A stretch of 51,905 nt of DNA from a virus (IMGVR_UViG_3300021142_000042:1-51905); one strand, 5' to 3'; numbered from the stretch's first letter, positions 1 to 51,905 are shown. Translations and numbers: made by a program. Notes: generated by a model from the letters alone, not told the origin.

Positions 1-86
1 GCGCCGTGAGCCCCATGCAGCCGTCGAGGTAGATGGAGCCGCCGACGCTCAGGCCATCGGGCAGCGCCGTGAGCCCCGTGCAGCCG
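1..86. repeat. Terminal direct repeat / circular assembly overlap (1-86 = 51820-51905)
   Basis: The first 86 nt match the last 86 nt, including the unique 'ccccatgcag' repeat variant. Joining them restores one open reading frame. Confidence 0.95.
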
Positions 87-295
87 TCGAGGTAGATGGA
101 GCCGCCGACGCTCAGGCCATCGGGCAGCGCCGTGAGCCCCGTGCAGCCGTTGAGGCAGAGGTAGCCGCCGACGCTCAGGCCATCGGGCAGCGCCGTGAGC
201 CCCGTGCAGCCGGCGAGGTAGAGGGGGCCGCCGACGCTCAGGCCATCGGGCAGCGCCGTGAGCTCCGTGCAGCCGTTGAGGCAGAGGTAGCCATC
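1..295. repeat. 63-bp coding tandem repeat (about 6 units counting the copy at the window end)
   Basis: The unit gccgccgacgctcaggccatcgggcagcgccgtgagccccgtgcagccg... recurs every 63 nt. Confidence 0.95.
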
Positions 296-376
296 AACTT
301 TGCACCCAGTCATCGTCGCGAACTTTGCGAACGAGACTCGCTTGCCGTTGATCATCACAGTCTTTTTCGTAGCCAT
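1..376 (-). CDS. Leucine-rich-repeat protein, 5' part (159 aa when joined across the junction to 51716-51819)
   Basis: ATG at 376 after GAGGGTG. Reads MATKKTVMINGKRVSF..., then 21-aa repeats LTALPDGLSVGGxxxLxGCTG. Missing from the ORF track because it crosses the contig end. 376+104 nt = 480 nt, in frame. Confidence 0.88.
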   Translation of the reverse strand, partial: MATKKTVMINGKRVSFAKFATMTGCKVDGYLCLNGCTELTALPDGLSVGGPLYLAGCTGLTALPDGLSVGGYLCLNGCTGLTALPDGLSVGGSIYLDGCTGLTALPDGLSVGGSIYLDGCMGLTA

Positions 377-462
377 CACACCCTCTCGCGCTTCTCGCGC
401 TCTGTCGTTGGTCGCGCGTCCACCTTTCAAGGCGGCAGGGCTTGAACCCGCGCGGGTTGGCG

Positions 463-1908
463 CTAAATCAGCGCGGCTTGCACCGGCTTGGCGCGCACGC
501 GGCCATCGTCGATGATCACCGCGCCTTCGTCGCCGTCGCCCACGCGCTCAATCCAGAGTTGCGTTCCGGACGCCTCTGCCATCTCCGCCACCATCGCCAT
601 GCTGCGGCGGTCCAAGAGCGAGGCGTCACGCACCAGGACAACCCGCAGTTGCGGATTCATCGCCTGCGCAATCGCCATGCTGACACGGATCTGCTCGGCT
701 TGGCTCGCCTGCGACAGCGGGATCGCGTAGAACGTCACTTCACCTTCGTCGCCGAATCCGAGTCCGGCGATCGGATACACAGCGGCAGCAATCCGCTTGA
801 CGCGCTCCGAATCGATGGTCGCGATTTCGTCGCTCATGGCCTTGTACTTGCTAGCGAGCGTGAGCAACTTGTCGTGCGCCGCCTTGCGCTGGGCATTGGC
901 GCGGACCTTGGCGTTCGTGGCGTCCACGTTCGCCGCCTTGGCGCGGATCGCTTCCACGTCCGGCAACTTCACGGCATCTGCGGCGCGCAGGTTCTCGGCG
1001 GCAGTGGCGCGGCTGGCTTTGGCTTTGGCATCGTTGTTGTCGATGCGCAGTTTCAGGTCCGCTTTTTTCGCCTCGCACTCGCCTTGAATCCGCGTCGCCT
1101 CTGCCAGTTTGCGCACCTTCAACTCGTCGATCTGGCGGTCAAACTCGGCATTGCTGCGCTCGATTTGCTTTGCCGTTTCGATGGCGTAGAGATCGGCGCG
1201 CCGTTCGCCAGCGCGCACATCGCAGGCGTCCGCTTCCGCTTCTAGCCGCTGCGCGTCTGCCCGCAGGTTGTCCACCGTGCGCGCCAACTCCGTCGCCTCG
1301 GTCAACTCCGTCAGCACTTCGCCCGCAGACAACTCCGCTTCTGGCACGTCCAGATGCTCTTGCGGCAACACCTTGCACGCACCGTCCTGTGCATCGCGGT
1401 CGCGGCCCGTCTGCAGCCGTTGCGCGTACAGCAGGGCGCGGCGCGAATCCAGGTCCGACACGTCGACCCCGACCAACCGCCGCAGCGTCTCCGCCTGCTC
1501 CTTCTCCGCCTGCTCCTTCTCCGCCAGCCGCGTGAACGCCAGCGGGTCAAACGACAGTTTGCCGATCCGCTCGTTCAACCACTCTTGCGGGCGCGGAACG
1601 ATCATGCCTTCGCGCGTCGTGACCTTGAGCGTGAAAACGTCGTCTCCACCTTCCTTGGCTGACTTTTTGACCTCGCTGGCGATCTTGAAATCGCCACAGT
1701 CAATGAACACTTCGCTCTTGTCGGCACCTTCGCGGATCGGCTTGGACGGCATAGCGCCTTTGCCACCAAACGCGCCGGCAATCGCATCCAGCACGCTCGA
1801 CTTGCCCTGCGCGTTGTCGCCGCCGAGGATCACGACGCTACCGTCCGGCTTGATTTCCGCACGCTCGATGCGCTTGAAGTTGTGGACGCTGAGAGAGAGA
1901 ACTTTCAT
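463..1908 (-). CDS. SMC/Rad50(SbcC)-like ABC-type ATPase with coiled coil
   Basis: N-terminal LSVHNFKRI, Walker A GDNAQGKSS, long coiled coil, signature-like LSQASQAEQ, Walker B/D-loop VVLVRDASLLD. Confidence 0.88.
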   Translation of the reverse strand: MKVLSLSVHNFKRIERAEIKPDGSVVILGGDNAQGKSSVLDAIAGAFGGKGAMPSKPIREGADKSEVFIDCGDFKIASEVKKSAKEGGDDVFTLKVTTREGMIVPRPQEWLNERIGKLSFDPLAFTRLAEKEQAEKEQAETLRRLVGVDVSDLDSRRALLYAQRLQTGRDRDAQDGACKVLPQEHLDVPEAELSAGEVLTELTEATELARTVDNLRADAQRLEAEADACDVRAGERRADLYAIETAKQIERSNAEFDRQIDELKVRKLAEATRIQGECEAKKADLKLRIDNNDAKAKASRATAAENLRAADAVKLPDVEAIRAKAANVDATNAKVRANAQRKAAHDKLLTLASKYKAMSDEIATIDSERVKRIAAAVYPIAGLGFGDEGEVTFYAIPLSQASQAEQIRVSMAIAQAMNPQLRVVLVRDASLLDRRSMAMVAEMAEASGTQLWIERVGDGDEGAVIIDDGRVRAKPVQAALI

Positions 1909-1941
1909 GATTGCACCGTGTTTGCCTTGCGGCGGTTAGAG

Positions 1942-2913
1942 TTACAGGGGCTTGTCGTCTTCGGAGCACACCTTGCACACCGCGGATTTCGTGTCGGACC
2001 ATGTGAACGGCTTGGCGCACTGGACGCAGATAGCCGGCGCGCGCCCCGCCAGAACGTCAGCGCTGGGCTGTGCCGCGTCCCTCCCGTCGTCGCCGTGCAA
2101 CTCCGCGTCTTGGACCTGCGCGGCTTCTGCGGGCTTGGGGGTGCGCTTGGCCAGCCACTCGTCAAACTGCTTGCGCGGCGGCGTGCCAGCGGCCAGCCCG
2201 GTCAGCAGGTCGCGGCGCTGGGATTCGCTGCGGTCGCGCGGCAGCGTCTTTTTGTACGCGCCCAGCCACGCCTTCACGTCCTCGTATTTGCAGCCGAGTT
2301 CGGTCAACCGCGCCATGAACGCCTTGCGATCGTTGTCCAGCCACTCAGCCACAGGCAACGACTCGGCAATCAGCGCCACGGGCGCGGAGATCGGAGCGCC
2401 GCCGCCGTCCACTTCCGCGCCCAATTCCTCGGGCGTGTAGTGGATGCCGTTCAACGCCTCCTCGCAGGCCATGCGGGCACACTCGGTAATCGCGCGGCTC
2501 TTGAGCATCGACGCCGGGAAGTTTTTCCAGGTCGGGTTTCCGGTCAAGCCAGCCTGCCGCGCGCGGTCCATCGTCCACGTCGCCGTGAACTTGAACTCGG
2601 GATCGTCTGCGCGCACGATCTCCGCCATCGCGCTGTTGTCCGTCGCCGTCACGCGCAGTTTATGCCCCGCGCGCCGCACCAGCGCGGAGATCAGGTTGGC
2701 GCTGGCTGTGACTTTGCCCTTGATGACGTGGATCCCGTTGATCGCGGTAATCGGCGGGATTCCCAGCGCCTCGCCGAACTCGATCGCCCAGATCACATTG
2801 CCGGGGTTGCGCTTGAACGCGTCCGGCAGCAGGTCGGACTTCGCCAGCGTCTCCGCGTAGGCGAGTTTGGAAGCGAGCGCGTTGCCGCCGCCGATGGTTA
2901 TTTCGTTTGCCAT
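1942..2913 (-). CDS. RecT-like ssDNA-annealing recombinase with C-terminal CxxC..CxxC
   Basis: LAKSDLLPDAF..NPGNV..AIEFGEALGIPP..AINGIHVIKGK and WKNFPASMLKSRA are typical of phage RecT-like proteins. Adjacent to a RecE-like exonuclease. Confidence 0.8.
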   Translation of the reverse strand: MANEITIGGGNALASKLAYAETLAKSDLLPDAFKRNPGNVIWAIEFGEALGIPPITAINGIHVIKGKVTASANLISALVRRAGHKLRVTATDNSAMAEIVRADDPEFKFTATWTMDRARQAGLTGNPTWKNFPASMLKSRAITECARMACEEALNGIHYTPEELGAEVDGGGAPISAPVALIAESLPVAEWLDNDRKAFMARLTELGCKYEDVKAWLGAYKKTLPRDRSESQRRDLLTGLAAGTPPRKQFDEWLAKRTPKPAEAAQVQDAELHGDDGRDAAQPSADVLAGRAPAICVQCAKPFTWSDTKSAVCKVCSEDDKPL

Positions 2914-2915
2914 GG

Positions 2916-3776
2916 TCAGATCCCCCAAGTGGAAAGGCTGTCGGTTTCGTCATCGGCGGACACCGCGCCCCATTTGGGCAACGACGCGACGACAGTTTTC
3001 TGCGCAACACCAAGCCAACGGCCAGTCACCAGCGCGGCGGCGTAGCGTTTCAGCAGTTTGTCCGCGAGGTCATAGCCCGCCTGCATCATCGCGGCGTCGG
3101 CCTGAATCACCACCACGTCAAACGGTGCCGACGATTCGACAAACACCCAGCCGATCGCGTTCACGTCGATGCCGTTTTTCGCCAGCCCGCGCGTGTAGTA
3201 GCCGAGTTGGCCAAAGTAGGCACGGCGCGCGATTGCCATCACGCAGGCGTTGACGCTGAGGTCGGTCATGCTCGTGCCGATCGACTTGAGATCCCACAGC
3301 AGGCCCAATTTCGTGCAGATCGCATCGGCCTTCATCCGGCAGTCGATCTGCGTCACGACGCCAGCCGCTTCCACACTTTCAGACCAGAACGCCTCATGCT
3401 CGCGCAGATCGGCGGATTCCAGCCAAACGCGCGCGTCATCGTGGGCCAGTACGTTCTCGCGGATCGCCTCGCACGTCGCGATTTGCTGCGCCGTCAGGAC
3501 CAGCGCGTCAGGCGCAATGCCTGCGCGCCACGCCTTCGCCTCCTTGCCGGTGGACAGCGCGCCACCAGCGGTCACGAACGCCTCGGGCGCGGTGACAACG
3601 GACGCGACGAACCGCTCCGGTTCCAGAACGGCCAAGTGAATCGCCGTCCCCAACTCCATCGCCGCAGTCGCCGGTTTGTTGCCATCCACGATGACCTGGC
3701 GCAAGTGCGCGGCGGACGTGGCAGCGGCTTTGAGGCGGCTCCAGTTCATCGCCGGATGATCGTGATAGTTGCTCAT
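2916..3776 (-). CDS. RecE / exonuclease VIII-like PD-(D/E)XK nuclease (DUF3799-like)
   Basis: YHDHPAMNWSRLK, GTAIHLAVLEP, MKAD..LWDLKS, YFGQLGYY, FVESSAPF. Confidence 0.85.
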   Translation of the reverse strand: MSNYHDHPAMNWSRLKAAATSAAHLRQVIVDGNKPATAAMELGTAIHLAVLEPERFVASVVTAPEAFVTAGGALSTGKEAKAWRAGIAPDALVLTAQQIATCEAIRENVLAHDDARVWLESADLREHEAFWSESVEAAGVVTQIDCRMKADAICTKLGLLWDLKSIGTSMTDLSVNACVMAIARRAYFGQLGYYTRGLAKNGIDVNAIGWVFVESSAPFDVVVIQADAAMMQAGYDLADKLLKRYAAALVTGRWLGVAQKTVVASLPKWGAVSADDETDSLSTWGI

Positions 3777-4078
3777 TTCCCCACCTCATCCATCGTCAAA
3801 GTCCGCTTATGCGAATCCCGCCACTTGCGCCCCGCCGCGTCCAGCGACGGAAACTCAGCCACCGCGCGAGCCTTGGCCACGCGGAACCGCAGCGCCGTGC
3901 GCTTGATGCCGAAGTGCGCCGCGATGGTGTCCAGCGTTCCCGCCGTCGCAGCCGTCTCCGTCCAAACTTCCTGCAAGCGCAGGCCGTCCGCGGTCAGCTT
4001 GCCGTTCTCGACCATGTGAACCGGCGATTGCTTGTTTTTCACGCGGTCCCCCTTCCGTTGTTTCTTCTGCTTTGCCAT
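3773..4078 (-). CDS. Small basic protein, probable helix-turn-helix DNA-binding protein
   Basis: ATG 4078 with GGAG RBS. TLDTIAAHFGIKRTALRFRV fits an HTH. First gene after the promoter at 4113-4141. Confidence 0.6.
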   Translation of the reverse strand: MAKQKKQRKGDRVKNKQSPVHMVENGKLTADGLRLQEVWTETAATAGTLDTIAAHFGIKRTALRFRVAKARAVAEFPSLDAAGRKWRDSHKRTLTMDEVGK

Positions 4079-4108
4079 TGTCTTTGCTCCGTTTGCGTTT
4101 GCCGCTGT

Positions 4109-4149
4109 CATGATGTTAGTAGCGTTGGAATCTGCTGTCAAGCATGATG
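4109..4149 (-). promoter_or_regulatory. Sigma70-type early promoter with two CATCATG boxes
   Basis: Minus strand TTGACA (4141-4136), N17, TAACAT (4118-4113). CATCATG boxes at 4109-4115 and 4143-4149. Near-copy at 9321-9360. Confidence 0.75.
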
Positions 4150-4971
4150 CTAAGTGGCATCGAACAAATCGACCTGCATGCCAATTGTAGGCGGAACGAA
4201 AAGCCCGGCCTGCCGCGGCTTCTGCATCCGCCTGACCGATTCGTCGTAGGCTTCCTGCCGGATCTCGCTGCCGATGAACTTGCGCCCCTCGCGGATCGCG
4301 GCGATGCCTGTGCTGCACCAGCCCATACACGGATCGGCTATCGTGTCACCCGGTCGGCTGTAGTCGCGGATCAACTGACGCAAAAGCCAAACAGGCTTGC
4401 CGCCGATTTCGCGCTTTTCTTCCGCCTCGTCCAAACCTTTCGGCATGACATAGCCGCCCGGCAACGCGCCCCACTTGCTGTACGGCTCGCGTCGCGGACG
4501 GGCGACGACGATCCACACGGACCATTGTGCGGGGCCGTCGCCAGTCATGCGGACGCGACTACCAGGCTCAAGAAATGCCAGCGGCGAAAAGACGTAGCGC
4601 CCGCGCTGATCGAGCGCTTCCGCCCAATCCGTCGACAGCAAGTGATCGGTCAGAATGACGATCCAGCCGTCGCAACGCTCCGCCCAAAAGTCGCAGAAGC
4701 CGTCGACCTCGGATCTGCCCCATGCGTCGTAAGTCAGCGACCGACGATGCGCAACGCCAGCCTCGGCTTTGCGGCGGGCGTAGGCGCGATCCTTTTCCTG
4801 TCCGCCCGCGTAGTCTGCGCTCGGAATTGCCGATCCTGAATCGTGCCCCACATGCGTTCGCGCGGAATACGGCGGATCGCAGATCACAGCGGACACGCGC
4901 TCACCCGCCAGCGCCGTCGCGTAGTCGCCGTGGTGCAGCGTCCAGTCAGCCCCGGTGGCGATGCGGCTCAT
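4150..4971 (-). CDS. Beta-class N4-C/N6-A DNA methyltransferase
   Basis: Motif IV DPPY near the N-terminus. KPVWLLRQLI..YSRPGDTIADPCMGWCSTG..A..GRKFIGSEI (motif I region) near the C-terminus. Confidence 0.85.
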   Translation of the reverse strand: MSRIATGADWTLHHGDYATALAGERVSAVICDPPYSARTHVGHDSGSAIPSADYAGGQEKDRAYARRKAEAGVAHRRSLTYDAWGRSEVDGFCDFWAERCDGWIVILTDHLLSTDWAEALDQRGRYVFSPLAFLEPGSRVRMTGDGPAQWSVWIVVARPRREPYSKWGALPGGYVMPKGLDEAEEKREIGGKPVWLLRQLIRDYSRPGDTIADPCMGWCSTGIAAIREGRKFIGSEIRQEAYDESVRRMQKPRQAGLFVPPTIGMQVDLFDAT

Positions 4972-5102
4972 TTCGACCTCGCAGGACACTTCTCGCCGAC
5001 AAGCCGCGCCCAATCCACGACGCAGCCGCAGAGGCGGCAGATCGCGGGGATGTGGCTGGACGGGTGATGCGATGGAAGGTGTGATTTTGGCGGGTGTTTC
5101 AT
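4968..5102 (-). CDS. Small Cys/His-rich hypothetical protein
   Basis: ATGA coupling to both neighbours. CRLC...C. Confidence 0.5.
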   Translation of the reverse strand: MKHPPKSHLPSHHPSSHIPAICRLCGCVVDWARLVGEKCPARSK

Positions 5103-5485
5103 TTCACACCCCGCCGCGTCGCTTCCGCCTCGCACCACGCGGCAAACACGCGCCACCCGTCATCGTCGCACTTCCAGCCAACCCAAAACCGCGAGTCGCT
5201 TTCGCGGACCGGCTCGCCAGTGCGGACGAACTCGGCTTGCCGCGCGTCGTCGTGGCGCTGCAATTCCTCGCTGACCTCGCGACCGATCTGCGCGAGCTGA
5301 TGCGGCGTCAGCGCCTCCGAGTAGCGGCGCACGGCGTCCTGAGCGTTACCAGGTGCGGCGGTCATCCTGCCCAAACTGTAGCGCACGGATTGCAGCAGCA
5401 GCGGCCACGCGTCGTAGTGCGACACGGCGATCTGGCCGTCGATGGCGACATAGCGCCGCCCGCGTTTCTCGAAAATCTGGGTCAT
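5099..5485 (-). CDS. Hypothetical phage protein
   Basis: MTQIFEKRGRRY..., start overlaps upstream stop, GGAG RBS. Confidence 0.65.
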   Translation of the reverse strand: MTQIFEKRGRRYVAIDGQIAVSHYDAWPLLLQSVRYSLGRMTAAPGNAQDAVRRYSEALTPHQLAQIGREVSEELQRHDDARQAEFVRTGEPVRESDSRFWVGWKCDDDGWRVFAAWCEAEATRRGVK

Positions 5486-5811
5486 TTCTCCACCTTCACG
5501 CCGTCGCGGGTGAACTCGCACTGCATCGTATCCGCAAAATTCGCGCGGTCCTGTTGCGGCGGGGCGGAAAGGTCGCGCAGGATCGCCGCGCACAACTCTC
5601 GCCCGCCTTGCTTTTCTGCCTGCGATCCTCGCGCGTATTCCGGCACGAAAACGACCGGCGTGGATGCGATGACCTCTTGGCAACACGTCCGCACAAATCG
5701 GACCATTCGCCGCATCGCGTCCCGCTCCGCCGTCACCGCCCGCAGTTCCACCCTGAGCGATTCCACTTCGCTTTCGCGCATCGCCGCCGCTGTCGTGTTC
5801 GTGTCGTTCAT
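5482..5811 (-). CDS. Hypothetical coiled-coil protein (VTAERDA motif)
   Basis: MNDTNTT..., translationally coupled on both sides. Confidence 0.6.
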   Translation of the reverse strand: MNDTNTTAAAMRESEVESLRVELRAVTAERDAMRRMVRFVRTCCQEVIASTPVVFVPEYARGSQAEKQGGRELCAAILRDLSAPPQQDRANFADTMQCEFTRDGVKVEK

Positions 5812-6404
5812 CGGTTTGCCTTCTGCCAAGCCAACTGCTTTGCGCGCACGTCCGTTTCGTTGTCTGGCAGCCACTTGGTCAGCGCGTACAGCAATCGCCC
5901 GCTCGCCTCGGCATCGTTGGCGGCATCGTGCGCCGCGCCGTCGAACTCGATCCCGATCTTCTCGCACAGGTCGGTCAGGCGGTAGCCGCGCTCATACTTG
6001 CCGACGCCACGGATCGCCTTTGCCAGCGCCAGCGAGCACAGCCAATCGCCAGCGATCCACTGCGCAACCGAGCCGTCGCGCACCAGTTCCGCCATCAGAA
6101 ACGGCTGGTCAAACTGCGCGTTGTGGGCACACAGCAGCGCGCTTTGCACCGGCAGCCCGTCGCAGAGGCGCGAGAATGCAGCGCCAAACCGCAGCGCGTC
6201 CGACACCGCGTCATCGCCGATGCCGTGAATCGCTGTCGTCTCCGCGGGGATCGGGATTCCAGGATTCACGAGGATCGCGCGCTTGGCCAGCAACTCGCCG
6301 CCGCGGAAGTGCGCAAGGCCAAGTTGTACCACGCGATCCCGCGTCGGGCTAAGCCCTGTCGTTTCGGTGTCCAACACAATCAGGTCACGTTCATCGAGCC
6401 ACAT
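5808..6404 (-). CDS. DEDDh 3'-5' exonuclease (DnaQ/epsilon-like)
   Basis: Exo I VLDTETTG, Exo II AHNAQFD, Exo III AHDAANDA. Confidence 0.92.
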   Translation of the reverse strand: MWLDERDLIVLDTETTGLSPTRDRVVQLGLAHFRGGELLAKRAILVNPGIPIPAETTAIHGIGDDAVSDALRFGAAFSRLCDGLPVQSALLCAHNAQFDQPFLMAELVRDGSVAQWIAGDWLCSLALAKAIRGVGKYERGYRLTDLCEKIGIEFDGAAHDAANDAEASGRLLYALTKWLPDNETDVRAKQLAWQKANR

Positions 6405-6720
6405 TCTCACCTTCCCGCGCCGCAGCGCCCAAATCGTCACAACCCGCGAGCGCGACCAGTTCCGCAAGCTCGCGCTGCATCCGCAGGTTTTCCGCCCGCA
6501 GCAACTCCAGGTTCCCAGCCATCTCCGCGACCATCAGCCTAAGCGTCGCGTCCGGCGCTTTCGCTACCTTCCACGCCTGATTCGCGTCGCGCCGGTACAC
6601 GTTCGCCTCGCTTCGGATGCGCTCACGCTCGTACTCGGATTGAGCCACGGCAGCACGCAGCAGTTCGCACGACGGGCAATCGCTTTCGTTGCGCAGGCGT
6701 TGGGTTTCGAGGTCGGTCAC
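6391..6720 (-). CDS. Hypothetical protein (CxxC plus coiled coil)
   Basis: Fits the packed leftward operon. CPSC. Confidence 0.55.
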   Translation of the reverse strand: MTDLETQRLRNESDCPSCELLRAAVAQSEYERERIRSEANVYRRDANQAWKVAKAPDATLRLMVAEMAGNLELLRAENLRMQRELAELVALAGCDDLGAAAREGENVAR

Positions 6721-6908
6721 GTCACACCATCCAGCGTTTCCGCATCCAGCATAGCCACATCAAATCCAAGCTCCGGCGGGTCAACGTACTGCACGAACGG
6801 CCCCAGCGCGTAGCACGGCGGCGATTCGTTACTGCCACGGCGGTCAAGCCCATCGCGCTGGACGTGGGCGGCTCCGCACTTGCGGCAGGGTGTGTAATCC
6901 CAACTCAT
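6717..6908 (-). CDS. Small hypothetical protein (CxxC)
   Basis: MSWDYTPCRKCG..., coupled start and stop. Confidence 0.55.
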   Translation of the reverse strand: MSWDYTPCRKCGAAHVQRDGLDRRGSNESPPCYALGPFVQYVDPPELGFDVAMLDAETLDGVT

Positions 6909-7135
6909 CGCGACCACCTTGCCGCGCTGCGGATCTCCGCGTCGCGCTCGCCGTCGGACAGCGACTCCCAACGCGCAACCGCCCGCTCTTCGTCCGCCTC
7001 ACGCTTCAGTTCGTCGCAATCGCAACCGCCATCAAGCCAGAAGGCGCACGCGTCAACGTGCTCGTCATCGTCAGGCGGCTCCATGTCAGGCCCACCGCGC
7101 ATCGCTGCGGGGCTTCCCAACTTGTGCGCGCTCAT
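6905..7135 (-). CDS. Small acidic Cys-containing hypothetical protein
   Basis: Coupled start and stop. HVDACAFWLDGGCDC. Confidence 0.55.
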   Translation of the reverse strand: MSAHKLGSPAAMRGGPDMEPPDDDEHVDACAFWLDGGCDCDELKREADEERAVARWESLSDGERDAEIRSAARWSR

Positions 7136-7467
7136 GGCTTTCCGCCAATGTCGCCGTACCGGCTCGGCATCACGTCGCGGGCAAGCTGCTCACCGATGCT
7201 CGGCGCAGCCCCGTCCATCGCGATGAAGCGGTCGATCTTCGCGTCCAGCGCAAGCACGTCAGCGCAGATGTGCTCAGCCAGTCGCTTGGCCTGGTCCTCG
7301 CTGGCCACGTGCTTGTGCGAGAAGTGGACTTGAAAGCCGGGGACGACCGTGCCGAACGTGGCGTCGGTATGCGGATGCAACACGGAAAAGCGCGGCGCGA
7401 GGTAGTCATCTTCCTTGGCGTTCGCCGTCTCGTGCCAGTCGTTGCGGGTCCAGTTCAGGTTGCTCAT
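7132..7467 (-). CDS. Hypothetical protein
   Basis: GGAGGT RBS, ATGA coupling. Confidence 0.65.
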
Positions 7468-8036
7468 TTCGTCACCTCCGTTTTCTCAAACCGCTTCGCA
7501 AACTCCGCGCGCTGCTCGGTTGACCAGTCAGGGCACTTCTCCGCCAGAATCTCGACCATCAGGTCATACGGGCGCGGGCACGGAATCGACGGGTCCCACA
7601 ACTCGCGCGACTCAGTGAACACGCAAGCGCGTTCCAGTTTCACGCCTTGATACGGACACGGGCCAGGCGGTGACGCTGCCCAGCGGTCAAACGCGGTCGG
7701 ATCGGGGTGGCACGCTGCATCGTAGGCCATCGCTTTCGCCGTCAGCGCTGGCGACAGTGATCCCCATCTTGCGAGTAGCAGCATCGTCGGCGCGCACAGG
7801 TACGCCCCCGACAGGTCCGCCCCCGACAGGTCCGCCCCCGACAGGTACGCCCGTGACAGGTTCGCCCCCGACAGGTACGCCCGTGACAGGTTCGCCCCCG
7901 ACAGGTACGCCCCCGACAGGTACGCCCGTGACAGGTCCGCCCCCGACAGGTCCGCCCGCTTGCCTTCCGGCGAAAGTCGCAACCACAGACCATGCGATCG
8001 CACGATCTCGTTCAGTTCTTCTTGAGTCATCTTCAT
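7464..8036 (-). CDS. Pentapeptide-repeat protein
   Basis: Phage-typical N-terminus [17 protein letters not shown]...GKRA, then about 11 A(D/Y/N)LS(G/R) repeats from 15-bp tandem repeats at about 7795-7957. Confidence 0.92.
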
Positions 8037-8518
8037 TTGTCACCTCCACAAGCCTTCAGGAACTGCTGGCCCATCGGCGACAGCAGGAACGCGACACCCG
8101 CACCGCATGCGACGAAGATCGCCAACGACCACAGGGCGCGAGAGTCGCTGTTTGGCGCGTCCGCTGCCTCTGTGGCTGGCGCAACGGCGATCGGCGCGGG
8201 AATGGGCGTCTGGACTGTTTGCGGCGGTTCTGGCGCGTTCTGGAGCGTATCCGTCTGCGCCAACCGCTTGCGCTCCACAACGCCGTGATCCCAGGTCAAC
8301 GGGCCGCGCACTGGCCAAGAGCCAGACTTGCCCGCGCCAAACTTCACGGCTGCGATCGGATCGCGCACGCCCTCGCGAATGACCATCAACTCGGCAGGCA
8401 GCGGACGGCAATCGACACACAGTCCAGATTCGCTACGCGTCAACCCGCGGATCGTGGCTTTGTTGTTGCAGAACTCGTGTTTGCAGCGCGTTCGGCTGCG
8501 GTTGCTGTCGGTTCCCAT
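8033..8518 (-). CDS. Zn-finger-like protein with C-terminal transmembrane helix
   Basis: GAGG RBS. CKHEFC...CVDC, a Pro/Ala linker, and hydrophobic [18 protein letters not shown]. Confidence 0.6.
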
Positions 8519-8564
8519 GTCCTCGTCTCCGTTTGCGCGTTGCAGTCGCGCCATGTTTGCTGTG

Positions 8565-8948
8565 CTACTTGCTCGCTCCGTCGCCACATCCGTCGCCATG
8601 CGAGATAATTGGCCACGGCTCAAGCTCGTTGCCTTCCCCGTCAACAGCCAGCACTGGCGCGCGACGGCGGCATGACCAGCGCGGCCACGTCAACAGCCAC
8701 TTCCGTCCAAGCGATTCCGCGTGTTCCTTGCGGTCAAACGCGAACCGGCAAGAGTCGCACTCGGTCAGCGCGGGCGGCTCAGCGTGTTGCGCCATCGCGA
8801 TCGACAAGTCCTGAACGTGCATGGCCATTTGCCGGACGTAATCACCAAACGTTTCGGCGCCTCGGTTGATCTCGCTGGCAGCGTCGCGCATGGCGTAACC
8901 GGCCGATTGCACACTGTCAGCGCCAATCAAGTGCATGTATTCAGTCAT
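8565..8948 (-). CDS. Hypothetical protein
   Basis: AGGAGAG RBS. CDSC...CRRRAP...WP motif. Confidence 0.65.
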   Translation of the reverse strand: MTEYMHLIGADSVQSAGYAMRDAASEINRGAETFGDYVRQMAMHVQDLSIAMAQHAEPPALTECDSCRFAFDRKEHAESLGRKWLLTWPRWSCRRRAPVLAVDGEGNELEPWPIISHGDGCGDGASK

Positions 8949-8984
8949 GTGTCTCTCCTCGCGGGTTGGTTCGCTGTGGGGCGG

Positions 8985-9278
8985 TTAGGCGGTGCGATTC
9001 CAGAGTTGCGCGCGAATAGCCTTGTGACGAGCGATCTCGTCTGCGATCCGCCTGTGCATGGCCGCAGCGGCGGAGTCGTAGGAGTCACCCGCGTCGCCGT
9101 CGCCGTCATTGCCTTGCGTCCACAGCAGAAACTTGCGGTCGTTGCCGTGCGTCACGGTCGCGCCGTCGCCCAAAAACGCGACGCACATTGCCGCATCTTC
9201 CGCCGCGTGCGTTTGCATCCGCATTGCCCCGTCGCTGCCGCGCACCTTGAACTGCATCCGCTCGCTCGTGATTGCCAT
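8985..9278 (-). CDS. Hypothetical protein, first gene of an early transcript
   Basis: GGAG RBS, directly downstream of the promoter at 9325-9352. Confidence 0.7.
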   Translation of the reverse strand: MAITSERMQFKVRGSDGAMRMQTHAAEDAAMCVAFLGDGATVTHGNDRKFLLWTQGNDGDGDAGDSYDSAAAAMHRRIADEIARHKAIRAQLWNRTA

Positions 9279-9305
9279 CGTCGTTCTCCGTTCGTTCGCG
9301 CCGCG

Positions 9306-9671
9306 TCAGTGCGTCGCTGTCATGATGATAGCGCCGCCCGCAGTGGTGTCAAGCATGATGATAGCGGCGAGTCTGCGGAATGGGGTCCCTGACCTTTGCG
9401 TGTCACGTTTAGGTTTTTGCAGCGACGTGATCAGCGTTTCGCCAGATCCGCCGCATTCCGCCACCTCGGCGCGCAATGCTGCGCAATCTTTGCACAAGTC
9501 GCCGTCATCGCGCAGGAACGCCACAGCGCTCTCGCCGCGCACCCACGTTCGGATGTTCGGCGTGCACAAAGGCGCGTAACTGCTGATGCTGGACGCGTCC
9601 CAATCGTGGATAAGCCCGCTCGGCTGACCTTCGCGGTGCAGGCGGCTTTTGCGGAGTTGGATGCGGTTCAT
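9306..9671 (-). CDS. Possible hypothetical protein
   Basis: ATGA overlap with the helicase stop and a CKDC motif. The 3' end runs over the promoter, so uncertain. Confidence 0.35.
   Translation of the reverse strand: MNRIQLRKSRLHREGQPSGLIHDWDASSISSYAPLCTPNIRTWVRGESAVAFLRDDGDLCKDCAALRAEVAECGGSGETLITSLQKPKRDTQRSGTPFRRLAAIIMLDTTAGGAIIMTATH
9321..9360 (-). promoter_or_regulatory. Sigma70-type early promoter with two CATCATG boxes
   Basis: Minus strand TTGACA (9352-9347), N16, TATCAT (9330-9325). Boxes at 9321-9327 and 9354-9360. Confidence 0.75.
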
Positions 9672-12157
9672 GCGTTCTCCGTCAGTTTGGGCCATGGCAG
9701 ATGCGCCTTGCGCCGGTTCTTGAGCGCGAAGTTGATTGACAACAGGTCGCTGATCTCTCCCTTGGTCAATTCGGCGGCGTTCGCGCTCACGGCCTTCAAC
9801 GCCTTGCGGTGCTCAATCGGGATCGCCGTGTCGCTGGCCATTCCCGCCATCGCCCATTGGAGCGCGCCAAGCTGGCGATCGGACGGTGGCAGCGGTCGCC
9901 AAGCGGTCGACGTGATTTTCTGGTCAACGATGCCATCGCACAGAAACGCGAGGTACAGGCGACGGACGTAGGCGCGGAAGCTGTTGAGCTTCTGATTCAC
10001 GATCGTCTTGCCAAAGTCGTCCGGCTCGCGCGTTTCCTTCGCCGTGACTTCCTTCGCCAGCGACACCAGATCATCGGCGTTTTCGTCATCCTCGGCTTCC
10101 GCGCTGCCCGCAAGCATCGCCTCATAGGTCAGCCCGAACGTGTGAAACAAATCGTGCGGGTCCAGCAAATAGGCCGTCGTCTTGCCTGGTGAACTGCGGA
10201 TGACTCGGCCAACTTCCTGACAGAACCGCACGCGCGACACCACAGGCCGACGCATACACAGCCACCGCAGCCACGGGAAATCCACGCCCTCCGCGAGCAT
10301 GTTGACGTGAACCATCGCCTCTATTTTCCCGCTCTTGAGGCTGGCGACTACCGCCGCTTGCTCGTCCGGTGACAGCCGCGAATGCACGGCGCGCGCTTTG
10401 ACGCCTTCCGAGTTCAGGCGATCGGCGAACGAGTCCGCGTCGGCGATCGTCTTGGCGTTGACCAGACCGGGGCCAACCTTGCGGATGCCGTGGATGAGTT
10501 GCATACAGCAGTCGTCAAGCGGAACGTCGCCGCCCGTCCAGTGAATCAACTCGGGCTTGACGATGACACCATCGGCGAACGCCTGCGCTGGGCCGTATTC
10601 GTAGATCAGCTCCGTCCACAGGCTCAAGTCCTGCGTCTTGAGCGCGCGGAACGGCGTGGCGGTGAAGCCGATCGCAGATGCTGGATTCAGCACGCCAACC
10701 GCCGCGATGCAACTTGCGGCCTCATTTTTGTGAACCTCATCCCCAAGCCACAGCGACACCGCCAGCCCGCGCGCCTGCAATTCCAGCGCGAGCGCGCCAA
10801 GAGACGGCTGGCAGCACACGATCACGTCGCGGATTTCCTTGGCTTCGGTGAAGTAGTGGCCAACACGGTCGGCGCCGATGCGGTCGGCGATTGTCGACGC
10901 GAGTTGCTTGACCAGGCGGATTGTCGGCGCCGTCACAACCGTGACTTGCCCGCGCTTGGGCATCCGCTGGCAGACAATTTCAGCCGCGCAGATCGACTTG
11001 CCGGAGTTGTGCGTGATTGTGAAATCATCAAGCAAATAGCGGTTGTCCCCGTCGATTTGGAAGCCGTAGAACGGCTCGACTGTCCCGCTCGGCGTGACGC
11101 TGAATCCTGACCGCAGCGCATTCTTCGGCTGCAACCGCGGCGCTGCCATTTTACGCGCCACCCGCGTCGGAATCATGTCCGTGTGACCGCTGATTGAAAC
11201 GCGCCAGTAAGTGCCGCGCGCGCCGGTCTGACACGACTTTTCACACTCGGCGAGATACGCGGCAAGCCCAAGCGACCGGCACACAAACACCACGTCAGCG
11301 GACAACTGCTTAGATTTGGAAATGAAATCAAAACCTTTGTTGAGCAAGTGGCCGTCCGTGTCCAACAAGCCAGCAAGAACCTGCAACCGCGTTTCGCGCG
11401 AGCCGAGGCGGTAGGCGTCAGGGATGAACTTGCGATCGCAAATCAATCCGCTGATGCCTGACGCCGCCACAGCTTCATGCAATGCACCTTCGTTGCGGAT
11501 GAAGTAGTCGGCAGCCTTGTTGTTGGTTTTTCCGCTGACACGAACCGTCGCGCCGTACTTTTCCGCGATTTCCCGGACCGTCTGGACAATTTCACGATCC
11601 GGGGTGCAGACCGCGATCCGGTTGCGCAGCGTTGTGCCGTCCCCGAGCATGACCCCGATAAAATACGGCTCGAACGGCTCTGGACGCGGCGGAAAGTCAC
11701 ATGCGGACCTGACCTGCTTGCACAGTTCGCGCAGAGAGGTCCCCTTTTTCAGCCACTCGTGAACCGTCAGATCCCGAAGCGGAGCATCCGCGCCGTCGCG
11801 CGAGTCCACAAATGTCAGGACGTGATCGCCGTTGACGCGCCACGGCTCGCCCTTTATCGGCGTCACGTCAAACATTTCAGCGTTACCGCGACAAAGCGAA
11901 AGCACGCGCCTGGGCGTCGAGTCCGGCCCCATCAGCAGATCGCCAACAGCCACGGACTCAACAGTTTTCACGCTGCCGTCGAACATGAGAATGCGCTGCC
12001 CGCGCGCATGGCATCCCATGACGGCGGACACCACGCCGCGTTTGCCGGAATCGATCGCGGCCAGCGCGAGTGGCAGCGCAGCCCGTTGCCACTCGCGAGG
12101 GGCGACGCCGTGCCACTCGTTCGCCTGCAAATCCTGATTGAACATCGATAACTGCAT
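9668..12157 (-). CDS. Superfamily 2 (DEXH, Res/ERCC3-like) helicase containing an intein
   Basis: Q-motif PREWQ, Walker A AVMG|SGKS split by the intein, DEVH, FTATP, MLAEGVDFP, QEVGRVIR. ATG 12157 immediately follows the DnaB stop. Confidence 0.9.
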   Translation of the reverse strand: MQLSMFNQDLQANEWHGVAPREWQRAALPLALAAIDSGKRGVVSAVMGCHARGQRILMFDGSVKTVESVAVGDLLMGPDSTPRRVLSLCRGNAEMFDVTPIKGEPWRVNGDHVLTFVDSRDGADAPLRDLTVHEWLKKGTSLRELCKQVRSACDFPPRPEPFEPYFIGVMLGDGTTLRNRIAVCTPDREIVQTVREIAEKYGATVRVSGKTNNKAADYFIRNEGALHEAVAASGISGLICDRKFIPDAYRLGSRETRLQVLAGLLDTDGHLLNKGFDFISKSKQLSADVVFVCRSLGLAAYLAECEKSCQTGARGTYWRVSISGHTDMIPTRVARKMAAPRLQPKNALRSGFSVTPSGTVEPFYGFQIDGDNRYLLDDFTITHNSGKSICAAEIVCQRMPKRGQVTVVTAPTIRLVKQLASTIADRIGADRVGHYFTEAKEIRDVIVCCQPSLGALALELQARGLAVSLWLGDEVHKNEAASCIAAVGVLNPASAIGFTATPFRALKTQDLSLWTELIYEYGPAQAFADGVIVKPELIHWTGGDVPLDDCCMQLIHGIRKVGPGLVNAKTIADADSFADRLNSEGVKARAVHSRLSPDEQAAVVASLKSGKIEAMVHVNMLAEGVDFPWLRWLCMRRPVVSRVRFCQEVGRVIRSSPGKTTAYLLDPHDLFHTFGLTYEAMLAGSAEAEDDENADDLVSLAKEVTAKETREPDDFGKTIVNQKLNSFRAYVRRLYLAFLCDGIVDQKITSTAWRPLPPSDRQLGALQWAMAGMASDTAIPIEHRKALKAVSANAAELTKGEISDLLSINFALKNRRKAHLPWPKLTENA
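11006..12013 (-). mobile_element. Intein (336 aa) with LAGLIDADG homing endonuclease
   Basis: Starts CHARGQRILMFDGS, block B VNGDHVL, LAGLIDADG motifs IGVMLGDG and LAGLLDTDG, ends ITHN followed by Ser+1. Confidence 0.93.
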
Positions 12158-12158
12158 G

Positions 12159-13436
12159 TTATTTCCCCACAAAGCGAACGTGCGCGCCTTCCCAGCGCAG
12201 GGCGCCATCGCGCGTCCTTCCGCTCGGTCCCGACTTGTTCTTGAGCAAGACAGCGATCGCCTCGCCCTTGTCCTGAGACATGCCCATTTTTTCAGGGATA
12301 ATCGGGCAAGTGATGGTGTAAGCGTCCTTTTCGAGTTGGCTGCAATCAGCAAGATCGGCCATCGTTGGCATCCGCTTGGACTTTTCCACGTCGCGGTTGA
12401 GTTGCGCCAGCACTAAAACCGGCGCGTTGATCGTGCGCGCAAGGTCGGCGAGTTCCGTGCTGATCTTGACCAACTCATCGAGCCGGCTGTGACTGCGCGA
12501 GTCGCTGCGGATGCGCTGGTAGTAGTCCACCACAACAAGCGCCACCTTGCCGCGGCTGGCGGACCTGCGCGACTCGGCGACGATTGACTGCACGGTCACG
12601 TTGACATCGCGCATTCGAATTGGCAGCGCGGACAGTCCGCTGAACGCGTCGCGGTAGCCCGCTAGCGATTCGTCGTTGTGCTGCTTTTTCGTGATCGTCC
12701 GCAGTGGCACATCGGACACCTGCGCGGCCAGCCGGCGCACTTGGTCGGTGTTCGGCATCTCGACGCAGAAAAACAGCACTTCACCAACGCCTTGCGCCGC
12801 CACGCCGACAGCGATCTGTGTCGCCAGCGAAGTCTTGCCTTGTCCTGGGCGCGCTGCCACGACGTGCATCGCTGCGGTGTATCCGCCGTCCAGCAACTCA
12901 TCGAGCCACGGCACGGCTGTCGGCGTCTTGGATGCGGTTTCAGATTCGCCGTTGTCTTCAGCCCACGCGCGCTGGATCACGTCTGCGATCGACTCCATCG
13001 CCGTCACCTTCGGCTCTGGGCCATCCGCTCCAAAACCGGAGACGGCCGCCAGAAACTCCTCTGCCGTTTGCTCCCGCGCCGCAGATCCAAGTTGCGCCAA
13101 ACGCTGCCACTGCCGGCGCGCCTCTGCGGCCAGCGCCACCTGTTGCGCGTGATGCTTGGCGCTCATGGTCGATCCGCAGGCGTCGGTGATGTCGACCAAA
13201 AACTCCACATCTGCGCGGCCATTGACCGCTTGGGAGACGGTGACAATATCGATCGGGGCCTTGGCCGCCTGCAACGCCTGCAACGCGCTCCAGACGGCGA
13301 CGTGACGCGGATCGTAGAAGTCGGCGGCGCTAACCACGTCCGCGGCGTCAAGCAGCGCGTCGGGGTCAACAATGCACGATCCGAGCAGCGCGCGCTCGCT
13401 TTCGTCGTTACGGACCATGGCGGGGATTTTGCTCAT
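12159..13436 (-). CDS. dnaB: DnaB-like replicative helicase
   Basis: ERALLGS..DFYDPRH N-terminal domain, AARPGQGKT, VEM, VVVDYYQ, LAQLNR, LEKDA, KNKSGP. Confidence 0.92.
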   Translation of the reverse strand: MSKIPAMVRNDESERALLGSCIVDPDALLDAADVVSAADFYDPRHVAVWSALQALQAAKAPIDIVTVSQAVNGRADVEFLVDITDACGSTMSAKHHAQQVALAAEARRQWQRLAQLGSAAREQTAEEFLAAVSGFGADGPEPKVTAMESIADVIQRAWAEDNGESETASKTPTAVPWLDELLDGGYTAAMHVVAARPGQGKTSLATQIAVGVAAQGVGEVLFFCVEMPNTDQVRRLAAQVSDVPLRTITKKQHNDESLAGYRDAFSGLSALPIRMRDVNVTVQSIVAESRRSASRGKVALVVVDYYQRIRSDSRSHSRLDELVKISTELADLARTINAPVLVLAQLNRDVEKSKRMPTMADLADCSQLEKDAYTITCPIIPEKMGMSQDKGEAIAVLLKNKSGPSGRTRDGALRWEGAHVRFVGK

Positions 13437-14386
13437 AGTTCCTCGTAGGTTTTGTCGTTTCGCCATGTTTCGGACGTGGATGGCTGCTGCGCCTTTGCCC
13501 TGTTTTCACGCTCCTTGATGACCGCCTCCAGGTTCTCGCGAGCAAGCCACGCACGGATTGGCTTCACGCGCTTTCGTCCGCTGTGCCAGTCGTCTGCGTG
13601 CGCCCATGCCAGCAACTCGCGCAGTCCATCTTCCTGCAACTGCTCCAGCGCAGCGGCCAAAACGCGGTGATTCGTCGCGTCCGCCTTGGCTTCTGGCTGG
13701 TCGCGCATCATCTCGTTCCATATCGCCGCGACGCGCATCGCTTTGGCAAACATCGCGTTGATTGGCCTCGCCGGCTTCTCCGGTTTGGGTGTCGTCAGGC
13801 CCAATTGGTAGGGGCGCAATTCTGCTGGGGTAGCTGGGTCGCTACCCTGAACCGCTGTGTAGTCTGAACAGCCGTTCAGGGTCGGATTTGGAGTTGCGGT
13901 CAAGGCCCAGTTGTCGTCAGGATCTGGAGCAGGTGACGCGGTGTTGTTCTTGGTCTCTGATGAATGACTATCTGATTGGCTGAACCGCTGTTCAGGGTAC
14001 GAGACTGAACCGCTGTTCAGGGTGGGACTGAACCGCTGTTCAGGGTGGGACTGAACCGCTGTGTAGTCTGAACAGCCGTTCAGGGTAGCATCGGAATCCC
14101 ATTGATACCAAAGGCAATCGTAAGACGTTGCCGCATCAGCGCCGTGTTTGGTTTTGCGCCGTGTTTCGCGCAAAAAACCAGCAGTTACAGCTCGGTCAAG
14201 AACCTTTCGGACGCCGCGATCTGTCATGCTGAGCGCGGATGCAAGTGTCGCTACCGCAGGCCGCGCGTCGCATCCGGTCTGAAAGTCTGCCCAGTGCGCC
14301 AGACGCAGGCACACCCGGAGCATTGTCGCATCCGTGCAGCGGTCGATCAGACTAGATGTTGCGCGGCTGTAGCGTTCAGCGACCAC
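13433..14386 (-). CDS. Replication initiator (N-terminal HTH, lambda O-like organisation)
   Basis: PAVATLASALSMTDRGVRKVL..GFL HTH, internal iterons, coupled to dnaB. Probable GTG start at 14386 after AAAGGA; the ORF extends to 14434. Confidence 0.75.
   Translation of the reverse strand: MVAERYSRATSSLIDRCTDATMLRVCLRLAHWADFQTGCDARPAVATLASALSMTDRGVRKVLDRAVTAGFLRETRRKTKHGADAATSYDCLWYQWDSDATLNGCSDYTAVQSHPEQRFSPTLNSGSVSYPEQRFSQSDSHSSETKNNTASPAPDPDDNWALTATPNPTLNGCSDYTAVQGSDPATPAELRPYQLGLTTPKPEKPARPINAMFAKAMRVAAIWNEMMRDQPEAKADATNHRVLAAALEQLQEDGLRELLAWAHADDWHSGRKRVKPIRAWLARENLEAVIKERENRAKAQQPSTSETWRNDKTYEEL
13841..14089. repeat. Iteron array, putative replication origin within the initiator gene
   Basis: CTGAACCGCTGTTCAGGGT at 13980, 14005 and 14028. 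Identical 36-mers at 13847-13882 and 14051-14086. Inverted 12-mers at 13841-13852 and 14078-14089. Confidence 0.85.
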
Positions 14387-14557
14387 GGCTCGATCCTTTG
14401 CGCAGCCGACCAACGACACGATTGGACTGATCACAGCGGCGGCAAGGCGGACGCGCGCGGATCATCGTGAAGCTGGAGGCTGCGAAAAGGGAACGAACCA
14501 TGTGATTCACCTTGCGCGTTGCTCGGGACCGTCCAAGGTCGAATCGGCAACACCCTG

Positions 14558-14587
14558 ATTACCGCACAGTCCGCCACACGCTGTCAA
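14558..14587 (-). promoter_or_regulatory. Candidate promoter for the replication operon
   Basis: Minus strand TTGACA, N18, GGTAAT with a TG at the extended -10 position. The -10 is weak. Confidence 0.35.
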
Positions 14588-15318
14588 CGCCCGTCGCGGA
14601 CTTTCACGCAGATAGGTGGGAAAAAATCTATGGCGCTTTGTCACCGTTTGGCAACATCCATTGCCAGCCCGCTTGACACCGCGCACTCTCCGACCGTGAC
14701 ACTCGCGCGCCCCCGCCGTCCGAACGCGACAGCGACAATCGAGCGCCGACGCAGGCGATTAGCGCGGAACTTGCAGAAGCGGCAGAACGTGGCGAAGCCT
14801 GGCCGCTCGAACAGCCACAGCCGAACGCACGCGCAACGGCTTGACTACTGAAGTTTCTGAAACAGAACGCTACAAGGCAGATTCACCGCAACTTTCGCGC
14901 AACCGCACAGAATCGCACGCGCTTATCCGAGACCCATCCACTCCCGCGCAATCCACTCCTCGCGCGCGAAAAGGAAAGTGTCTCAGACTGCCTCATTCGG
15001 GTGAGGGAGAGGCCTTTTCTCTCTGTCTGAGCCTCTCTTTTCGTGGCGTTTAGTCGGGCGTAGGTCGGTTGTGGAAACAATCGCCGCAGATTGTTCGCTG
15101 TGGTGGACAATCGGGCTCGACCGGACTGGGCTTGATTTCGGTCACGGTTTTGCGAAGGCTCTTGCGTGACGCGCGCGACCGGGCGTCAAAAACGACAACG
15201 CCAGCGGGCTAGGCTGGCGCGTCGGGGCGGTTGTGCCGTGGTTTAGTCCGCCCCTTGACGCGGCGCGCGGGTTCGTCGCACACTGAGATTGCGCCACCTT
15301 GCGCGCGATGGTGAGTCT

Positions 15319-15690
15319 ATGCCGCGTGGAATCCCGAACCCCAAGCCAGAAGCGCCTCAGCAGCCCGCGGAGCGCGTGCGGAGAAGCCCGATGAACCCAT
15401 GGCCCGCAACGGTGCCGACAAGCTACGGCGGGTGCATGGCTCTCCTGTCCGCCATGTTCTCGGCTGACCGGCCCTACAGCGCGGGTGATCTCCAGGTGCT
15501 TGCGCAAGTCCGCTTCTCGCTCGGGCGCAACCGGATGATGACTCGTCAACACCTTCAGTTCCTGCAAGCAATCGAGAACCGATGGGCGGGCGTGGATCAG
15601 TTGAAGACCCACGAAGCGCGGAAGATCGCGCAGATGGAAGCTCAAAGCCGCGCCTACACGGCCTCGGTTGCTGGCGGGGGTGAGCTGTGA
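15319..15690 (+). CDS. Hypothetical protein, first gene of the rightward arm
   Basis: MPRGIPNPKPEAP..., overlaps the next start (GTGA). Confidence 0.6.
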   Translation: MPRGIPNPKPEAPQQPAERVRRSPMNPWPATVPTSYGGCMALLSAMFSADRPYSAGDLQVLAQVRFSLGRNRMMTRQHLQFLQAIENRWAGVDQLKTHEARKIAQMEAQSRAYTASVAGGGEL

Positions 15691-16211
15691 GCGGGCCGGT
15701 CGGCGCGAACACGCCGCAACAGTACATGCGAGAGACGGCTTTCGCTCGCGCCCTGCGCGAGTGTCAGCTTGCCTTTGACGGGTTCGTGATTGCCGCCATG
15801 CGCGACAACTTCGACGCGGAGACTGGCCGCCAGACTCACGAGAAGCCGCACAGACTGGACGAAGTGGGCTCAGCCGACGCTGCACGCATCATTGTGCGGG
15901 ATCAGGTTAAGGGGCTGCTTGTCTACTTCGGTACGGATGACCGGCTCCTGCCGCAACGTCTGCGCGTGGCGTCCAAACTCTGCCGCGAGCACATGCGCCG
16001 CTCGGTTGAAATGGGCGTGACGCTGGCCGACAAGGACGTTTTCAAGTGTATGCAGGAGATCAGCTATTTCATCCGCGCGCTGCATCTTGCCCTGCGCTCC
16101 GAGAAGGCGAATGAACGTGACCAGATCGCGGGGTTGTACTGGCAGGGGAAAGACCCGACTGCGGCGGCGCGGCACTTGGCGGTTGCGATGACGCCGGGAG
16201 AGGCGGACTGA
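15687..16211 (+). CDS. Hypothetical protein
   Basis: Coupled ORF with phage-like codon usage. Confidence 0.65.
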   Translation: MSGPVGANTPQQYMRETAFARALRECQLAFDGFVIAAMRDNFDAETGRQTHEKPHRLDEVGSADAARIIVRDQVKGLLVYFGTDDRLLPQRLRVASKLCREHMRRSVEMGVTLADKDVFKCMQEISYFIRALHLALRSEKANERDQIAGLYWQGKDPTAAARHLAVAMTPGEAD

Positions 16212-16516
16212 TGGCTGCTGGTATCAAATCAGGCGACGCTACCCATCGCATGGTGGGGTTGGACCGAACCCGCGAATGGGGCAGTTTCACACTGTCGATT
16301 CCGGTTTCGCAACCACGGGCTTCCTTGGCGTCAGTCGCGATCGAGAGCATTGGCGAAATCGTCAGCGAGTGTTACAGCGAGTTGGCTAAGGCGATCAACG
16401 CTGACACTGAGTACATGACGTTGCTTGTCGAGGGCTATTCCGTCTGGCGCAAGCGTTTCCTGCTGCCACGCATCAAGGCTGCGCTCGCCGCCCGTCGCCT
16501 TAGCAGGGGGCGCTAG
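16211..16516 (+). CDS. Hypothetical protein
   Basis: GGAGG RBS, TGATG coupling. Confidence 0.6.
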   Translation: MAAGIKSGDATHRMVGLDRTREWGSFTLSIPVSQPRASLASVAIESIGEIVSECYSELAKAINADTEYMTLLVEGYSVWRKRFLLPRIKAALAARRLSRGR

Positions 16517-16753
16517 ATGGGCTTTCCGCACTTTTACAAGTTCGTGCGTTATCCTTTCCGCGTTTGCACCGGAAAAAGTACGCCGCTCCCAGCCGATGAG
16601 CCAATTGAAAAGGTGCTTGACCGCGCACTCGCGGAGTTGCGTCAGGCCGAGCCTGACATGTCGATTGAGTTCGCCTTGACCGGACTCGCCAAGGGCTTGG
16701 ACTTTGCGCAGATTGTCTATAGTTTTCAGCAGACGCGGTCGCAATCGCGGTAA
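16517..16753 (+). CDS. Hypothetical protein
   Basis: Abuts the previous stop, G-rich RBS. Confidence 0.55.
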   Translation: MGFPHFYKFVRYPFRVCTGKSTPLPADEPIEKVLDRALAELRQAEPDMSIEFALTGLAKGLDFAQIVYSFQQTRSQSR

Positions 16754-16763
16754 AGGGGCGTTG

Positions 16764-17006
16764 ATGGCTGTCCAAATGTTCAGGAAAATAGCGTGGCCGC
16801 TGGATCACGCGGTCTACTTTGAGAACTTGGACACAGGCAAGGTTGTGACTCGGTTTGCCGAGTTTCACTTCGCGCCAGACCTTGAGGCTGAGATGTTCAG
16901 TTTGCAGAACGGCAAGCGGTGGAGACGGGTCTGGAAGGTTGGCATCGGGCAGTGGCAGTCCTCGATTCCTGCTTTGAGTTTGCCGCTGATGGGAACGGTG
17001 GTCTAG
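16764..17006 (+). CDS. Hypothetical protein
   Basis: AAGGGG RBS, MAVQMFRK..., abuts the next gene. Confidence 0.5.
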   Translation: MAVQMFRKIAWPLDHAVYFENLDTGKVVTRFAEFHFAPDLEAEMFSLQNGKRWRRVWKVGIGQWQSSIPALSLPLMGTVV

Positions 17007-17687
17007 ATGCCCCGCCCGCAGTCCTGCACCCACGGAGACCGCTGGATCTTCGCCAACGCCAAGGACATTTGCGTTCACCCGTCATGCTGGGCAAAAGCGG
17101 TCGTCGGCAGCCTGCGAATCACGAACGTTGGGCGCAAGTGCTTGGCTCAGCTCGTGCGCGGTGAGGACTTCGACGACTTCTGTCAGTTCTACGCCACGTC
17201 GGTGCTGGGCATCATGGCCTCGGGGAACGAGAAAGCGATCTGGTGCGTTCTGTCGCCGCAGATCACGAAGTTCCGCGCCTTGTCGTATTTGGAGCAACTG
17301 CGCAAGACGCGCCGGTTTGTCTCCATCGTGGACGACGGACCGGATGGGAGCACGTACAACCCGTCGCCGTACGTCATTTGCGAGTCTGACTTGGCAGAAG
17401 CCATCGCCGCGCACGTTGTCGCCGCTGGCATGATCAACCCGGATGACGCCAGTATGCCCGCGCTGGAAGCAACCCGCGAGAGTGCTGAACTTCAGGCGCG
17501 GTTGGTCGATCTGGACTTCATCACGTTGCTGATGCTGCTGCGGGGCGACATTGCCTACGGCGACGCGATCAAGATCGAGTACGCTGTGAACGGCTTGACC
17601 GTGACAGAGGCGATGGATAAGTTGGCGTTCCAGCGCGAGTACGTGACATCACACGCGCAATTCGGGGCGAGCGATGCCAGAGCGTGA
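17007..17687 (+). CDS. Possible divergent ECF-type sigma factor or late transcription regulator
   Basis: EDFDDFCQ...KFRALSYLEQLRKTRRFVSIVD resembles sigma region 2. The C-terminal helical segment could be region 4. Lies just before the packaging genes. The ORF is solid; the function is inferred. Confidence 0.4.
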   Translation: MPRPQSCTHGDRWIFANAKDICVHPSCWAKAVVGSLRITNVGRKCLAQLVRGEDFDDFCQFYATSVLGIMASGNEKAIWCVLSPQITKFRALSYLEQLRKTRRFVSIVDDGPDGSTYNPSPYVICESDLAEAIAAHVVAAGMINPDDASMPALEATRESAELQARLVDLDFITLLMLLRGDIAYGDAIKIEYAVNGLTVTEAMDKLAFQREYVTSHAQFGASDARA

Positions 17688-17991
17688 CGACGACCGCCAA
17701 GAGCGCAGGGGACCGACGCGGCGGGTAGGCGGTCAACTGGCCGCTGCCATCAAGGCGATTCAGGTGGACGGCTCTGCGGTGGACGATGCCGCACTGAAGC
17801 GTCTTGCGCTCAACGTGGCGCTGGATGCCGACTTTGACGACGACACGGCGGCTCATGCCCGCGTGCAGTTGGACGCGTTGAAGTTGGTTCACCAGATCAA
17901 CCTGGACAACAAGGCGGACAAGCCGGACGACGCGGGCGGCTTCACGGCGTGGCTGGACAAGATCCGGGGCGCGAAGAAGGGCGACAAGTGA
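17674..17991 (+). CDS. Putative terminase small subunit
   Basis: Small helical protein two genes before TerL. Positional call. Confidence 0.4.
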   Translation: MPERDDDRQERRGPTRRVGGQLAAAIKAIQVDGSAVDDAALKRLALNVALDADFDDDTAAHARVQLDALKLVHQINLDNKADKPDDAGGFTAWLDKIRGAKKGDK

Positions 17992-18695
17992 TCCACGAAC
18001 TCGAAAACCCGTTTGTAGCCAGCATCGACGCGGGAGTGCGCGCCATCCTGCAATCGCGCAAGTTGCCACGCTGCCGCAAGATGCGGTTCGTGCGCGCGGA
18101 GTTGAACAAGTTCGAGCATCGCTGGAAGTTCAGCTACTACTTCGACGGCGTGCAGGATTGGGACGCTGCGGCTGGGACCATGGTTGACGTGGACTTGCCG
18201 GAGATTGCGCCGGTGTCGTTCTACCTGCCCATGGAGGACGGCGCGAAGTGGCTGCACAAGGCGGCGGACGTGGTGGAGAGGCATGTGCGGGCGGCGATTG
18301 GGGAAGGACCGTTTCTGACCGACAGCGAGAAGCAACTGCAAAGCCAACTTGACGACGAGTATCGGCGCAACGGCGAACTTCGACAGCAGTTGTGCGAGTG
18401 GCAGGACAAGCACAGCGAGGTATGGTCGGAACTTGTGCGCGCAAAGACTGATCCGAACATGCAGGCGCTTCACGTCACGCCTGACATGGACGAAACCAAC
18501 ACGGTGATCCTGATCAAGTCCACCGTCGACCCGAGAGAGGCTGTCGCTCTTTTCGATGCGATCCCGAACTTGCGCGGGGTTTGGTGTCGCACGGTCGAGC
18601 AGTTGGACGAGATTCGGCTGCTGAAGGTTCCGCCCGCGTTTTTGCATCTCGTGAAAGACGCGGAAACTGAATTTCCGAGCGACGCTGGATCCTAA
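17988..18695 (+). CDS. Hypothetical protein with central coiled coil
   Basis: GTG start overlapping the upstream stop; stop abuts the terL ATG. Confidence 0.65.
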   Translation: MIHELENPFVASIDAGVRAILQSRKLPRCRKMRFVRAELNKFEHRWKFSYYFDGVQDWDAAAGTMVDVDLPEIAPVSFYLPMEDGAKWLHKAADVVERHVRAAIGEGPFLTDSEKQLQSQLDDEYRRNGELRQQLCEWQDKHSEVWSELVRAKTDPNMQALHVTPDMDETNTVILIKSTVDPREAVALFDAIPNLRGVWCRTVEQLDEIRLLKVPPAFLHLVKDAETEFPSDAGS

Positions 18696-20315
18696 ATGGC
18701 AGACGGATCGCGCCCCGGCCCCGAAGACATCGTGTACGAGTGGGACGGCAGTTTCGAGATGTTCGCGTCCGAAGCGGTCCTTCTCAACGTCGCAGAGGAG
18801 CGGCGCGATGCATTGGGCATTGAAGAGCGCGAGGTTCCGTTTGCGCTGAATCCAGGGCAACGCCTGCTGCTGGACATTACGCGCACGGACGCCAACCAAC
18901 GCAAGATGCGTCGGCTTCGCGTGCTCGTGCTCAAGGCGCGGCAGGTAGGCAGCACGACGTTTTGGGTGCTGTGGTTCCTGTGGATCTGCATCTTCCAGCC
19001 CGGATCGCGCATTGTCATCGTGGCGCAACACCGCGACTCGGCCGCCGCCATCCTGCTCAACATTGCCACGTTTGCCTGTCACAACCTGCCGTCGTGGTTT
19101 AGCAGCCGACTCCAGTACAAGGCGGTGACGGAGACGATCACGTTCGGCAACGGCTCGACCATGTTCTGCGCGACGGCGAATAGCGAGTTTCTGCGGTCGG
19201 GATCGCTGGACGGCGTGTTGTTCACGGAGGTGACAAGTTACGACGATTTTCAGACGACGCTAACGGCCGTCACGCGCGCTTGCGCCGGTCCTGTGATCGT
19301 AGAATCGACCGCAAAGGGCCTCGGTCTGTTCAAGGACATGTGGGAGAGCAACCGCAGTTCTTGGCGCAAGCTGTTCATCTCGTGGCTGATCGATCCGTTC
19401 TGCCACCTCGAACACACGAACATCGAGCCGACGGCCGAAAACCTGCTCTACATCAAGGAGCACAACCTCTCGCGCACGCAGGCGAACTGGTACCTTGAAA
19501 CGCTGTGGACGGAGTTTGCAGGCAACCAGAAGCAGTTCGACCAAGAATGTCCAGCGACACCCGCGCTGGCGTTCATCACCGCAGGGACCAAGTTTTTTGT
19601 CGGCCGCACGTTCCAGTTCGACCACTCCCTGCTGCCGTGGAAGGGCGCAGAGCGCGTGGACTACGCCAAGCCCATCGCAGGGCACAAGTACGCGCTGGGC
19701 GTGGACGTGGCGCAAGGTGGCGTGGACAACGACGACTCGACAGGGATCCTGCTGGACGTGACCGACTTGAAGCGAATCACGGTGGCCAGCGTCATCCAGT
19801 GCTGGAAGGCGATCCCGCTGTTCGGGGACGACCTCGTGAAACTCGCCAAGGACTATGGCAACGTGCTTGCGGTGGTCGAAAACAACATCGGCCTGGAGTT
19901 GACGCGGCTTCTGCGCAAGAACGGGATCAAGCAGTACAAGAAGCAGCACGACGACACGATGACCGTGCAGGTGGACGAGTACGGCTTCACGACGACCGTA
20001 TCCACGCGACCCACGCTGATGGCGCACCTGACGCGCTATGTGATGGGCAACATCATCGACGACCTGCGCGACCCGAGATTGATGGACCAGTGCAATACGT
20101 TCGTCTACAACAAACAGGGCAAGCCGGAAGCCGCGCAAAGCAAGCGGGACGGGCTCGTGCTGGGGCTGGGTCTGGCGCTGGAAGCAATCGCGCAGTACAG
20201 CCTGTTTGAGACGCCGCCGCCGCGAGAGGTCATTCCGCCGCGTCCTACGGGCGGCGATGCTAATGCCCAACTCATGTGGGATATCAAGTACTTGACAAAG
20301 GCCGTGCGCCGGTAG
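18696..20315 (+). CDS. terL: Terminase large subunit
   Basis: LNPGQ, Walker A VLKARQVGSTT, Walker B VLFTE, coupling motif VESTAKG, nuclease YALGVDVA..DDS, VENN. Confidence 0.92.
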   Translation: MADGSRPGPEDIVYEWDGSFEMFASEAVLLNVAEERRDALGIEEREVPFALNPGQRLLLDITRTDANQRKMRRLRVLVLKARQVGSTTFWVLWFLWICIFQPGSRIVIVAQHRDSAAAILLNIATFACHNLPSWFSSRLQYKAVTETITFGNGSTMFCATANSEFLRSGSLDGVLFTEVTSYDDFQTTLTAVTRACAGPVIVESTAKGLGLFKDMWESNRSSWRKLFISWLIDPFCHLEHTNIEPTAENLLYIKEHNLSRTQANWYLETLWTEFAGNQKQFDQECPATPALAFITAGTKFFVGRTFQFDHSLLPWKGAERVDYAKPIAGHKYALGVDVAQGGVDNDDSTGILLDVTDLKRITVASVIQCWKAIPLFGDDLVKLAKDYGNVLAVVENNIGLELTRLLRKNGIKQYKKQHDDTMTVQVDEYGFTTTVSTRPTLMAHLTRYVMGNIIDDLRDPRLMDQCNTFVYNKQGKPEAAQSKRDGLVLGLGLALEAIAQYSLFETPPPREVIPPRPTGGDANAQLMWDIKYLTKAVRR

Positions 20316-20346
20316 GTTTGTGCCGCATTTCGGCAATCTTCCGATG

Positions 20347-20365
20347 ACGCAGGTTTAGTCAGGCA
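20347..20365 (+). promoter_or_regulatory. Candidate phage late-promoter motif ACGCWGGTTTAGTCAGRCA
   Basis: 17/19 match to 43148-43166. The GTTTAGTC core also occurs at 15048 and 15241. All are intergenic and upstream of rightward genes. Confidence 0.55.
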
Positions 20366-20467
20366 GAAGTGTCTGCAAGTTGGCCGTGCGCTGACTCACG
20401 CCGACGCTTCACCGCGCAGTCGAGCGAAATCGACCCTCGCCAAATCCGGCGTAAAAGGACTCAGCCA

Positions 20468-21283
20468 ATGACACGTACCCCTGAACAGCAGGCGGCAGCC
20501 CTCGCGGACATTCAAAAGATGTTCGACGCGGAGAAAGCCCCACAGGCACCGGAACCGACGCCAGAAGCCACACCGGCTGAAGTCGTTGAGACCGCGCCCG
20601 CGACGGAAGACAAGCCCGTCGAGGACAAGCCCACTGAAGAGGCTGTGCCGCCAAAGGAAGAGCCTGCCGAGAAGGGACGGGTGCCATACAGGCGCTTTGC
20701 CGAGAAGAACGCCGAGGCAAAGGCTGCGATTGCGGAACGCGACGCGCTGAAGGCTGAACGTGACGCTCTGAACGCCAAGATTGCTGAACTGTCCAGGACG
20801 CCTGCAAAGGGGCCGGAAGACAAGGGAAAGCACTGGCTGGACGACATTCTCGACGGTCCCGAAGCGGACGAACCGACGCAGCCCACGCCGCAACTCACAG
20901 AGTACGAGGCGCGGCTTGCACGGATCGAAGCGCGAGAGGCGCAGGCTGAACTGCGGGAAGTGCTGGCGACGGCGACGAAGGATTACCCCAACGTTCCCGA
21001 GCATGTGTTTCTGGCAGGTCTGGCAGCGGGCAAAGAGGTCGAGGACATTGTGGGCGAATGGGATCCTGCGTTCGAGCACATCGGGCAACTGTATGTGAAG
21101 CAGCACGGGTACCAGAAGGCGGCGCCGGTGGCAGAAGCCCCGAAGCCCAAGCCGGACACGATGCCCCGTTTGGGTGGAGCGCCCGCACCGTTGGTGCCCG
21201 AGGCGACGAAGAACAAGTACGCACCCGGTACGGCACAGCACCGGGCGGCAGCGATCGAGTGGATGAAACGCAACGGTTTTTAA
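20468..21283 (+). CDS. Capsid scaffolding protein
   Basis: Acidic Pro/Glu-rich N-terminus, RVPYRRF coiled-coil motif, immediately upstream of the MCP, AAGGA RBS. Confidence 0.75.
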   Translation: MTRTPEQQAAALADIQKMFDAEKAPQAPEPTPEATPAEVVETAPATEDKPVEDKPTEEAVPPKEEPAEKGRVPYRRFAEKNAEAKAAIAERDALKAERDALNAKIAELSRTPAKGPEDKGKHWLDDILDGPEADEPTQPTPQLTEYEARLARIEAREAQAELREVLATATKDYPNVPEHVFLAGLAAGKEVEDIVGEWDPAFEHIGQLYVKQHGYQKAAPVAEAPKPKPDTMPRLGGAPAPLVPEATKNKYAPGTAQHRAAAIEWMKRNGF

Positions 21284-21295
21284 GGAGAAACAGAG

Positions 21296-22561
21296 ATGAA
21301 CATCGCGCAACTTTCCGCACTGCTCAAGGTCCACTACGTCGATGGCGTGGTCGAGCAAATCAACTACGAGTCGATTCTGGTGAACCACTTCGAGCCTGCT
21401 GAGTTGCAGTGGTCGGGTAAGAACGTCACGTTCGCCCTGCACGCCAAGAGCAACGGCTCGGTGGCGGCGGCTGCTGAAGGTGTGACGCTCGCGCAGCCCG
21501 GCTCGCAGGTGTACACGGATCTGATCTTTACGTCGGCGTACGTGTACGGGCAGTTTGTGCTGTCCGGTCCCGCGCTGGCGGCGGCGAAGAAGGGCGGTCC
21601 TGCCGCGTACCTGTCTGCGATGGACGCCGAGATGATCCCGCTGCGCAAGGACGTGCGTTTGTACGCCGACACCTGCTGCTTCACGGGCGGTCCGTTCATC
21701 GGCTACGTGTGGCAGAAGAACAACGCGTTGACGACCCTCCAGTCCAGCGTGCGCTTCAACTACGCCAACCTGCCTGGCTACAACCCGACCGGCTACGGCG
21801 TGAAGATCTACCGGCTTGACACGTTCGCGGAAGTGGACCCGAACGCCGCGCGCACCATCACGGCGATCAGCACGGAAGGCGACTACATCACGGTCAACAT
21901 CGCGATCGACACGTCGGCGGTTCCTGCCGAAGTGCTGCTGGGCGTCGTGAGCGCTGCGCCGAATCTGGCTGTCGAGTCCAACGGCATGGCCTACAACATG
22001 TTCTCCCCGCAGTGGTACAACGTCACGCGCGGCACGGCGAACACGGAGAAGCTGAACGGCAACTACCTGTTGGCGAACAGCATCACGGCAGCGCGCGACG
22101 ACCTGACGCCGGGCAACTTGCAGGCGCTGGTCAGCCGCATCATGTTCGCGAGCGGCGAGACGCCCGACGCGCTGTACCTCAGCCCGTTGCAGTTGAACTC
22201 GTATGTGGCGCTCTTGCAGGGCGTGGCGAGCGGCGTGCCGAATGCGGCGCGGTTGGACGTGAAGACGCCTGCTGGCAAGGGCGATGTGGGCTTCACGTCG
22301 TACGCCTACAACGGCACGATCCCGTTCTTCCAAGGCCAGAACTGCCCGCTCGGCGTGATCTACATGCTGCGCCGCGAGTATTGGAAGATCGCGACCTTGC
22401 AGGATCCCGAGTTCGACGAGACGACGGGCAACATCCTGCGCGCGCCGTCGAGCCAGTTCGACAGCTACAGCGGCCTGTTCAAGTGGTACTTCCAGTTCGC
22501 GTGCAAGCGTCCGAACTCCAGCGGCGTGATCGCGGGTATCTCGACTCCGCTGGGCGCGTAA
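21296..22561 (+). CDS. Major capsid protein (HK97 fold)
   Basis: Strong AAGGAG RBS, biased codons, LSALLKVHY..VVEQIN, E-loop-like AEGVTLAQPG, C-terminal YFQFACKRPNSSGVI. Confidence 0.85.
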   Translation: MNIAQLSALLKVHYVDGVVEQINYESILVNHFEPAELQWSGKNVTFALHAKSNGSVAAAAEGVTLAQPGSQVYTDLIFTSAYVYGQFVLSGPALAAAKKGGPAAYLSAMDAEMIPLRKDVRLYADTCCFTGGPFIGYVWQKNNALTTLQSSVRFNYANLPGYNPTGYGVKIYRLDTFAEVDPNAARTITAISTEGDYITVNIAIDTSAVPAEVLLGVVSAAPNLAVESNGMAYNMFSPQWYNVTRGTANTEKLNGNYLLANSITAARDDLTPGNLQALVSRIMFASGETPDALYLSPLQLNSYVALLQGVASGVPNAARLDVKTPAGKGDVGFTSYAYNGTIPFFQGQNCPLGVIYMLRREYWKIATLQDPEFDETTGNILRAPSSQFDSYSGLFKWYFQFACKRPNSSGVIAGISTPLGA

Positions 22562-22609
22562 GGTTTGCCGCAGCAACTCACTGACCTCTGACATCTGAAG
22601 GAAACGACA

Positions 22610-23107
22610 ATGGCGAACACCAACTTGAACCCGAATCCCGGCATCGTGGCTGTCGGCATGAACCAAGGCGCTCCGGTGAGCATCGGCGCGCAGAAGGCCA
22701 GTTCGATCCAGCAGTACGACGCTGCGGGAAATCTGGTGCAGGTCGCGACGACTCAGCCCGCTTTGGCGTTGCTGGCCGAGATCGTCTGCGCGGACACGGC
22801 GGACAACTACGACCTGATCGTGCCGTTCGCGTGCAAGGCCGTGGATGCGCTGTTCAACTCGACTGGTACGGCCGCTACCTCCGGTGACACGTGGAAGATT
22901 TCCACCGTGACGCTGGCGGGCGCTTCGGCCGACGCAACGGCGGCGCAGGCCATCGTGGCCGCAACCAATTCCATCACGCGCCCCGTCGCCTTGAATCCGA
23001 CGAACGCGCTGATTGAAGCGGGCGGCACGCTGCGGATCACGACTGTCAAGGGCGGCTCGCACGTGGCTGGCATCGCGAAGGTCTGGCTGATCCCGACCGC
23101 GCTGTAA
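22610..23107 (+). CDS. Virion protein, putative capsid decoration
   Basis: Beta-rich Ala/Thr/Val protein directly after the MCP. Confidence 0.6.
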   Translation: MANTNLNPNPGIVAVGMNQGAPVSIGAQKASSIQQYDAAGNLVQVATTQPALALLAEIVCADTADNYDLIVPFACKAVDALFNSTGTAATSGDTWKISTVTLAGASADATAAQAIVAATNSITRPVALNPTNALIEAGGTLRITTVKGGSHVAGIAKVWLIPTAL

Positions 23108-23116
23108 GTATCGACT

Positions 23117-23156
23117 TGCGGGGGCTGGCGCGTCGTGAGGCGGCTGGCCCCCGCAG
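23117..23156 (+). terminator. GC-rich hairpin, possible terminator or processing site
   Basis: GCGGGGGCTGGC...GCTGGCCCCCGC, no U-tract. Confidence 0.35.
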
Positions 23157-23189
23157 GGCATTGAACACTGACAACGAATCGGAGCCGCC

Positions 23190-23582
23190 ATGTCCACGAC
23201 GAACCTGTTCAACAACTACGCCAAATACTTTCAAGGCGGCGTTCAACTGGTGGCCATTCCGGTCGCCGCAACGTCCGGCAACAACGACGCGACCGTTGAC
23301 TTCAACGGCGTTGTGGTCAACTACTGGTTCGTGAAGAGCGGCTCCACGGGCGGCGCTTCTGACACGGTGCAGTTGTCGACCGTGAAGCGCACGGGCACCG
23401 CATCGACGTTGAGTTCGGCGATCTCCGTCAACACGATTGCGGCTGGCACAGTGGTGCCGATGGCGGCCTTGACGCTTGCCAACGCGGCAGTGGAACAGGC
23501 GGGCAAACTCCGGGTTTCTGGCGTTGCTGGCACAACCTCGGCTGCGGGCGTGATGTACGTCCTTTGCGCAGTGACGGCCTAA
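23190..23582 (+). CDS. Virion protein, paralog of 22610-23107
   Basis: Shared pattern DT(W/V)x(I/L)STV...NA(L/A)(I/V)E(A/Q)(G/A)G(T/K)LR(I/V). Confidence 0.6.
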   Translation: MSTTNLFNNYAKYFQGGVQLVAIPVAATSGNNDATVDFNGVVVNYWFVKSGSTGGASDTVQLSTVKRTGTASTLSSAISVNTIAAGTVVPMAALTLANAAVEQAGKLRVSGVAGTTSAAGVMYVLCAVTA

Positions 23583-23594
23583 GAATGAGGCGTC

Positions 23595-23945
23595 ATGGCG
23601 GACTTCGACTACAGCGCGTTTGACCCCGAGCAGAGTTCCGTACAGCAAGCGGCGCAAGCTGAGATCGATCGGCGCAACGGCGACAAATCGAGCAAGTTGA
23701 GCGCGATTGCGGGGCCTAGCCTTGGCGTCATCGGGGCGATCATCGGCGGGCTCGCTGGCGGTCCTGCTGGCGCTGGGCTTGGGCTCACAGCGGGCAAGAC
23801 TGCTGCGGGCGCATTGACGGGCAATACGTCGAAGTTCCCAGGCATGGACCAACTACGCGGCGCGCTGGACCTGTACGGCAAGCAGACCCAGTCGGATGCA
23901 GCGGTTCCACAAAGCGCTTCTGTAGGCGCATCGGACGCGTGGTAG
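23595..23945 (+). CDS. Small glycine-zipper virion or ejection-like protein
   Basis: GVIGAIIGGLAGGPAGAGLG. Confidence 0.55.
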   Translation: MADFDYSAFDPEQSSVQQAAQAEIDRRNGDKSSKLSAIAGPSLGVIGAIIGGLAGGPAGAGLGLTAGKTAAGALTGNTSKFPGMDQLRGALDLYGKQTQSDAAVPQSASVGASDAW

Positions 23946-25901
23946 ATGCGGACTCACGACGAACAGGACGCGCGAGACGATCAGGACGACGAAACCGAAG
24001 TCATGACCGGCGCGATCGATGATGACGCGGACCAACTATCGGCGGCAGAAGTCGCGCAGATGGCGCAGCGCTGCCTTGAAGTGAACGCGCCACGTCGTCA
24101 GATGACGATGATCTGCATTGAGTTCTTGCGCGGCAATCAGGATCCGGCGCTGGCAACTGGCGAGTCTCCGCAGACGGCGACGGGACAGAACATCGCGGCG
24201 CGCGTGCTGGGCCCGACCGAAGTCATCATCAACAAGATCCTGCCGAAGCGTAATCAGGTCGTGTCGCGGCTGGCGACGGCCTACCCGTCGATGACGGTGA
24301 TGCCCGCTTCTGACAGCGCGGAAGACGAGGAAAAGACCAAAGCAAGCCAACTGCTGCTGCGGTACTTCTGGAACCAAGCCAACATGAAGCGCAAGCTGAA
24401 GCGCGGATCGCAATGGCTGGTCGACGCGGGCATGTACGCGCTGCATGAGTTCTTCAACCCGGCGACGGGAAACGTCGACATTGAAGTCATCAGCCCGTTG
24501 GACTTCCTGCACGAGGCTTATGTCCACGACGTGGAGGACTCACGCATCCTGGGTGTTCGCCGGTTCACGACTCGGCACGCGCTGCTGAAGACGTTTCCCG
24601 ACAAGTCTGAGGAGATCCTCAAGTACGGCAACAGCACGCGCGACGTGACCTCGCTGCGGCAGACGGGCGTGGACTCGCAGCCTGCGGATCGCGTGGAACT
24701 GTTCGAAGTCTACACGCAGGACGGGCAGCACCTGCTGTTGCTGGGCTCTCACGTGCTCAAGCGCCTGAAGATGGACACAACCAAGATCCCGATCCAGCTC
24801 ATCCGCTACAACGAAATCAGCGGCATTCTCGCGGGCATTGGCATGGTCGAGACCTGCCTTGCGCCGCAGATGATGCGCAATCGGTTTTTGACGCAGATCA
24901 CCGAAAACGCGCGGAAGATGGCGAACCCGAAGATCATGATCCCGATTGAATCGGGCGTGACGGAGGACGCGTTTGCCAGCGACACAGGCGAAAAGATCCC
25001 GTTTACGGGCGGTCACCGGCCGATTCCGTGGCAGCCGCAGGCGATGACGCCGGATCTGCTGTCGATGCCGACGCGGTTCGACGCGGACATGGACGACGCC
25101 AGCGGTCAGGCGGCAATCGCGCAGGGCAAGATGGTCGGCGCGCGTTCTGGCGTGGCAATCGACGCACTGACGGAAAACGCGCTGTCGCCGTTGCAGTTGG
25201 TGCAGGAAAACATCGAGGAAGGGGTCAAGGACGCCGCGGAACGCGTGCTGGAACTGATGAAGGTCCACTACAGCGAAGGCAAGATGGTGCGCATGTTCGA
25301 CCCCGACACGGGCGTTTTCGTGTCGCAGGAGTTGAACGCCACGCACATCGTGGACAACCCGCAAATCTTCTTGGAAGCGGGCAGCCTGTTCCGTTCGGAA
25401 GCGGCGGATCGCGACAAGCAGACGATGGACCTGTTCAAGGCGGGCCTCATCGACAAGGATACGGCCATGCGCAACCTGTCGCTGCACAATGTCAGCGGCG
25501 ACGTGGTGGGCAAGATGAAGGCGCTGAAGCACGCGCGCAACCTGCTGAACGCTGTTGTGCAGTTCCGGCGCCCGTTGCAGGACTTGACCGCTGGCGACGA
25601 CCTCGACTCGCTCAAGGAAGTCTTCGGCAACTTCTTGCACAGCGACGAGTTCTACGCCGCGCCGCCTGAAACGCAGGACATCGTAAATCAGGCGTACATG
25701 CAGATCGTCGCGGCCATGCAGGCGCGTGCTCAGACAATGGCGAATCCTGGCGCTCCGATGCCGCCTGCGGGCGCTCCGCAAGGTGGCCCGAGCGCTTCGC
25801 TGGGTGTGAACCCGGTGGCTACGGCGCAAGCGAACGCGCCGCAGACCGCACAGTTTCAGCCGCCGCCGCTTGGGCAGCCGTCCGCAAACGCGCAGCAGTG
25901 A
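23946..25901 (+). CDS. Portal protein (P22-like/podoviral type)
   Basis: FLRGNQ, INKILPK, DAGMYAL, ISPLDF, GIGMVE, NPKIMIP, RSGVAI, Gln/Pro-rich tail. Confidence 0.85.
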   Translation: MRTHDEQDARDDQDDETEVMTGAIDDDADQLSAAEVAQMAQRCLEVNAPRRQMTMICIEFLRGNQDPALATGESPQTATGQNIAARVLGPTEVIINKILPKRNQVVSRLATAYPSMTVMPASDSAEDEEKTKASQLLLRYFWNQANMKRKLKRGSQWLVDAGMYALHEFFNPATGNVDIEVISPLDFLHEAYVHDVEDSRILGVRRFTTRHALLKTFPDKSEEILKYGNSTRDVTSLRQTGVDSQPADRVELFEVYTQDGQHLLLLGSHVLKRLKMDTTKIPIQLIRYNEISGILAGIGMVETCLAPQMMRNRFLTQITENARKMANPKIMIPIESGVTEDAFASDTGEKIPFTGGHRPIPWQPQAMTPDLLSMPTRFDADMDDASGQAAIAQGKMVGARSGVAIDALTENALSPLQLVQENIEEGVKDAAERVLELMKVHYSEGKMVRMFDPDTGVFVSQELNATHIVDNPQIFLEAGSLFRSEAADRDKQTMDLFKAGLIDKDTAMRNLSLHNVSGDVVGKMKALKHARNLLNAVVQFRRPLQDLTAGDDLDSLKEVFGNFLHSDEFYAAPPETQDIVNQAYMQIVAAMQARAQTMANPGAPMPPAGAPQGGPSASLGVNPVATAQANAPQTAQFQPPPLGQPSANAQQ

Positions 25902-25909
25902 GGTGATCC

Positions 25910-26692
25910 GTGGACGGACAATCGATCTACAACTTGGCGCGGTCGATTGCCGACGACGGAGACGTGACGTTTCAGACCCAAGCGGATTGGGCGTCTGCGC
26001 TTCAGCAGGGCTACGCGTCCTATCAGCAGCTCATCGCCGCGCAACTCCCCAGCATCTACGAGAAGCGTTACGACTTCACGGTCAACGCGACGGCCGAATA
26101 CGACTTGGACGGCATTCTTTTCGGCGCTACGCCTTCCGAGGGCAATCGGCTGTACAAGATCACGAAAATGCACAACGTCAACGTGGGCAGTACGCCGGAC
26201 TTTGGCGGTTGGGTGCAGCCCGCGACTTCGATGGAGGAACTATGGGCGTACGCTGTCGGTGGCGCGGGTGCCGGTGCGCCGGGTGCGTGGGGTAGTTGGC
26301 GGTGGTTTTTGCAGGACACCAAACTCCTGTTCAGTTGCCAACTGACGCAGCAGCTTCGGCTGTACTACATCCCCAGCCCGACGATCGATTGGGCGACGGC
26401 GATCGCGACTCCCAACATCTTCATCGACAACACGCCGGACTTCGCACAGCAGGCGATTGCCTACTACGCGTTTCAGGCGTACGCGATCAAGGACTTCCAG
26501 CAGAATCCGGTTGCGCAACAGCGTTTTGACGGGATTCTGTTGCAGATCAAGCAGTGGCTTGCGGTAGGTCGCAACGGCGATGCTTCGCGCTGGGTGCAAC
26601 CGGGGCGTCAACGTAGCCCGTGGGGTTCCTTTGCGTTTCTTTTCGGCCTGTTGGCGTGCGCTTTGCCGGTGGCGGAAAGGCTGATGACCTGA
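25910..26692 (+). CDS. Head-tail adaptor (P22 gp4 / T7 gp11-like)
   Basis: Follows the portal. IYNLARSIAD..ALQQGY, EYDL, LRLYYIPSP, AIAYYA pattern. Confidence 0.65.
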   Translation: MDGQSIYNLARSIADDGDVTFQTQADWASALQQGYASYQQLIAAQLPSIYEKRYDFTVNATAEYDLDGILFGATPSEGNRLYKITKMHNVNVGSTPDFGGWVQPATSMEELWAYAVGGAGAGAPGAWGSWRWFLQDTKLLFSCQLTQQLRLYYIPSPTIDWATAIATPNIFIDNTPDFAQQAIAYYAFQAYAIKDFQQNPVAQQRFDGILLQIKQWLAVGRNGDASRWVQPGRQRSPWGSFAFLFGLLACALPVAERLMT

Positions 26693-28149
26693 TGGCAAAC
26701 CCCGCGTACAACCAGCAAGCGGTACTCGACGCGGACATTACGCGCGGCATCGATGCGGATTCATTAGAGAAACAGGGCGTCTCTTTTGTACTCAACATGT
26801 CGTACCGCGTCAACCGCTTGGAGGTGCGCGGCGGCTTCGGCACGCTGGCACAATTTGGCACAACGCTCAACGCGGGGCGCGATGCGACGTTGCCCGCGTA
26901 CGGCTACGGTCCGCCCCTTGCAGCCACGCTACAGGTCACGAACTTCGGGCACGTCCAGATTCTCAGCGTGCATCAATTGCAGGGCTTCACGGGCACGCTA
27001 GGCGGCCAGTATTTGACCAACCTGTTCGCGCTGTCGGTGTACGACGTGACGACGGGTCGGCGGTCTGAGCACGTCTTTCGCCAGCAAACGCAGTGGACAA
27101 GCAACCTGCCCGCCGCTGCGTTGCCGAGCGCGGGTCAACCGCAATGGCTGGAACGCAACCCGCTGTCGGTGCCGTGCTTTACGCAGTTGAGCGATCTTCA
27201 GTACGTGTGCATCCCGCAGCAGGGCGTGTGGTTCTACCGCCCGATCGACGTGTACGCGGTGGACCAGCGATTGCAGACGGTCCCGGGCGCGTTGCAGAAC
27301 GGCGATAGCGCGTGGGTGGAGACGCTTGTGCCCGTGGACGGCGTGTTCGCCGGCGCTGGCGTTGTGTACTTCAACGCGGCGACCTTCCCACCTCCGCAGT
27401 GCCTTTGCGCGTTCCAAAACCGCATGGTCTACGCGAGTGGGCGCAAACTGTTCTTCAGCGACGCGGATCGCCCCGACAACATCGCGGCTAACAGCTTCTT
27501 TGCGATCCCGACAGAAATGCCGATTACGGCTATCGCGTCGGTGAAGGGCGTGATCCTCGCGTTCACGGAAAACGAGACCTGGCTGTACCAACCCAGCAAC
27601 CCGACGCAGACGGGCTTGATCTCCGGTGGCGTGGTGTACAACTTGAGCCGGTCGCGCGGGTGTCTGTCTCCGCAGTCGTTTACGCTGATGGGTGACACGG
27701 TTGTGTTCATGGACCGTCGCGGGATCTACACGACGGACGGCGGCACGGCTATCACGAAGATCAGCGAGAGCATCGACACATGGTTTACGCTGCCTGAGCA
27801 GATTCAGAACCCGTTGACGAACTACCTGACGCAATTGGGTGGATCTCCTGCGACGGGGGCGCAGCCTCGCGCGTTCATCGACTTTCAGGATCAGTTGTGG
27901 CGGTCGACGTTCACATGGGATCCGCTGAATCAGTTTTTGTACGTGACCTTTGACGACCTGACGCTGTGCTACAGCCCCGATTTCGGGTGGTCGGTGTGGC
28001 TGTACGAGACGACGGCGGTTCCGCTTGTCGGCGGCGTTCCCAAGGTGGGCTTGCAGCAGCGGATTGTGAACCCGATCATCTTGTGCAACAACGGCGACAC
28101 GTACATGATCGGCGGGTCGGATCAGCAGGCGTATTCGCCCGCACCGTAG
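26692..28149 (+). CDS. Tail nozzle/stabilisation protein (P22 gp10 / T7 gp12-like), N-terminal beta-propeller part
   Basis: LNM..NRLEVRGG, FQNRMVYA..LFFSD, ITAI..ILAFTENETW, RGCLSPQS..VVFMDRRGIY..ITKISESI. No obvious C-terminal domain. Confidence 0.75.
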   Translation: MANPAYNQQAVLDADITRGIDADSLEKQGVSFVLNMSYRVNRLEVRGGFGTLAQFGTTLNAGRDATLPAYGYGPPLAATLQVTNFGHVQILSVHQLQGFTGTLGGQYLTNLFALSVYDVTTGRRSEHVFRQQTQWTSNLPAAALPSAGQPQWLERNPLSVPCFTQLSDLQYVCIPQQGVWFYRPIDVYAVDQRLQTVPGALQNGDSAWVETLVPVDGVFAGAGVVYFNAATFPPPQCLCAFQNRMVYASGRKLFFSDADRPDNIAANSFFAIPTEMPITAIASVKGVILAFTENETWLYQPSNPTQTGLISGGVVYNLSRSRGCLSPQSFTLMGDTVVFMDRRGIYTTDGGTAITKISESIDTWFTLPEQIQNPLTNYLTQLGGSPATGAQPRAFIDFQDQLWRSTFTWDPLNQFLYVTFDDLTLCYSPDFGWSVWLYETTAVPLVGGVPKVGLQQRIVNPIILCNNGDTYMIGGSDQQAYSPAP

Positions 28150-28189
28150 GGTGTCGGCATGTAGCGCCCACGGCGCGGGAAGGTGAAGG

Positions 28190-28858
28190 ATGGGCGGGAT
28201 TTTCAGAAGTTCGGAAGATGCGGTCGTTCGAGTTCCGTATCCTGCGCTCGGAACTGATGCAAGCACGTACGAGACGACGTTTGCAAATTTGCGCTGTTAT
28301 GTGCGCGCAAACGACGGAACAAGCATTGCTTTCGGATTTCTCAACGCCCTGACCGGATGCACTGCTACGGACGAGTCGGCAATATGCGTACGGTTCGTCA
28401 TTCCCGCTGCCGCTATTGCTGGTGCCGGTTTGCAAGGCTCCTGTGCAATTGAGCTTTTTGTGGATGCCTCAGTGACGCAAACCGTCGTCGTCGTGCCGTT
28501 CCAATGGGGCGGCACCATCGATCTGCTGGCAGGCGGCGCTACAGCAGCAGAAGCCGTCGACACGCTGACCAAGGCTGGCGGACCCGGCGACCTCGCGGCA
28601 GTCAAGGCCGTGACAGACCTGTTGCCGAATGCTGGCGCGTTGACGGGAATTGCTGCTGACGCTCTCACGGGGGCGACGCAGGCCAACCTTGCCCGCAAAG
28701 CCCTGCTGAACGAGTGGGTGCCCAACAGCGCGACCACGCCGACCACGCTGACGCTCAACGACGACGGCGGAAGCCCGATGCTGACGCGCACGATCGCCAA
28801 CGCAAGCGCAACGGCGGTTAGCCCTGACCAAGTGCTGCACCTCGGCAAAGCCGTGTAG
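28190..28858 (+). CDS. Inserted gene: putative virion/fibre-like protein
   Basis: GAAGG RBS. The 5' half is visibly more AT-rich than its flanks. C-terminus LARKALLN..TLTLNDDGGSPMLT. Confidence 0.6.
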   Translation: MGGIFRSSEDAVVRVPYPALGTDASTYETTFANLRCYVRANDGTSIAFGFLNALTGCTATDESAICVRFVIPAAAIAGAGLQGSCAIELFVDASVTQTVVVVPFQWGGTIDLLAGGATAAEAVDTLTKAGGPGDLAAVKAVTDLLPNAGALTGIAADALTGATQANLARKALLNEWVPNSATTPTTLTLNDDGGSPMLTRTIANASATAVSPDQVLHLGKAV

Positions 28859-28866
28859 GGGGTGCC

Positions 28867-30150
28867 GTGATCTTCTCGCCGTTCCCGCTGTTTGCGACCC
28901 CGCCCGCCCCGCTTCCCGTTCGTTCGGTTGTGGACTCGTCCGTCTACATCCTGCAACTAGGGCGCGGTGGTGCGTTGGATCGCAGCAGCGTGACGCAAGA
29001 GGATCTGCGCCAGCCGTACGAGTCCTGGCAGTCCGTCGCGCAAGCCAGCGCAGGTTCCGCCGCGCTGTACATTGCGCCGCCGATTCTTCTGCCCGCAGGT
29101 TTCCGCACGACGCAGCCCGATCCCCTCGCCGCGCCGACGTGGCTTGTCCCGCTTTGCCTCGCTGGCAACACGCTGAACGCGTCCCTTCTCGTGTCCAGCG
29201 TTGAACTGCAACTGCGCTTCGACAATGCCCTGTGGCAGCCGGTTTTGATTTCAGGCTACACCCTGAACTACATGACGCCTCCCGCGCGCTGCAAGTCACG
29301 CACGGCGTTCAAGGACGTATCCGTGTACACGGGCGCGACCCACGATCCCGCTGGCAATACGATCCACGTCAACTGGAACACGAACGGCAGCGTCCCGCCG
29401 TCTGGCTGGTCCGCGTATCCATACATGGTCATCAACGCCGGAGTCCCGCAGCCGATTGCCTACCTGCTGATGCAGCGTCGCACGGGCACGGAAGCGGGAA
29501 CGTCGCTGTCCATGAAGTGGGCAATCACCCGCGCCAAGGTCAACGGCGAGGACATTAACGCGTACATCGCGCAGGAATCGGGGCAACCATCCTACCCGCA
29601 GCAGGATCTCGGCGACAACACGCAGGCTCAGCCGGTGGATTGGGCGCTGTCCACCCCGCTGATTGGCGACGGCAAGGCTCAATTGAAGTCGCGCGGCGTG
29701 TTCGCTGTGTTGCAGTCCTACGGCAAGGCAACGGCGGCACAAGTCGCAGGCTGGCCGGTTGGACCCTACGCCACGGTCACGACAAGCGATTTCAAGGACT
29801 TCTCCGCGCAGCAGATCGACTGGAGCAACGGCGATCCGCACGAGATCCAGAACATCGGAGCGCCTCGTTTTCGTATCGAGCCCAACGGCACGACGATTCC
29901 GACAAGCAAGACCGGCAACAACGTCGCGACGTGGGGCAGTTCCGCTACGCCGTCCGCTGGCAACATGCTGATCGACGATGCGGCGGTGGACACGATCGCG
30001 ACCTCTGAAGGCGTGCGCGGTGAACGCTTCCGCTCCATGCTGTTTGGGTGTATGAACAGCAACGGCGAGCAGTTGAAGGTGAGCAAGGTGCGCATCATCG
30101 TTCGTCAGGTTGGCGGATTGCGCCGTTCCGGTCGGCGGGGGCTGACATGA
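28867..30150 (+). CDS. Tail nozzle protein, C-terminal part
   Basis: Ends WALSTPLIGDG..LKSRGV...RGERFR...LKVSKVRIIVRQVGGLRR, like nozzle C-termini. Same reading frame as 26692-28149. Confidence 0.6.
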   Translation: MIFSPFPLFATPPAPLPVRSVVDSSVYILQLGRGGALDRSSVTQEDLRQPYESWQSVAQASAGSAALYIAPPILLPAGFRTTQPDPLAAPTWLVPLCLAGNTLNASLLVSSVELQLRFDNALWQPVLISGYTLNYMTPPARCKSRTAFKDVSVYTGATHDPAGNTIHVNWNTNGSVPPSGWSAYPYMVINAGVPQPIAYLLMQRRTGTEAGTSLSMKWAITRAKVNGEDINAYIAQESGQPSYPQQDLGDNTQAQPVDWALSTPLIGDGKAQLKSRGVFAVLQSYGKATAAQVAGWPVGPYATVTTSDFKDFSAQQIDWSNGDPHEIQNIGAPRFRIEPNGTTIPTSKTGNNVATWGSSATPSAGNMLIDDAAVDTIATSEGVRGERFRSMLFGCMNSNGEQLKVSKVRIIVRQVGGLRRSGRRGLT

Positions 30151-30626
30151 GCAGTGAAATCCTCTTTCCGCAGAACGCAGGCGACACGCTCAACTTCGCC
30201 GCGCGTAAGCAGACGCAGGACACGGTGACGAATCAACGCCTCGTTCCTCCGGGGTCGCTTGTGGACTCGCACCCGACGCGAAACAACTACGCCCTGATGC
30301 CGGGGCATTACGGCACCTACGTCGGCAAGTTGCCCTCAGTCATGCAAGGCGCCCCCGGCACGACGTTCGGCGTCGGCAACTATCACGCGGTTGTCCAGGC
30401 GCAGACGGTCCAGCACACGGAAGCGGTCACGGTGCATCCGACCGCGCAAGGGCAGTGGCTCAACAGCCAATTTGCGGCGGTCACGGTCAAGGCGGGCGGC
30501 AAGGCAAAGTACATGGGCTGTCGCTTCTCCGGTGTGCTGGACAACAGCGCGGGCGTTGCAGCAGACGTGCAATGCGTCGGCTGCTTCTTTGACGTTCCGC
30601 CCGTCAACGTGACGGTGATCGCATGA
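30147..30626 (+). CDS. Tail-associated protein with beta-helix-like C-terminus
   Basis: ATGA coupling. NSQF..GCRF..GCFF repeats. Confidence 0.6.
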   Translation: MSSEILFPQNAGDTLNFAARKQTQDTVTNQRLVPPGSLVDSHPTRNNYALMPGHYGTYVGKLPSVMQGAPGTTFGVGNYHAVVQAQTVQHTEAVTVHPTAQGQWLNSQFAAVTVKAGGKAKYMGCRFSGVLDNSAGVAADVQCVGCFFDVPPVNVTVIA

Positions 30627-31507
30627 CCAAATCCGCGCGCATCGCCCCGAATCAGTTTGCGGCAGGGCTGGACATTTCAGCGACTCGCATGCAGGCGGAT
30701 CTCGTCGCGCTGGCGAATCGGCTGAACGTGCCGTTGCCTGCCGACATTGCGCGGCGCTGGGTCGAGACGCACATGGTCGCGGGCTTTCTGCCCAACACCT
30801 ACGGCGTGCCTGCGAACGCAGAGCCGATCCCGCAAGCGTTGCCGTGGATGGGCGCGTACAACTCGCTTGCATCGACTTCCGCCCCTGCACCCGCTGCCGC
30901 TGACATTGCGAACCCGTGGCGCGCGAAGTCCACGTCGCAGGTTGGAATCCAGCCTTCGCAGACAGAAGGCGGCGACATCCTCTCGTGGGAATGCGCGTGG
31001 TCGCAGACTGAGCCATGCCTGCTCGATAGCGTGCAAATCACGCTGGCAACCGACGACTTCCACGTCAACCCGTTCCTGTGGGGCGCAGACGGCGCGCACG
31101 GCGGCGGTGTCGCTGGCAATCCAGTCAACAACATCACGCTTCAGGTGCTCGTGGACTCGGCGCTGGCGACTGAGAATCGCGCGGCGTCGTTGATGCCGGT
31201 CCTGCTGCGCTCGTTCACGGCGGCTCAGTTCTGGATCACGCAGCCGACTGCGCCCATGAACACGACGGCAGACACGATGCAGCCGCCTCCCAGCGCAACC
31301 ACGGTTGTCCCTGCGGGGATCTGCCTGCGCGTGTTCCCTCGCCAGCCAATCCCTGAGAATGCACGCGTGCGGCTGATTCTGAGCCTGCCGCAGTACAGCA
31401 GCAACGTGGGCGATTGGCCGTACGTGGACTGGTTCGGCTATCACCCGTGGCAGAAGCAAGTCATGTCGTCGCACGTCACGATCCTTTGCCCGGCGGTGTC
31501 TCAATGA
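30623..31507 (+). CDS. Tail appendage/structural protein
   Basis: Coupled gene. N-terminal F.AG..ISATRM helix followed by a beta-sandwich-like region. Confidence 0.6.
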   Translation: MTKSARIAPNQFAAGLDISATRMQADLVALANRLNVPLPADIARRWVETHMVAGFLPNTYGVPANAEPIPQALPWMGAYNSLASTSAPAPAAADIANPWRAKSTSQVGIQPSQTEGGDILSWECAWSQTEPCLLDSVQITLATDDFHVNPFLWGADGAHGGGVAGNPVNNITLQVLVDSALATENRAASLMPVLLRSFTAAQFWITQPTAPMNTTADTMQPPPSATTVVPAGICLRVFPRQPIPENARVRLILSLPQYSSNVGDWPYVDWFGYHPWQKQVMSSHVTILCPAVSQ

Positions 31508-33975
31508 GCAACAGCGATCCGCAGTTCACCGTCCGCAGTTTCCCGCGTGGGGTCAAACTCACGTCGCAGGCTGTGTGGAATCCCGCGCAGGACATGGCCA
31601 CGGCGCTGTCCAACGCCGCCGTCACGGGGCAACCGCAACTCGTGCCGTTCAAGCAGTCGTGGACCTTCACGATGGACTCGGAAACGTTCGGCGCCGATCC
31701 CGCAGGACTCGCGCCCAACCAACTGCCGCGCGTGACGCTGCCGATGATCTTCCCGCCTCCGCAGACGGTGTTTGACGCGACAACGCAAGCCTACACGTCT
31801 GCGCCGCGCCTGACTGAACTGTGCGTGTCGATGGACCAGCGTGCAAACCCGTACGGCATCACCGACGAGTGGACCGTTTGGCCGGTGGAGACCCCCGATC
31901 GCCCGACGACGCCGTTTCCGGGCTATCTGACCGACGCGGATATGAGCCGCTACGACACGGTGCTGACGCTGATCCAGAAAGTGCCGACGTGCTTTGACGT
32001 GAACGGCAACAGCGTCGAGTACCAGGAAGTGCTGACGTTGACGCTGCCGGGCTTGGCGCTGTTTGGCACTCCCGGATTCAACCCGTACGTGGTCGATGGG
32101 CTGTCGCAGTACATCAACCCCTACGGCGTCTACTACTGGCTTGTCTCGGTTCCCGGACTCGCAGGCTTGACTGGTCCTGACGTAGAGCAACACAGCGCGT
32201 TGATCGTCACGGGAACGCCTGCGGGCGGCACGTCGCAGCAGTACGATTGCAAGTTGCATCTCGTGGCGGCTGTCACAGGCGGCAATACGTTCACTCTTGG
32301 CACGACGGGCGGCGGTCCGTACGTCTTCGTTGCCAGCATCACGGACGGTCAGCAGGACATCGTGAGCGGACTGCTCGCGCTGGCGGCAGGCAACACGCTG
32401 TGGAACTTCACGGACGGCGGCAACTACAACGGCGGCTATGTGCCTCCGGGTACGGGGCACATCATCGCGACGTATAAGACGGTGGGACCGACTGCTGACA
32501 CCGTGACCGCAGCGTTGAGTAACGTGGCGGATGGCACGTTCACCGCGACCGCTGGACCCGCAGGCACTACTGCCAACACGCTCGCAGTCAACGACGGCAC
32601 GCACACCTACACCTACGTCCTCCAAGCGGGCGATACGCTGGCAACGGCGTCTGCGGGACTCGCTGCGGCAATCAACAACAACAACGGCTACACGGCGCTG
32701 TACGCGAACAACGTCATCTCGGTCAGCAACCTGCCTGGAGTCGCATTTGCGTTCACGGACACGTCCAGCAACTCCGCGCATGCGCTGTCGCCCTGTTACA
32801 TCTTCTTTGAGATTGCCTACGCGCTGCTGGCAATGCCCAACTTCAACCTGACTTGCATGTTCAAGTACCCGTTGGAGCCGCGCGACTTCTCGGCAAGCAC
32901 GACGCCGACTGTTGACCCGTACTTGCAGAACGTGCCGACGAAGCATCTCGGACAGCCGCAGACCGGCACGCTGGCGTTGCCGACGCAGCCCGCAGGAAAC
33001 GCTCTCATTACCGGCGACGACGTGCAAACGGTCGTGACGGACTTGGAAGCGCCGATTCTCGACAAGTTGCGCGCGGGTTACGGCCGCGACCCCGGCAGCG
33101 AGGCTGACACGTTCCCGTGGGAGCAGTTGTCGGCAGACGCGGGCTATCAGGCGATCAACGTGCAGATGTTCCCGAATTGGTGGGACGTGCGCGGCAGTAG
33201 CATCAACCCGACTGGCAGCGGTCCAAAGCCTTGGCGCCCTGAAGGCGTCGGGTTCCCGTACCTCTCCGGCAGCCCGCCTTATCAGAACCCGGTTTGCGAC
33301 CAGCGCATCATCCGCGTGCCGACTGGCTTCGTGTTGCATCACGTCGTAGTCGCGCAGAACGGGTTTCCGTACCCGAAGAATCGCGTCTTCAGCCAAGGCG
33401 CGCAGTGGGGCAATCTGTTCACGACGGCGACGTTGACGCATCGCGTTGGCGTGGCGCTGTACAACGGGCTCTCTGCTGACGACCAGTCGTTTCAGCAGGT
33501 CGCGTTCATGCAGTGGACCGACACGACGGGCGCGCATTCGTACGCTCCCTATCTCGTGGACCGCCTGAAACTGGACCAGACGCACGCCAACATGCTTCTG
33601 CTCAACTGCCCGCTCGTGTGGCCCAACACGGCAAACGGCGGGAAGTCCTACGGCGGTACAGGCGTCGGCACGGGAAAACCGTTCTGGATGGGCGCGGGCA
33701 ACTCGACGACGCAGGGGCGCACGCAAGCCGGTCAAATGCCCGCCAACTTCGGCGGTGGCGCAATGGTCAACCCGTCCACAAGCGGCGGCGAGAATCTGCT
33801 GATCCTGCGGTGGTCGATTCAAGACGCGGCAACCTTTGGGCTCGCTGGCAATCCCGAAACGGTTTTGACCGGACCGGGCGGCCACCACATCATCCTGATC
33901 GGTAAGCAATCGACAGTTGGCGCGGATGTCAATGGTAAGGTAGTATCGGGCAACGCCGCGATCGGCGGATGGTAG
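31504..33975 (+). CDS. Large tail appendage protein with inserted sheath/flagellin-like modules
   Basis: ATG 31504. Gly/Thr-rich insert at about 32180-32800 (AGDTLATASAGLAAAIN) resembles 43181-44479. Confidence 0.65.
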   Translation: MSNSDPQFTVRSFPRGVKLTSQAVWNPAQDMATALSNAAVTGQPQLVPFKQSWTFTMDSETFGADPAGLAPNQLPRVTLPMIFPPPQTVFDATTQAYTSAPRLTELCVSMDQRANPYGITDEWTVWPVETPDRPTTPFPGYLTDADMSRYDTVLTLIQKVPTCFDVNGNSVEYQEVLTLTLPGLALFGTPGFNPYVVDGLSQYINPYGVYYWLVSVPGLAGLTGPDVEQHSALIVTGTPAGGTSQQYDCKLHLVAAVTGGNTFTLGTTGGGPYVFVASITDGQQDIVSGLLALAAGNTLWNFTDGGNYNGGYVPPGTGHIIATYKTVGPTADTVTAALSNVADGTFTATAGPAGTTANTLAVNDGTHTYTYVLQAGDTLATASAGLAAAINNNNGYTALYANNVISVSNLPGVAFAFTDTSSNSAHALSPCYIFFEIAYALLAMPNFNLTCMFKYPLEPRDFSASTTPTVDPYLQNVPTKHLGQPQTGTLALPTQPAGNALITGDDVQTVVTDLEAPILDKLRAGYGRDPGSEADTFPWEQLSADAGYQAINVQMFPNWWDVRGSSINPTGSGPKPWRPEGVGFPYLSGSPPYQNPVCDQRIIRVPTGFVLHHVVVAQNGFPYPKNRVFSQGAQWGNLFTTATLTHRVGVALYNGLSADDQSFQQVAFMQWTDTTGAHSYAPYLVDRLKLDQTHANMLLLNCPLVWPNTANGGKSYGGTGVGTGKPFWMGAGNSTTQGRTQAGQMPANFGGGAMVNPSTSGGENLLILRWSIQDAATFGLAGNPETVLTGPGGHHIILIGKQSTVGADVNGKVVSGNAAIGGW

Positions 33976-33994
33976 TAGGACTCGGAGGAACGTC

Positions 33995-34669
33995 ATGGCA
34001 ATCGACCCGACCACTGGAATGCCCGACACCGGCAAGCCGACGCCTACGACGGGCGCGGGCGCGTTTGGCGCTGCTCAGAACGATTGGCAGACCGGCTACA
34101 ACGCGCTTGGCAACCAGCAGAAGATCGCGGGTCAGACCGGCGACCTGTGGAACACGATTCAAACCACGCAGCAGGCGCAGACTCAGCAGGGCTTGGACGC
34201 AATGAAGCGGCAAGCGGCGCAGGCTCTGTACGCCAATCGTGGCAGCCTGGGCGGTGGCGGCGGACTCGCGGCGGCGCAGCAGGCGAATCAGGCGAACGCT
34301 CAGAACGTTGGCGCGTTCACGACCGCTGCAAACGCACAATCGGCGCAGACGGCAGCGCAAGGTCAACAGGCGCAACTCGGCGCACAGGGGCAGATCGCTC
34401 AGGCTGCGGGGAATCAGTACAAAATGATCCAAGATCAGCAGCAGCGCCAGACCCGCGTCAATCAGGCTCTGGACTCGGCGCGCTCGATCATGGCGCGCTA
34501 CTCCGGGACACTTTTCACAACCGCTGGCGACAAGCAGAAGGCGGCCAACGCGATCCAGCAGGAAGTGCTGAAAACCGAGAGCGACCCCGCCGTCATTGAC
34601 GCCGTGCAGCAGTACGTCAACGGGCTGTTGAACGGATCTGAGTCCAGCCCCGGCAGCATCAACACTTAG
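33995..34669 (+). CDS. Internal virion / ejection protein (Gln/Ala-rich)
   Basis: GGAGG RBS. Q/A-rich helical sequence with RG..GGG motif. Confidence 0.6.
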   Translation: MAIDPTTGMPDTGKPTPTTGAGAFGAAQNDWQTGYNALGNQQKIAGQTGDLWNTIQTTQQAQTQQGLDAMKRQAAQALYANRGSLGGGGGLAAAQQANQANAQNVGAFTTAANAQSAQTAAQGQQAQLGAQGQIAQAAGNQYKMIQDQQQRQTRVNQALDSARSIMARYSGTLFTTAGDKQKAANAIQQEVLKTESDPAVIDAVQQYVNGLLNGSESSPGSINT

Positions 34670-34678
34670 GAGTCCCAC

Positions 34679-37306
34679 ATGGCGCGCGTTCGTGTTGATC
34701 AAAACGATGTTGCCTCTGCCGTCGATGCGTTCCGTCCGGGCGGCAGCGCTACGCCTTTGGGCGCGGATCGCGACTATCCGGGACACCAGCATTTCAACTT
34801 GTCGCAGGGTATCGACTTTGCGACGAACACGGTCTACCCGATTGCGGGCAAGGTCGCAAAGTTGGTTGCGGGCTTGGGTCACAACATCGGCAACGCGGTG
34901 TCTGACGCGCAGGGCGCTGAACGCGGCGCGACTGCTGGACCGGACCTGACGGCGCTGCGTGCGGCTGCGGCGGAGCGGATTCGCCAGAAGTATGCGCAGG
35001 AGCGTGGTGTGCCCGTCGCGGCCGCTCCCGTTGCACCTCGCGGGAACGGCATTGCAATCGCAGATCAGAGCAACCCGTATGAGCAGCGGATGCGCCAAGT
35101 TGCCGCCGATGAGCGGGTTGCGCGCGAACAGTCGCCCGGTCAGATGCCGAATGATCCAGCGGCGCAACTGCGTTGGGCGCAAGATCCAGCCGCACAGCGC
35201 GCGTGGTCTGCGCAGCATCCGGCTCCGGCAGGAATGCCGCTCGCACCGATGCACGAAGCGCCCATGCACCCCGACGTGCAGGACATTCACGACCGCGTGT
35301 TTGACCCGCATCGCCCACACATCGCTGAAGATGACTTGAAGCGCTACACGGAACTGCGCAAGTCTTTGGCAAAGGCGCGCACGCCAGCAGAAGGCGCGGC
35401 GATCCATGCTGAGATGCAGTTGCTTCAAGAGAAGATCACGAACGGTCCGGAACGCCAGCCGTCGACCACGCCGCAAGGCGCTCGCCCGCAAGACGCGCAA
35501 CTCGCGACCCCGCCTACGCCGCAGAACCCGATGGGCACGCCAGACGCCGCCGCAACCGCTGCGTATCGCGCGCAACAGGCGGCACCTACCGTGAAGATGG
35601 TTCAGACGCCCAAAGGCATGTTGCCCGCGACTCGCATCGACCAGAACCGCGTCATGCTGCACGACCCGTCTACTGACGAGTTTGTGATTGTGACGCGCAA
35701 CCCTGACGGCACGAAGCGCACGCAGTTGTTGACCGGCGCACAGGCAAACGCGCTGCTGAGTGCGGAGGAGCGCGCACAGTACAAGCCGGAGCAGGCTGCA
35801 CAGCACGCCGCCCCCGCGCCGGTTCCGCCAGCTGCCGCATCAACGATGGATCTAACGCTCGCCGGTCGCAAGGATGAAATCGAGCGTCGGATCGACGAAC
35901 TCTATCGTCAGCGCGGACGGATGGAGCCGCAGCAAATGGCAGAGTTCAACGATCTGCGGGAAGAACTGGATGCGCTGAATCAGGAGCCTGCCCCTCGTGC
36001 GCCCGCTTCTCAGAATGCTCCACAAGCCCCGCAAATCGCGGAGACGCCCGCCACAGCGCAACCTGCCGCGCCCGCCACAGCGCAACCTGCCGCGCCCGCC
36101 ACAGCGCAACCTGCTGCGTCTGTCGCAGAACCTGCCGCTACAGCGCCTGCAAAGGCCGAAACGCCCGCAGAAGAAGCGCCCGCGACGGATTTGAACGCCC
36201 GCTTGATGCAGTTGGCTGCCAAGGCGCGCGCTGGCACGATGACGGCGGAAGATCACCGCGAGTCGCAGTTGCTGATGCAGCACTACAACGCGATGCGCCC
36301 TTCGCCGGCGCCCGTTGCCGCGCCGCAGCGCATGAACCAAGAGCAGATGATTCTTGCCGCCGCTGCTGCCGACACGCCGGAAAAGAAAGCCGCGCTTGCC
36401 AGGCAGATCGACAACGCTGGCGTGTACAGCGACGACCTGTTTGACCTCGTAACGGGTTCGCACGACGCACGGGCGAAGTTTGCGCAGCACCTGGCTTCGA
36501 CCATGCCGCACGCGCAGCCGCATCAAGCGCAGACGCCGGAACAAGCCGCGCACTTGGTGGCTCAGACGGGCTTGGCGGAAGCGCAGCGGGACTACTACAA
36601 GAACGCCAAGACGCCGGACGTGGCTGCGGATAATGCGCGCGAGGACAAAAAGCGGACGGATCGCGTTGCTGCTGAAGAAGCGAAACTGAAAGAGCGCGCC
36701 GCTGAGGCCACTGGCAAGCAGACCGTCGCACAGGGCAGGCTTGACCAGCAGAAAGTCAAGGACACGGCGGAAGCCACCTACAAGGCTGCCAAGACCACGA
36801 TTGCCAAGGATTCGTTTGCGCTCAAAACCAAGATCGAGGAGTTGAAAAAGAAACTTGGCTACTACGACCCGCGTCTGCACAAGGGAAACACGACCACGAT
36901 CAACGTTGGGCGCGATTCCGTTGCGGCTGGGCGCGAGTTGGTAGACGCGGCTGACAAGGTTCTGCACCTGCACGCTGCGACGGTCGCGGACATTCACAAG
37001 AAGGCCGCGGAACTGGAATCGACCGAACCCGCAAAGCCCGGCAAGTTGCTCTCTGAAATGACGGATAAAGAACGCGACAACCTGACCTTCGCGGAAGTTG
37101 AACAGGAAGCCAAGAAAGAAGCCACGCACAACGAAAAAATGCAGCTTTGGCGCGACAATCAAGCGAAGAAATCCGCCTTGGATGCGGTGCTGCAACAGCT
37201 TGAAAAAGACGCGAACGATCCCGCGTCTGACGTTGGCGAGGCCCGCAACGCCCGTAAAGACGGCTTGCGCCTGATTCAACACGGCGCCCCCAAGGCAAAG
37301 AAGTAG
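34679..37306 (+). CDS. Internal virion / ejection protein (875 aa)
   Basis: Ala/Pro/Gln-rich and coiled coil; position matches podovirus ejection genes. Confidence 0.55.
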   Translation: MARVRVDQNDVASAVDAFRPGGSATPLGADRDYPGHQHFNLSQGIDFATNTVYPIAGKVAKLVAGLGHNIGNAVSDAQGAERGATAGPDLTALRAAAAERIRQKYAQERGVPVAAAPVAPRGNGIAIADQSNPYEQRMRQVAADERVAREQSPGQMPNDPAAQLRWAQDPAAQRAWSAQHPAPAGMPLAPMHEAPMHPDVQDIHDRVFDPHRPHIAEDDLKRYTELRKSLAKARTPAEGAAIHAEMQLLQEKITNGPERQPSTTPQGARPQDAQLATPPTPQNPMGTPDAAATAAYRAQQAAPTVKMVQTPKGMLPATRIDQNRVMLHDPSTDEFVIVTRNPDGTKRTQLLTGAQANALLSAEERAQYKPEQAAQHAAPAPVPPAAASTMDLTLAGRKDEIERRIDELYRQRGRMEPQQMAEFNDLREELDALNQEPAPRAPASQNAPQAPQIAETPATAQPAAPATAQPAAPATAQPAASVAEPAATAPAKAETPAEEAPATDLNARLMQLAAKARAGTMTAEDHRESQLLMQHYNAMRPSPAPVAAPQRMNQEQMILAAAAADTPEKKAALARQIDNAGVYSDDLFDLVTGSHDARAKFAQHLASTMPHAQPHQAQTPEQAAHLVAQTGLAEAQRDYYKNAKTPDVAADNAREDKKRTDRVAAEEAKLKERAAEATGKQTVAQGRLDQQKVKDTAEATYKAAKTTIAKDSFALKTKIEELKKKLGYYDPRLHKGNTTTINVGRDSVAAGRELVDAADKVLHLHAATVADIHKKAAELESTEPAKPGKLLSEMTDKERDNLTFAEVEQEAKKEATHNEKMQLWRDNQAKKSALDAVLQQLEKDANDPASDVGEARNARKDGLRLIQHGAPKAKK
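36047..36118 (+). repeat. 24-bp coding tandem repeat x3 (PATAQPAA)
   Basis: cccgccacagcgcaacctgccgcg repeated three times with one mismatch. Confidence 0.9.
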
Positions 37307-37309
37307 CCG

Positions 37310-40300
37310 ATGGCAAACCCGACGCCAATCCAACCCAATGCAATGCGCGCCGCGTCCGATCCCATGGGCGAGGCTTCGCAGGCGTGGGCTGCTGGCGTGG
37401 ATCCTGCGGCAAGGGCGGCGTTGAAGGCGTTGCGCACGTCGCAGGGTGTGGCCAAGCGCGCGAAGCAGGAAGCGGCACTTCCGACGTTGGAAGAAGAAGG
37501 AACGGCGGGCACTGAAGAAGCGCAAAACCAGCCCACGATCCAGCGCGACGTTGAGTGGTCCCCCGTGTCTCGTGCAATCGGCGTGCTGCTGGGTGCAGGA
37601 CACGGCGCAACTGCGGACTTTGGCAACTCGTACCTGACCGGCAAGAGGCGGGCGGAAGCGGATCGCAAGGAACGTCGGGGAGAACCCAAGACGGCTGCGG
37701 AGTACGCTGCATCTCGCGGCATGAACGCGCTGACTGACTTGTGGGACATGACCACGATGGTTCCGGGTTTGGCGGCTGAAGTGCTGTTGCCGCAAGAGGC
37801 GCCTCCTGGAACTGAACACGAGACGAACCTTGAGCGTTCGCTGCGCGGGTTTGGCGAGGGCGCGAAGATCGGCAAGGGCGTAGCGCAAGGGCTGATCGGC
37901 GGCACTGCCGACGTTCTGGAGCATCCGCTTGAATCGCTGGAGTCGCGCCCGTTCACCACGGCGGCAACGTACCTGCCGGGCATTCGCGCGCTGCGTAACG
38001 CTGGCAAGGCCGCGCACGCGTCAATGGCAGGAGAGTCGCATGTTCACCCCGTGGACGTGGAGACGCAACCCGGCAAGGTCGGTCCTGAACACCCCGTCAC
38101 GCCGCAAGCTGACATTCACGGAGAAGGCGCATTCGACCGCGCTGCCGCCAAGGTGAAAGATGCGTTTCGCGGCATCGGCGGCAAGTGGGCGGACCAGTAC
38201 CTTGCCAAACTCGCCAACGGCTTTCACGCGGGCGATCCCATCGTCACCGCGTTCGTGTCTGACTTGGCGCGGGCAGAAGAACACGCGACGGCGCGGTTGA
38301 AGGCGTCGGCGGAGAAGGTCGCGTCTGCTGTCGGTCGTGACGTGTCCAAGCCGCGTGCGCCCGTTCACAAGGGCAAGCCTATGCCGGGATTGCCTGTCGA
38401 GTCGCAGGTTGCGATTCCGGGCGAGCGGCACCTGCAAACCGAGCACGACCTTGCGCGCGGTCTGATCCCGCCAGAAGAACGCGTTGTCGGTCAGGAAGTT
38501 GGCGGCGGTCGCAAAGACCCGCTCACGTACTCGCGCGAAGTGCAGGACGGCAATCCGCTGGGCGACATTCCCGCGCTGCAACCCGAGACGCATCCAGCGA
38601 TCGAGGCGCACGTCAACGAATTGATGGACGCGGCGAACCTGACGCCAGAAGAACGGCGGCAGTTCAAGCCTGCAATCACGCACGACGTGATGCTGCACGC
38701 CGCTGACATCGTCGGTCACGACGGCGAGACAGCAAACTGGCGCGGGCAGATGCACGGCAACCCCGAGCACTTTGCCAATGCGTATCTTGAAGCGGTGGAG
38801 CGCGAACACGGTCGTCCGCTGAACCCCAACGAAAAGGCGACGCTGCTGGAAGCATTGGATCCTCGCAGCGAGGACGCGACGAAAGCGCCCCGCACGGGTT
38901 TGGAGACTGGCAAGAAGCAGGAGTTTGTGCACGCGCAAGAAGTCGCGCCCAATCCTGAAGGCGGCGTAGATCGCGCGTTGGATGCGGAAGAACTGCCGAT
39001 CAGCGAGCAGGATGCACGCAAGGCGCGGCAGAAAGCGATGGACACGGCAGAACGTGACGCGATGCGTTTGCGCGCTGCTGCCGCTGCCCACGAAGAACAC
39101 GCGCTTACCGCACAGCACGAACACGGACGCGCCAAGAACGCGGCGGCAGAAGCGAACTATCACGCTGTTGGCGCTGCTGACGAGATGAGCAATCGCCGGT
39201 CAGAGGCGCAGCAAGCCAGGTGGGCGGCGGATACGGCGCAGAAGTTGGCGCGGGACAAGGCGCAGAAGGCTATCGTCGCGAAGGCTGCTGCGGACAAGGC
39301 CGCTGAGCGTTTGCGCGTTGCAGTCGAAGCCGGAGACAAGCCGGAGCGCATCAAGGAATTGAAAGCGAACGCTGACGCGCTAGAAGCGACTGCCGCGACC
39401 GTTGCCGACGAAGCCTCTGAAATGGTCGCAGAGTCTCGCCGTGCTGCCGAATTGGCCAAGATTCGCGCCACAACCGCCGCGACCGCAGAACAGCGCCACG
39501 CCGCCGCCCGTCAAGCGCACATCGCCGCTAAGCGCGCGGAAGGCGTCGCCAAGACGATTGCAGACCGTGCAGCGGCGAAGCACGACGCAGCCCGTGAAGC
39601 GCATCTTGCAGCCGAAGCGGAAGCCGAGAAGGCGGGAGTCGAGCCGCACAAGTTTGAAGCGCGCCGACTTGTCCGCACAAGCGTCGTCCCGCACCTGAAC
39701 GGAATCCCGTTCGACCCAGCGAAACTTGTCCCGCCGCGTGTCCTGACGCCTGCTGAACGCGCCAAAGCGTTTCAGTCGTCGTTCAAGAACATGCAGGAGC
39801 GGTACAAGGGACGGCAGGAAATGGGGCGCAAGTTGGAAGCGCACGCCAACCAGTTTGAATCCATCCCCGACGACGAAGTACCTGAGAACTTCCGGCACAC
39901 GGTGCAAGTTGCGACGTTCGATAAGCCCACGGGAGAACTTGTCAGCGGTGCGGAGAGCAAGACAGCGGCGCAGAACACTCTCGCGAAACTGGCTTACGGC
40001 ATTGTGCGCGGGATCCAGAACGGCGACATGCGCCCCGTGGTACTGCCGCAAGGTGTGCGCGCCCCGTTTCTTCGCGGCATCATCGAATCGGCTACGCACG
40101 ACATGCCGGAAGCGGAACGCGCCAAGGTCAAGAAAGTCGCGCGCCAGGTCGGTGGCTATAAGATGATGGACCCCGACACCGGATACGGTGAAAAGACGTG
40201 GGGCGATCCGCTTGTCAACGACGCGCTGAAGTGGCACGCACGCGCCAGCAAACCCGGCAAAGGCGTCTTGCACGAGATTACGCAGGCTCTCAAGGGCAAC

Positions 40301-42073
40301 GTCACTGGCAAGTCGCTCGCGGGCGGCATCAACAACGCGCTTCCCAACCTGAACGCCACGGCGATCCATCGCGGGCTTGGTCCGGTCGAGTTTGTCGCCA
40401 AGGCGGAAACGCTGATGCGCAACCTGAAGAAATGGGGAGAAACCGGCAAGGTCGAGTCTGGACCGATCGGGAAAGCCGCGCAGAAAGCGGGCGTCATTTC
40501 CGACGATGCGATGCAAGCGCGGGCGTTTGACGCGCTGGCGAAAGCAGGCAATCAGTCGCTGGACTTCGTATCGAAGGAACTTGGCGAACGGCAATTGTCG
40601 CCTGCCGAGAAACTGCGCATGAACAAGGCTCTCGCGTGGTTCCGCGACCCGCAGACCGACTTGCCGACGACGAAGTTCTCCAAGTGGTTCTACCAGCACG
40701 GAGATCACATCCTGCGCGTGGAAGAAGGCGTGATGCAGTTTGAGCAGAAGGCTCGCAGCATCGACGAGTTGAAAACGGGGCAGTACCAAGACCTGCAAAT
40801 TGACCGCAACCGGACGATCCGCATCGGCAAGGAAGGCGATCGCTACACGGCGCAAGACCCGTTTGCCGAGAAGGCAGCAGACCGCAAGCCGCGCTACGTC
40901 AGCAAGGAAAAGATCGACGAATTGATCGGCAAGGATGCGACTCTGCGCGCGTCCGACATCGTTCAGGACTACGGGGATTTGCCGCAGTCTGCCAAGGCTG
41001 TGAAGTCCCTGCACAACAATGGCAGCGAGGTGTTTACGCCGTTCGTGTCGTGGGCTGCGTCGTCCGTGGATGCGCCGTTCAAGGCGGGCTTGCTATCCAA
41101 GACGCTGTTCAAGTCGCCGTACGAGATGCACACGAATAACCCCGCCGCGCTGGCTCGTGCAGCCCGTGCGGAAGCAGGACTTGCGCTGCGTCGCGCTGTG
41201 TGGATCAACGGCGTGCGGTCGCAACTTGAGCAGCAGGGCGCGAACGGTCCACTTGCCGACGCCTATCGCCGGTCGAGCGATGACGATCAATCCATCATTA
41301 TCGGCAATCTGACAAACCCGCATGTGATTCAAGGCGTCCCGCTGGATCAAACGGCGCAGATTGGCGGCACAGGCGCAATCGTCGGTGGCTTGGCTGGGCT
41401 TGCGACGCTGGCGCAACGGTTGCACGAGACTGAAGGCGCCAAGTCCGGCGCACAGCACGAGTTCAGCAAAGCCGTGCGCGACGCCATGTCGGGCAAGGAT
41501 TTCAGCGTCAAGAAAGCGATGCGGCTGGCGTACCTGTCTGGCGGTCCGCTGCTGCGCATCTACGACGCAATGCAGGGCACTGGCGACGCTGGAGACGTGG
41601 CGCGTTCGCTGGGCAACTCCGTCATCGGCGGAACAAACGCGGGCATCCTGCGGGCCGTTGCGGGCGCCGCCAGCGACAAGGGCAAGGAAACGCACCCGCG
41701 TTTGCCGGAAGGCGCGGCCAGCGATTTTCTCGCCAAGGCGTCAGGGCGCAACCGCTCGCTGGGTGAAACCGCCAAGGGATCGCAGCCGCTGATTCAGTGG
41801 ATGGTGCAGCAAATCATCGGCTTGGGCTGGCAGGCTAAGGACTTTGACCCGACGAACCCCAAGATGGTGGTTCAGTACACGAAGATGATCAAGCAGGCGA
41901 TGAAAGAGGGCTTGAAAGTGCCGCCGCATCAAGAACTGCGCAACATGAAGGGCAAGGACGCACGACCGCTGGAACGCATCGAGCACGCGATCGACTTGAC
42001 CATCGACCACGTTAACCAGCAGTACATGCGGGTCTACCGTATTCTCCACAGCAAGGCCACAGCGCCGAAGTAG
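37310..42073 (+). CDS. Large internal virion / DNA-ejection protein (1587 aa)
   Basis: Largest ORF, helical, with an Ala-rich coiled coil and C-terminal VQDYGDL..FTPFVSW motif seen in large podoviral ejection proteins. Confidence 0.6.
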   Translation: MANPTPIQPNAMRAASDPMGEASQAWAAGVDPAARAALKALRTSQGVAKRAKQEAALPTLEEEGTAGTEEAQNQPTIQRDVEWSPVSRAIGVLLGAGHGATADFGNSYLTGKRRAEADRKERRGEPKTAAEYAASRGMNALTDLWDMTTMVPGLAAEVLLPQEAPPGTEHETNLERSLRGFGEGAKIGKGVAQGLIGGTADVLEHPLESLESRPFTTAATYLPGIRALRNAGKAAHASMAGESHVHPVDVETQPGKVGPEHPVTPQADIHGEGAFDRAAAKVKDAFRGIGGKWADQYLAKLANGFHAGDPIVTAFVSDLARAEEHATARLKASAEKVASAVGRDVSKPRAPVHKGKPMPGLPVESQVAIPGERHLQTEHDLARGLIPPEERVVGQEVGGGRKDPLTYSREVQDGNPLGDIPALQPETHPAIEAHVNELMDAANLTPEERRQFKPAITHDVMLHAADIVGHDGETANWRGQMHGNPEHFANAYLEAVEREHGRPLNPNEKATLLEALDPRSEDATKAPRTGLETGKKQEFVHAQEVAPNPEGGVDRALDAEELPISEQDARKARQKAMDTAERDAMRLRAAAAAHEEHALTAQHEHGRAKNAAAEANYHAVGAADEMSNRRSEAQQARWAADTAQKLARDKAQKAIVAKAAADKAAERLRVAVEAGDKPERIKELKANADALEATAATVADEASEMVAESRRAAELAKIRATTAATAEQRHAAARQAHIAAKRAEGVAKTIADRAAAKHDAAREAHLAAEAEAEKAGVEPHKFEARRLVRTSVVPHLNGIPFDPAKLVPPRVLTPAERAKAFQSSFKNMQERYKGRQEMGRKLEAHANQFESIPDDEVPENFRHTVQVATFDKPTGELVSGAESKTAAQNTLAKLAYGIVRGIQNGDMRPVVLPQGVRAPFLRGIIESATHDMPEAERAKVKKVARQVGGYKMMDPDTGYGEKTWGDPLVNDALKWHARASKPGKGVLHEITQALKGNVTGKSLAGGINNALPNLNATAIHRGLGPVEFVAKAETLMRNLKKWGETGKVESGPIGKAAQKAGVISDDAMQARAFDALAKAGNQSLDFVSKELGERQLSPAEKLRMNKALAWFRDPQTDLPTTKFSKWFYQHGDHILRVEEGVMQFEQKARSIDELKTGQYQDLQIDRNRTIRIGKEGDRYTAQDPFAEKAADRKPRYVSKEKIDELIGKDATLRASDIVQDYGDLPQSAKAVKSLHNNGSEVFTPFVSWAASSVDAPFKAGLLSKTLFKSPYEMHTNNPAALARAARAEAGLALRRAVWINGVRSQLEQQGANGPLADAYRRSSDDDQSIIIGNLTNPHVIQGVPLDQTAQIGGTGAIVGGLAGLATLAQRLHETEGAKSGAQHEFSKAVRDAMSGKDFSVKKAMRLAYLSGGPLLRIYDAMQGTGDAGDVARSLGNSVIGGTNAGILRAVAGAASDKGKETHPRLPEGAASDFLAKASGRNRSLGETAKGSQPLIQWMVQQIIGLGWQAKDFDPTNPKMVVQYTKMIKQAMKEGLKVPPHQELRNMKGKDARPLERIEHAIDLTIDHVNQQYMRVYRILHSKATAPK

Positions 42074-42079
42074 GACACC

Positions 42080-43087
42080 ATGGCTATTCAACCGCTCTTC
42101 AAATCCTACGCCGGAACCCTCGGCGGATCGCCCATCGCCTACAACGTGCAAAACGACCTGGAAGGGAATACGGCGGATTACGTCATCGTCATTCCGGGCG
42201 GCACGGGAGACGGCGTCGTTGTCACGATTGGCACGGTGACGATCCCTGTGCCGTTGGGCGTTGGTCTGACGATTCCGGGTCCGGTGTCGTCCATCTCGCT
42301 TGGCGCTGGAACGAACACGTACGTCATTTGGGCTGGCGTCGGCGTAGCCCCCTCGTTCTTTCTTGCCGCGTCCGGTGGTGGCGGAGGCGGAGGCGGTGCG
42401 CCTGCGGAAGCGCCTTACCTGCTGAACACCGACGCGCCTGTGTCGCAGCTGCCGAACGCGACGACGATCCGCGCGCTTGCTATGCCGGTAGATTACATCT
42501 GGCCAGCATCGTCGCCTTCTGGCGCGGCCGCGCCCTTGCGCGTGTACACGACCAACGTCGCCAATCCCCCGACTACGGGCGGCGGCGTGGCGTTGCCATT
42601 CCGCTACAAGTCCAGCAGTGGCGAGCAGACGATTGCGCAGATTGGCGCGGTCTGGACCGTCGTCACGGACCCAGCGCATCCCGAGGGAGCGCTTGCGTTT
42701 GCGCTTGGCGCCGACGAGACGCTGGCGATGCTGCTGACAAAAGACAAGATGCAGTTTGCGGCGCCGACTGAGATCACTGGGATCAAGGACGGCACAAGCG
42801 CAACATCGGGCGCGGCGGTCGGTCAGTTCTCCGGCACGATTGCGACCATCTTGACAGGCCAGAGCTCGATTTCGTTTTATGTCGGGCCCAAGTTCAACGG
42901 CAAGCCCGTGCAGGTCACGCTCGCGTCGATTCCCGGCACCGCGATTGCCGCAACGCCCATTGCTTTCCAAGGCGTCGTGAGCGGCGGCTACTGCATCGTG
43001 TCCGTCATCGACACAACCAACGGGTCGCTGCTCTCGGGCGGCGTACTGACCGCCATCGACGTGGCTGTCACCATCATGGCGGTTTGA
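42080..43087 (+). CDS. Virion structural protein (fibre/decoration-like)
   Basis: AGGA RBS. Beta-rich domains joined by a poly-Gly linker, then APAEAPYL and ITGIKDGTSAT motifs. Confidence 0.6.
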   Translation: MAIQPLFKSYAGTLGGSPIAYNVQNDLEGNTADYVIVIPGGTGDGVVVTIGTVTIPVPLGVGLTIPGPVSSISLGAGTNTYVIWAGVGVAPSFFLAASGGGGGGGGAPAEAPYLLNTDAPVSQLPNATTIRALAMPVDYIWPASSPSGAAAPLRVYTTNVANPPTTGGGVALPFRYKSSSGEQTIAQIGAVWTVVTDPAHPEGALAFALGADETLAMLLTKDKMQFAAPTEITGIKDGTSATSGAAVGQFSGTIATILTGQSSISFYVGPKFNGKPVQVTLASIPGTAIAATPIAFQGVVSGGYCIVSVIDTTNGSLLSGGVLTAIDVAVTIMAV

Positions 43088-43097
43088 CCGCTTAACG

Positions 43098-43126
43098 TTG
43101 AAGGTGAGGGCGCGATGCCCTACACT
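43098..43126 (+). promoter_or_regulatory. Candidate sigma70 promoter
   Basis: TTGAAG, N17, TACACT, upstream of the GTTTAGTC motif at 43154. Confidence 0.45.
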
Positions 43127-43180
43127 TGCCCAAAGATGCCAGCCGCAACGCTGGTTTAGTCAGACAAAGGAAGGTGTACT

Positions 43181-44479
43181 TTGGCCAGAACGATTCCGCT
43201 CCCATCCGGCACAGGCAATGGCAACGGTTCCCCGTGGGGGCCGCGATCCTCGGACACCGGGACGCCGCTTTCTGGCGTTGCTCAGGCGTCGACGTTGACG
43301 ATCACCGGCACGCCGCAGCCGGACGTCGCGAAGGTCGAGTACAGCACGCTTGTTTGCGCGCCCGGTCCTCTCGGCGGCGACGTTGCGACCTTGACCGGCA
43401 GTTCCGCGTGGACCGCCACATCGGTTGCCGCTGTCGCCGATGTTTGGGACGCGCCTGTCGGCACGGCCACGGGCGGCGATACCTGCGATCTGACCATCGG
43501 CGCCACGACCTACTCCGCGCCGGCCGTCAATGGCGACGACGCGTCCACGGCTGCCGCTGTGGCGCTGGCGGCTGCGGCGGATGCTGACTACTTGGTGACG
43601 GCGGTGGGCACGAGCGTGCATTGCGTGCAGAAGTTTCCCGGCACCGCACCGAAGGTCATTTCCGCAGGCGTGACCGGGGCTGGCGGAACAACGTTCGGGC
43701 CTGCCGTCAACACGACGCCGGGTGTTCCGCAGTCCACGCAGCAGGAAATGGTGGACCTGCTGATCGCCGCGGCGGCTGGCGATACGCTCTGGACGTTCAC
43801 GGACGGTGGCGCCGGCGTCATCCACGGCGCGCATCAGGTCGCAGGTGTTACGGCTGATGCTGTCACGTCAGGCTACGTGCCGAACGACGGGGCGGGAACG
43901 TTCGTGACCGCCGTGCATCAGCCGGGGATCGCGGCGAACACTGCGCGCGTGCAGGACAACCTGGGGCACCTGTACCCGTACACGGTCCAAGGCGGCGACA
44001 CGAACGACGACATTGCCACGGGTCTCGCTGCGGCAATCAACGGCAACGACGGCTACAGCGCGTCCGCGTTGGGGCATGTCGTTTCCGTGCAGAACGCTGT
44101 CGGTGTCGCGTTCAGTTTCACAGACGCGTCCGTGAACGTCACCACGCCTGGAACTGTCATCACGTACGCCTTGGTTGCCGCTGGGTCGACCATCGTTGCG
44201 GCGGGCAGCCCGTTTCTCCTCCAAGCGTCGCGCGTGCAGTTTGGCGGCTTGTGGTGCGATTTGCTGGCAGGCACGGGTTGCACCGTCGTCCCGTGGTTCT
44301 GGAGCGGTCCCGCCAACGTGTTCGCAGCGCAGGCGCCGATCGTCATCACGGCGAACAAGTTTATCCCGCTGGACCTGTCTGCGGTCGACGGGCTGTTCAT
44401 TGAGCAGAAGACGTTTGTGGGCGGTGGCGTCGTCAAAGTGACGGCAACCGGCGCTCCTCTTGGTCCGGGCGGGATGTAA
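43181..44479 (+). CDS. Virion protein with nested sheath/flagellin-like modules
   Basis: TTG start after AAGGAAGG. GGDTNDDIATGLAAAIN and two related modules. Confidence 0.65.
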   Translation: MARTIPLPSGTGNGNGSPWGPRSSDTGTPLSGVAQASTLTITGTPQPDVAKVEYSTLVCAPGPLGGDVATLTGSSAWTATSVAAVADVWDAPVGTATGGDTCDLTIGATTYSAPAVNGDDASTAAAVALAAAADADYLVTAVGTSVHCVQKFPGTAPKVISAGVTGAGGTTFGPAVNTTPGVPQSTQQEMVDLLIAAAAGDTLWTFTDGGAGVIHGAHQVAGVTADAVTSGYVPNDGAGTFVTAVHQPGIAANTARVQDNLGHLYPYTVQGGDTNDDIATGLAAAINGNDGYSASALGHVVSVQNAVGVAFSFTDASVNVTTPGTVITYALVAAGSTIVAAGSPFLLQASRVQFGGLWCDLLAGTGCTVVPWFWSGPANVFAAQAPIVITANKFIPLDLSAVDGLFIEQKTFVGGGVVKVTATGAPLGPGGM

Positions 44480-44481
44480 CC

Positions 44482-44835
44482 ATGTCGACACTCTCAGCGA
44501 AAGCACGCGAGAAACTGCGTCCGTCTGACTTCGTGTTTCCCAAGACGCGGCAGTACCCGATTCCCGACGAAAATCACGCTCGGAACGCCCTTGCGCGGGT
44601 TGCGCAGTACGGCACGGCGGCGGAGAAGGCTGCGGTGCAAGCGGCGGTGCGGCGCAAGTTCCCGAAGATCGGCGCGCTGGCGGAGGCGGCTGCCAAGAAA
44701 CTGCACGCTGAGCCCAAGGGCGAACGCGACAAGGGCGGAGAGAAGCACGAGTCGGCTGCGGAAAAGCGGCGCGAGATGCTGTCGATGGCCGCCAAGCGCA
44801 AGTTGCACGCCATGCGGGCGCGCGGCGAGGGATAG
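44482..44835 (+). CDS. DUF6582-like basic protein
   Basis: REKLRPSDFVFPKTRQYPIPDENHARNALAR matches my recollection of the DUF6582 pattern. Confidence 0.65.
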   Translation: MSTLSAKAREKLRPSDFVFPKTRQYPIPDENHARNALARVAQYGTAAEKAAVQAAVRRKFPKIGALAEAAAKKLHAEPKGERDKGGEKHESAAEKRREMLSMAAKRKLHAMRARGEG

Positions 44836-44962
44836 CCGTGGATCACTGCCTTCTCGCGGACAAGAAATGCCCGCTCGGTCTTGACAACTTCCTCGCCCAA
44901 CTGGCAGATAACCACGACACGGCCGCGTATCTGCTCGGCCAACGCGACGCCTAGAGGACACG

Positions 44963-45337
44963 ATGACGCCACCGCTTTCTCACCGATCCAAACTGCTTCA
45001 TGACATCCGCAACCTGAGCGGAATCGACCTGACCAAGATGAAGGTGCAGGCGATGATCACGATCAGTGGCGTCCTGTTTTCGGCAGTCGGAACCGGCGCC
45101 GTGTTGTCCTGGCAGGCCGGAAGTCGCTGGACGACGTTCGAGCTTGCGCAGACGGAGCGCGACAAGAAGATCGCCATCGCCATCGGCAAAGTCCAGAGCC
45201 ACGACGGCGCACTTGTCGAGTTGAAAGTGCGGCAAGATGGCTTCGACAAGTACTGCTGCGCTGGAGCTTCCGCGCACACTGTCGGTCTGTTCGATGTGAT
45301 GACGCTGGCGACGATTCCGCCACAGAGGACCAAATGA
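44963..45337 (+). CDS. Single-TM membrane protein (holin or i-spanin candidate)
   Basis: Hydrophobic AMITISGVLFSAVGTGAVLSW followed by coiled coil, in the lysis region. Confidence 0.5.
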   Translation: MTPPLSHRSKLLHDIRNLSGIDLTKMKVQAMITISGVLFSAVGTGAVLSWQAGSRWTTFELAQTERDKKIAIAIGKVQSHDGALVELKVRQDGFDKYCCAGASAHTVGLFDVMTLATIPPQRTK

Positions 45338-45513
45338 AACTCATTCCCATCCTGTTCCTGATGTTTACCGCGCTCGCTCTGGCCTCATGCGGCAAGCCCG
45401 TCCTGAACGCTGCTGCTGCCGGCATTGAAGGTCTGCCCGTTGACGCGACGCCGTGCGTGCTGCCTGCGATTGTGACCGCGGAGGACGCGACGCCGATTTG
45501 TGATGCGCGATGA
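45334..45513 (+). CDS. Small lipoprotein (o-spanin candidate), 59 aa
   Basis: Not in the ORF track. MKLIPILFLMFTALALAS|CGKP lipobox, coupled to both neighbours. Confidence 0.7.
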   Translation: MKLIPILFLMFTALALASCGKPVLNAAAAGIEGLPVDATPCVLPAIVTAEDATPICDAR

Positions 45514-46166
45514 TCAACGGACTAGACTTGAGCCACTGGAACGGCGACGTGGATTGGCCGTCAATCGCTGGCGCCGGCATCCGCTTTGCTTGGGCGAAAG
45601 CCAGCCAAGGACAGGCTAACCGTGACGAACGCTGGACGGCTGGGCGGCGCAAGGCGGCATTGGCTGCGGGCGTGCGGATCGGCGCGTACCACTTCGCCGA
45701 CCTGTCGCAGACGCCAGAGGCAAACGCCCAGAACTTCGCAGACGCCATCGACGCGCTTGACGTTGGCGGTCTCATCCCTGCGCTGGACGTGGAAAGCGGC
45801 GGACTGCCCGAACACATGACAGCCGACGAGATCATGGCGTGGTGCGCGCGTTTCGCTGCGGCATTTCGCGCCGTCATCGATACGCCGCTTGTCCTGTACA
45901 CGGACCACGGCACGCTGATCAACCGCATGGACGGCGGGCGGTCGGAACTGCTTGCAGCGTACCCGTTCCTCTGGATTGCGCGGTACACGAACGCGGCAGA
46001 CCCCGGCGAGTGCGGCGCTTGGGACAAGTGGACGGCGTGGCAGTGGACGCAGGGCGGCAAGGTTGCTGGCATCGTCGGCAACGTGGACTTGAACCGGATC
46101 GCGACGGAAGATGACCTGAACGCTTTGACGATCCATGACCCGCAGTTGGCGCAACCGGGCGTCTGA
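45510..46166 (+). CDS. GH25 muramidase endolysin
   Basis: GLDLSHWNGDVDW, KASQG, GAYHF, ALDVE, LWIARY, WQWT..G.VAGI.GNVDLN. Confidence 0.93.
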   Translation: MINGLDLSHWNGDVDWPSIAGAGIRFAWAKASQGQANRDERWTAGRRKAALAAGVRIGAYHFADLSQTPEANAQNFADAIDALDVGGLIPALDVESGGLPEHMTADEIMAWCARFAAAFRAVIDTPLVLYTDHGTLINRMDGGRSELLAAYPFLWIARYTNAADPGECGAWDKWTAWQWTQGGKVAGIVGNVDLNRIATEDDLNALTIHDPQLAQPGV

Positions 46167-46238
46167 CTGCTAGACCTACCGAACGGCGTTGACCCGTTCT
46201 ATTGCGCGCGGCACAATCACCAAGGGCTTTGGTGCAGG

Positions 46239-46267
46239 TTGTACGCCTTGACCAGATAGCCTATGCT
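46239..46267 (+). promoter_or_regulatory. Candidate sigma70 promoter for the tRNA-like RNA
   Basis: TTGTAC, N17, TATGCT. Predicted start near 46274, the first base of the acceptor stem. Confidence 0.6.
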
Positions 46268-46273
46268 TTCAAT

Positions 46274-46357
46274 GGGCGCGTTGGGGGAGAGGTCCATCCC
46301 AATTCAGTCGCAAGGCTGGAGAAACAACCCGAAGGTTCGAATCCTTCACGCGCCCCC
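46274..46357 (+). ncRNA. tRNA-like RNA without a canonical anticodon loop
   Basis: Acceptor GGGCGCGT/ACGCGCCC, D-arm GGGG-AGAGGTCCA-TCCC, T-arm GAAGG-TTCGAAT-CCTTC. The anticodon arm is TTCAGTC-GCAA-GGCTGGA. The 3' end reads CCG, not CCA. Confidence 0.75.
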
Positions 46358-46537
46358 GTCCGAACACCGATGGAGAAACGACCGCTCTGTGTGGATCGCC
46401 AAACGGACCGGGCAATCCTGCTTGATGTGGAACCAACCGAGCAATGCGCTCGGTCCACATCGGCAGAACAAACGAATGAGGCGACATGAAACAAGGAATG
46501 CGCCGCAGGATGTTTCAAGCCTTCACCGGGCCGCCGC

Positions 46538-46795
46538 ATGAGTAGCCCCGCCCGCAACATGAAACGCGCCGTGGCAAGGCGTGCGCAAGCCCGTATCATC
46601 GGCCGCGCATGGTCAAGCACAGGTCGCTGGTACGTCTGCGCGTGGGGTTGCGGCCATCGCCAGCACTTGCACGAGGACGCGGAGTGGCTTGGCTACGGGC
46701 ACGAACGCTGCGCGCTGCGTCCGCCGCAAGCGTGGAATCACCTGAACCGCGAGGGCCTGGAATTGCCCGCGCCCGCAGTCCAAGGCGACGCCTGA
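46538..46795 (+). CDS. Hypothetical protein (Cys/His)
   Basis: CAWGCGH..HERC, followed by a weak hairpin and T-rich run. Confidence 0.45.
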   Translation: MSSPARNMKRAVARRAQARIIGRAWSSTGRWYVCAWGCGHRQHLHEDAEWLGYGHERCALRPPQAWNHLNREGLELPAPAVQGDA

Positions 46796-46896
46796 CCGCA
46801 TCGCGGGCTTTGCTGTTTTCGCACCTTGCCTAACCATGCTGGCAGCGGTACATTCTGCCAACCGCCCGCGTCGTTTGGCGCGGGGAATGAGGCGCA

Positions 46897-47073
46897 ATGT
46901 CACTCGACAAAGCCATCGCCAGCGGACACGAGAAGCGGCATCCGTATCGCGGCTCCAAGCGTTTCGACAAGTCCTGCCGCAACCACGGCGGCTGTCCTGC
47001 CTGCGAAGGCACACGGCTGCGGTACGTGCGCCAGAATCGCCAAGCACTCAAGGACTCCCAATGCGCCACCTGA
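46897..47073 (+). CDS. Small basic Cys-containing phage protein, 58 aa
   Basis: Not in the ORF track. GAGG RBS. MSLDKAIASGHEKRHPYRGSKRFDKSCRNHGGCPACEG resembles a recurrent small phage protein family (recalled, not searched). Confidence 0.7.
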   Translation: MSLDKAIASGHEKRHPYRGSKRFDKSCRNHGGCPACEGTRLRYVRQNRQALKDSQCAT

Positions 47074-47300
47074 CCGCCATCGCCTTGATTCTGCTCGCAG
47101 GCTGTGCCACCTGCGGCACCTTCCGCGAAGCCACGCCGACCGGATACCAGCTCGCGGAACTTTGCTTCACGGACCATGCGGCGCTGAAAGCCGCTGTCGC
47201 CACTGGCCATCTGGACACGTCCAAAGTCTCGACCCATTCCGTCTGCGCCAAGTCCGCGCAGCCGTTCCCAGAGGGCGCTACCTGCCCGCAAGCCAAGTAG
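47061..47300 (+). CDS. Small lipoprotein
   Basis: AAGGA RBS. MRHLTAIALILLAG|CAT lipobox and four further Cys. Confidence 0.7.
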   Translation: MRHLTAIALILLAGCATCGTFREATPTGYQLAELCFTDHAALKAAVATGHLDTSKVSTHSVCAKSAQPFPEGATCPQAK

Positions 47301-47307
47301 GAGCCAC

Positions 47308-47661
47308 ATGAACACGCTGAAACTTCTCTCCCTCGCGCTCAAGGCCGAGGGTTCTACGCACCCGGTACTGGCCGCTATCGCCGCCAAGATCGACGCGTTC
47401 ACCAAGACGCTGCCCACCACGCCGCCGGAAATGACGCCGACCGAGCAGACGATCGCCAGTGTGGCGGCCGAAGCGACGACGCTGGCGCTGCAATTCCTGC
47501 CCGCGGGTGGCGTGGCTGCGACAATTCTGGGCGCGGAGCCGCTGGTTGCCGCGGCCATTGTCGAGGTCGAGGACTTGTTTGCGAAGCTGACCGCGCCGGT
47601 GACGGGCACGCTGACCGGCACTTTCGGCCCGGACGGTCTGCCGCTTGACCCGACCGCTTGA
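47308..47661 (+). CDS. Hypothetical amphipathic protein
   Basis: AGGAG RBS, in the lysis neighbourhood. Confidence 0.6.
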   Translation: MNTLKLLSLALKAEGSTHPVLAAIAAKIDAFTKTLPTTPPEMTPTEQTIASVAAEATTLALQFLPAGGVAATILGAEPLVAAAIVEVEDLFAKLTAPVTGTLTGTFGPDGLPLDPTA

Positions 47662-47673
47662 AAGGAACTGGCC

Positions 47674-47910
47674 ATGCCCGACACCCCGCCGATTGTGCAG
47701 TTGAAGATTCCGCCAGACACGTCACTGCCCGCGCAGTTGAAGGCGATCGGGCTGGGGCTGCTGTCGAAGCGGCTGGCGACAATCAGCCTCGCGGGCTGTG
47801 TGACCACGTTTGCCAGGCTGAGCGATCACCAACTGGCGGCGATCACGGGTATGGCGTGCGTCGCGATGATCTGCTGGACGTGGGAGAAAGTCGCCACGGC
47901 GCCGAAGTAG
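47674..47910 (+). CDS. Putative holin (two hydrophobic segments)
   Basis: AAGGA RBS. LLSKRL, then two short TM-like segments and a basic end. Last gene of the rightward arm. Confidence 0.5.
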   Translation: MPDTPPIVQLKIPPDTSLPAQLKAIGLGLLSKRLATISLAGCVTTFARLSDHQLAAITGMACVAMICWTWEKVATAPK

Positions 47911-48027
47911 ACCCCGTTCGCGGAAGCGGCGGATTGGCGGCTGCTGCGGTGGAAGGTCAGGCTCTAGGGCTTGGCCAGAGTACACCGCAGCGGCCGTTTC
48001 CTTTGGAGCGTTGGCCGTACAGCGAGC

Positions 48028-48438
48028 CTACAGGTCCGCGTCGGCTGAATTGAACAGCGGATCGTACTCGGCGCGGCCAAGCAGGCGCTCAAGCGCGTTG
48101 GTTGCAGAGTCGCGGTCCGGGAAGCCAACGCACTGAACGATGATGCGCCCGCGAGTTGAGTTGATACGCGCCTCTGCTGTGCATTCGTCGGCAAACTCAT
48201 GTCCGCCAAGCACGATCGACAGCGACGTGAAAAGCCGACGGCACTTGTCGTTGACCGCGTTCAGCGGTCTCCGCTTGTCCACGCCGAGAGCGATAGCCAT
48301 CCGCTGCGGCAGCGTGAAGCACTTGGAGTATTGCGCTTGGCAGTGATCGAGTTGTGGCCAAACATCGCCGGTCTGGTTGCACGCCTCTGCCATCGCCGCC
48401 TCGTACCGCTGCCACTCGCTGTAAGTCATCGTCAACAT
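48028..48438 (-). CDS. Hypothetical protein, last gene of the leftward arm
   Basis: GAGGGG RBS. Confidence 0.55.
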   Translation of the reverse strand: MLTMTYSEWQRYEAAMAEACNQTGDVWPQLDHCQAQYSKCFTLPQRMAIALGVDKRRPLNAVNDKCRRLFTSLSIVLGGHEFADECTAEARINSTRGRIIVQCVGFPDRDSATNALERLLGRAEYDPLFNSADADL

Positions 48439-48473
48439 CGCTTTCCCCCTCGCCCGCAGGCTGCGCCGTGGCG

Positions 48474-48713
48474 CTAGAATCCATCAAACTCGGGCAAGTA
48501 GCCTTGCTTGTCCCGCTCATCGCCAACGCCGTCATCTTGGACGCATTGCCAGCAACGCTCCGTGCCACGGCAGCCGCACTCGTCATAGGCGTAGTCGTCT
48601 GCATCCGCGCGAGCCTCACAGCTGCATCCCTTGCACGCGGACGGGCGCGCAAGTCCGAAGTCATCGGCGGCACTGCACATGCAGGTCAGTCCGCAGTCTT
48701 GGCATTCGTGCAT
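48474..48713 (-). CDS. Cys-rich small protein
   Basis: GAGGAGG RBS. Many CxxC/CxC motifs. Confidence 0.6.
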   Translation of the reverse strand: MHECQDCGLTCMCSAADDFGLARPSACKGCSCEARADADDYAYDECGCRGTERCWQCVQDDGVGDERDKQGYLPEFDGF

Positions 48714-48723
48714 CGTGTCCTCC

Positions 48724-48918
48724 TCAAAACGGCACGATGGCCGTGTTGTGACAGTGCCAGCGAAACGAACGCCGAAACGCTTTCTGCGGCGGTCGCTGGT
48801 ACGGTCCTGCGTCGTCGATCCAGCGAATCCAGCGCGGCAGTCTGCGAAGGCGCAACCTGTCGTTGTAGTCGATCGGCGTCACGAAGTAGCGTTCGCTTGT
48901 CCGTCCGTCAAGGTGCAT
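48724..48918 (-). CDS. Small basic hypothetical protein
   Basis: GGAG RBS, MHLDGRTSERYF... Confidence 0.45.
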   Translation of the reverse strand: MHLDGRTSERYFVTPIDYNDRLRLRRLPRWIRWIDDAGPYQRPPQKAFRRSFRWHCHNTAIVPF

Positions 48919-49111
48919 GGTCTGGCTCCGTCGCGCGATTGGCAAACGCTGCTGCGATACACGCCTTGAAGCATTCGGGATCGACATCCTCGGTCGTCCC
49001 GTGGCTGGAGTCGCAGGCAAGGTCGCATCCGTGGATCGCGATCTCCCGATGGGATCTACACCCCGCCAACAGGACTACCGTCGCGATTGCCGTTTTCGTG
49101 CTGAGTTTCAT
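48908..49111 (-). CDS. Small Cys-rich lipoprotein in the early region
   Basis: MKLSTKTAIATVVLLAG|CRS lipobox, CDLAC...CFKAC. Confidence 0.6.
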   Translation of the reverse strand: MKLSTKTAIATVVLLAGCRSHREIAIHGCDLACDSSHGTTEDVDPECFKACIAAAFANRATEPDHAP

Positions 49112-49320
49112 GGTTTCACCTTGCACGTCGAGCAGTAGTCACGGCGCGTGCCATCATCGGCGATGCGACCTGTCCAACTCGGAGGCGGCTTCTTGTTCAG
49201 AAACCATGCGGGCGGACGATTGCCAGCGAGCGGGATCGGCAACTCTCGGTTGCACAAGTCGCAGATGATACGCGGCGACGTGTTCTGTCCCCATCCTTGA
49301 ATGCCTGCTCTGTAGCTCAC
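49108..49320 (-). CDS. Zn-ribbon protein
   Basis: GGAGGT RBS, ICDLC...DYCSTC. Confidence 0.6.
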   Translation of the reverse strand: MSYRAGIQGWGQNTSPRIICDLCNRELPIPLAGNRPPAWFLNKKPPPSWTGRIADDGTRRDYCSTCKVKP

Positions 49321-49532
49321 GATTTCACCTCCAGTTCCGACCATCCGATCGGCTGTGTTGCGTCATCCTCGCACGGTTGCGGGATACCGAGTTCGTCCCA
49401 TCGCATCCAGCCCGTCCATCCGTCGCGGTAGCCTGTCCACGTCACGTCGTCGGGATAGTGCAGGATCACGTTGACGGAGCAGTCCGCGTTTGGCAGTGGC
49501 TGGTCTGGCGGCCATTCGTCCATGCTGTGCAT
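49317..49532 (-). CDS. DUF551-like small protein
   Basis: Trp-rich, ending PIGWSEL. Confidence 0.5.
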   Translation of the reverse strand: MHSMDEWPPDQPLPNADCSVNVILHYPDDVTWTGYRDGWTGWMRWDELGIPQPCEDDATQPIGWSELEVKS

Positions 49533-49581
49533 CACTTTCCACCTCCACAACCCGCGGCATCGCAGGCATCGCGCCGTGGCG

Positions 49582-49875
49582 CTAGAACGGCTGCGACTTC
49601 AGATCCGCGAGGCATTCCCGCAGAGTCGCAAAGTCGCGCTCGCTGTTCGTGATTCCCATGTCGCACTCAAACATCCATCCCCAGCCGTCGAAGTCGCAGA
49701 TCGTCAGGTCGCCGCGTTTGCCGCCACGTCCGTACAAGTGCCCATCCTCGCAGGTGGACCACTCGCACCACGGGAAGGCGGCGCGGACTTGTTCAAGATT
49801 GTTCACCACGCGAACCTCCACCAAGCGCGAGCAAGCCGCGCCCAAATCCCACCAGGCTTGCGGCACTCGCGGCAA
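49582..49875 (-). CDS. Hypothetical protein (start uncertain)
   Basis: Fits the leftward arm. Likely start is the GTG of VNNLEQ after GGAGG. Confidence 0.45.
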   Translation of the reverse strand: MPRVPQAWWDLGAACSRLVEVRVVNNLEQVRAAFPWCEWSTCEDGHLYGRGGKRGDLTICDFDGWGWMFECDMGITNSERDFATLRECLADLKSQPF

Positions 49876-49933
49876 GTCGTTTCAGGTGTCTTGCGACCGC
49901 AGCCGGCGAGGCAGTACAGGACGGGATCGGGAT

Positions 49934-50173
49934 TCACAGCGCCTCCAACTCAGCGATCTTGCGCTGCGCCAGCGTTTGCAGATTCCGCCGCGCCTGCTCG
50001 CGGTGTGACTGGTTCGTGTGCGGTGCCCAAAGCCAGTCGATCCCGCTGGCAACCGCGTCGTGTCCGACCTGTTCAAGCCAGCGTTGCGCGTCCCAAATGT
50101 ACAGCGTGCCGTTGGCGGATTGCTTGGCGAGTCGCTTCCAGATCGCCATCGCGGTTTTCGTGCTGGTTTTCAT
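49934..50173 (-). CDS. Hypothetical protein
   Basis: GAGGT RBS, MKTSTKTAMAIW... Confidence 0.55.
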   Translation of the reverse strand: MKTSTKTAMAIWKRLAKQSANGTLYIWDAQRWLEQVGHDAVASGIDWLWAPHTNQSHREQARRNLQTLAQRKIAELEAL

Positions 50174-50628
50174 GGGGATACCTCGATAATGGCGAGAGCA
50201 ACACGGCAAGGAAAGCACTCGTCGCAGTCGTCGTCGTGATCGCCGTGATCGTGGTCGCATTCGCAATCGCAGCCGTTCTCTGACAGTAACTCGCGCACCC
50301 GCACCAACTTCTCGGCATTCGCATCGCAGTCGCAGAGGTTGCACGGTCCACTCGTCTTGCCGCCGTGCGCCTGGCAACGGTGGACCTTGGAGGCTTCGCG
50401 TTGCAGGACGGCCATACCTTTCTTGAGCGCGTCGCGTTCCGCCGTCACCCGCGCCAAGTCTGCCGCCAAACCATCGCGGGCGAGCTCGGCGGATTCGGCG
50501 CGGGCTGCGGTGCGGGAAGCGCAGTCGTCGCGGTCCAAGTCTCTGTAAAACGTGTCAACATCCACAGCAAGTGTTTTCCATCGCAGGCACTCCGCGCTCC
50601 AACATCGTGGGCAAGTCTCGGCGGTCAT
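50170..50628 (-). CDS. Cys-rich coiled-coil protein (VTAERDA motif)
   Basis: GAGGT RBS, CPRC, CDCEC..CDECFPC. Confidence 0.6.
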   Translation of the reverse strand: MTAETCPRCWSAECLRWKTLAVDVDTFYRDLDRDDCASRTAARAESAELARDGLAADLARVTAERDALKKGMAVLQREASKVHRCQAHGGKTSGPCNLCDCDANAEKLVRVRELLSENGCDCECDHDHGDHDDDCDECFPCRVALAIIEVSP

Positions 50629-51020
50629 TGGGATACCTCGGGTGGCGCGGGGCGTTCGCGCCAATGTGTGATCTGGAAATCGACCGGCTGCCACGCCTCA
50701 ATTCCACTGTCCGTCACGCGCCATTCAAGCCACTGAGTGCCATCGTGGCAGTTCGTGTCCACGCCGGATGTACCGAACGTGTCTACAGGATGGTACTTTT
50801 CCGGCAACCTCTCGCGCACGTCGATCCACCGCTCGCGCTCCCGCGCTTCGGCAAGTTCGGCTTCAAGCGTCGCAATCCGATCCTCAAGCGGCGCGATCAG
50901 CCCTGTGCGGCAGTCTTGAACCGCCGCAGCAGCAGGTTGGTTCACGCCACGGCTGATGCCGAGGCAATGCGGGCACATCCGCCAGTCTGGGCGCCCGTGT
51001 TCGCAGGGTAATCCGCTCAT
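50625..51020 (-). CDS. DUF551-domain protein with N-terminal Cys motif
   Basis: WIDVRERLPE...ITHWRERPAPP. Confidence 0.75.
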   Translation of the reverse strand: MSGLPCEHGRPDWRMCPHCLGISRGVNQPAAAAVQDCRTGLIAPLEDRIATLEAELAEARERERWIDVRERLPEKYHPVDTFGTSGVDTNCHDGTQWLEWRVTDSGIEAWQPVDFQITHWRERPAPPEVSQ

Positions 51021-51595
51021 TTCGCACCTTCCTTCGCAGCCTTGCGTTCCCGCTTCGCCTTGTTCGCCGTCGCCTTGCGCTTTTTGTGCAGTTTGATCGC
51101 CTCTGGCGTCAATTGCTCGGCATTTTCATAAGCCCATCGCGCCATCCACAAAGCCGACGCCTCATCATTGCCAACCGGATAACCGACACACCGCTCGGTC
51201 AACTCGGCTTGCGGTAGTTGCAGCACAGCCTTGGCATCCTCGCCGGGTTGCAGCGTCGCCTTGACCGCCCGCGTCATCATCGCCCGCCACGACGCAGGAT
51301 TGACCCACTGGACAGGCCAGCCGTGCAACTCCGCCGCGTGACGCCAGCAGAAGATGTTGGCCCACTGTCCAGCCTGCGAGTCGAACGTTGAGCCGCCACC
51401 CTTGATCGCGGGCTGCTCCACCGTCACCAGGTCCGGCACGCCAAACCGTTTCACAAGCACAGACAACTCGCGCCAAGCGTGGGTCATCTTGGTCAACTTC
51501 GCTGGCATCGTCGCCTGCTCGCTGTGCATCACCGTGCCGTCTTCGCAGATCGCGATGCCGTATGCTCCACCTGGATCAACAGAAATTACACGCAT
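51017..51595 (-). CDS. RuvC-like Holliday-junction resolvase
   Basis: MRVISVDPG..YGIA, PDLVTVEQP, VNPASWR, NDEASAL. Confidence 0.8.
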   Translation of the reverse strand: MRVISVDPGGAYGIAICEDGTVMHSEQATMPAKLTKMTHAWRELSVLVKRFGVPDLVTVEQPAIKGGGSTFDSQAGQWANIFCWRHAAELHGWPVQWVNPASWRAMMTRAVKATLQPGEDAKAVLQLPQAELTERCVGYPVGNDEASALWMARWAYENAEQLTPEAIKLHKKRKATANKAKRERKAAKEGAK

Positions 51596-51715
51596 TTTTC
51601 ACTCTCCTACTCGTCCAGCCCACGCCAGCCGCGTCAACCGACACGTCGCGAGTCGCCTCATTCAGTGTGCCAGCGTGGGGATCTGCACCTTGCAGATTGG
51701 TCGCGGCGTTTGCCG

Positions 51716-51905
51716 CTATCGGTAGATGTTCCCCTTGACGCCAGCGTGACTCGTGACGTGCGTCAGCCCGGTGCAGCCGTCGAGGTAGATGGAGCCGCCG
51801 ACGCTCAGGCCATCGGGCAGCGCCGTGAGCCCCATGCAGCCGTCGAGGTAGATGGAGCCGCCGACGCTCAGGCCATCGGGCAGCGCCGTGAGCCCCGTGC
51901 AGCCG
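51716..51905 (-). CDS. Leucine-rich-repeat protein, 3' part (continues from 1-376)
   Basis: ...LPDGLSVGGSIYLDGCTGLTHVTSHAGVKGNIYR*, TAG at 51718-51716. Confidence 0.88.
   Translation of the reverse strand, partial: GCTGLTALPDGLSVGGSIYLDGCMGLTALPDGLSVGGSIYLDGCTGLTHVTSHAGVKGNIYR

What the first reader, a model, noticed from the sequence alone, without database searches (positions are those of the whole stretch)
26692..30150. Tail nozzle gene split in frame by a 765-bp insert bounded by Pro-Ala-Pro microhomology
Seen: ORF 26692-28149 has nozzle-like propeller motifs and stops at ...QQAYSPAP*. ORF 28867-30150 carries a nozzle-like C-terminus, lies in the same frame, and begins with a short leader MIFSPFPLFATP followed by PAP-LPVRSVVDSSVYILQLG. 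CGCCCGCACCG (28136-28146) and CGCCCGCCCCG (28901-28911) are 765 nt apart, and joining them gives a continuous protein of about 900 aa. The CCG-TAG junction sits in a hairpin GCC-C-GCACC-GTAG-GGTGT-C-GGC. Established precedents: T4 gene 60 bypassing (matched codons, stop, stem-loop, but only a 50-nt gap) and phage Aeh1 nrdA split by mobE into two polypeptides. Inference: either a split structural gene rescued by an insert-supplied restart (GGGGG..GTG), or removal of the insert at DNA, RNA or ribosome level. The passenger is not a recognisable nuclease.
Basis: partly seen in the sequence, partly recalled or inferred. Interest (0 to 1): 0.75.

Follow-up and report, generated by a model that had tools for sequence, protein, structure and literature searches.

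The report
Phage tail nozzle gene split in two
In this freshwater phage the gene for the tail nozzle, a single gene of about 900 codons in its relatives, is cut in two by an extra small gene, and the two pieces most likely work as separate proteins that fit back together.

Summary
ORFs 26692-28149 and 28867-30150 share a frame and are separated by a 717-nt insert carrying a 222-codon ORF (28190-28858) in another frame. Of the 150 best homologues, 136 are single proteins of 805-1100 aa. In 101 of 105 related loci both halves lie in one open frame, and none has the insert. A confident model of the closest fused homologue has the podovirus nozzle/tail-hub fold (T7 gp12, P22 gp10). The break maps to the turn of a long beta-hairpin, with canonical hub parts on both sides, so the second ORF is not an independent fold.

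The split recurs in related phages (N-half 86%, C-half 66-70% identical), with both halves intact. Their insert genes keep a conserved C-terminal module but have unrelated N-domains.

The Pro-Ala-Pro microhomology is near chance (128 of 2000 random window pairs) and is not conserved: relatives' N-halves end PL* or VETI*. No Rfam family matched (so no intron model), the halves matched no Pfam family (so no intein domain), and reading TAG through still meets four TGA stops.

Best reading: a "genes-in-pieces" nozzle expressed as three cistrons. The C-half restarts at GTG 28867, 8 nt after the insert's stop. Bypassing or splicing is very unlikely. The passenger's function is unknown; a swappable virion accessory is possible.

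The parts
26692..28149 (+). N-piece of the tail nozzle/hub gene (485 aa): N-terminal platform part and most of the beta-propeller. It ends ...AYSPAP, stop TAG 28147-28149.
   Evidence: ORF. 136 of the 150 best homologues are 805-1100 aa, with this piece aligned to about their first 500 residues. Fold of fused homologue P0013. The start ATG 26692 agrees with relatives' MANPA....
28136..28146 (+). Left copy of the 10/11-nt Pro-Ala-Pro microhomology.
   Evidence: Near chance (128 of 2000) and not conserved in relatives.
28150..28189 (+). 40-nt spacer with a Shine-Dalgarno-like GGAAGGTGAAGG directly before the insert ORF's ATG.
28190..28858 (+). Passenger gene (222 aa) in the +1 frame, of no known family. 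It has a variable beta-sandwich N-domain (about 28190-28510, GC3 0.54), a window-specific 45-aa insertion (about 28529-28663) that holds the direct repeat D1 (28559-28580 and 28616-28637, 73%), and a conserved C-terminal module (about 28664-28855, GC3 0.86 over 28691-28858).
   Evidence: No Pfam or PHROG family.
28859..28866 (+). 8-nt gap GGGGTGCC between the passenger's stop TAG and the C-piece start. With the G of the TAG it reads GGGGG, Shine-Dalgarno-like. Proposed site of coupled re-initiation.
   Evidence: The function is inferred.
28867..30150 (+). C-piece of the nozzle/hub gene (427 aa), GTG start. The leader MIFSPFPLFATPPAPLPVRSV (28867-28929) has no counterpart in fused homologues. 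Homology starts at about VDSSVYILQLGRGG (28930 onward). It supplies the second strand of the hairpin, the inserted domain(s), and the last propeller and C-terminal platform parts.
28901..28911 (+). Right copy of the microhomology, inside the C-piece leader.

Best explanation
This is a 'genes-in-pieces' tail nozzle (tail hub).

Origin. In an ancestor of this phage clade, a cassette of about 0.7-0.8 kb carrying one small gene landed in the length-variable turn of a long beta-hairpin of the nozzle gene. The former single gene of about 900 codons became three tightly packed cistrons of the late structural operon.

Expression.
1. The N-piece is translated to the TAG at 28147.
2. The passenger gene is translated from its own Shine-Dalgarno site and ATG at 28190.
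3. The C-piece is started afresh at GTG 28867, 8 nt after the passenger's stop, behind a GGGGG Shine-Dalgarno-like run. This is probably coupled re-initiation.

Assembly. The two nozzle polypeptides (about 53 and 46 kDa by length) then associate non-covalently. The last strand of the N-piece pairs with the first homologous strand of the C-piece. The C-piece also brings the remaining propeller and platform elements, which rebuilds the hexameric nozzle under the portal and adaptor.

Passenger. It is not a nuclease. It has a conserved C-terminal module and an N-terminal beta-sandwich domain that differs completely between close relatives. I therefore infer that it is an exchangeable accessory protein, possibly virion-bound near the opened hairpin.

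Shown: the anatomy, the ancestral single-gene state, the fold, the position of the break, and the conservation of the split.

Inferred: separate translation, non-covalent reassembly, and the passenger's role.
For: 1. Ancestral state is one gene.
- Of 248 hits to the N-piece, 136 of the best 150 are 805-1100 aa, with the N-piece aligned to about their residues 1-500.
- Four of the short representatives checked sit in 90% clusters with full-length members.
- In 101 of 105 related loci both halves lie in one open frame, and 0 of 105 has a passenger homologue.
- The closest fused forms read straight across the break: P0013 ...TYPNGGSPSIVDSS..., L027 ...EEYGLFSDSS....

2. The break is structurally benign but not a domain boundary.
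- The AlphaFold2 model of P0013 has pLDDT 86.5 and pTM 0.89. Strands 471-485 and 488-501 form a hairpin, and the break maps to its turn.
- The segment between the flanking motifs varies from 15 to 46 aa in 100 fused homologues.
- Hub-only proteins (P22 gp10, Sf6, Pa223 gp59, Pan3, Pam1, VP1) align to model ranges 8-13..882-891 with 418-442 residues, Z 17-21. Canonical hub parts therefore lie in both pieces.

3. The split is kept under selection.
- Relatives have N-pieces of 482-484 aa (86% identical) and C-pieces of 429 aa (66-70% identical), all intact. All 5 C-pieces read begin MIFSPFPLF.
- Passenger homologues P0007, P0008 and P0009 keep the C-terminal ~60 aa but differ in the N-domain.

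4. Start signals and gene packing resemble those of neighbouring genes. No promoter- or terminator-like site lies in the insert.

5. Synteny major capsid protein (MCP)-portal-orf260-nozzle-orf294-orf853 is conserved. The portal is P22/SU10-like.
Against: - No protein or RNA data exist for this uncultured phage, so separate translation and reassembly are not shown.
- The relatives' DNA could not be fetched. That the three genes are adjacent in relatives rests only on matching contig lengths, and no dN/dS could be computed.
- The structural argument uses a model of a 65%/53%-identical fused homologue and only first-to-last alignment ranges, not residue contacts.
- The window does carry a matched CCG before the stop and in the leader, plus a local hairpin, as a bypass model would want.
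Confidence: 0.8

Rival explanations
1. The insert is removed to give a single ~900-aa polypeptide. The route would be RNA splicing (intron), ribosomal bypassing from CCG-TAG to the downstream CCG as in T4 gene 60, protein splicing, or stop-codon reassignment.
For: - The two pieces are in the same frame.
- There is a 10/11-nt match with CCG at both sites.
- The stop follows directly, inside a hairpin with z = -2.06 in 46 nt.
- Joining at PAP would give a 26-aa linker, typical of the family, where 25 and 26 aa are the commonest lengths and the median is 28.
Against: - No Rfam family fits at E<=10 apart from one chance-level snoRNA hit.
- The gap is 717 nt and holds a conserved, separately started ORF, against 50 non-coding nt in T4 gene 60 (recalled).
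- Relatives' N-pieces end AYPL* and TYVETI*, without Pro-Ala-Pro.
- The microhomology is near chance.
- Reading TAG as sense still meets 4 TGA stops in frame.
- The pieces matched no Pfam family, so no Hint/intein domain, and their ends show no intein block (and the sequence).
- The C-piece has its own start and a leader kept in all relatives read.
Confidence: 0.03
2. The nozzle gene is simply broken: a defective phage, a pseudogene or a mis-assembly.
For: There is a premature stop relative to 136 full-length homologues.
Against: - The record is a complete genome with direct terminal repeats.
- The same arrangement stands in contigs of several other runs dated 2012-2020.
- The split is shared by relatives at 86% and 66-70% identity, with both pieces uninterrupted in every full-length member read.
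- Both halves keep high GC3 (0.81 and 0.79) like coding sequence.
Confidence: 0.03
3. The split is as in the best explanation, but the passenger has nothing to do with the tail. It would be a selfish or 'moron' cassette, for example an anti-defence or exclusion protein, that is merely tolerated at a permissive loop.
For: - It belongs to no structural family.
- Its N-domain has foreign-looking composition, GC3 0.54 against about 0.8 in the flanks.
- It is absent from all 105 fused loci.
- Its N-domain is exchanged between close relatives, as is also typical of counter-defence genes (established knowledge).
Against: - It sits inside the late structural operon with no promoter or terminator of its own, and its stop lies 8 nt from the C-piece start.
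- Its C-terminal module is about as conserved as the N-piece (8 differences in the last 55 aligned residues against P0007, counted by eye).
- The window's copy gained a 45-aa insertion that holds the direct repeat D1 (22 nt, 73% alike). A stretch of the same insertion also matched P0010 and P0011 (E 2e-3 and 8e-3).
Confidence: 0.3

Closest known systems
Podovirus nozzle / tail hub proteins (T7 gp12 'tail tubular protein B', P22 gp10, Pa223 gp59, SU10 gp17, cyanophage A4 and P-SCSP1u nozzles)
   Same: - Same fold for the fused homologue: Foldseek E 2e-18 to 5e-9, VIA Z 17-21 with 394-494 aligned residues.
- The gene lies downstream of a P22/SU10-like portal.
- The platform, beta-propeller and inserted-domain layout is as described for SU10 and Pa223 (PMC9509320, passages of section 12; bioRxiv 10.1101/2025.06.11.659172, section 8).
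   Different: - There is no detectable sequence-family membership. No Pfam hit was found, only ~100-aa PHROG matches, and tblastn found nothing among 50,697 phage records.
- In every solved example listed the nozzle is one chain. Here it is encoded in two.
Genes-in-pieces: Aeromonas phage Aeh1 nrdA split by the homing endonuclease gene mobE (Friedrich et al. 2007; title seen in the reference list of PMC3322345, content recalled); T4 topoisomerase genes 39/60 (recalled)
   Same: An essential single gene is cut into two ORFs by an inserted ORF. The pieces are thought to be made separately and to reassemble into an active protein.
   Different: - The passenger here is not a homing endonuclease or any recognisable nuclease.
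- The target is a virion structural protein, cut inside a beta-propeller hairpin.
- The passenger's N-domain is swapped among close relatives.
T4 gene 60 translational bypassing (recalled)
   Same: A stop follows directly after a codon that recurs downstream, and there is a local hairpin at the stop.
   Different: - The gap is 717 nt and coding, not 50 nt.
- The matched codons are not conserved in relatives.
- The C-piece has its own start and a conserved leader.
Fibre-dock loops of nozzle propellers (SU10 short-tail-fibre dock loop as an extension of blade 1; Pa223 Fiber Attachment Loop, residues 354-387)
   Same: Each is an extended hairpin or loop that projects from a propeller blade. Pa223's Fiber Attachment Loop (residues 354-387) lies just before the chain's C-terminal platform part (403-512). 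SU10's dock loop carries Trp839, Trp847 and Trp857 (PMC9509320, section 12 passages; Pa223 preprint, section 8). In those phages it is where an accessory fibre binds.
   Different: Equivalence of the hairpin broken here with those loops is inferred from chain topology only. No fibre-like family was found for the passenger.

Membership tests
Podovirus nozzle / tail hub (T7 gp12 / P22 gp10 fold) | Beta-propeller with a platform domain made from the N- and C-terminal parts of the chain | tested here: met
   The model of fused homologue P0013 (pLDDT 86.5) matches nozzle and hub chains first: Foldseek E down to 2e-18, VIA Z 17-21, with hub-only chains spanning model 8-13..882-891. The test used the homologue (65% and 53% identical to the window's halves), not the window's own chains.
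Podovirus nozzle / tail hub (T7 gp12 / P22 gp10 fold) | Gene position after the portal and adaptor in the structural operon | tested here: inconclusive
   The portal is identified (PF16510 P22_portal E 8e-20) and synteny is conserved in relatives. The 260-aa ORF between portal and nozzle matched no adaptor family.
Podovirus nozzle / tail hub (T7 gp12 / P22 gp10 fold) | Sequence membership in a curated family (Pfam/PHROG tail tubular protein B, gp10) | tested here: inconclusive
   No Pfam family was found. There are only partial hits of about 70-160 aa (most about 100) to phrog_511, 3287, 8094, 21185 and 578, and a weak PDB sequence hit to Pa223 gp59, E 0.025.
Podovirus nozzle / tail hub (T7 gp12 / P22 gp10 fold) | Hexamer under the adaptor in the virion | not testable with these tools
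   Needs cryo-EM or biochemistry.
Genes-in-pieces by homing endonuclease insertion (Aeh1 nrdA/mobE type) | A gene that is single in relatives is cut into two ORFs by an inserted ORF | tested here: met
Genes-in-pieces by homing endonuclease insertion (Aeh1 nrdA/mobE type) | The inserted ORF is a homing endonuclease (HNH, GIY-YIG, LAGLIDADG) | tested here: not met
   No nuclease family was found in Pfam or PHROGs at E<=1 for the passenger or its three homologues. The same search method did find a LAGLIDADG intein elsewhere in this genome.
Genes-in-pieces by homing endonuclease insertion (Aeh1 nrdA/mobE type) | The pieces are made separately and reassemble into a working protein | not testable with these tools
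   Inferred from the conservation of both pieces and from the fold.
Translational bypassing (T4 gene 60 type) | Matched take-off and landing codons, conserved | tested here: not met
   Present in the window but not conserved: relatives' N-pieces end PL* and VETI*. The match is near chance (128 of 2000).
Translational bypassing (T4 gene 60 type) | Short non-coding gap | tested here: not met
   The gap is 717 nt and holds a conserved ORF with its own start.
Self-splicing intron (group I or II) | Intron RNA structure | tested here: not met
   The Rfam scan of 27900-29200 at E<=10 gave only one chance-level snoRNA hit. An intron type not in Rfam is not excluded.
Intein / split intein | Hint domain blocks at the ends of the pieces, with an in-frame insert | tested here: not met
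   The pieces matched no Pfam family at E<=0.01. The insert is in another frame behind a stop. The 21-aa leader is too short for an Int-C and lacks its terminal His-Asn (sequence; motif recalled).

The most novel reading that the evidence does not exclude
The split is adaptive rather than merely tolerated. Opening the tip of a projecting propeller hairpin created two free chain ends: the variable N-piece tail, and the proline-rich leader MIFSPFPLF... of the C-piece. These ends would serve as a dock for the protein encoded between them. That protein would be a small, cassette-like accessory, anchored by its conserved C-terminal module, with an exchangeable Ig-like N-domain that acts in host recognition. 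This would be a host-range module encoded inside the nozzle gene itself, and swapped by recombination between the conserved flanks.
Probability: 0.2. Interest if true: 0.7.

Novelty: new variant of a known kind. Interest (0 to 1): 0.45.

Why it matters
Split genes in phages are known mainly for enzymes cut by homing endonucleases or introns. Here a core virion machine part, a beta-propeller nozzle, is cut at a hairpin turn by a non-nuclease gene, and the cut has been kept while the phages diverged. This shows that even the DNA-ejection channel tolerates being built from two chains.

It offers a natural example of propeller fragment complementation. It also marks a permissive site that could be used to engineer podovirus tails.

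If the passenger proves to be a nozzle-bound, exchangeable domain, it would be a new way for short-tailed phages to carry host-range variation.

It is also a practical warning for annotation. Gene callers report three 'hypothetical proteins' here, and the nozzle is easy to miss.

Tried and rejected
- **Phage records.** tblastn of both halves, the passenger and a marine relative's nozzle against 50,697 phage records gave no match.
- **First scans for relatives.** Scans of viral contigs with the C-half alone and with the passenger alignment, and of metagenome contigs with the passenger alignment, found no relatives.
- **Split relatives' DNA.** It was therefore not obtained. The tool that fetches contigs by exact protein is closed.
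- **Genome contigs.** No host was inferred.
- **RNA.** No RNA holder was listed among 24 public runs, so expression could not be looked at.
- **Insert-less form.** The runs laid were contigs only. No insert-less joint appeared, which is weak because contigs drop rare variants.
- **Complex prediction.** N-piece + C-piece + passenger residues 150-222 gave no verdict (score 0.00). This is neither for nor against binding.
- **Passenger structure.** AlphaFold2 on 4 sequences gave pLDDT 45.4, too poor for a fold search. Only an N-terminal beta-sandwish-like region, strands up to about residue 105, is suggested.
- **ESM Atlas.** It gave only unnamed viral clusters and Ig-like leads with TM < 0.5, and nothing for the C-half.
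- **Split intein, frameshift fusion of the N-piece to the passenger, and TAG reassignment.** All were rejected from the sequence: TGA at 28184-28186 in frame 2, and 4 TGA stops in frame 1.
- **Target-site duplication.** The resemblance of YSPAP to FSPFP, and of L027's GLFS to MIFS, is too short to test.
- **Literature.** Searches for a split nozzle or tail tubular protein B listed no such case. These were listings and abstracts only, and subscription journals are not covered.

Full report
**What is there**

The window is a complete virus record of 51,905 bp with direct terminal repeats. Near-identical sequence occurs in many freshwater metagenome runs.

Its right arm is a + strand structural operon:
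- large terminase, 18696-20315
- major head protein, 21296-22561
- a P22/SU10-like portal, 23946-25901
- a 260-aa ORF
- the region in question
- a series of large ORFs and an endolysin

- ORF 26692-28149 (485 aa, ends QQAYSPAP, stop TAG)
- a 40-nt spacer
- ORF 28190-28858 (222 aa) in the +1 frame
- 8 nt
- ORF 28867-30150 (427 aa, GTG start, MIFSPFPLFATPPAPLPVRSVVDSSVYILQLGRGG...), in the same frame as the first ORF

**The gene is normally single**

A search of 1.84 billion representatives with the N-piece gave 248 hits at E <= 1e-3.
- Of the best 150, 136 are 805-1100 aa, with the N-piece aligned to about their first 500 residues.
- The other 14 are the window's own protein and 13 shorter proteins.
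- Three of the 13 (P0003, P0004, P0149) align from their first residue, which suggests a cut gene. P0003 lies on a contig of only 2,073 bp.
- Four checked (P0064, P0069, P0096, P0148) sit in 90% clusters with members of 837-977 aa.
- One (P0114, 463 aa, on a 13.7-kb contig) was not resolved.

The C-piece finds the same proteins. P0003, P0004, P0013 and others continue N-terminally into N-piece homology.

I examined 105 related loci from metagenome and viral contigs by tblastn and open-frame tracing:
- In 101, both halves lie in one open frame.
- In one (L064), they lie in two overlapping frames.
- In three, only one half was found in that run. In L009 and L076 the C-half match begins within about 350 nt of the locus start. 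L023 had both halves in one frame.
- None holds a homologue of the passenger.

Synteny major capsid protein (MCP)-portal-orf260-nozzle-orf294-orf853 is conserved in these distant relatives.

The closest fused forms read across the break without interruption:
- P0013: ...YMVGGPDVETYPNGGSPSIVDSSIYILQLGRGG
- L027: ...YMIGGADIEEYGLFSDSSVYILKAGRGG
- P0003: ...RELYGTFYDDSVYIL

**It is a nozzle, and where the cut lies**

Sequence libraries barely recognise the family.
- No Pfam family was found.
- PHROG matches cover only about 100 aa of a propeller region.
- The only PDB sequence hit is weak: 9nwi_Y, E 0.025. A chain of that length (residues 2-513) is described as the tail hub gp59 of Pseudomonas phage Pa223 in bioRxiv 10.1101/2025.06.11.659172, which lists 9NWI among its entries (section 8 and a passage read).

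An AlphaFold2 model of fused homologue P0013, built on 100 sequences, is confident (mean pLDDT 86.5, pTM 0.89).
- Foldseek against the PDB ranks podovirus nozzle or hub chains first (E 2e-18 to 5e-9): cyanophage A4, PhiM1, Pa223, Carin-1, HRP29, P-SCSP1u, Kp9, LME-1, T7 gp12, P22 gp10, Sf6, SU10.
- BFVD gives 'tail tubular protein B' and 'P22 gp10' proteins.

In the model, strands 471-485 and 488-501 form one long hairpin. The window's N-piece ends (Y-SPAP) at the position of the turn, P0013 Y483-PNGG-S488. The C-piece's homology resumes at VDSS (P0013 V492-D493).

The segment between the flanking motifs YMxGG and GRGG varies from 15 to 46 aa (median 28) in 100 fused homologues. The insert therefore sits in a length-tolerant turn.

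The cut is not a domain boundary. In the VIA re-alignment:
- Hub-only proteins of 442-521 aa (P22 gp10, Sf6, Pa223 gp59, Pan3, Pam1, VP1) align with 418-442 residues over model ranges that begin at 8-13 and end at 882-891.
- WD40-type propellers span about 34-506, and some reach 725-730.

This fits the described architecture of SU10 and Pa223 nozzles: the platform is made from the N- and C-terminal parts of the chain, the propeller has a velcro closure, and extra domains are inserted into the propeller (PMC9509320, section 12 passages; Pa223 preprint, section 8).

Parts of the canonical hub therefore lie in both ORFs. The C-piece is not 'an unrelated complete fold', and a working nozzle needs both pieces.

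One caveat applies. Only the first and last aligned residues were available to me, not contacts.

**The split is inherited and kept**

Related uncultured phages have the following:
- N-pieces of 482-484 aa, 86% identical (P0174, P0175, P0178, P0179)
- C-pieces of 429 aa, 66-70% identical (P0002, P0162-P0165)

These lie on contigs of up to 50 kb. All full-length members are uninterrupted, and all five C-pieces start MIFSPFPLF.

Passenger homologues P0007, P0008 and P0009 (170-184 aa) appear on contigs of the same lengths as particular N- and C-piece variants: 33,475, 50,167 and 49,256 bp. This suggests that the three genes travel together. Adjacency itself was not seen, because the DNA could not be fetched.

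The fused proteins P0003 and L027 (72% identity to the N-piece for P0003; 54-56% to the C-piece) are the nearest outgroup. The insertion therefore postdates that split and predates the 86% divergence.

**The passenger**

No family was found. Alignment A1 shows:
- a short conserved N-terminus, MGG(I/M)FRS.E, in three of four sequences
- an unalignable N-domain
- the motif QWGGT(I/V)DLL
- a nearly invariant C-terminal ~60 aa, ARKALLN.WVPNS...LTLNDDGG.P..TRTI.NASATAVSPDQVL.LGKAV

The window's copy has an extra 45 aa. It holds the direct repeat D1 (22 nt, 73% alike), and a stretch of it also matched P0010 and P0011.

The variable N-domain has GC3 0.54, against 0.81 and 0.79 in the nozzle pieces and 0.86 in the passenger's own C-terminal module.

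The N-piece tail after the conserved Tyr changes with them: SPAP*, PL*, VETI*.

The unit that varies therefore runs from just after that Tyr to the QWGG motif. The pattern is that of a cassette exchanged by recombination between conserved flanks.

The model of the passenger was poor (pLDDT 45.4), and the Atlas gave only Ig-like leads. Its function is not established.

**How it most likely works**

Three cistrons. The passenger has GGAAGGTGAAGG before its ATG. The C-piece's GTG lies 8 nt after the passenger's TAG, behind GGGGG. Neighbouring genes are packed in the same way, for example the overlap at 30147-30150. No promoter- or terminator-like site lies in the insert.

The two nozzle chains would pair through the hairpin strands and through the propeller and platform elements that the C-piece carries.

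I put 0.8 on this. All the expression steps are inferred.

**Why the exotic readings fail**

- The 10/11-nt match is near chance: 128 of 2000 random window pairs, and 20 comparable repeat families in 1.3 kb.
- It is missing in relatives.
- The hairpin is only locally notable.
- No Rfam family fits.
- TAG read-through meets four TGA stops.
- A +1 shift meets TGA at 28184.
- The pieces matched no Pfam family, so no intein domain. This genome does carry a LAGLIDADG intein in a helicase gene, which the same method found.
- DNA contigs from other runs show the insert and no joint.

**Comparison and novelty**

The closest concept is the genes-in-pieces nrdA of phage Aeh1, cut by mobE. The content of that paper is recalled; its title was seen in a reference list.

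This case differs in three ways. The target is a structural beta-propeller, the passenger is not a nuclease, and the passenger varies like a cassette.

My three literature searches listed no split nozzle (listings and abstracts only).

I rate it a new variant of a known kind, of moderate interest (0.45).

The boldest reading still open, at about 0.2, is that the opened hairpin and the proline-rich leader form a dock for the passenger. Blade extensions dock fibres in this way in SU10 and Pa223. The locus would then be a host-range cassette built into the nozzle.

Noticed in passing
window 9671-12352 (- strand): An 894-aa SNF2/DEAD-type helicase ORF carries an intein. Pfam finds Hom_end_hint (E 9e-14) at residues 114-178 and Hom_end/LAGLIDADG_3 at 318-389, ahead of the ResIII and Helicase_C domains. 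This genome does host a classical mobile element, unlike the nozzle insert.
   Followed up: no
window 46275-46357 (+ strand): A tRNA gene just after the endolysin. Rfam tRNA scores 34.7 bits (gathering score 29). ARAGORN reports an odd four-base anticodon 'gcaa', and the Rfam alignment shows 18 nt where the model has 11 in the anticodon arm. It could be an intron, an enlarged anticodon loop or a degenerate tRNA.
   Followed up: partly
L064:3-3004: This is the only one of 105 related loci where the nozzle halves lie in two different, overlapping open frames (3-1961 and 1613-3004) without any insert. It could be a frameshift, a sequencing error or another way of splitting the gene.
   Followed up: no
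protein P0114 (463 aa, contig of 13,727 bp): A lone short N-piece-like representative with no full-length member in its 90% cluster. It may be a second, independent truncation or split of the nozzle gene.
   Followed up: no
window 466-8036 (- strand): The left arm is transcribed from the other strand. It encodes an AAA/SMC-like ATPase, a RecT-like protein, a PDDEXK (DUF3799) nuclease, a DNA methylase, an RNase T-type exonuclease and a pentapeptide-repeat protein (7467-8036, E 2e-25). A DnaB helicase lies at 12162-13466.
   Followed up: no
window 28529-28663; proteins P0010, P0011: A stretch of the passenger's window-specific 45-aa insertion also matched two otherwise unrelated metagenomic proteins, P0010 and P0011 (E 2e-3 and 8e-3; 15-16% of the query at 60-67% identity). 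By eye the shared stretch recurs within them. No family matched it.
   Followed up: partly
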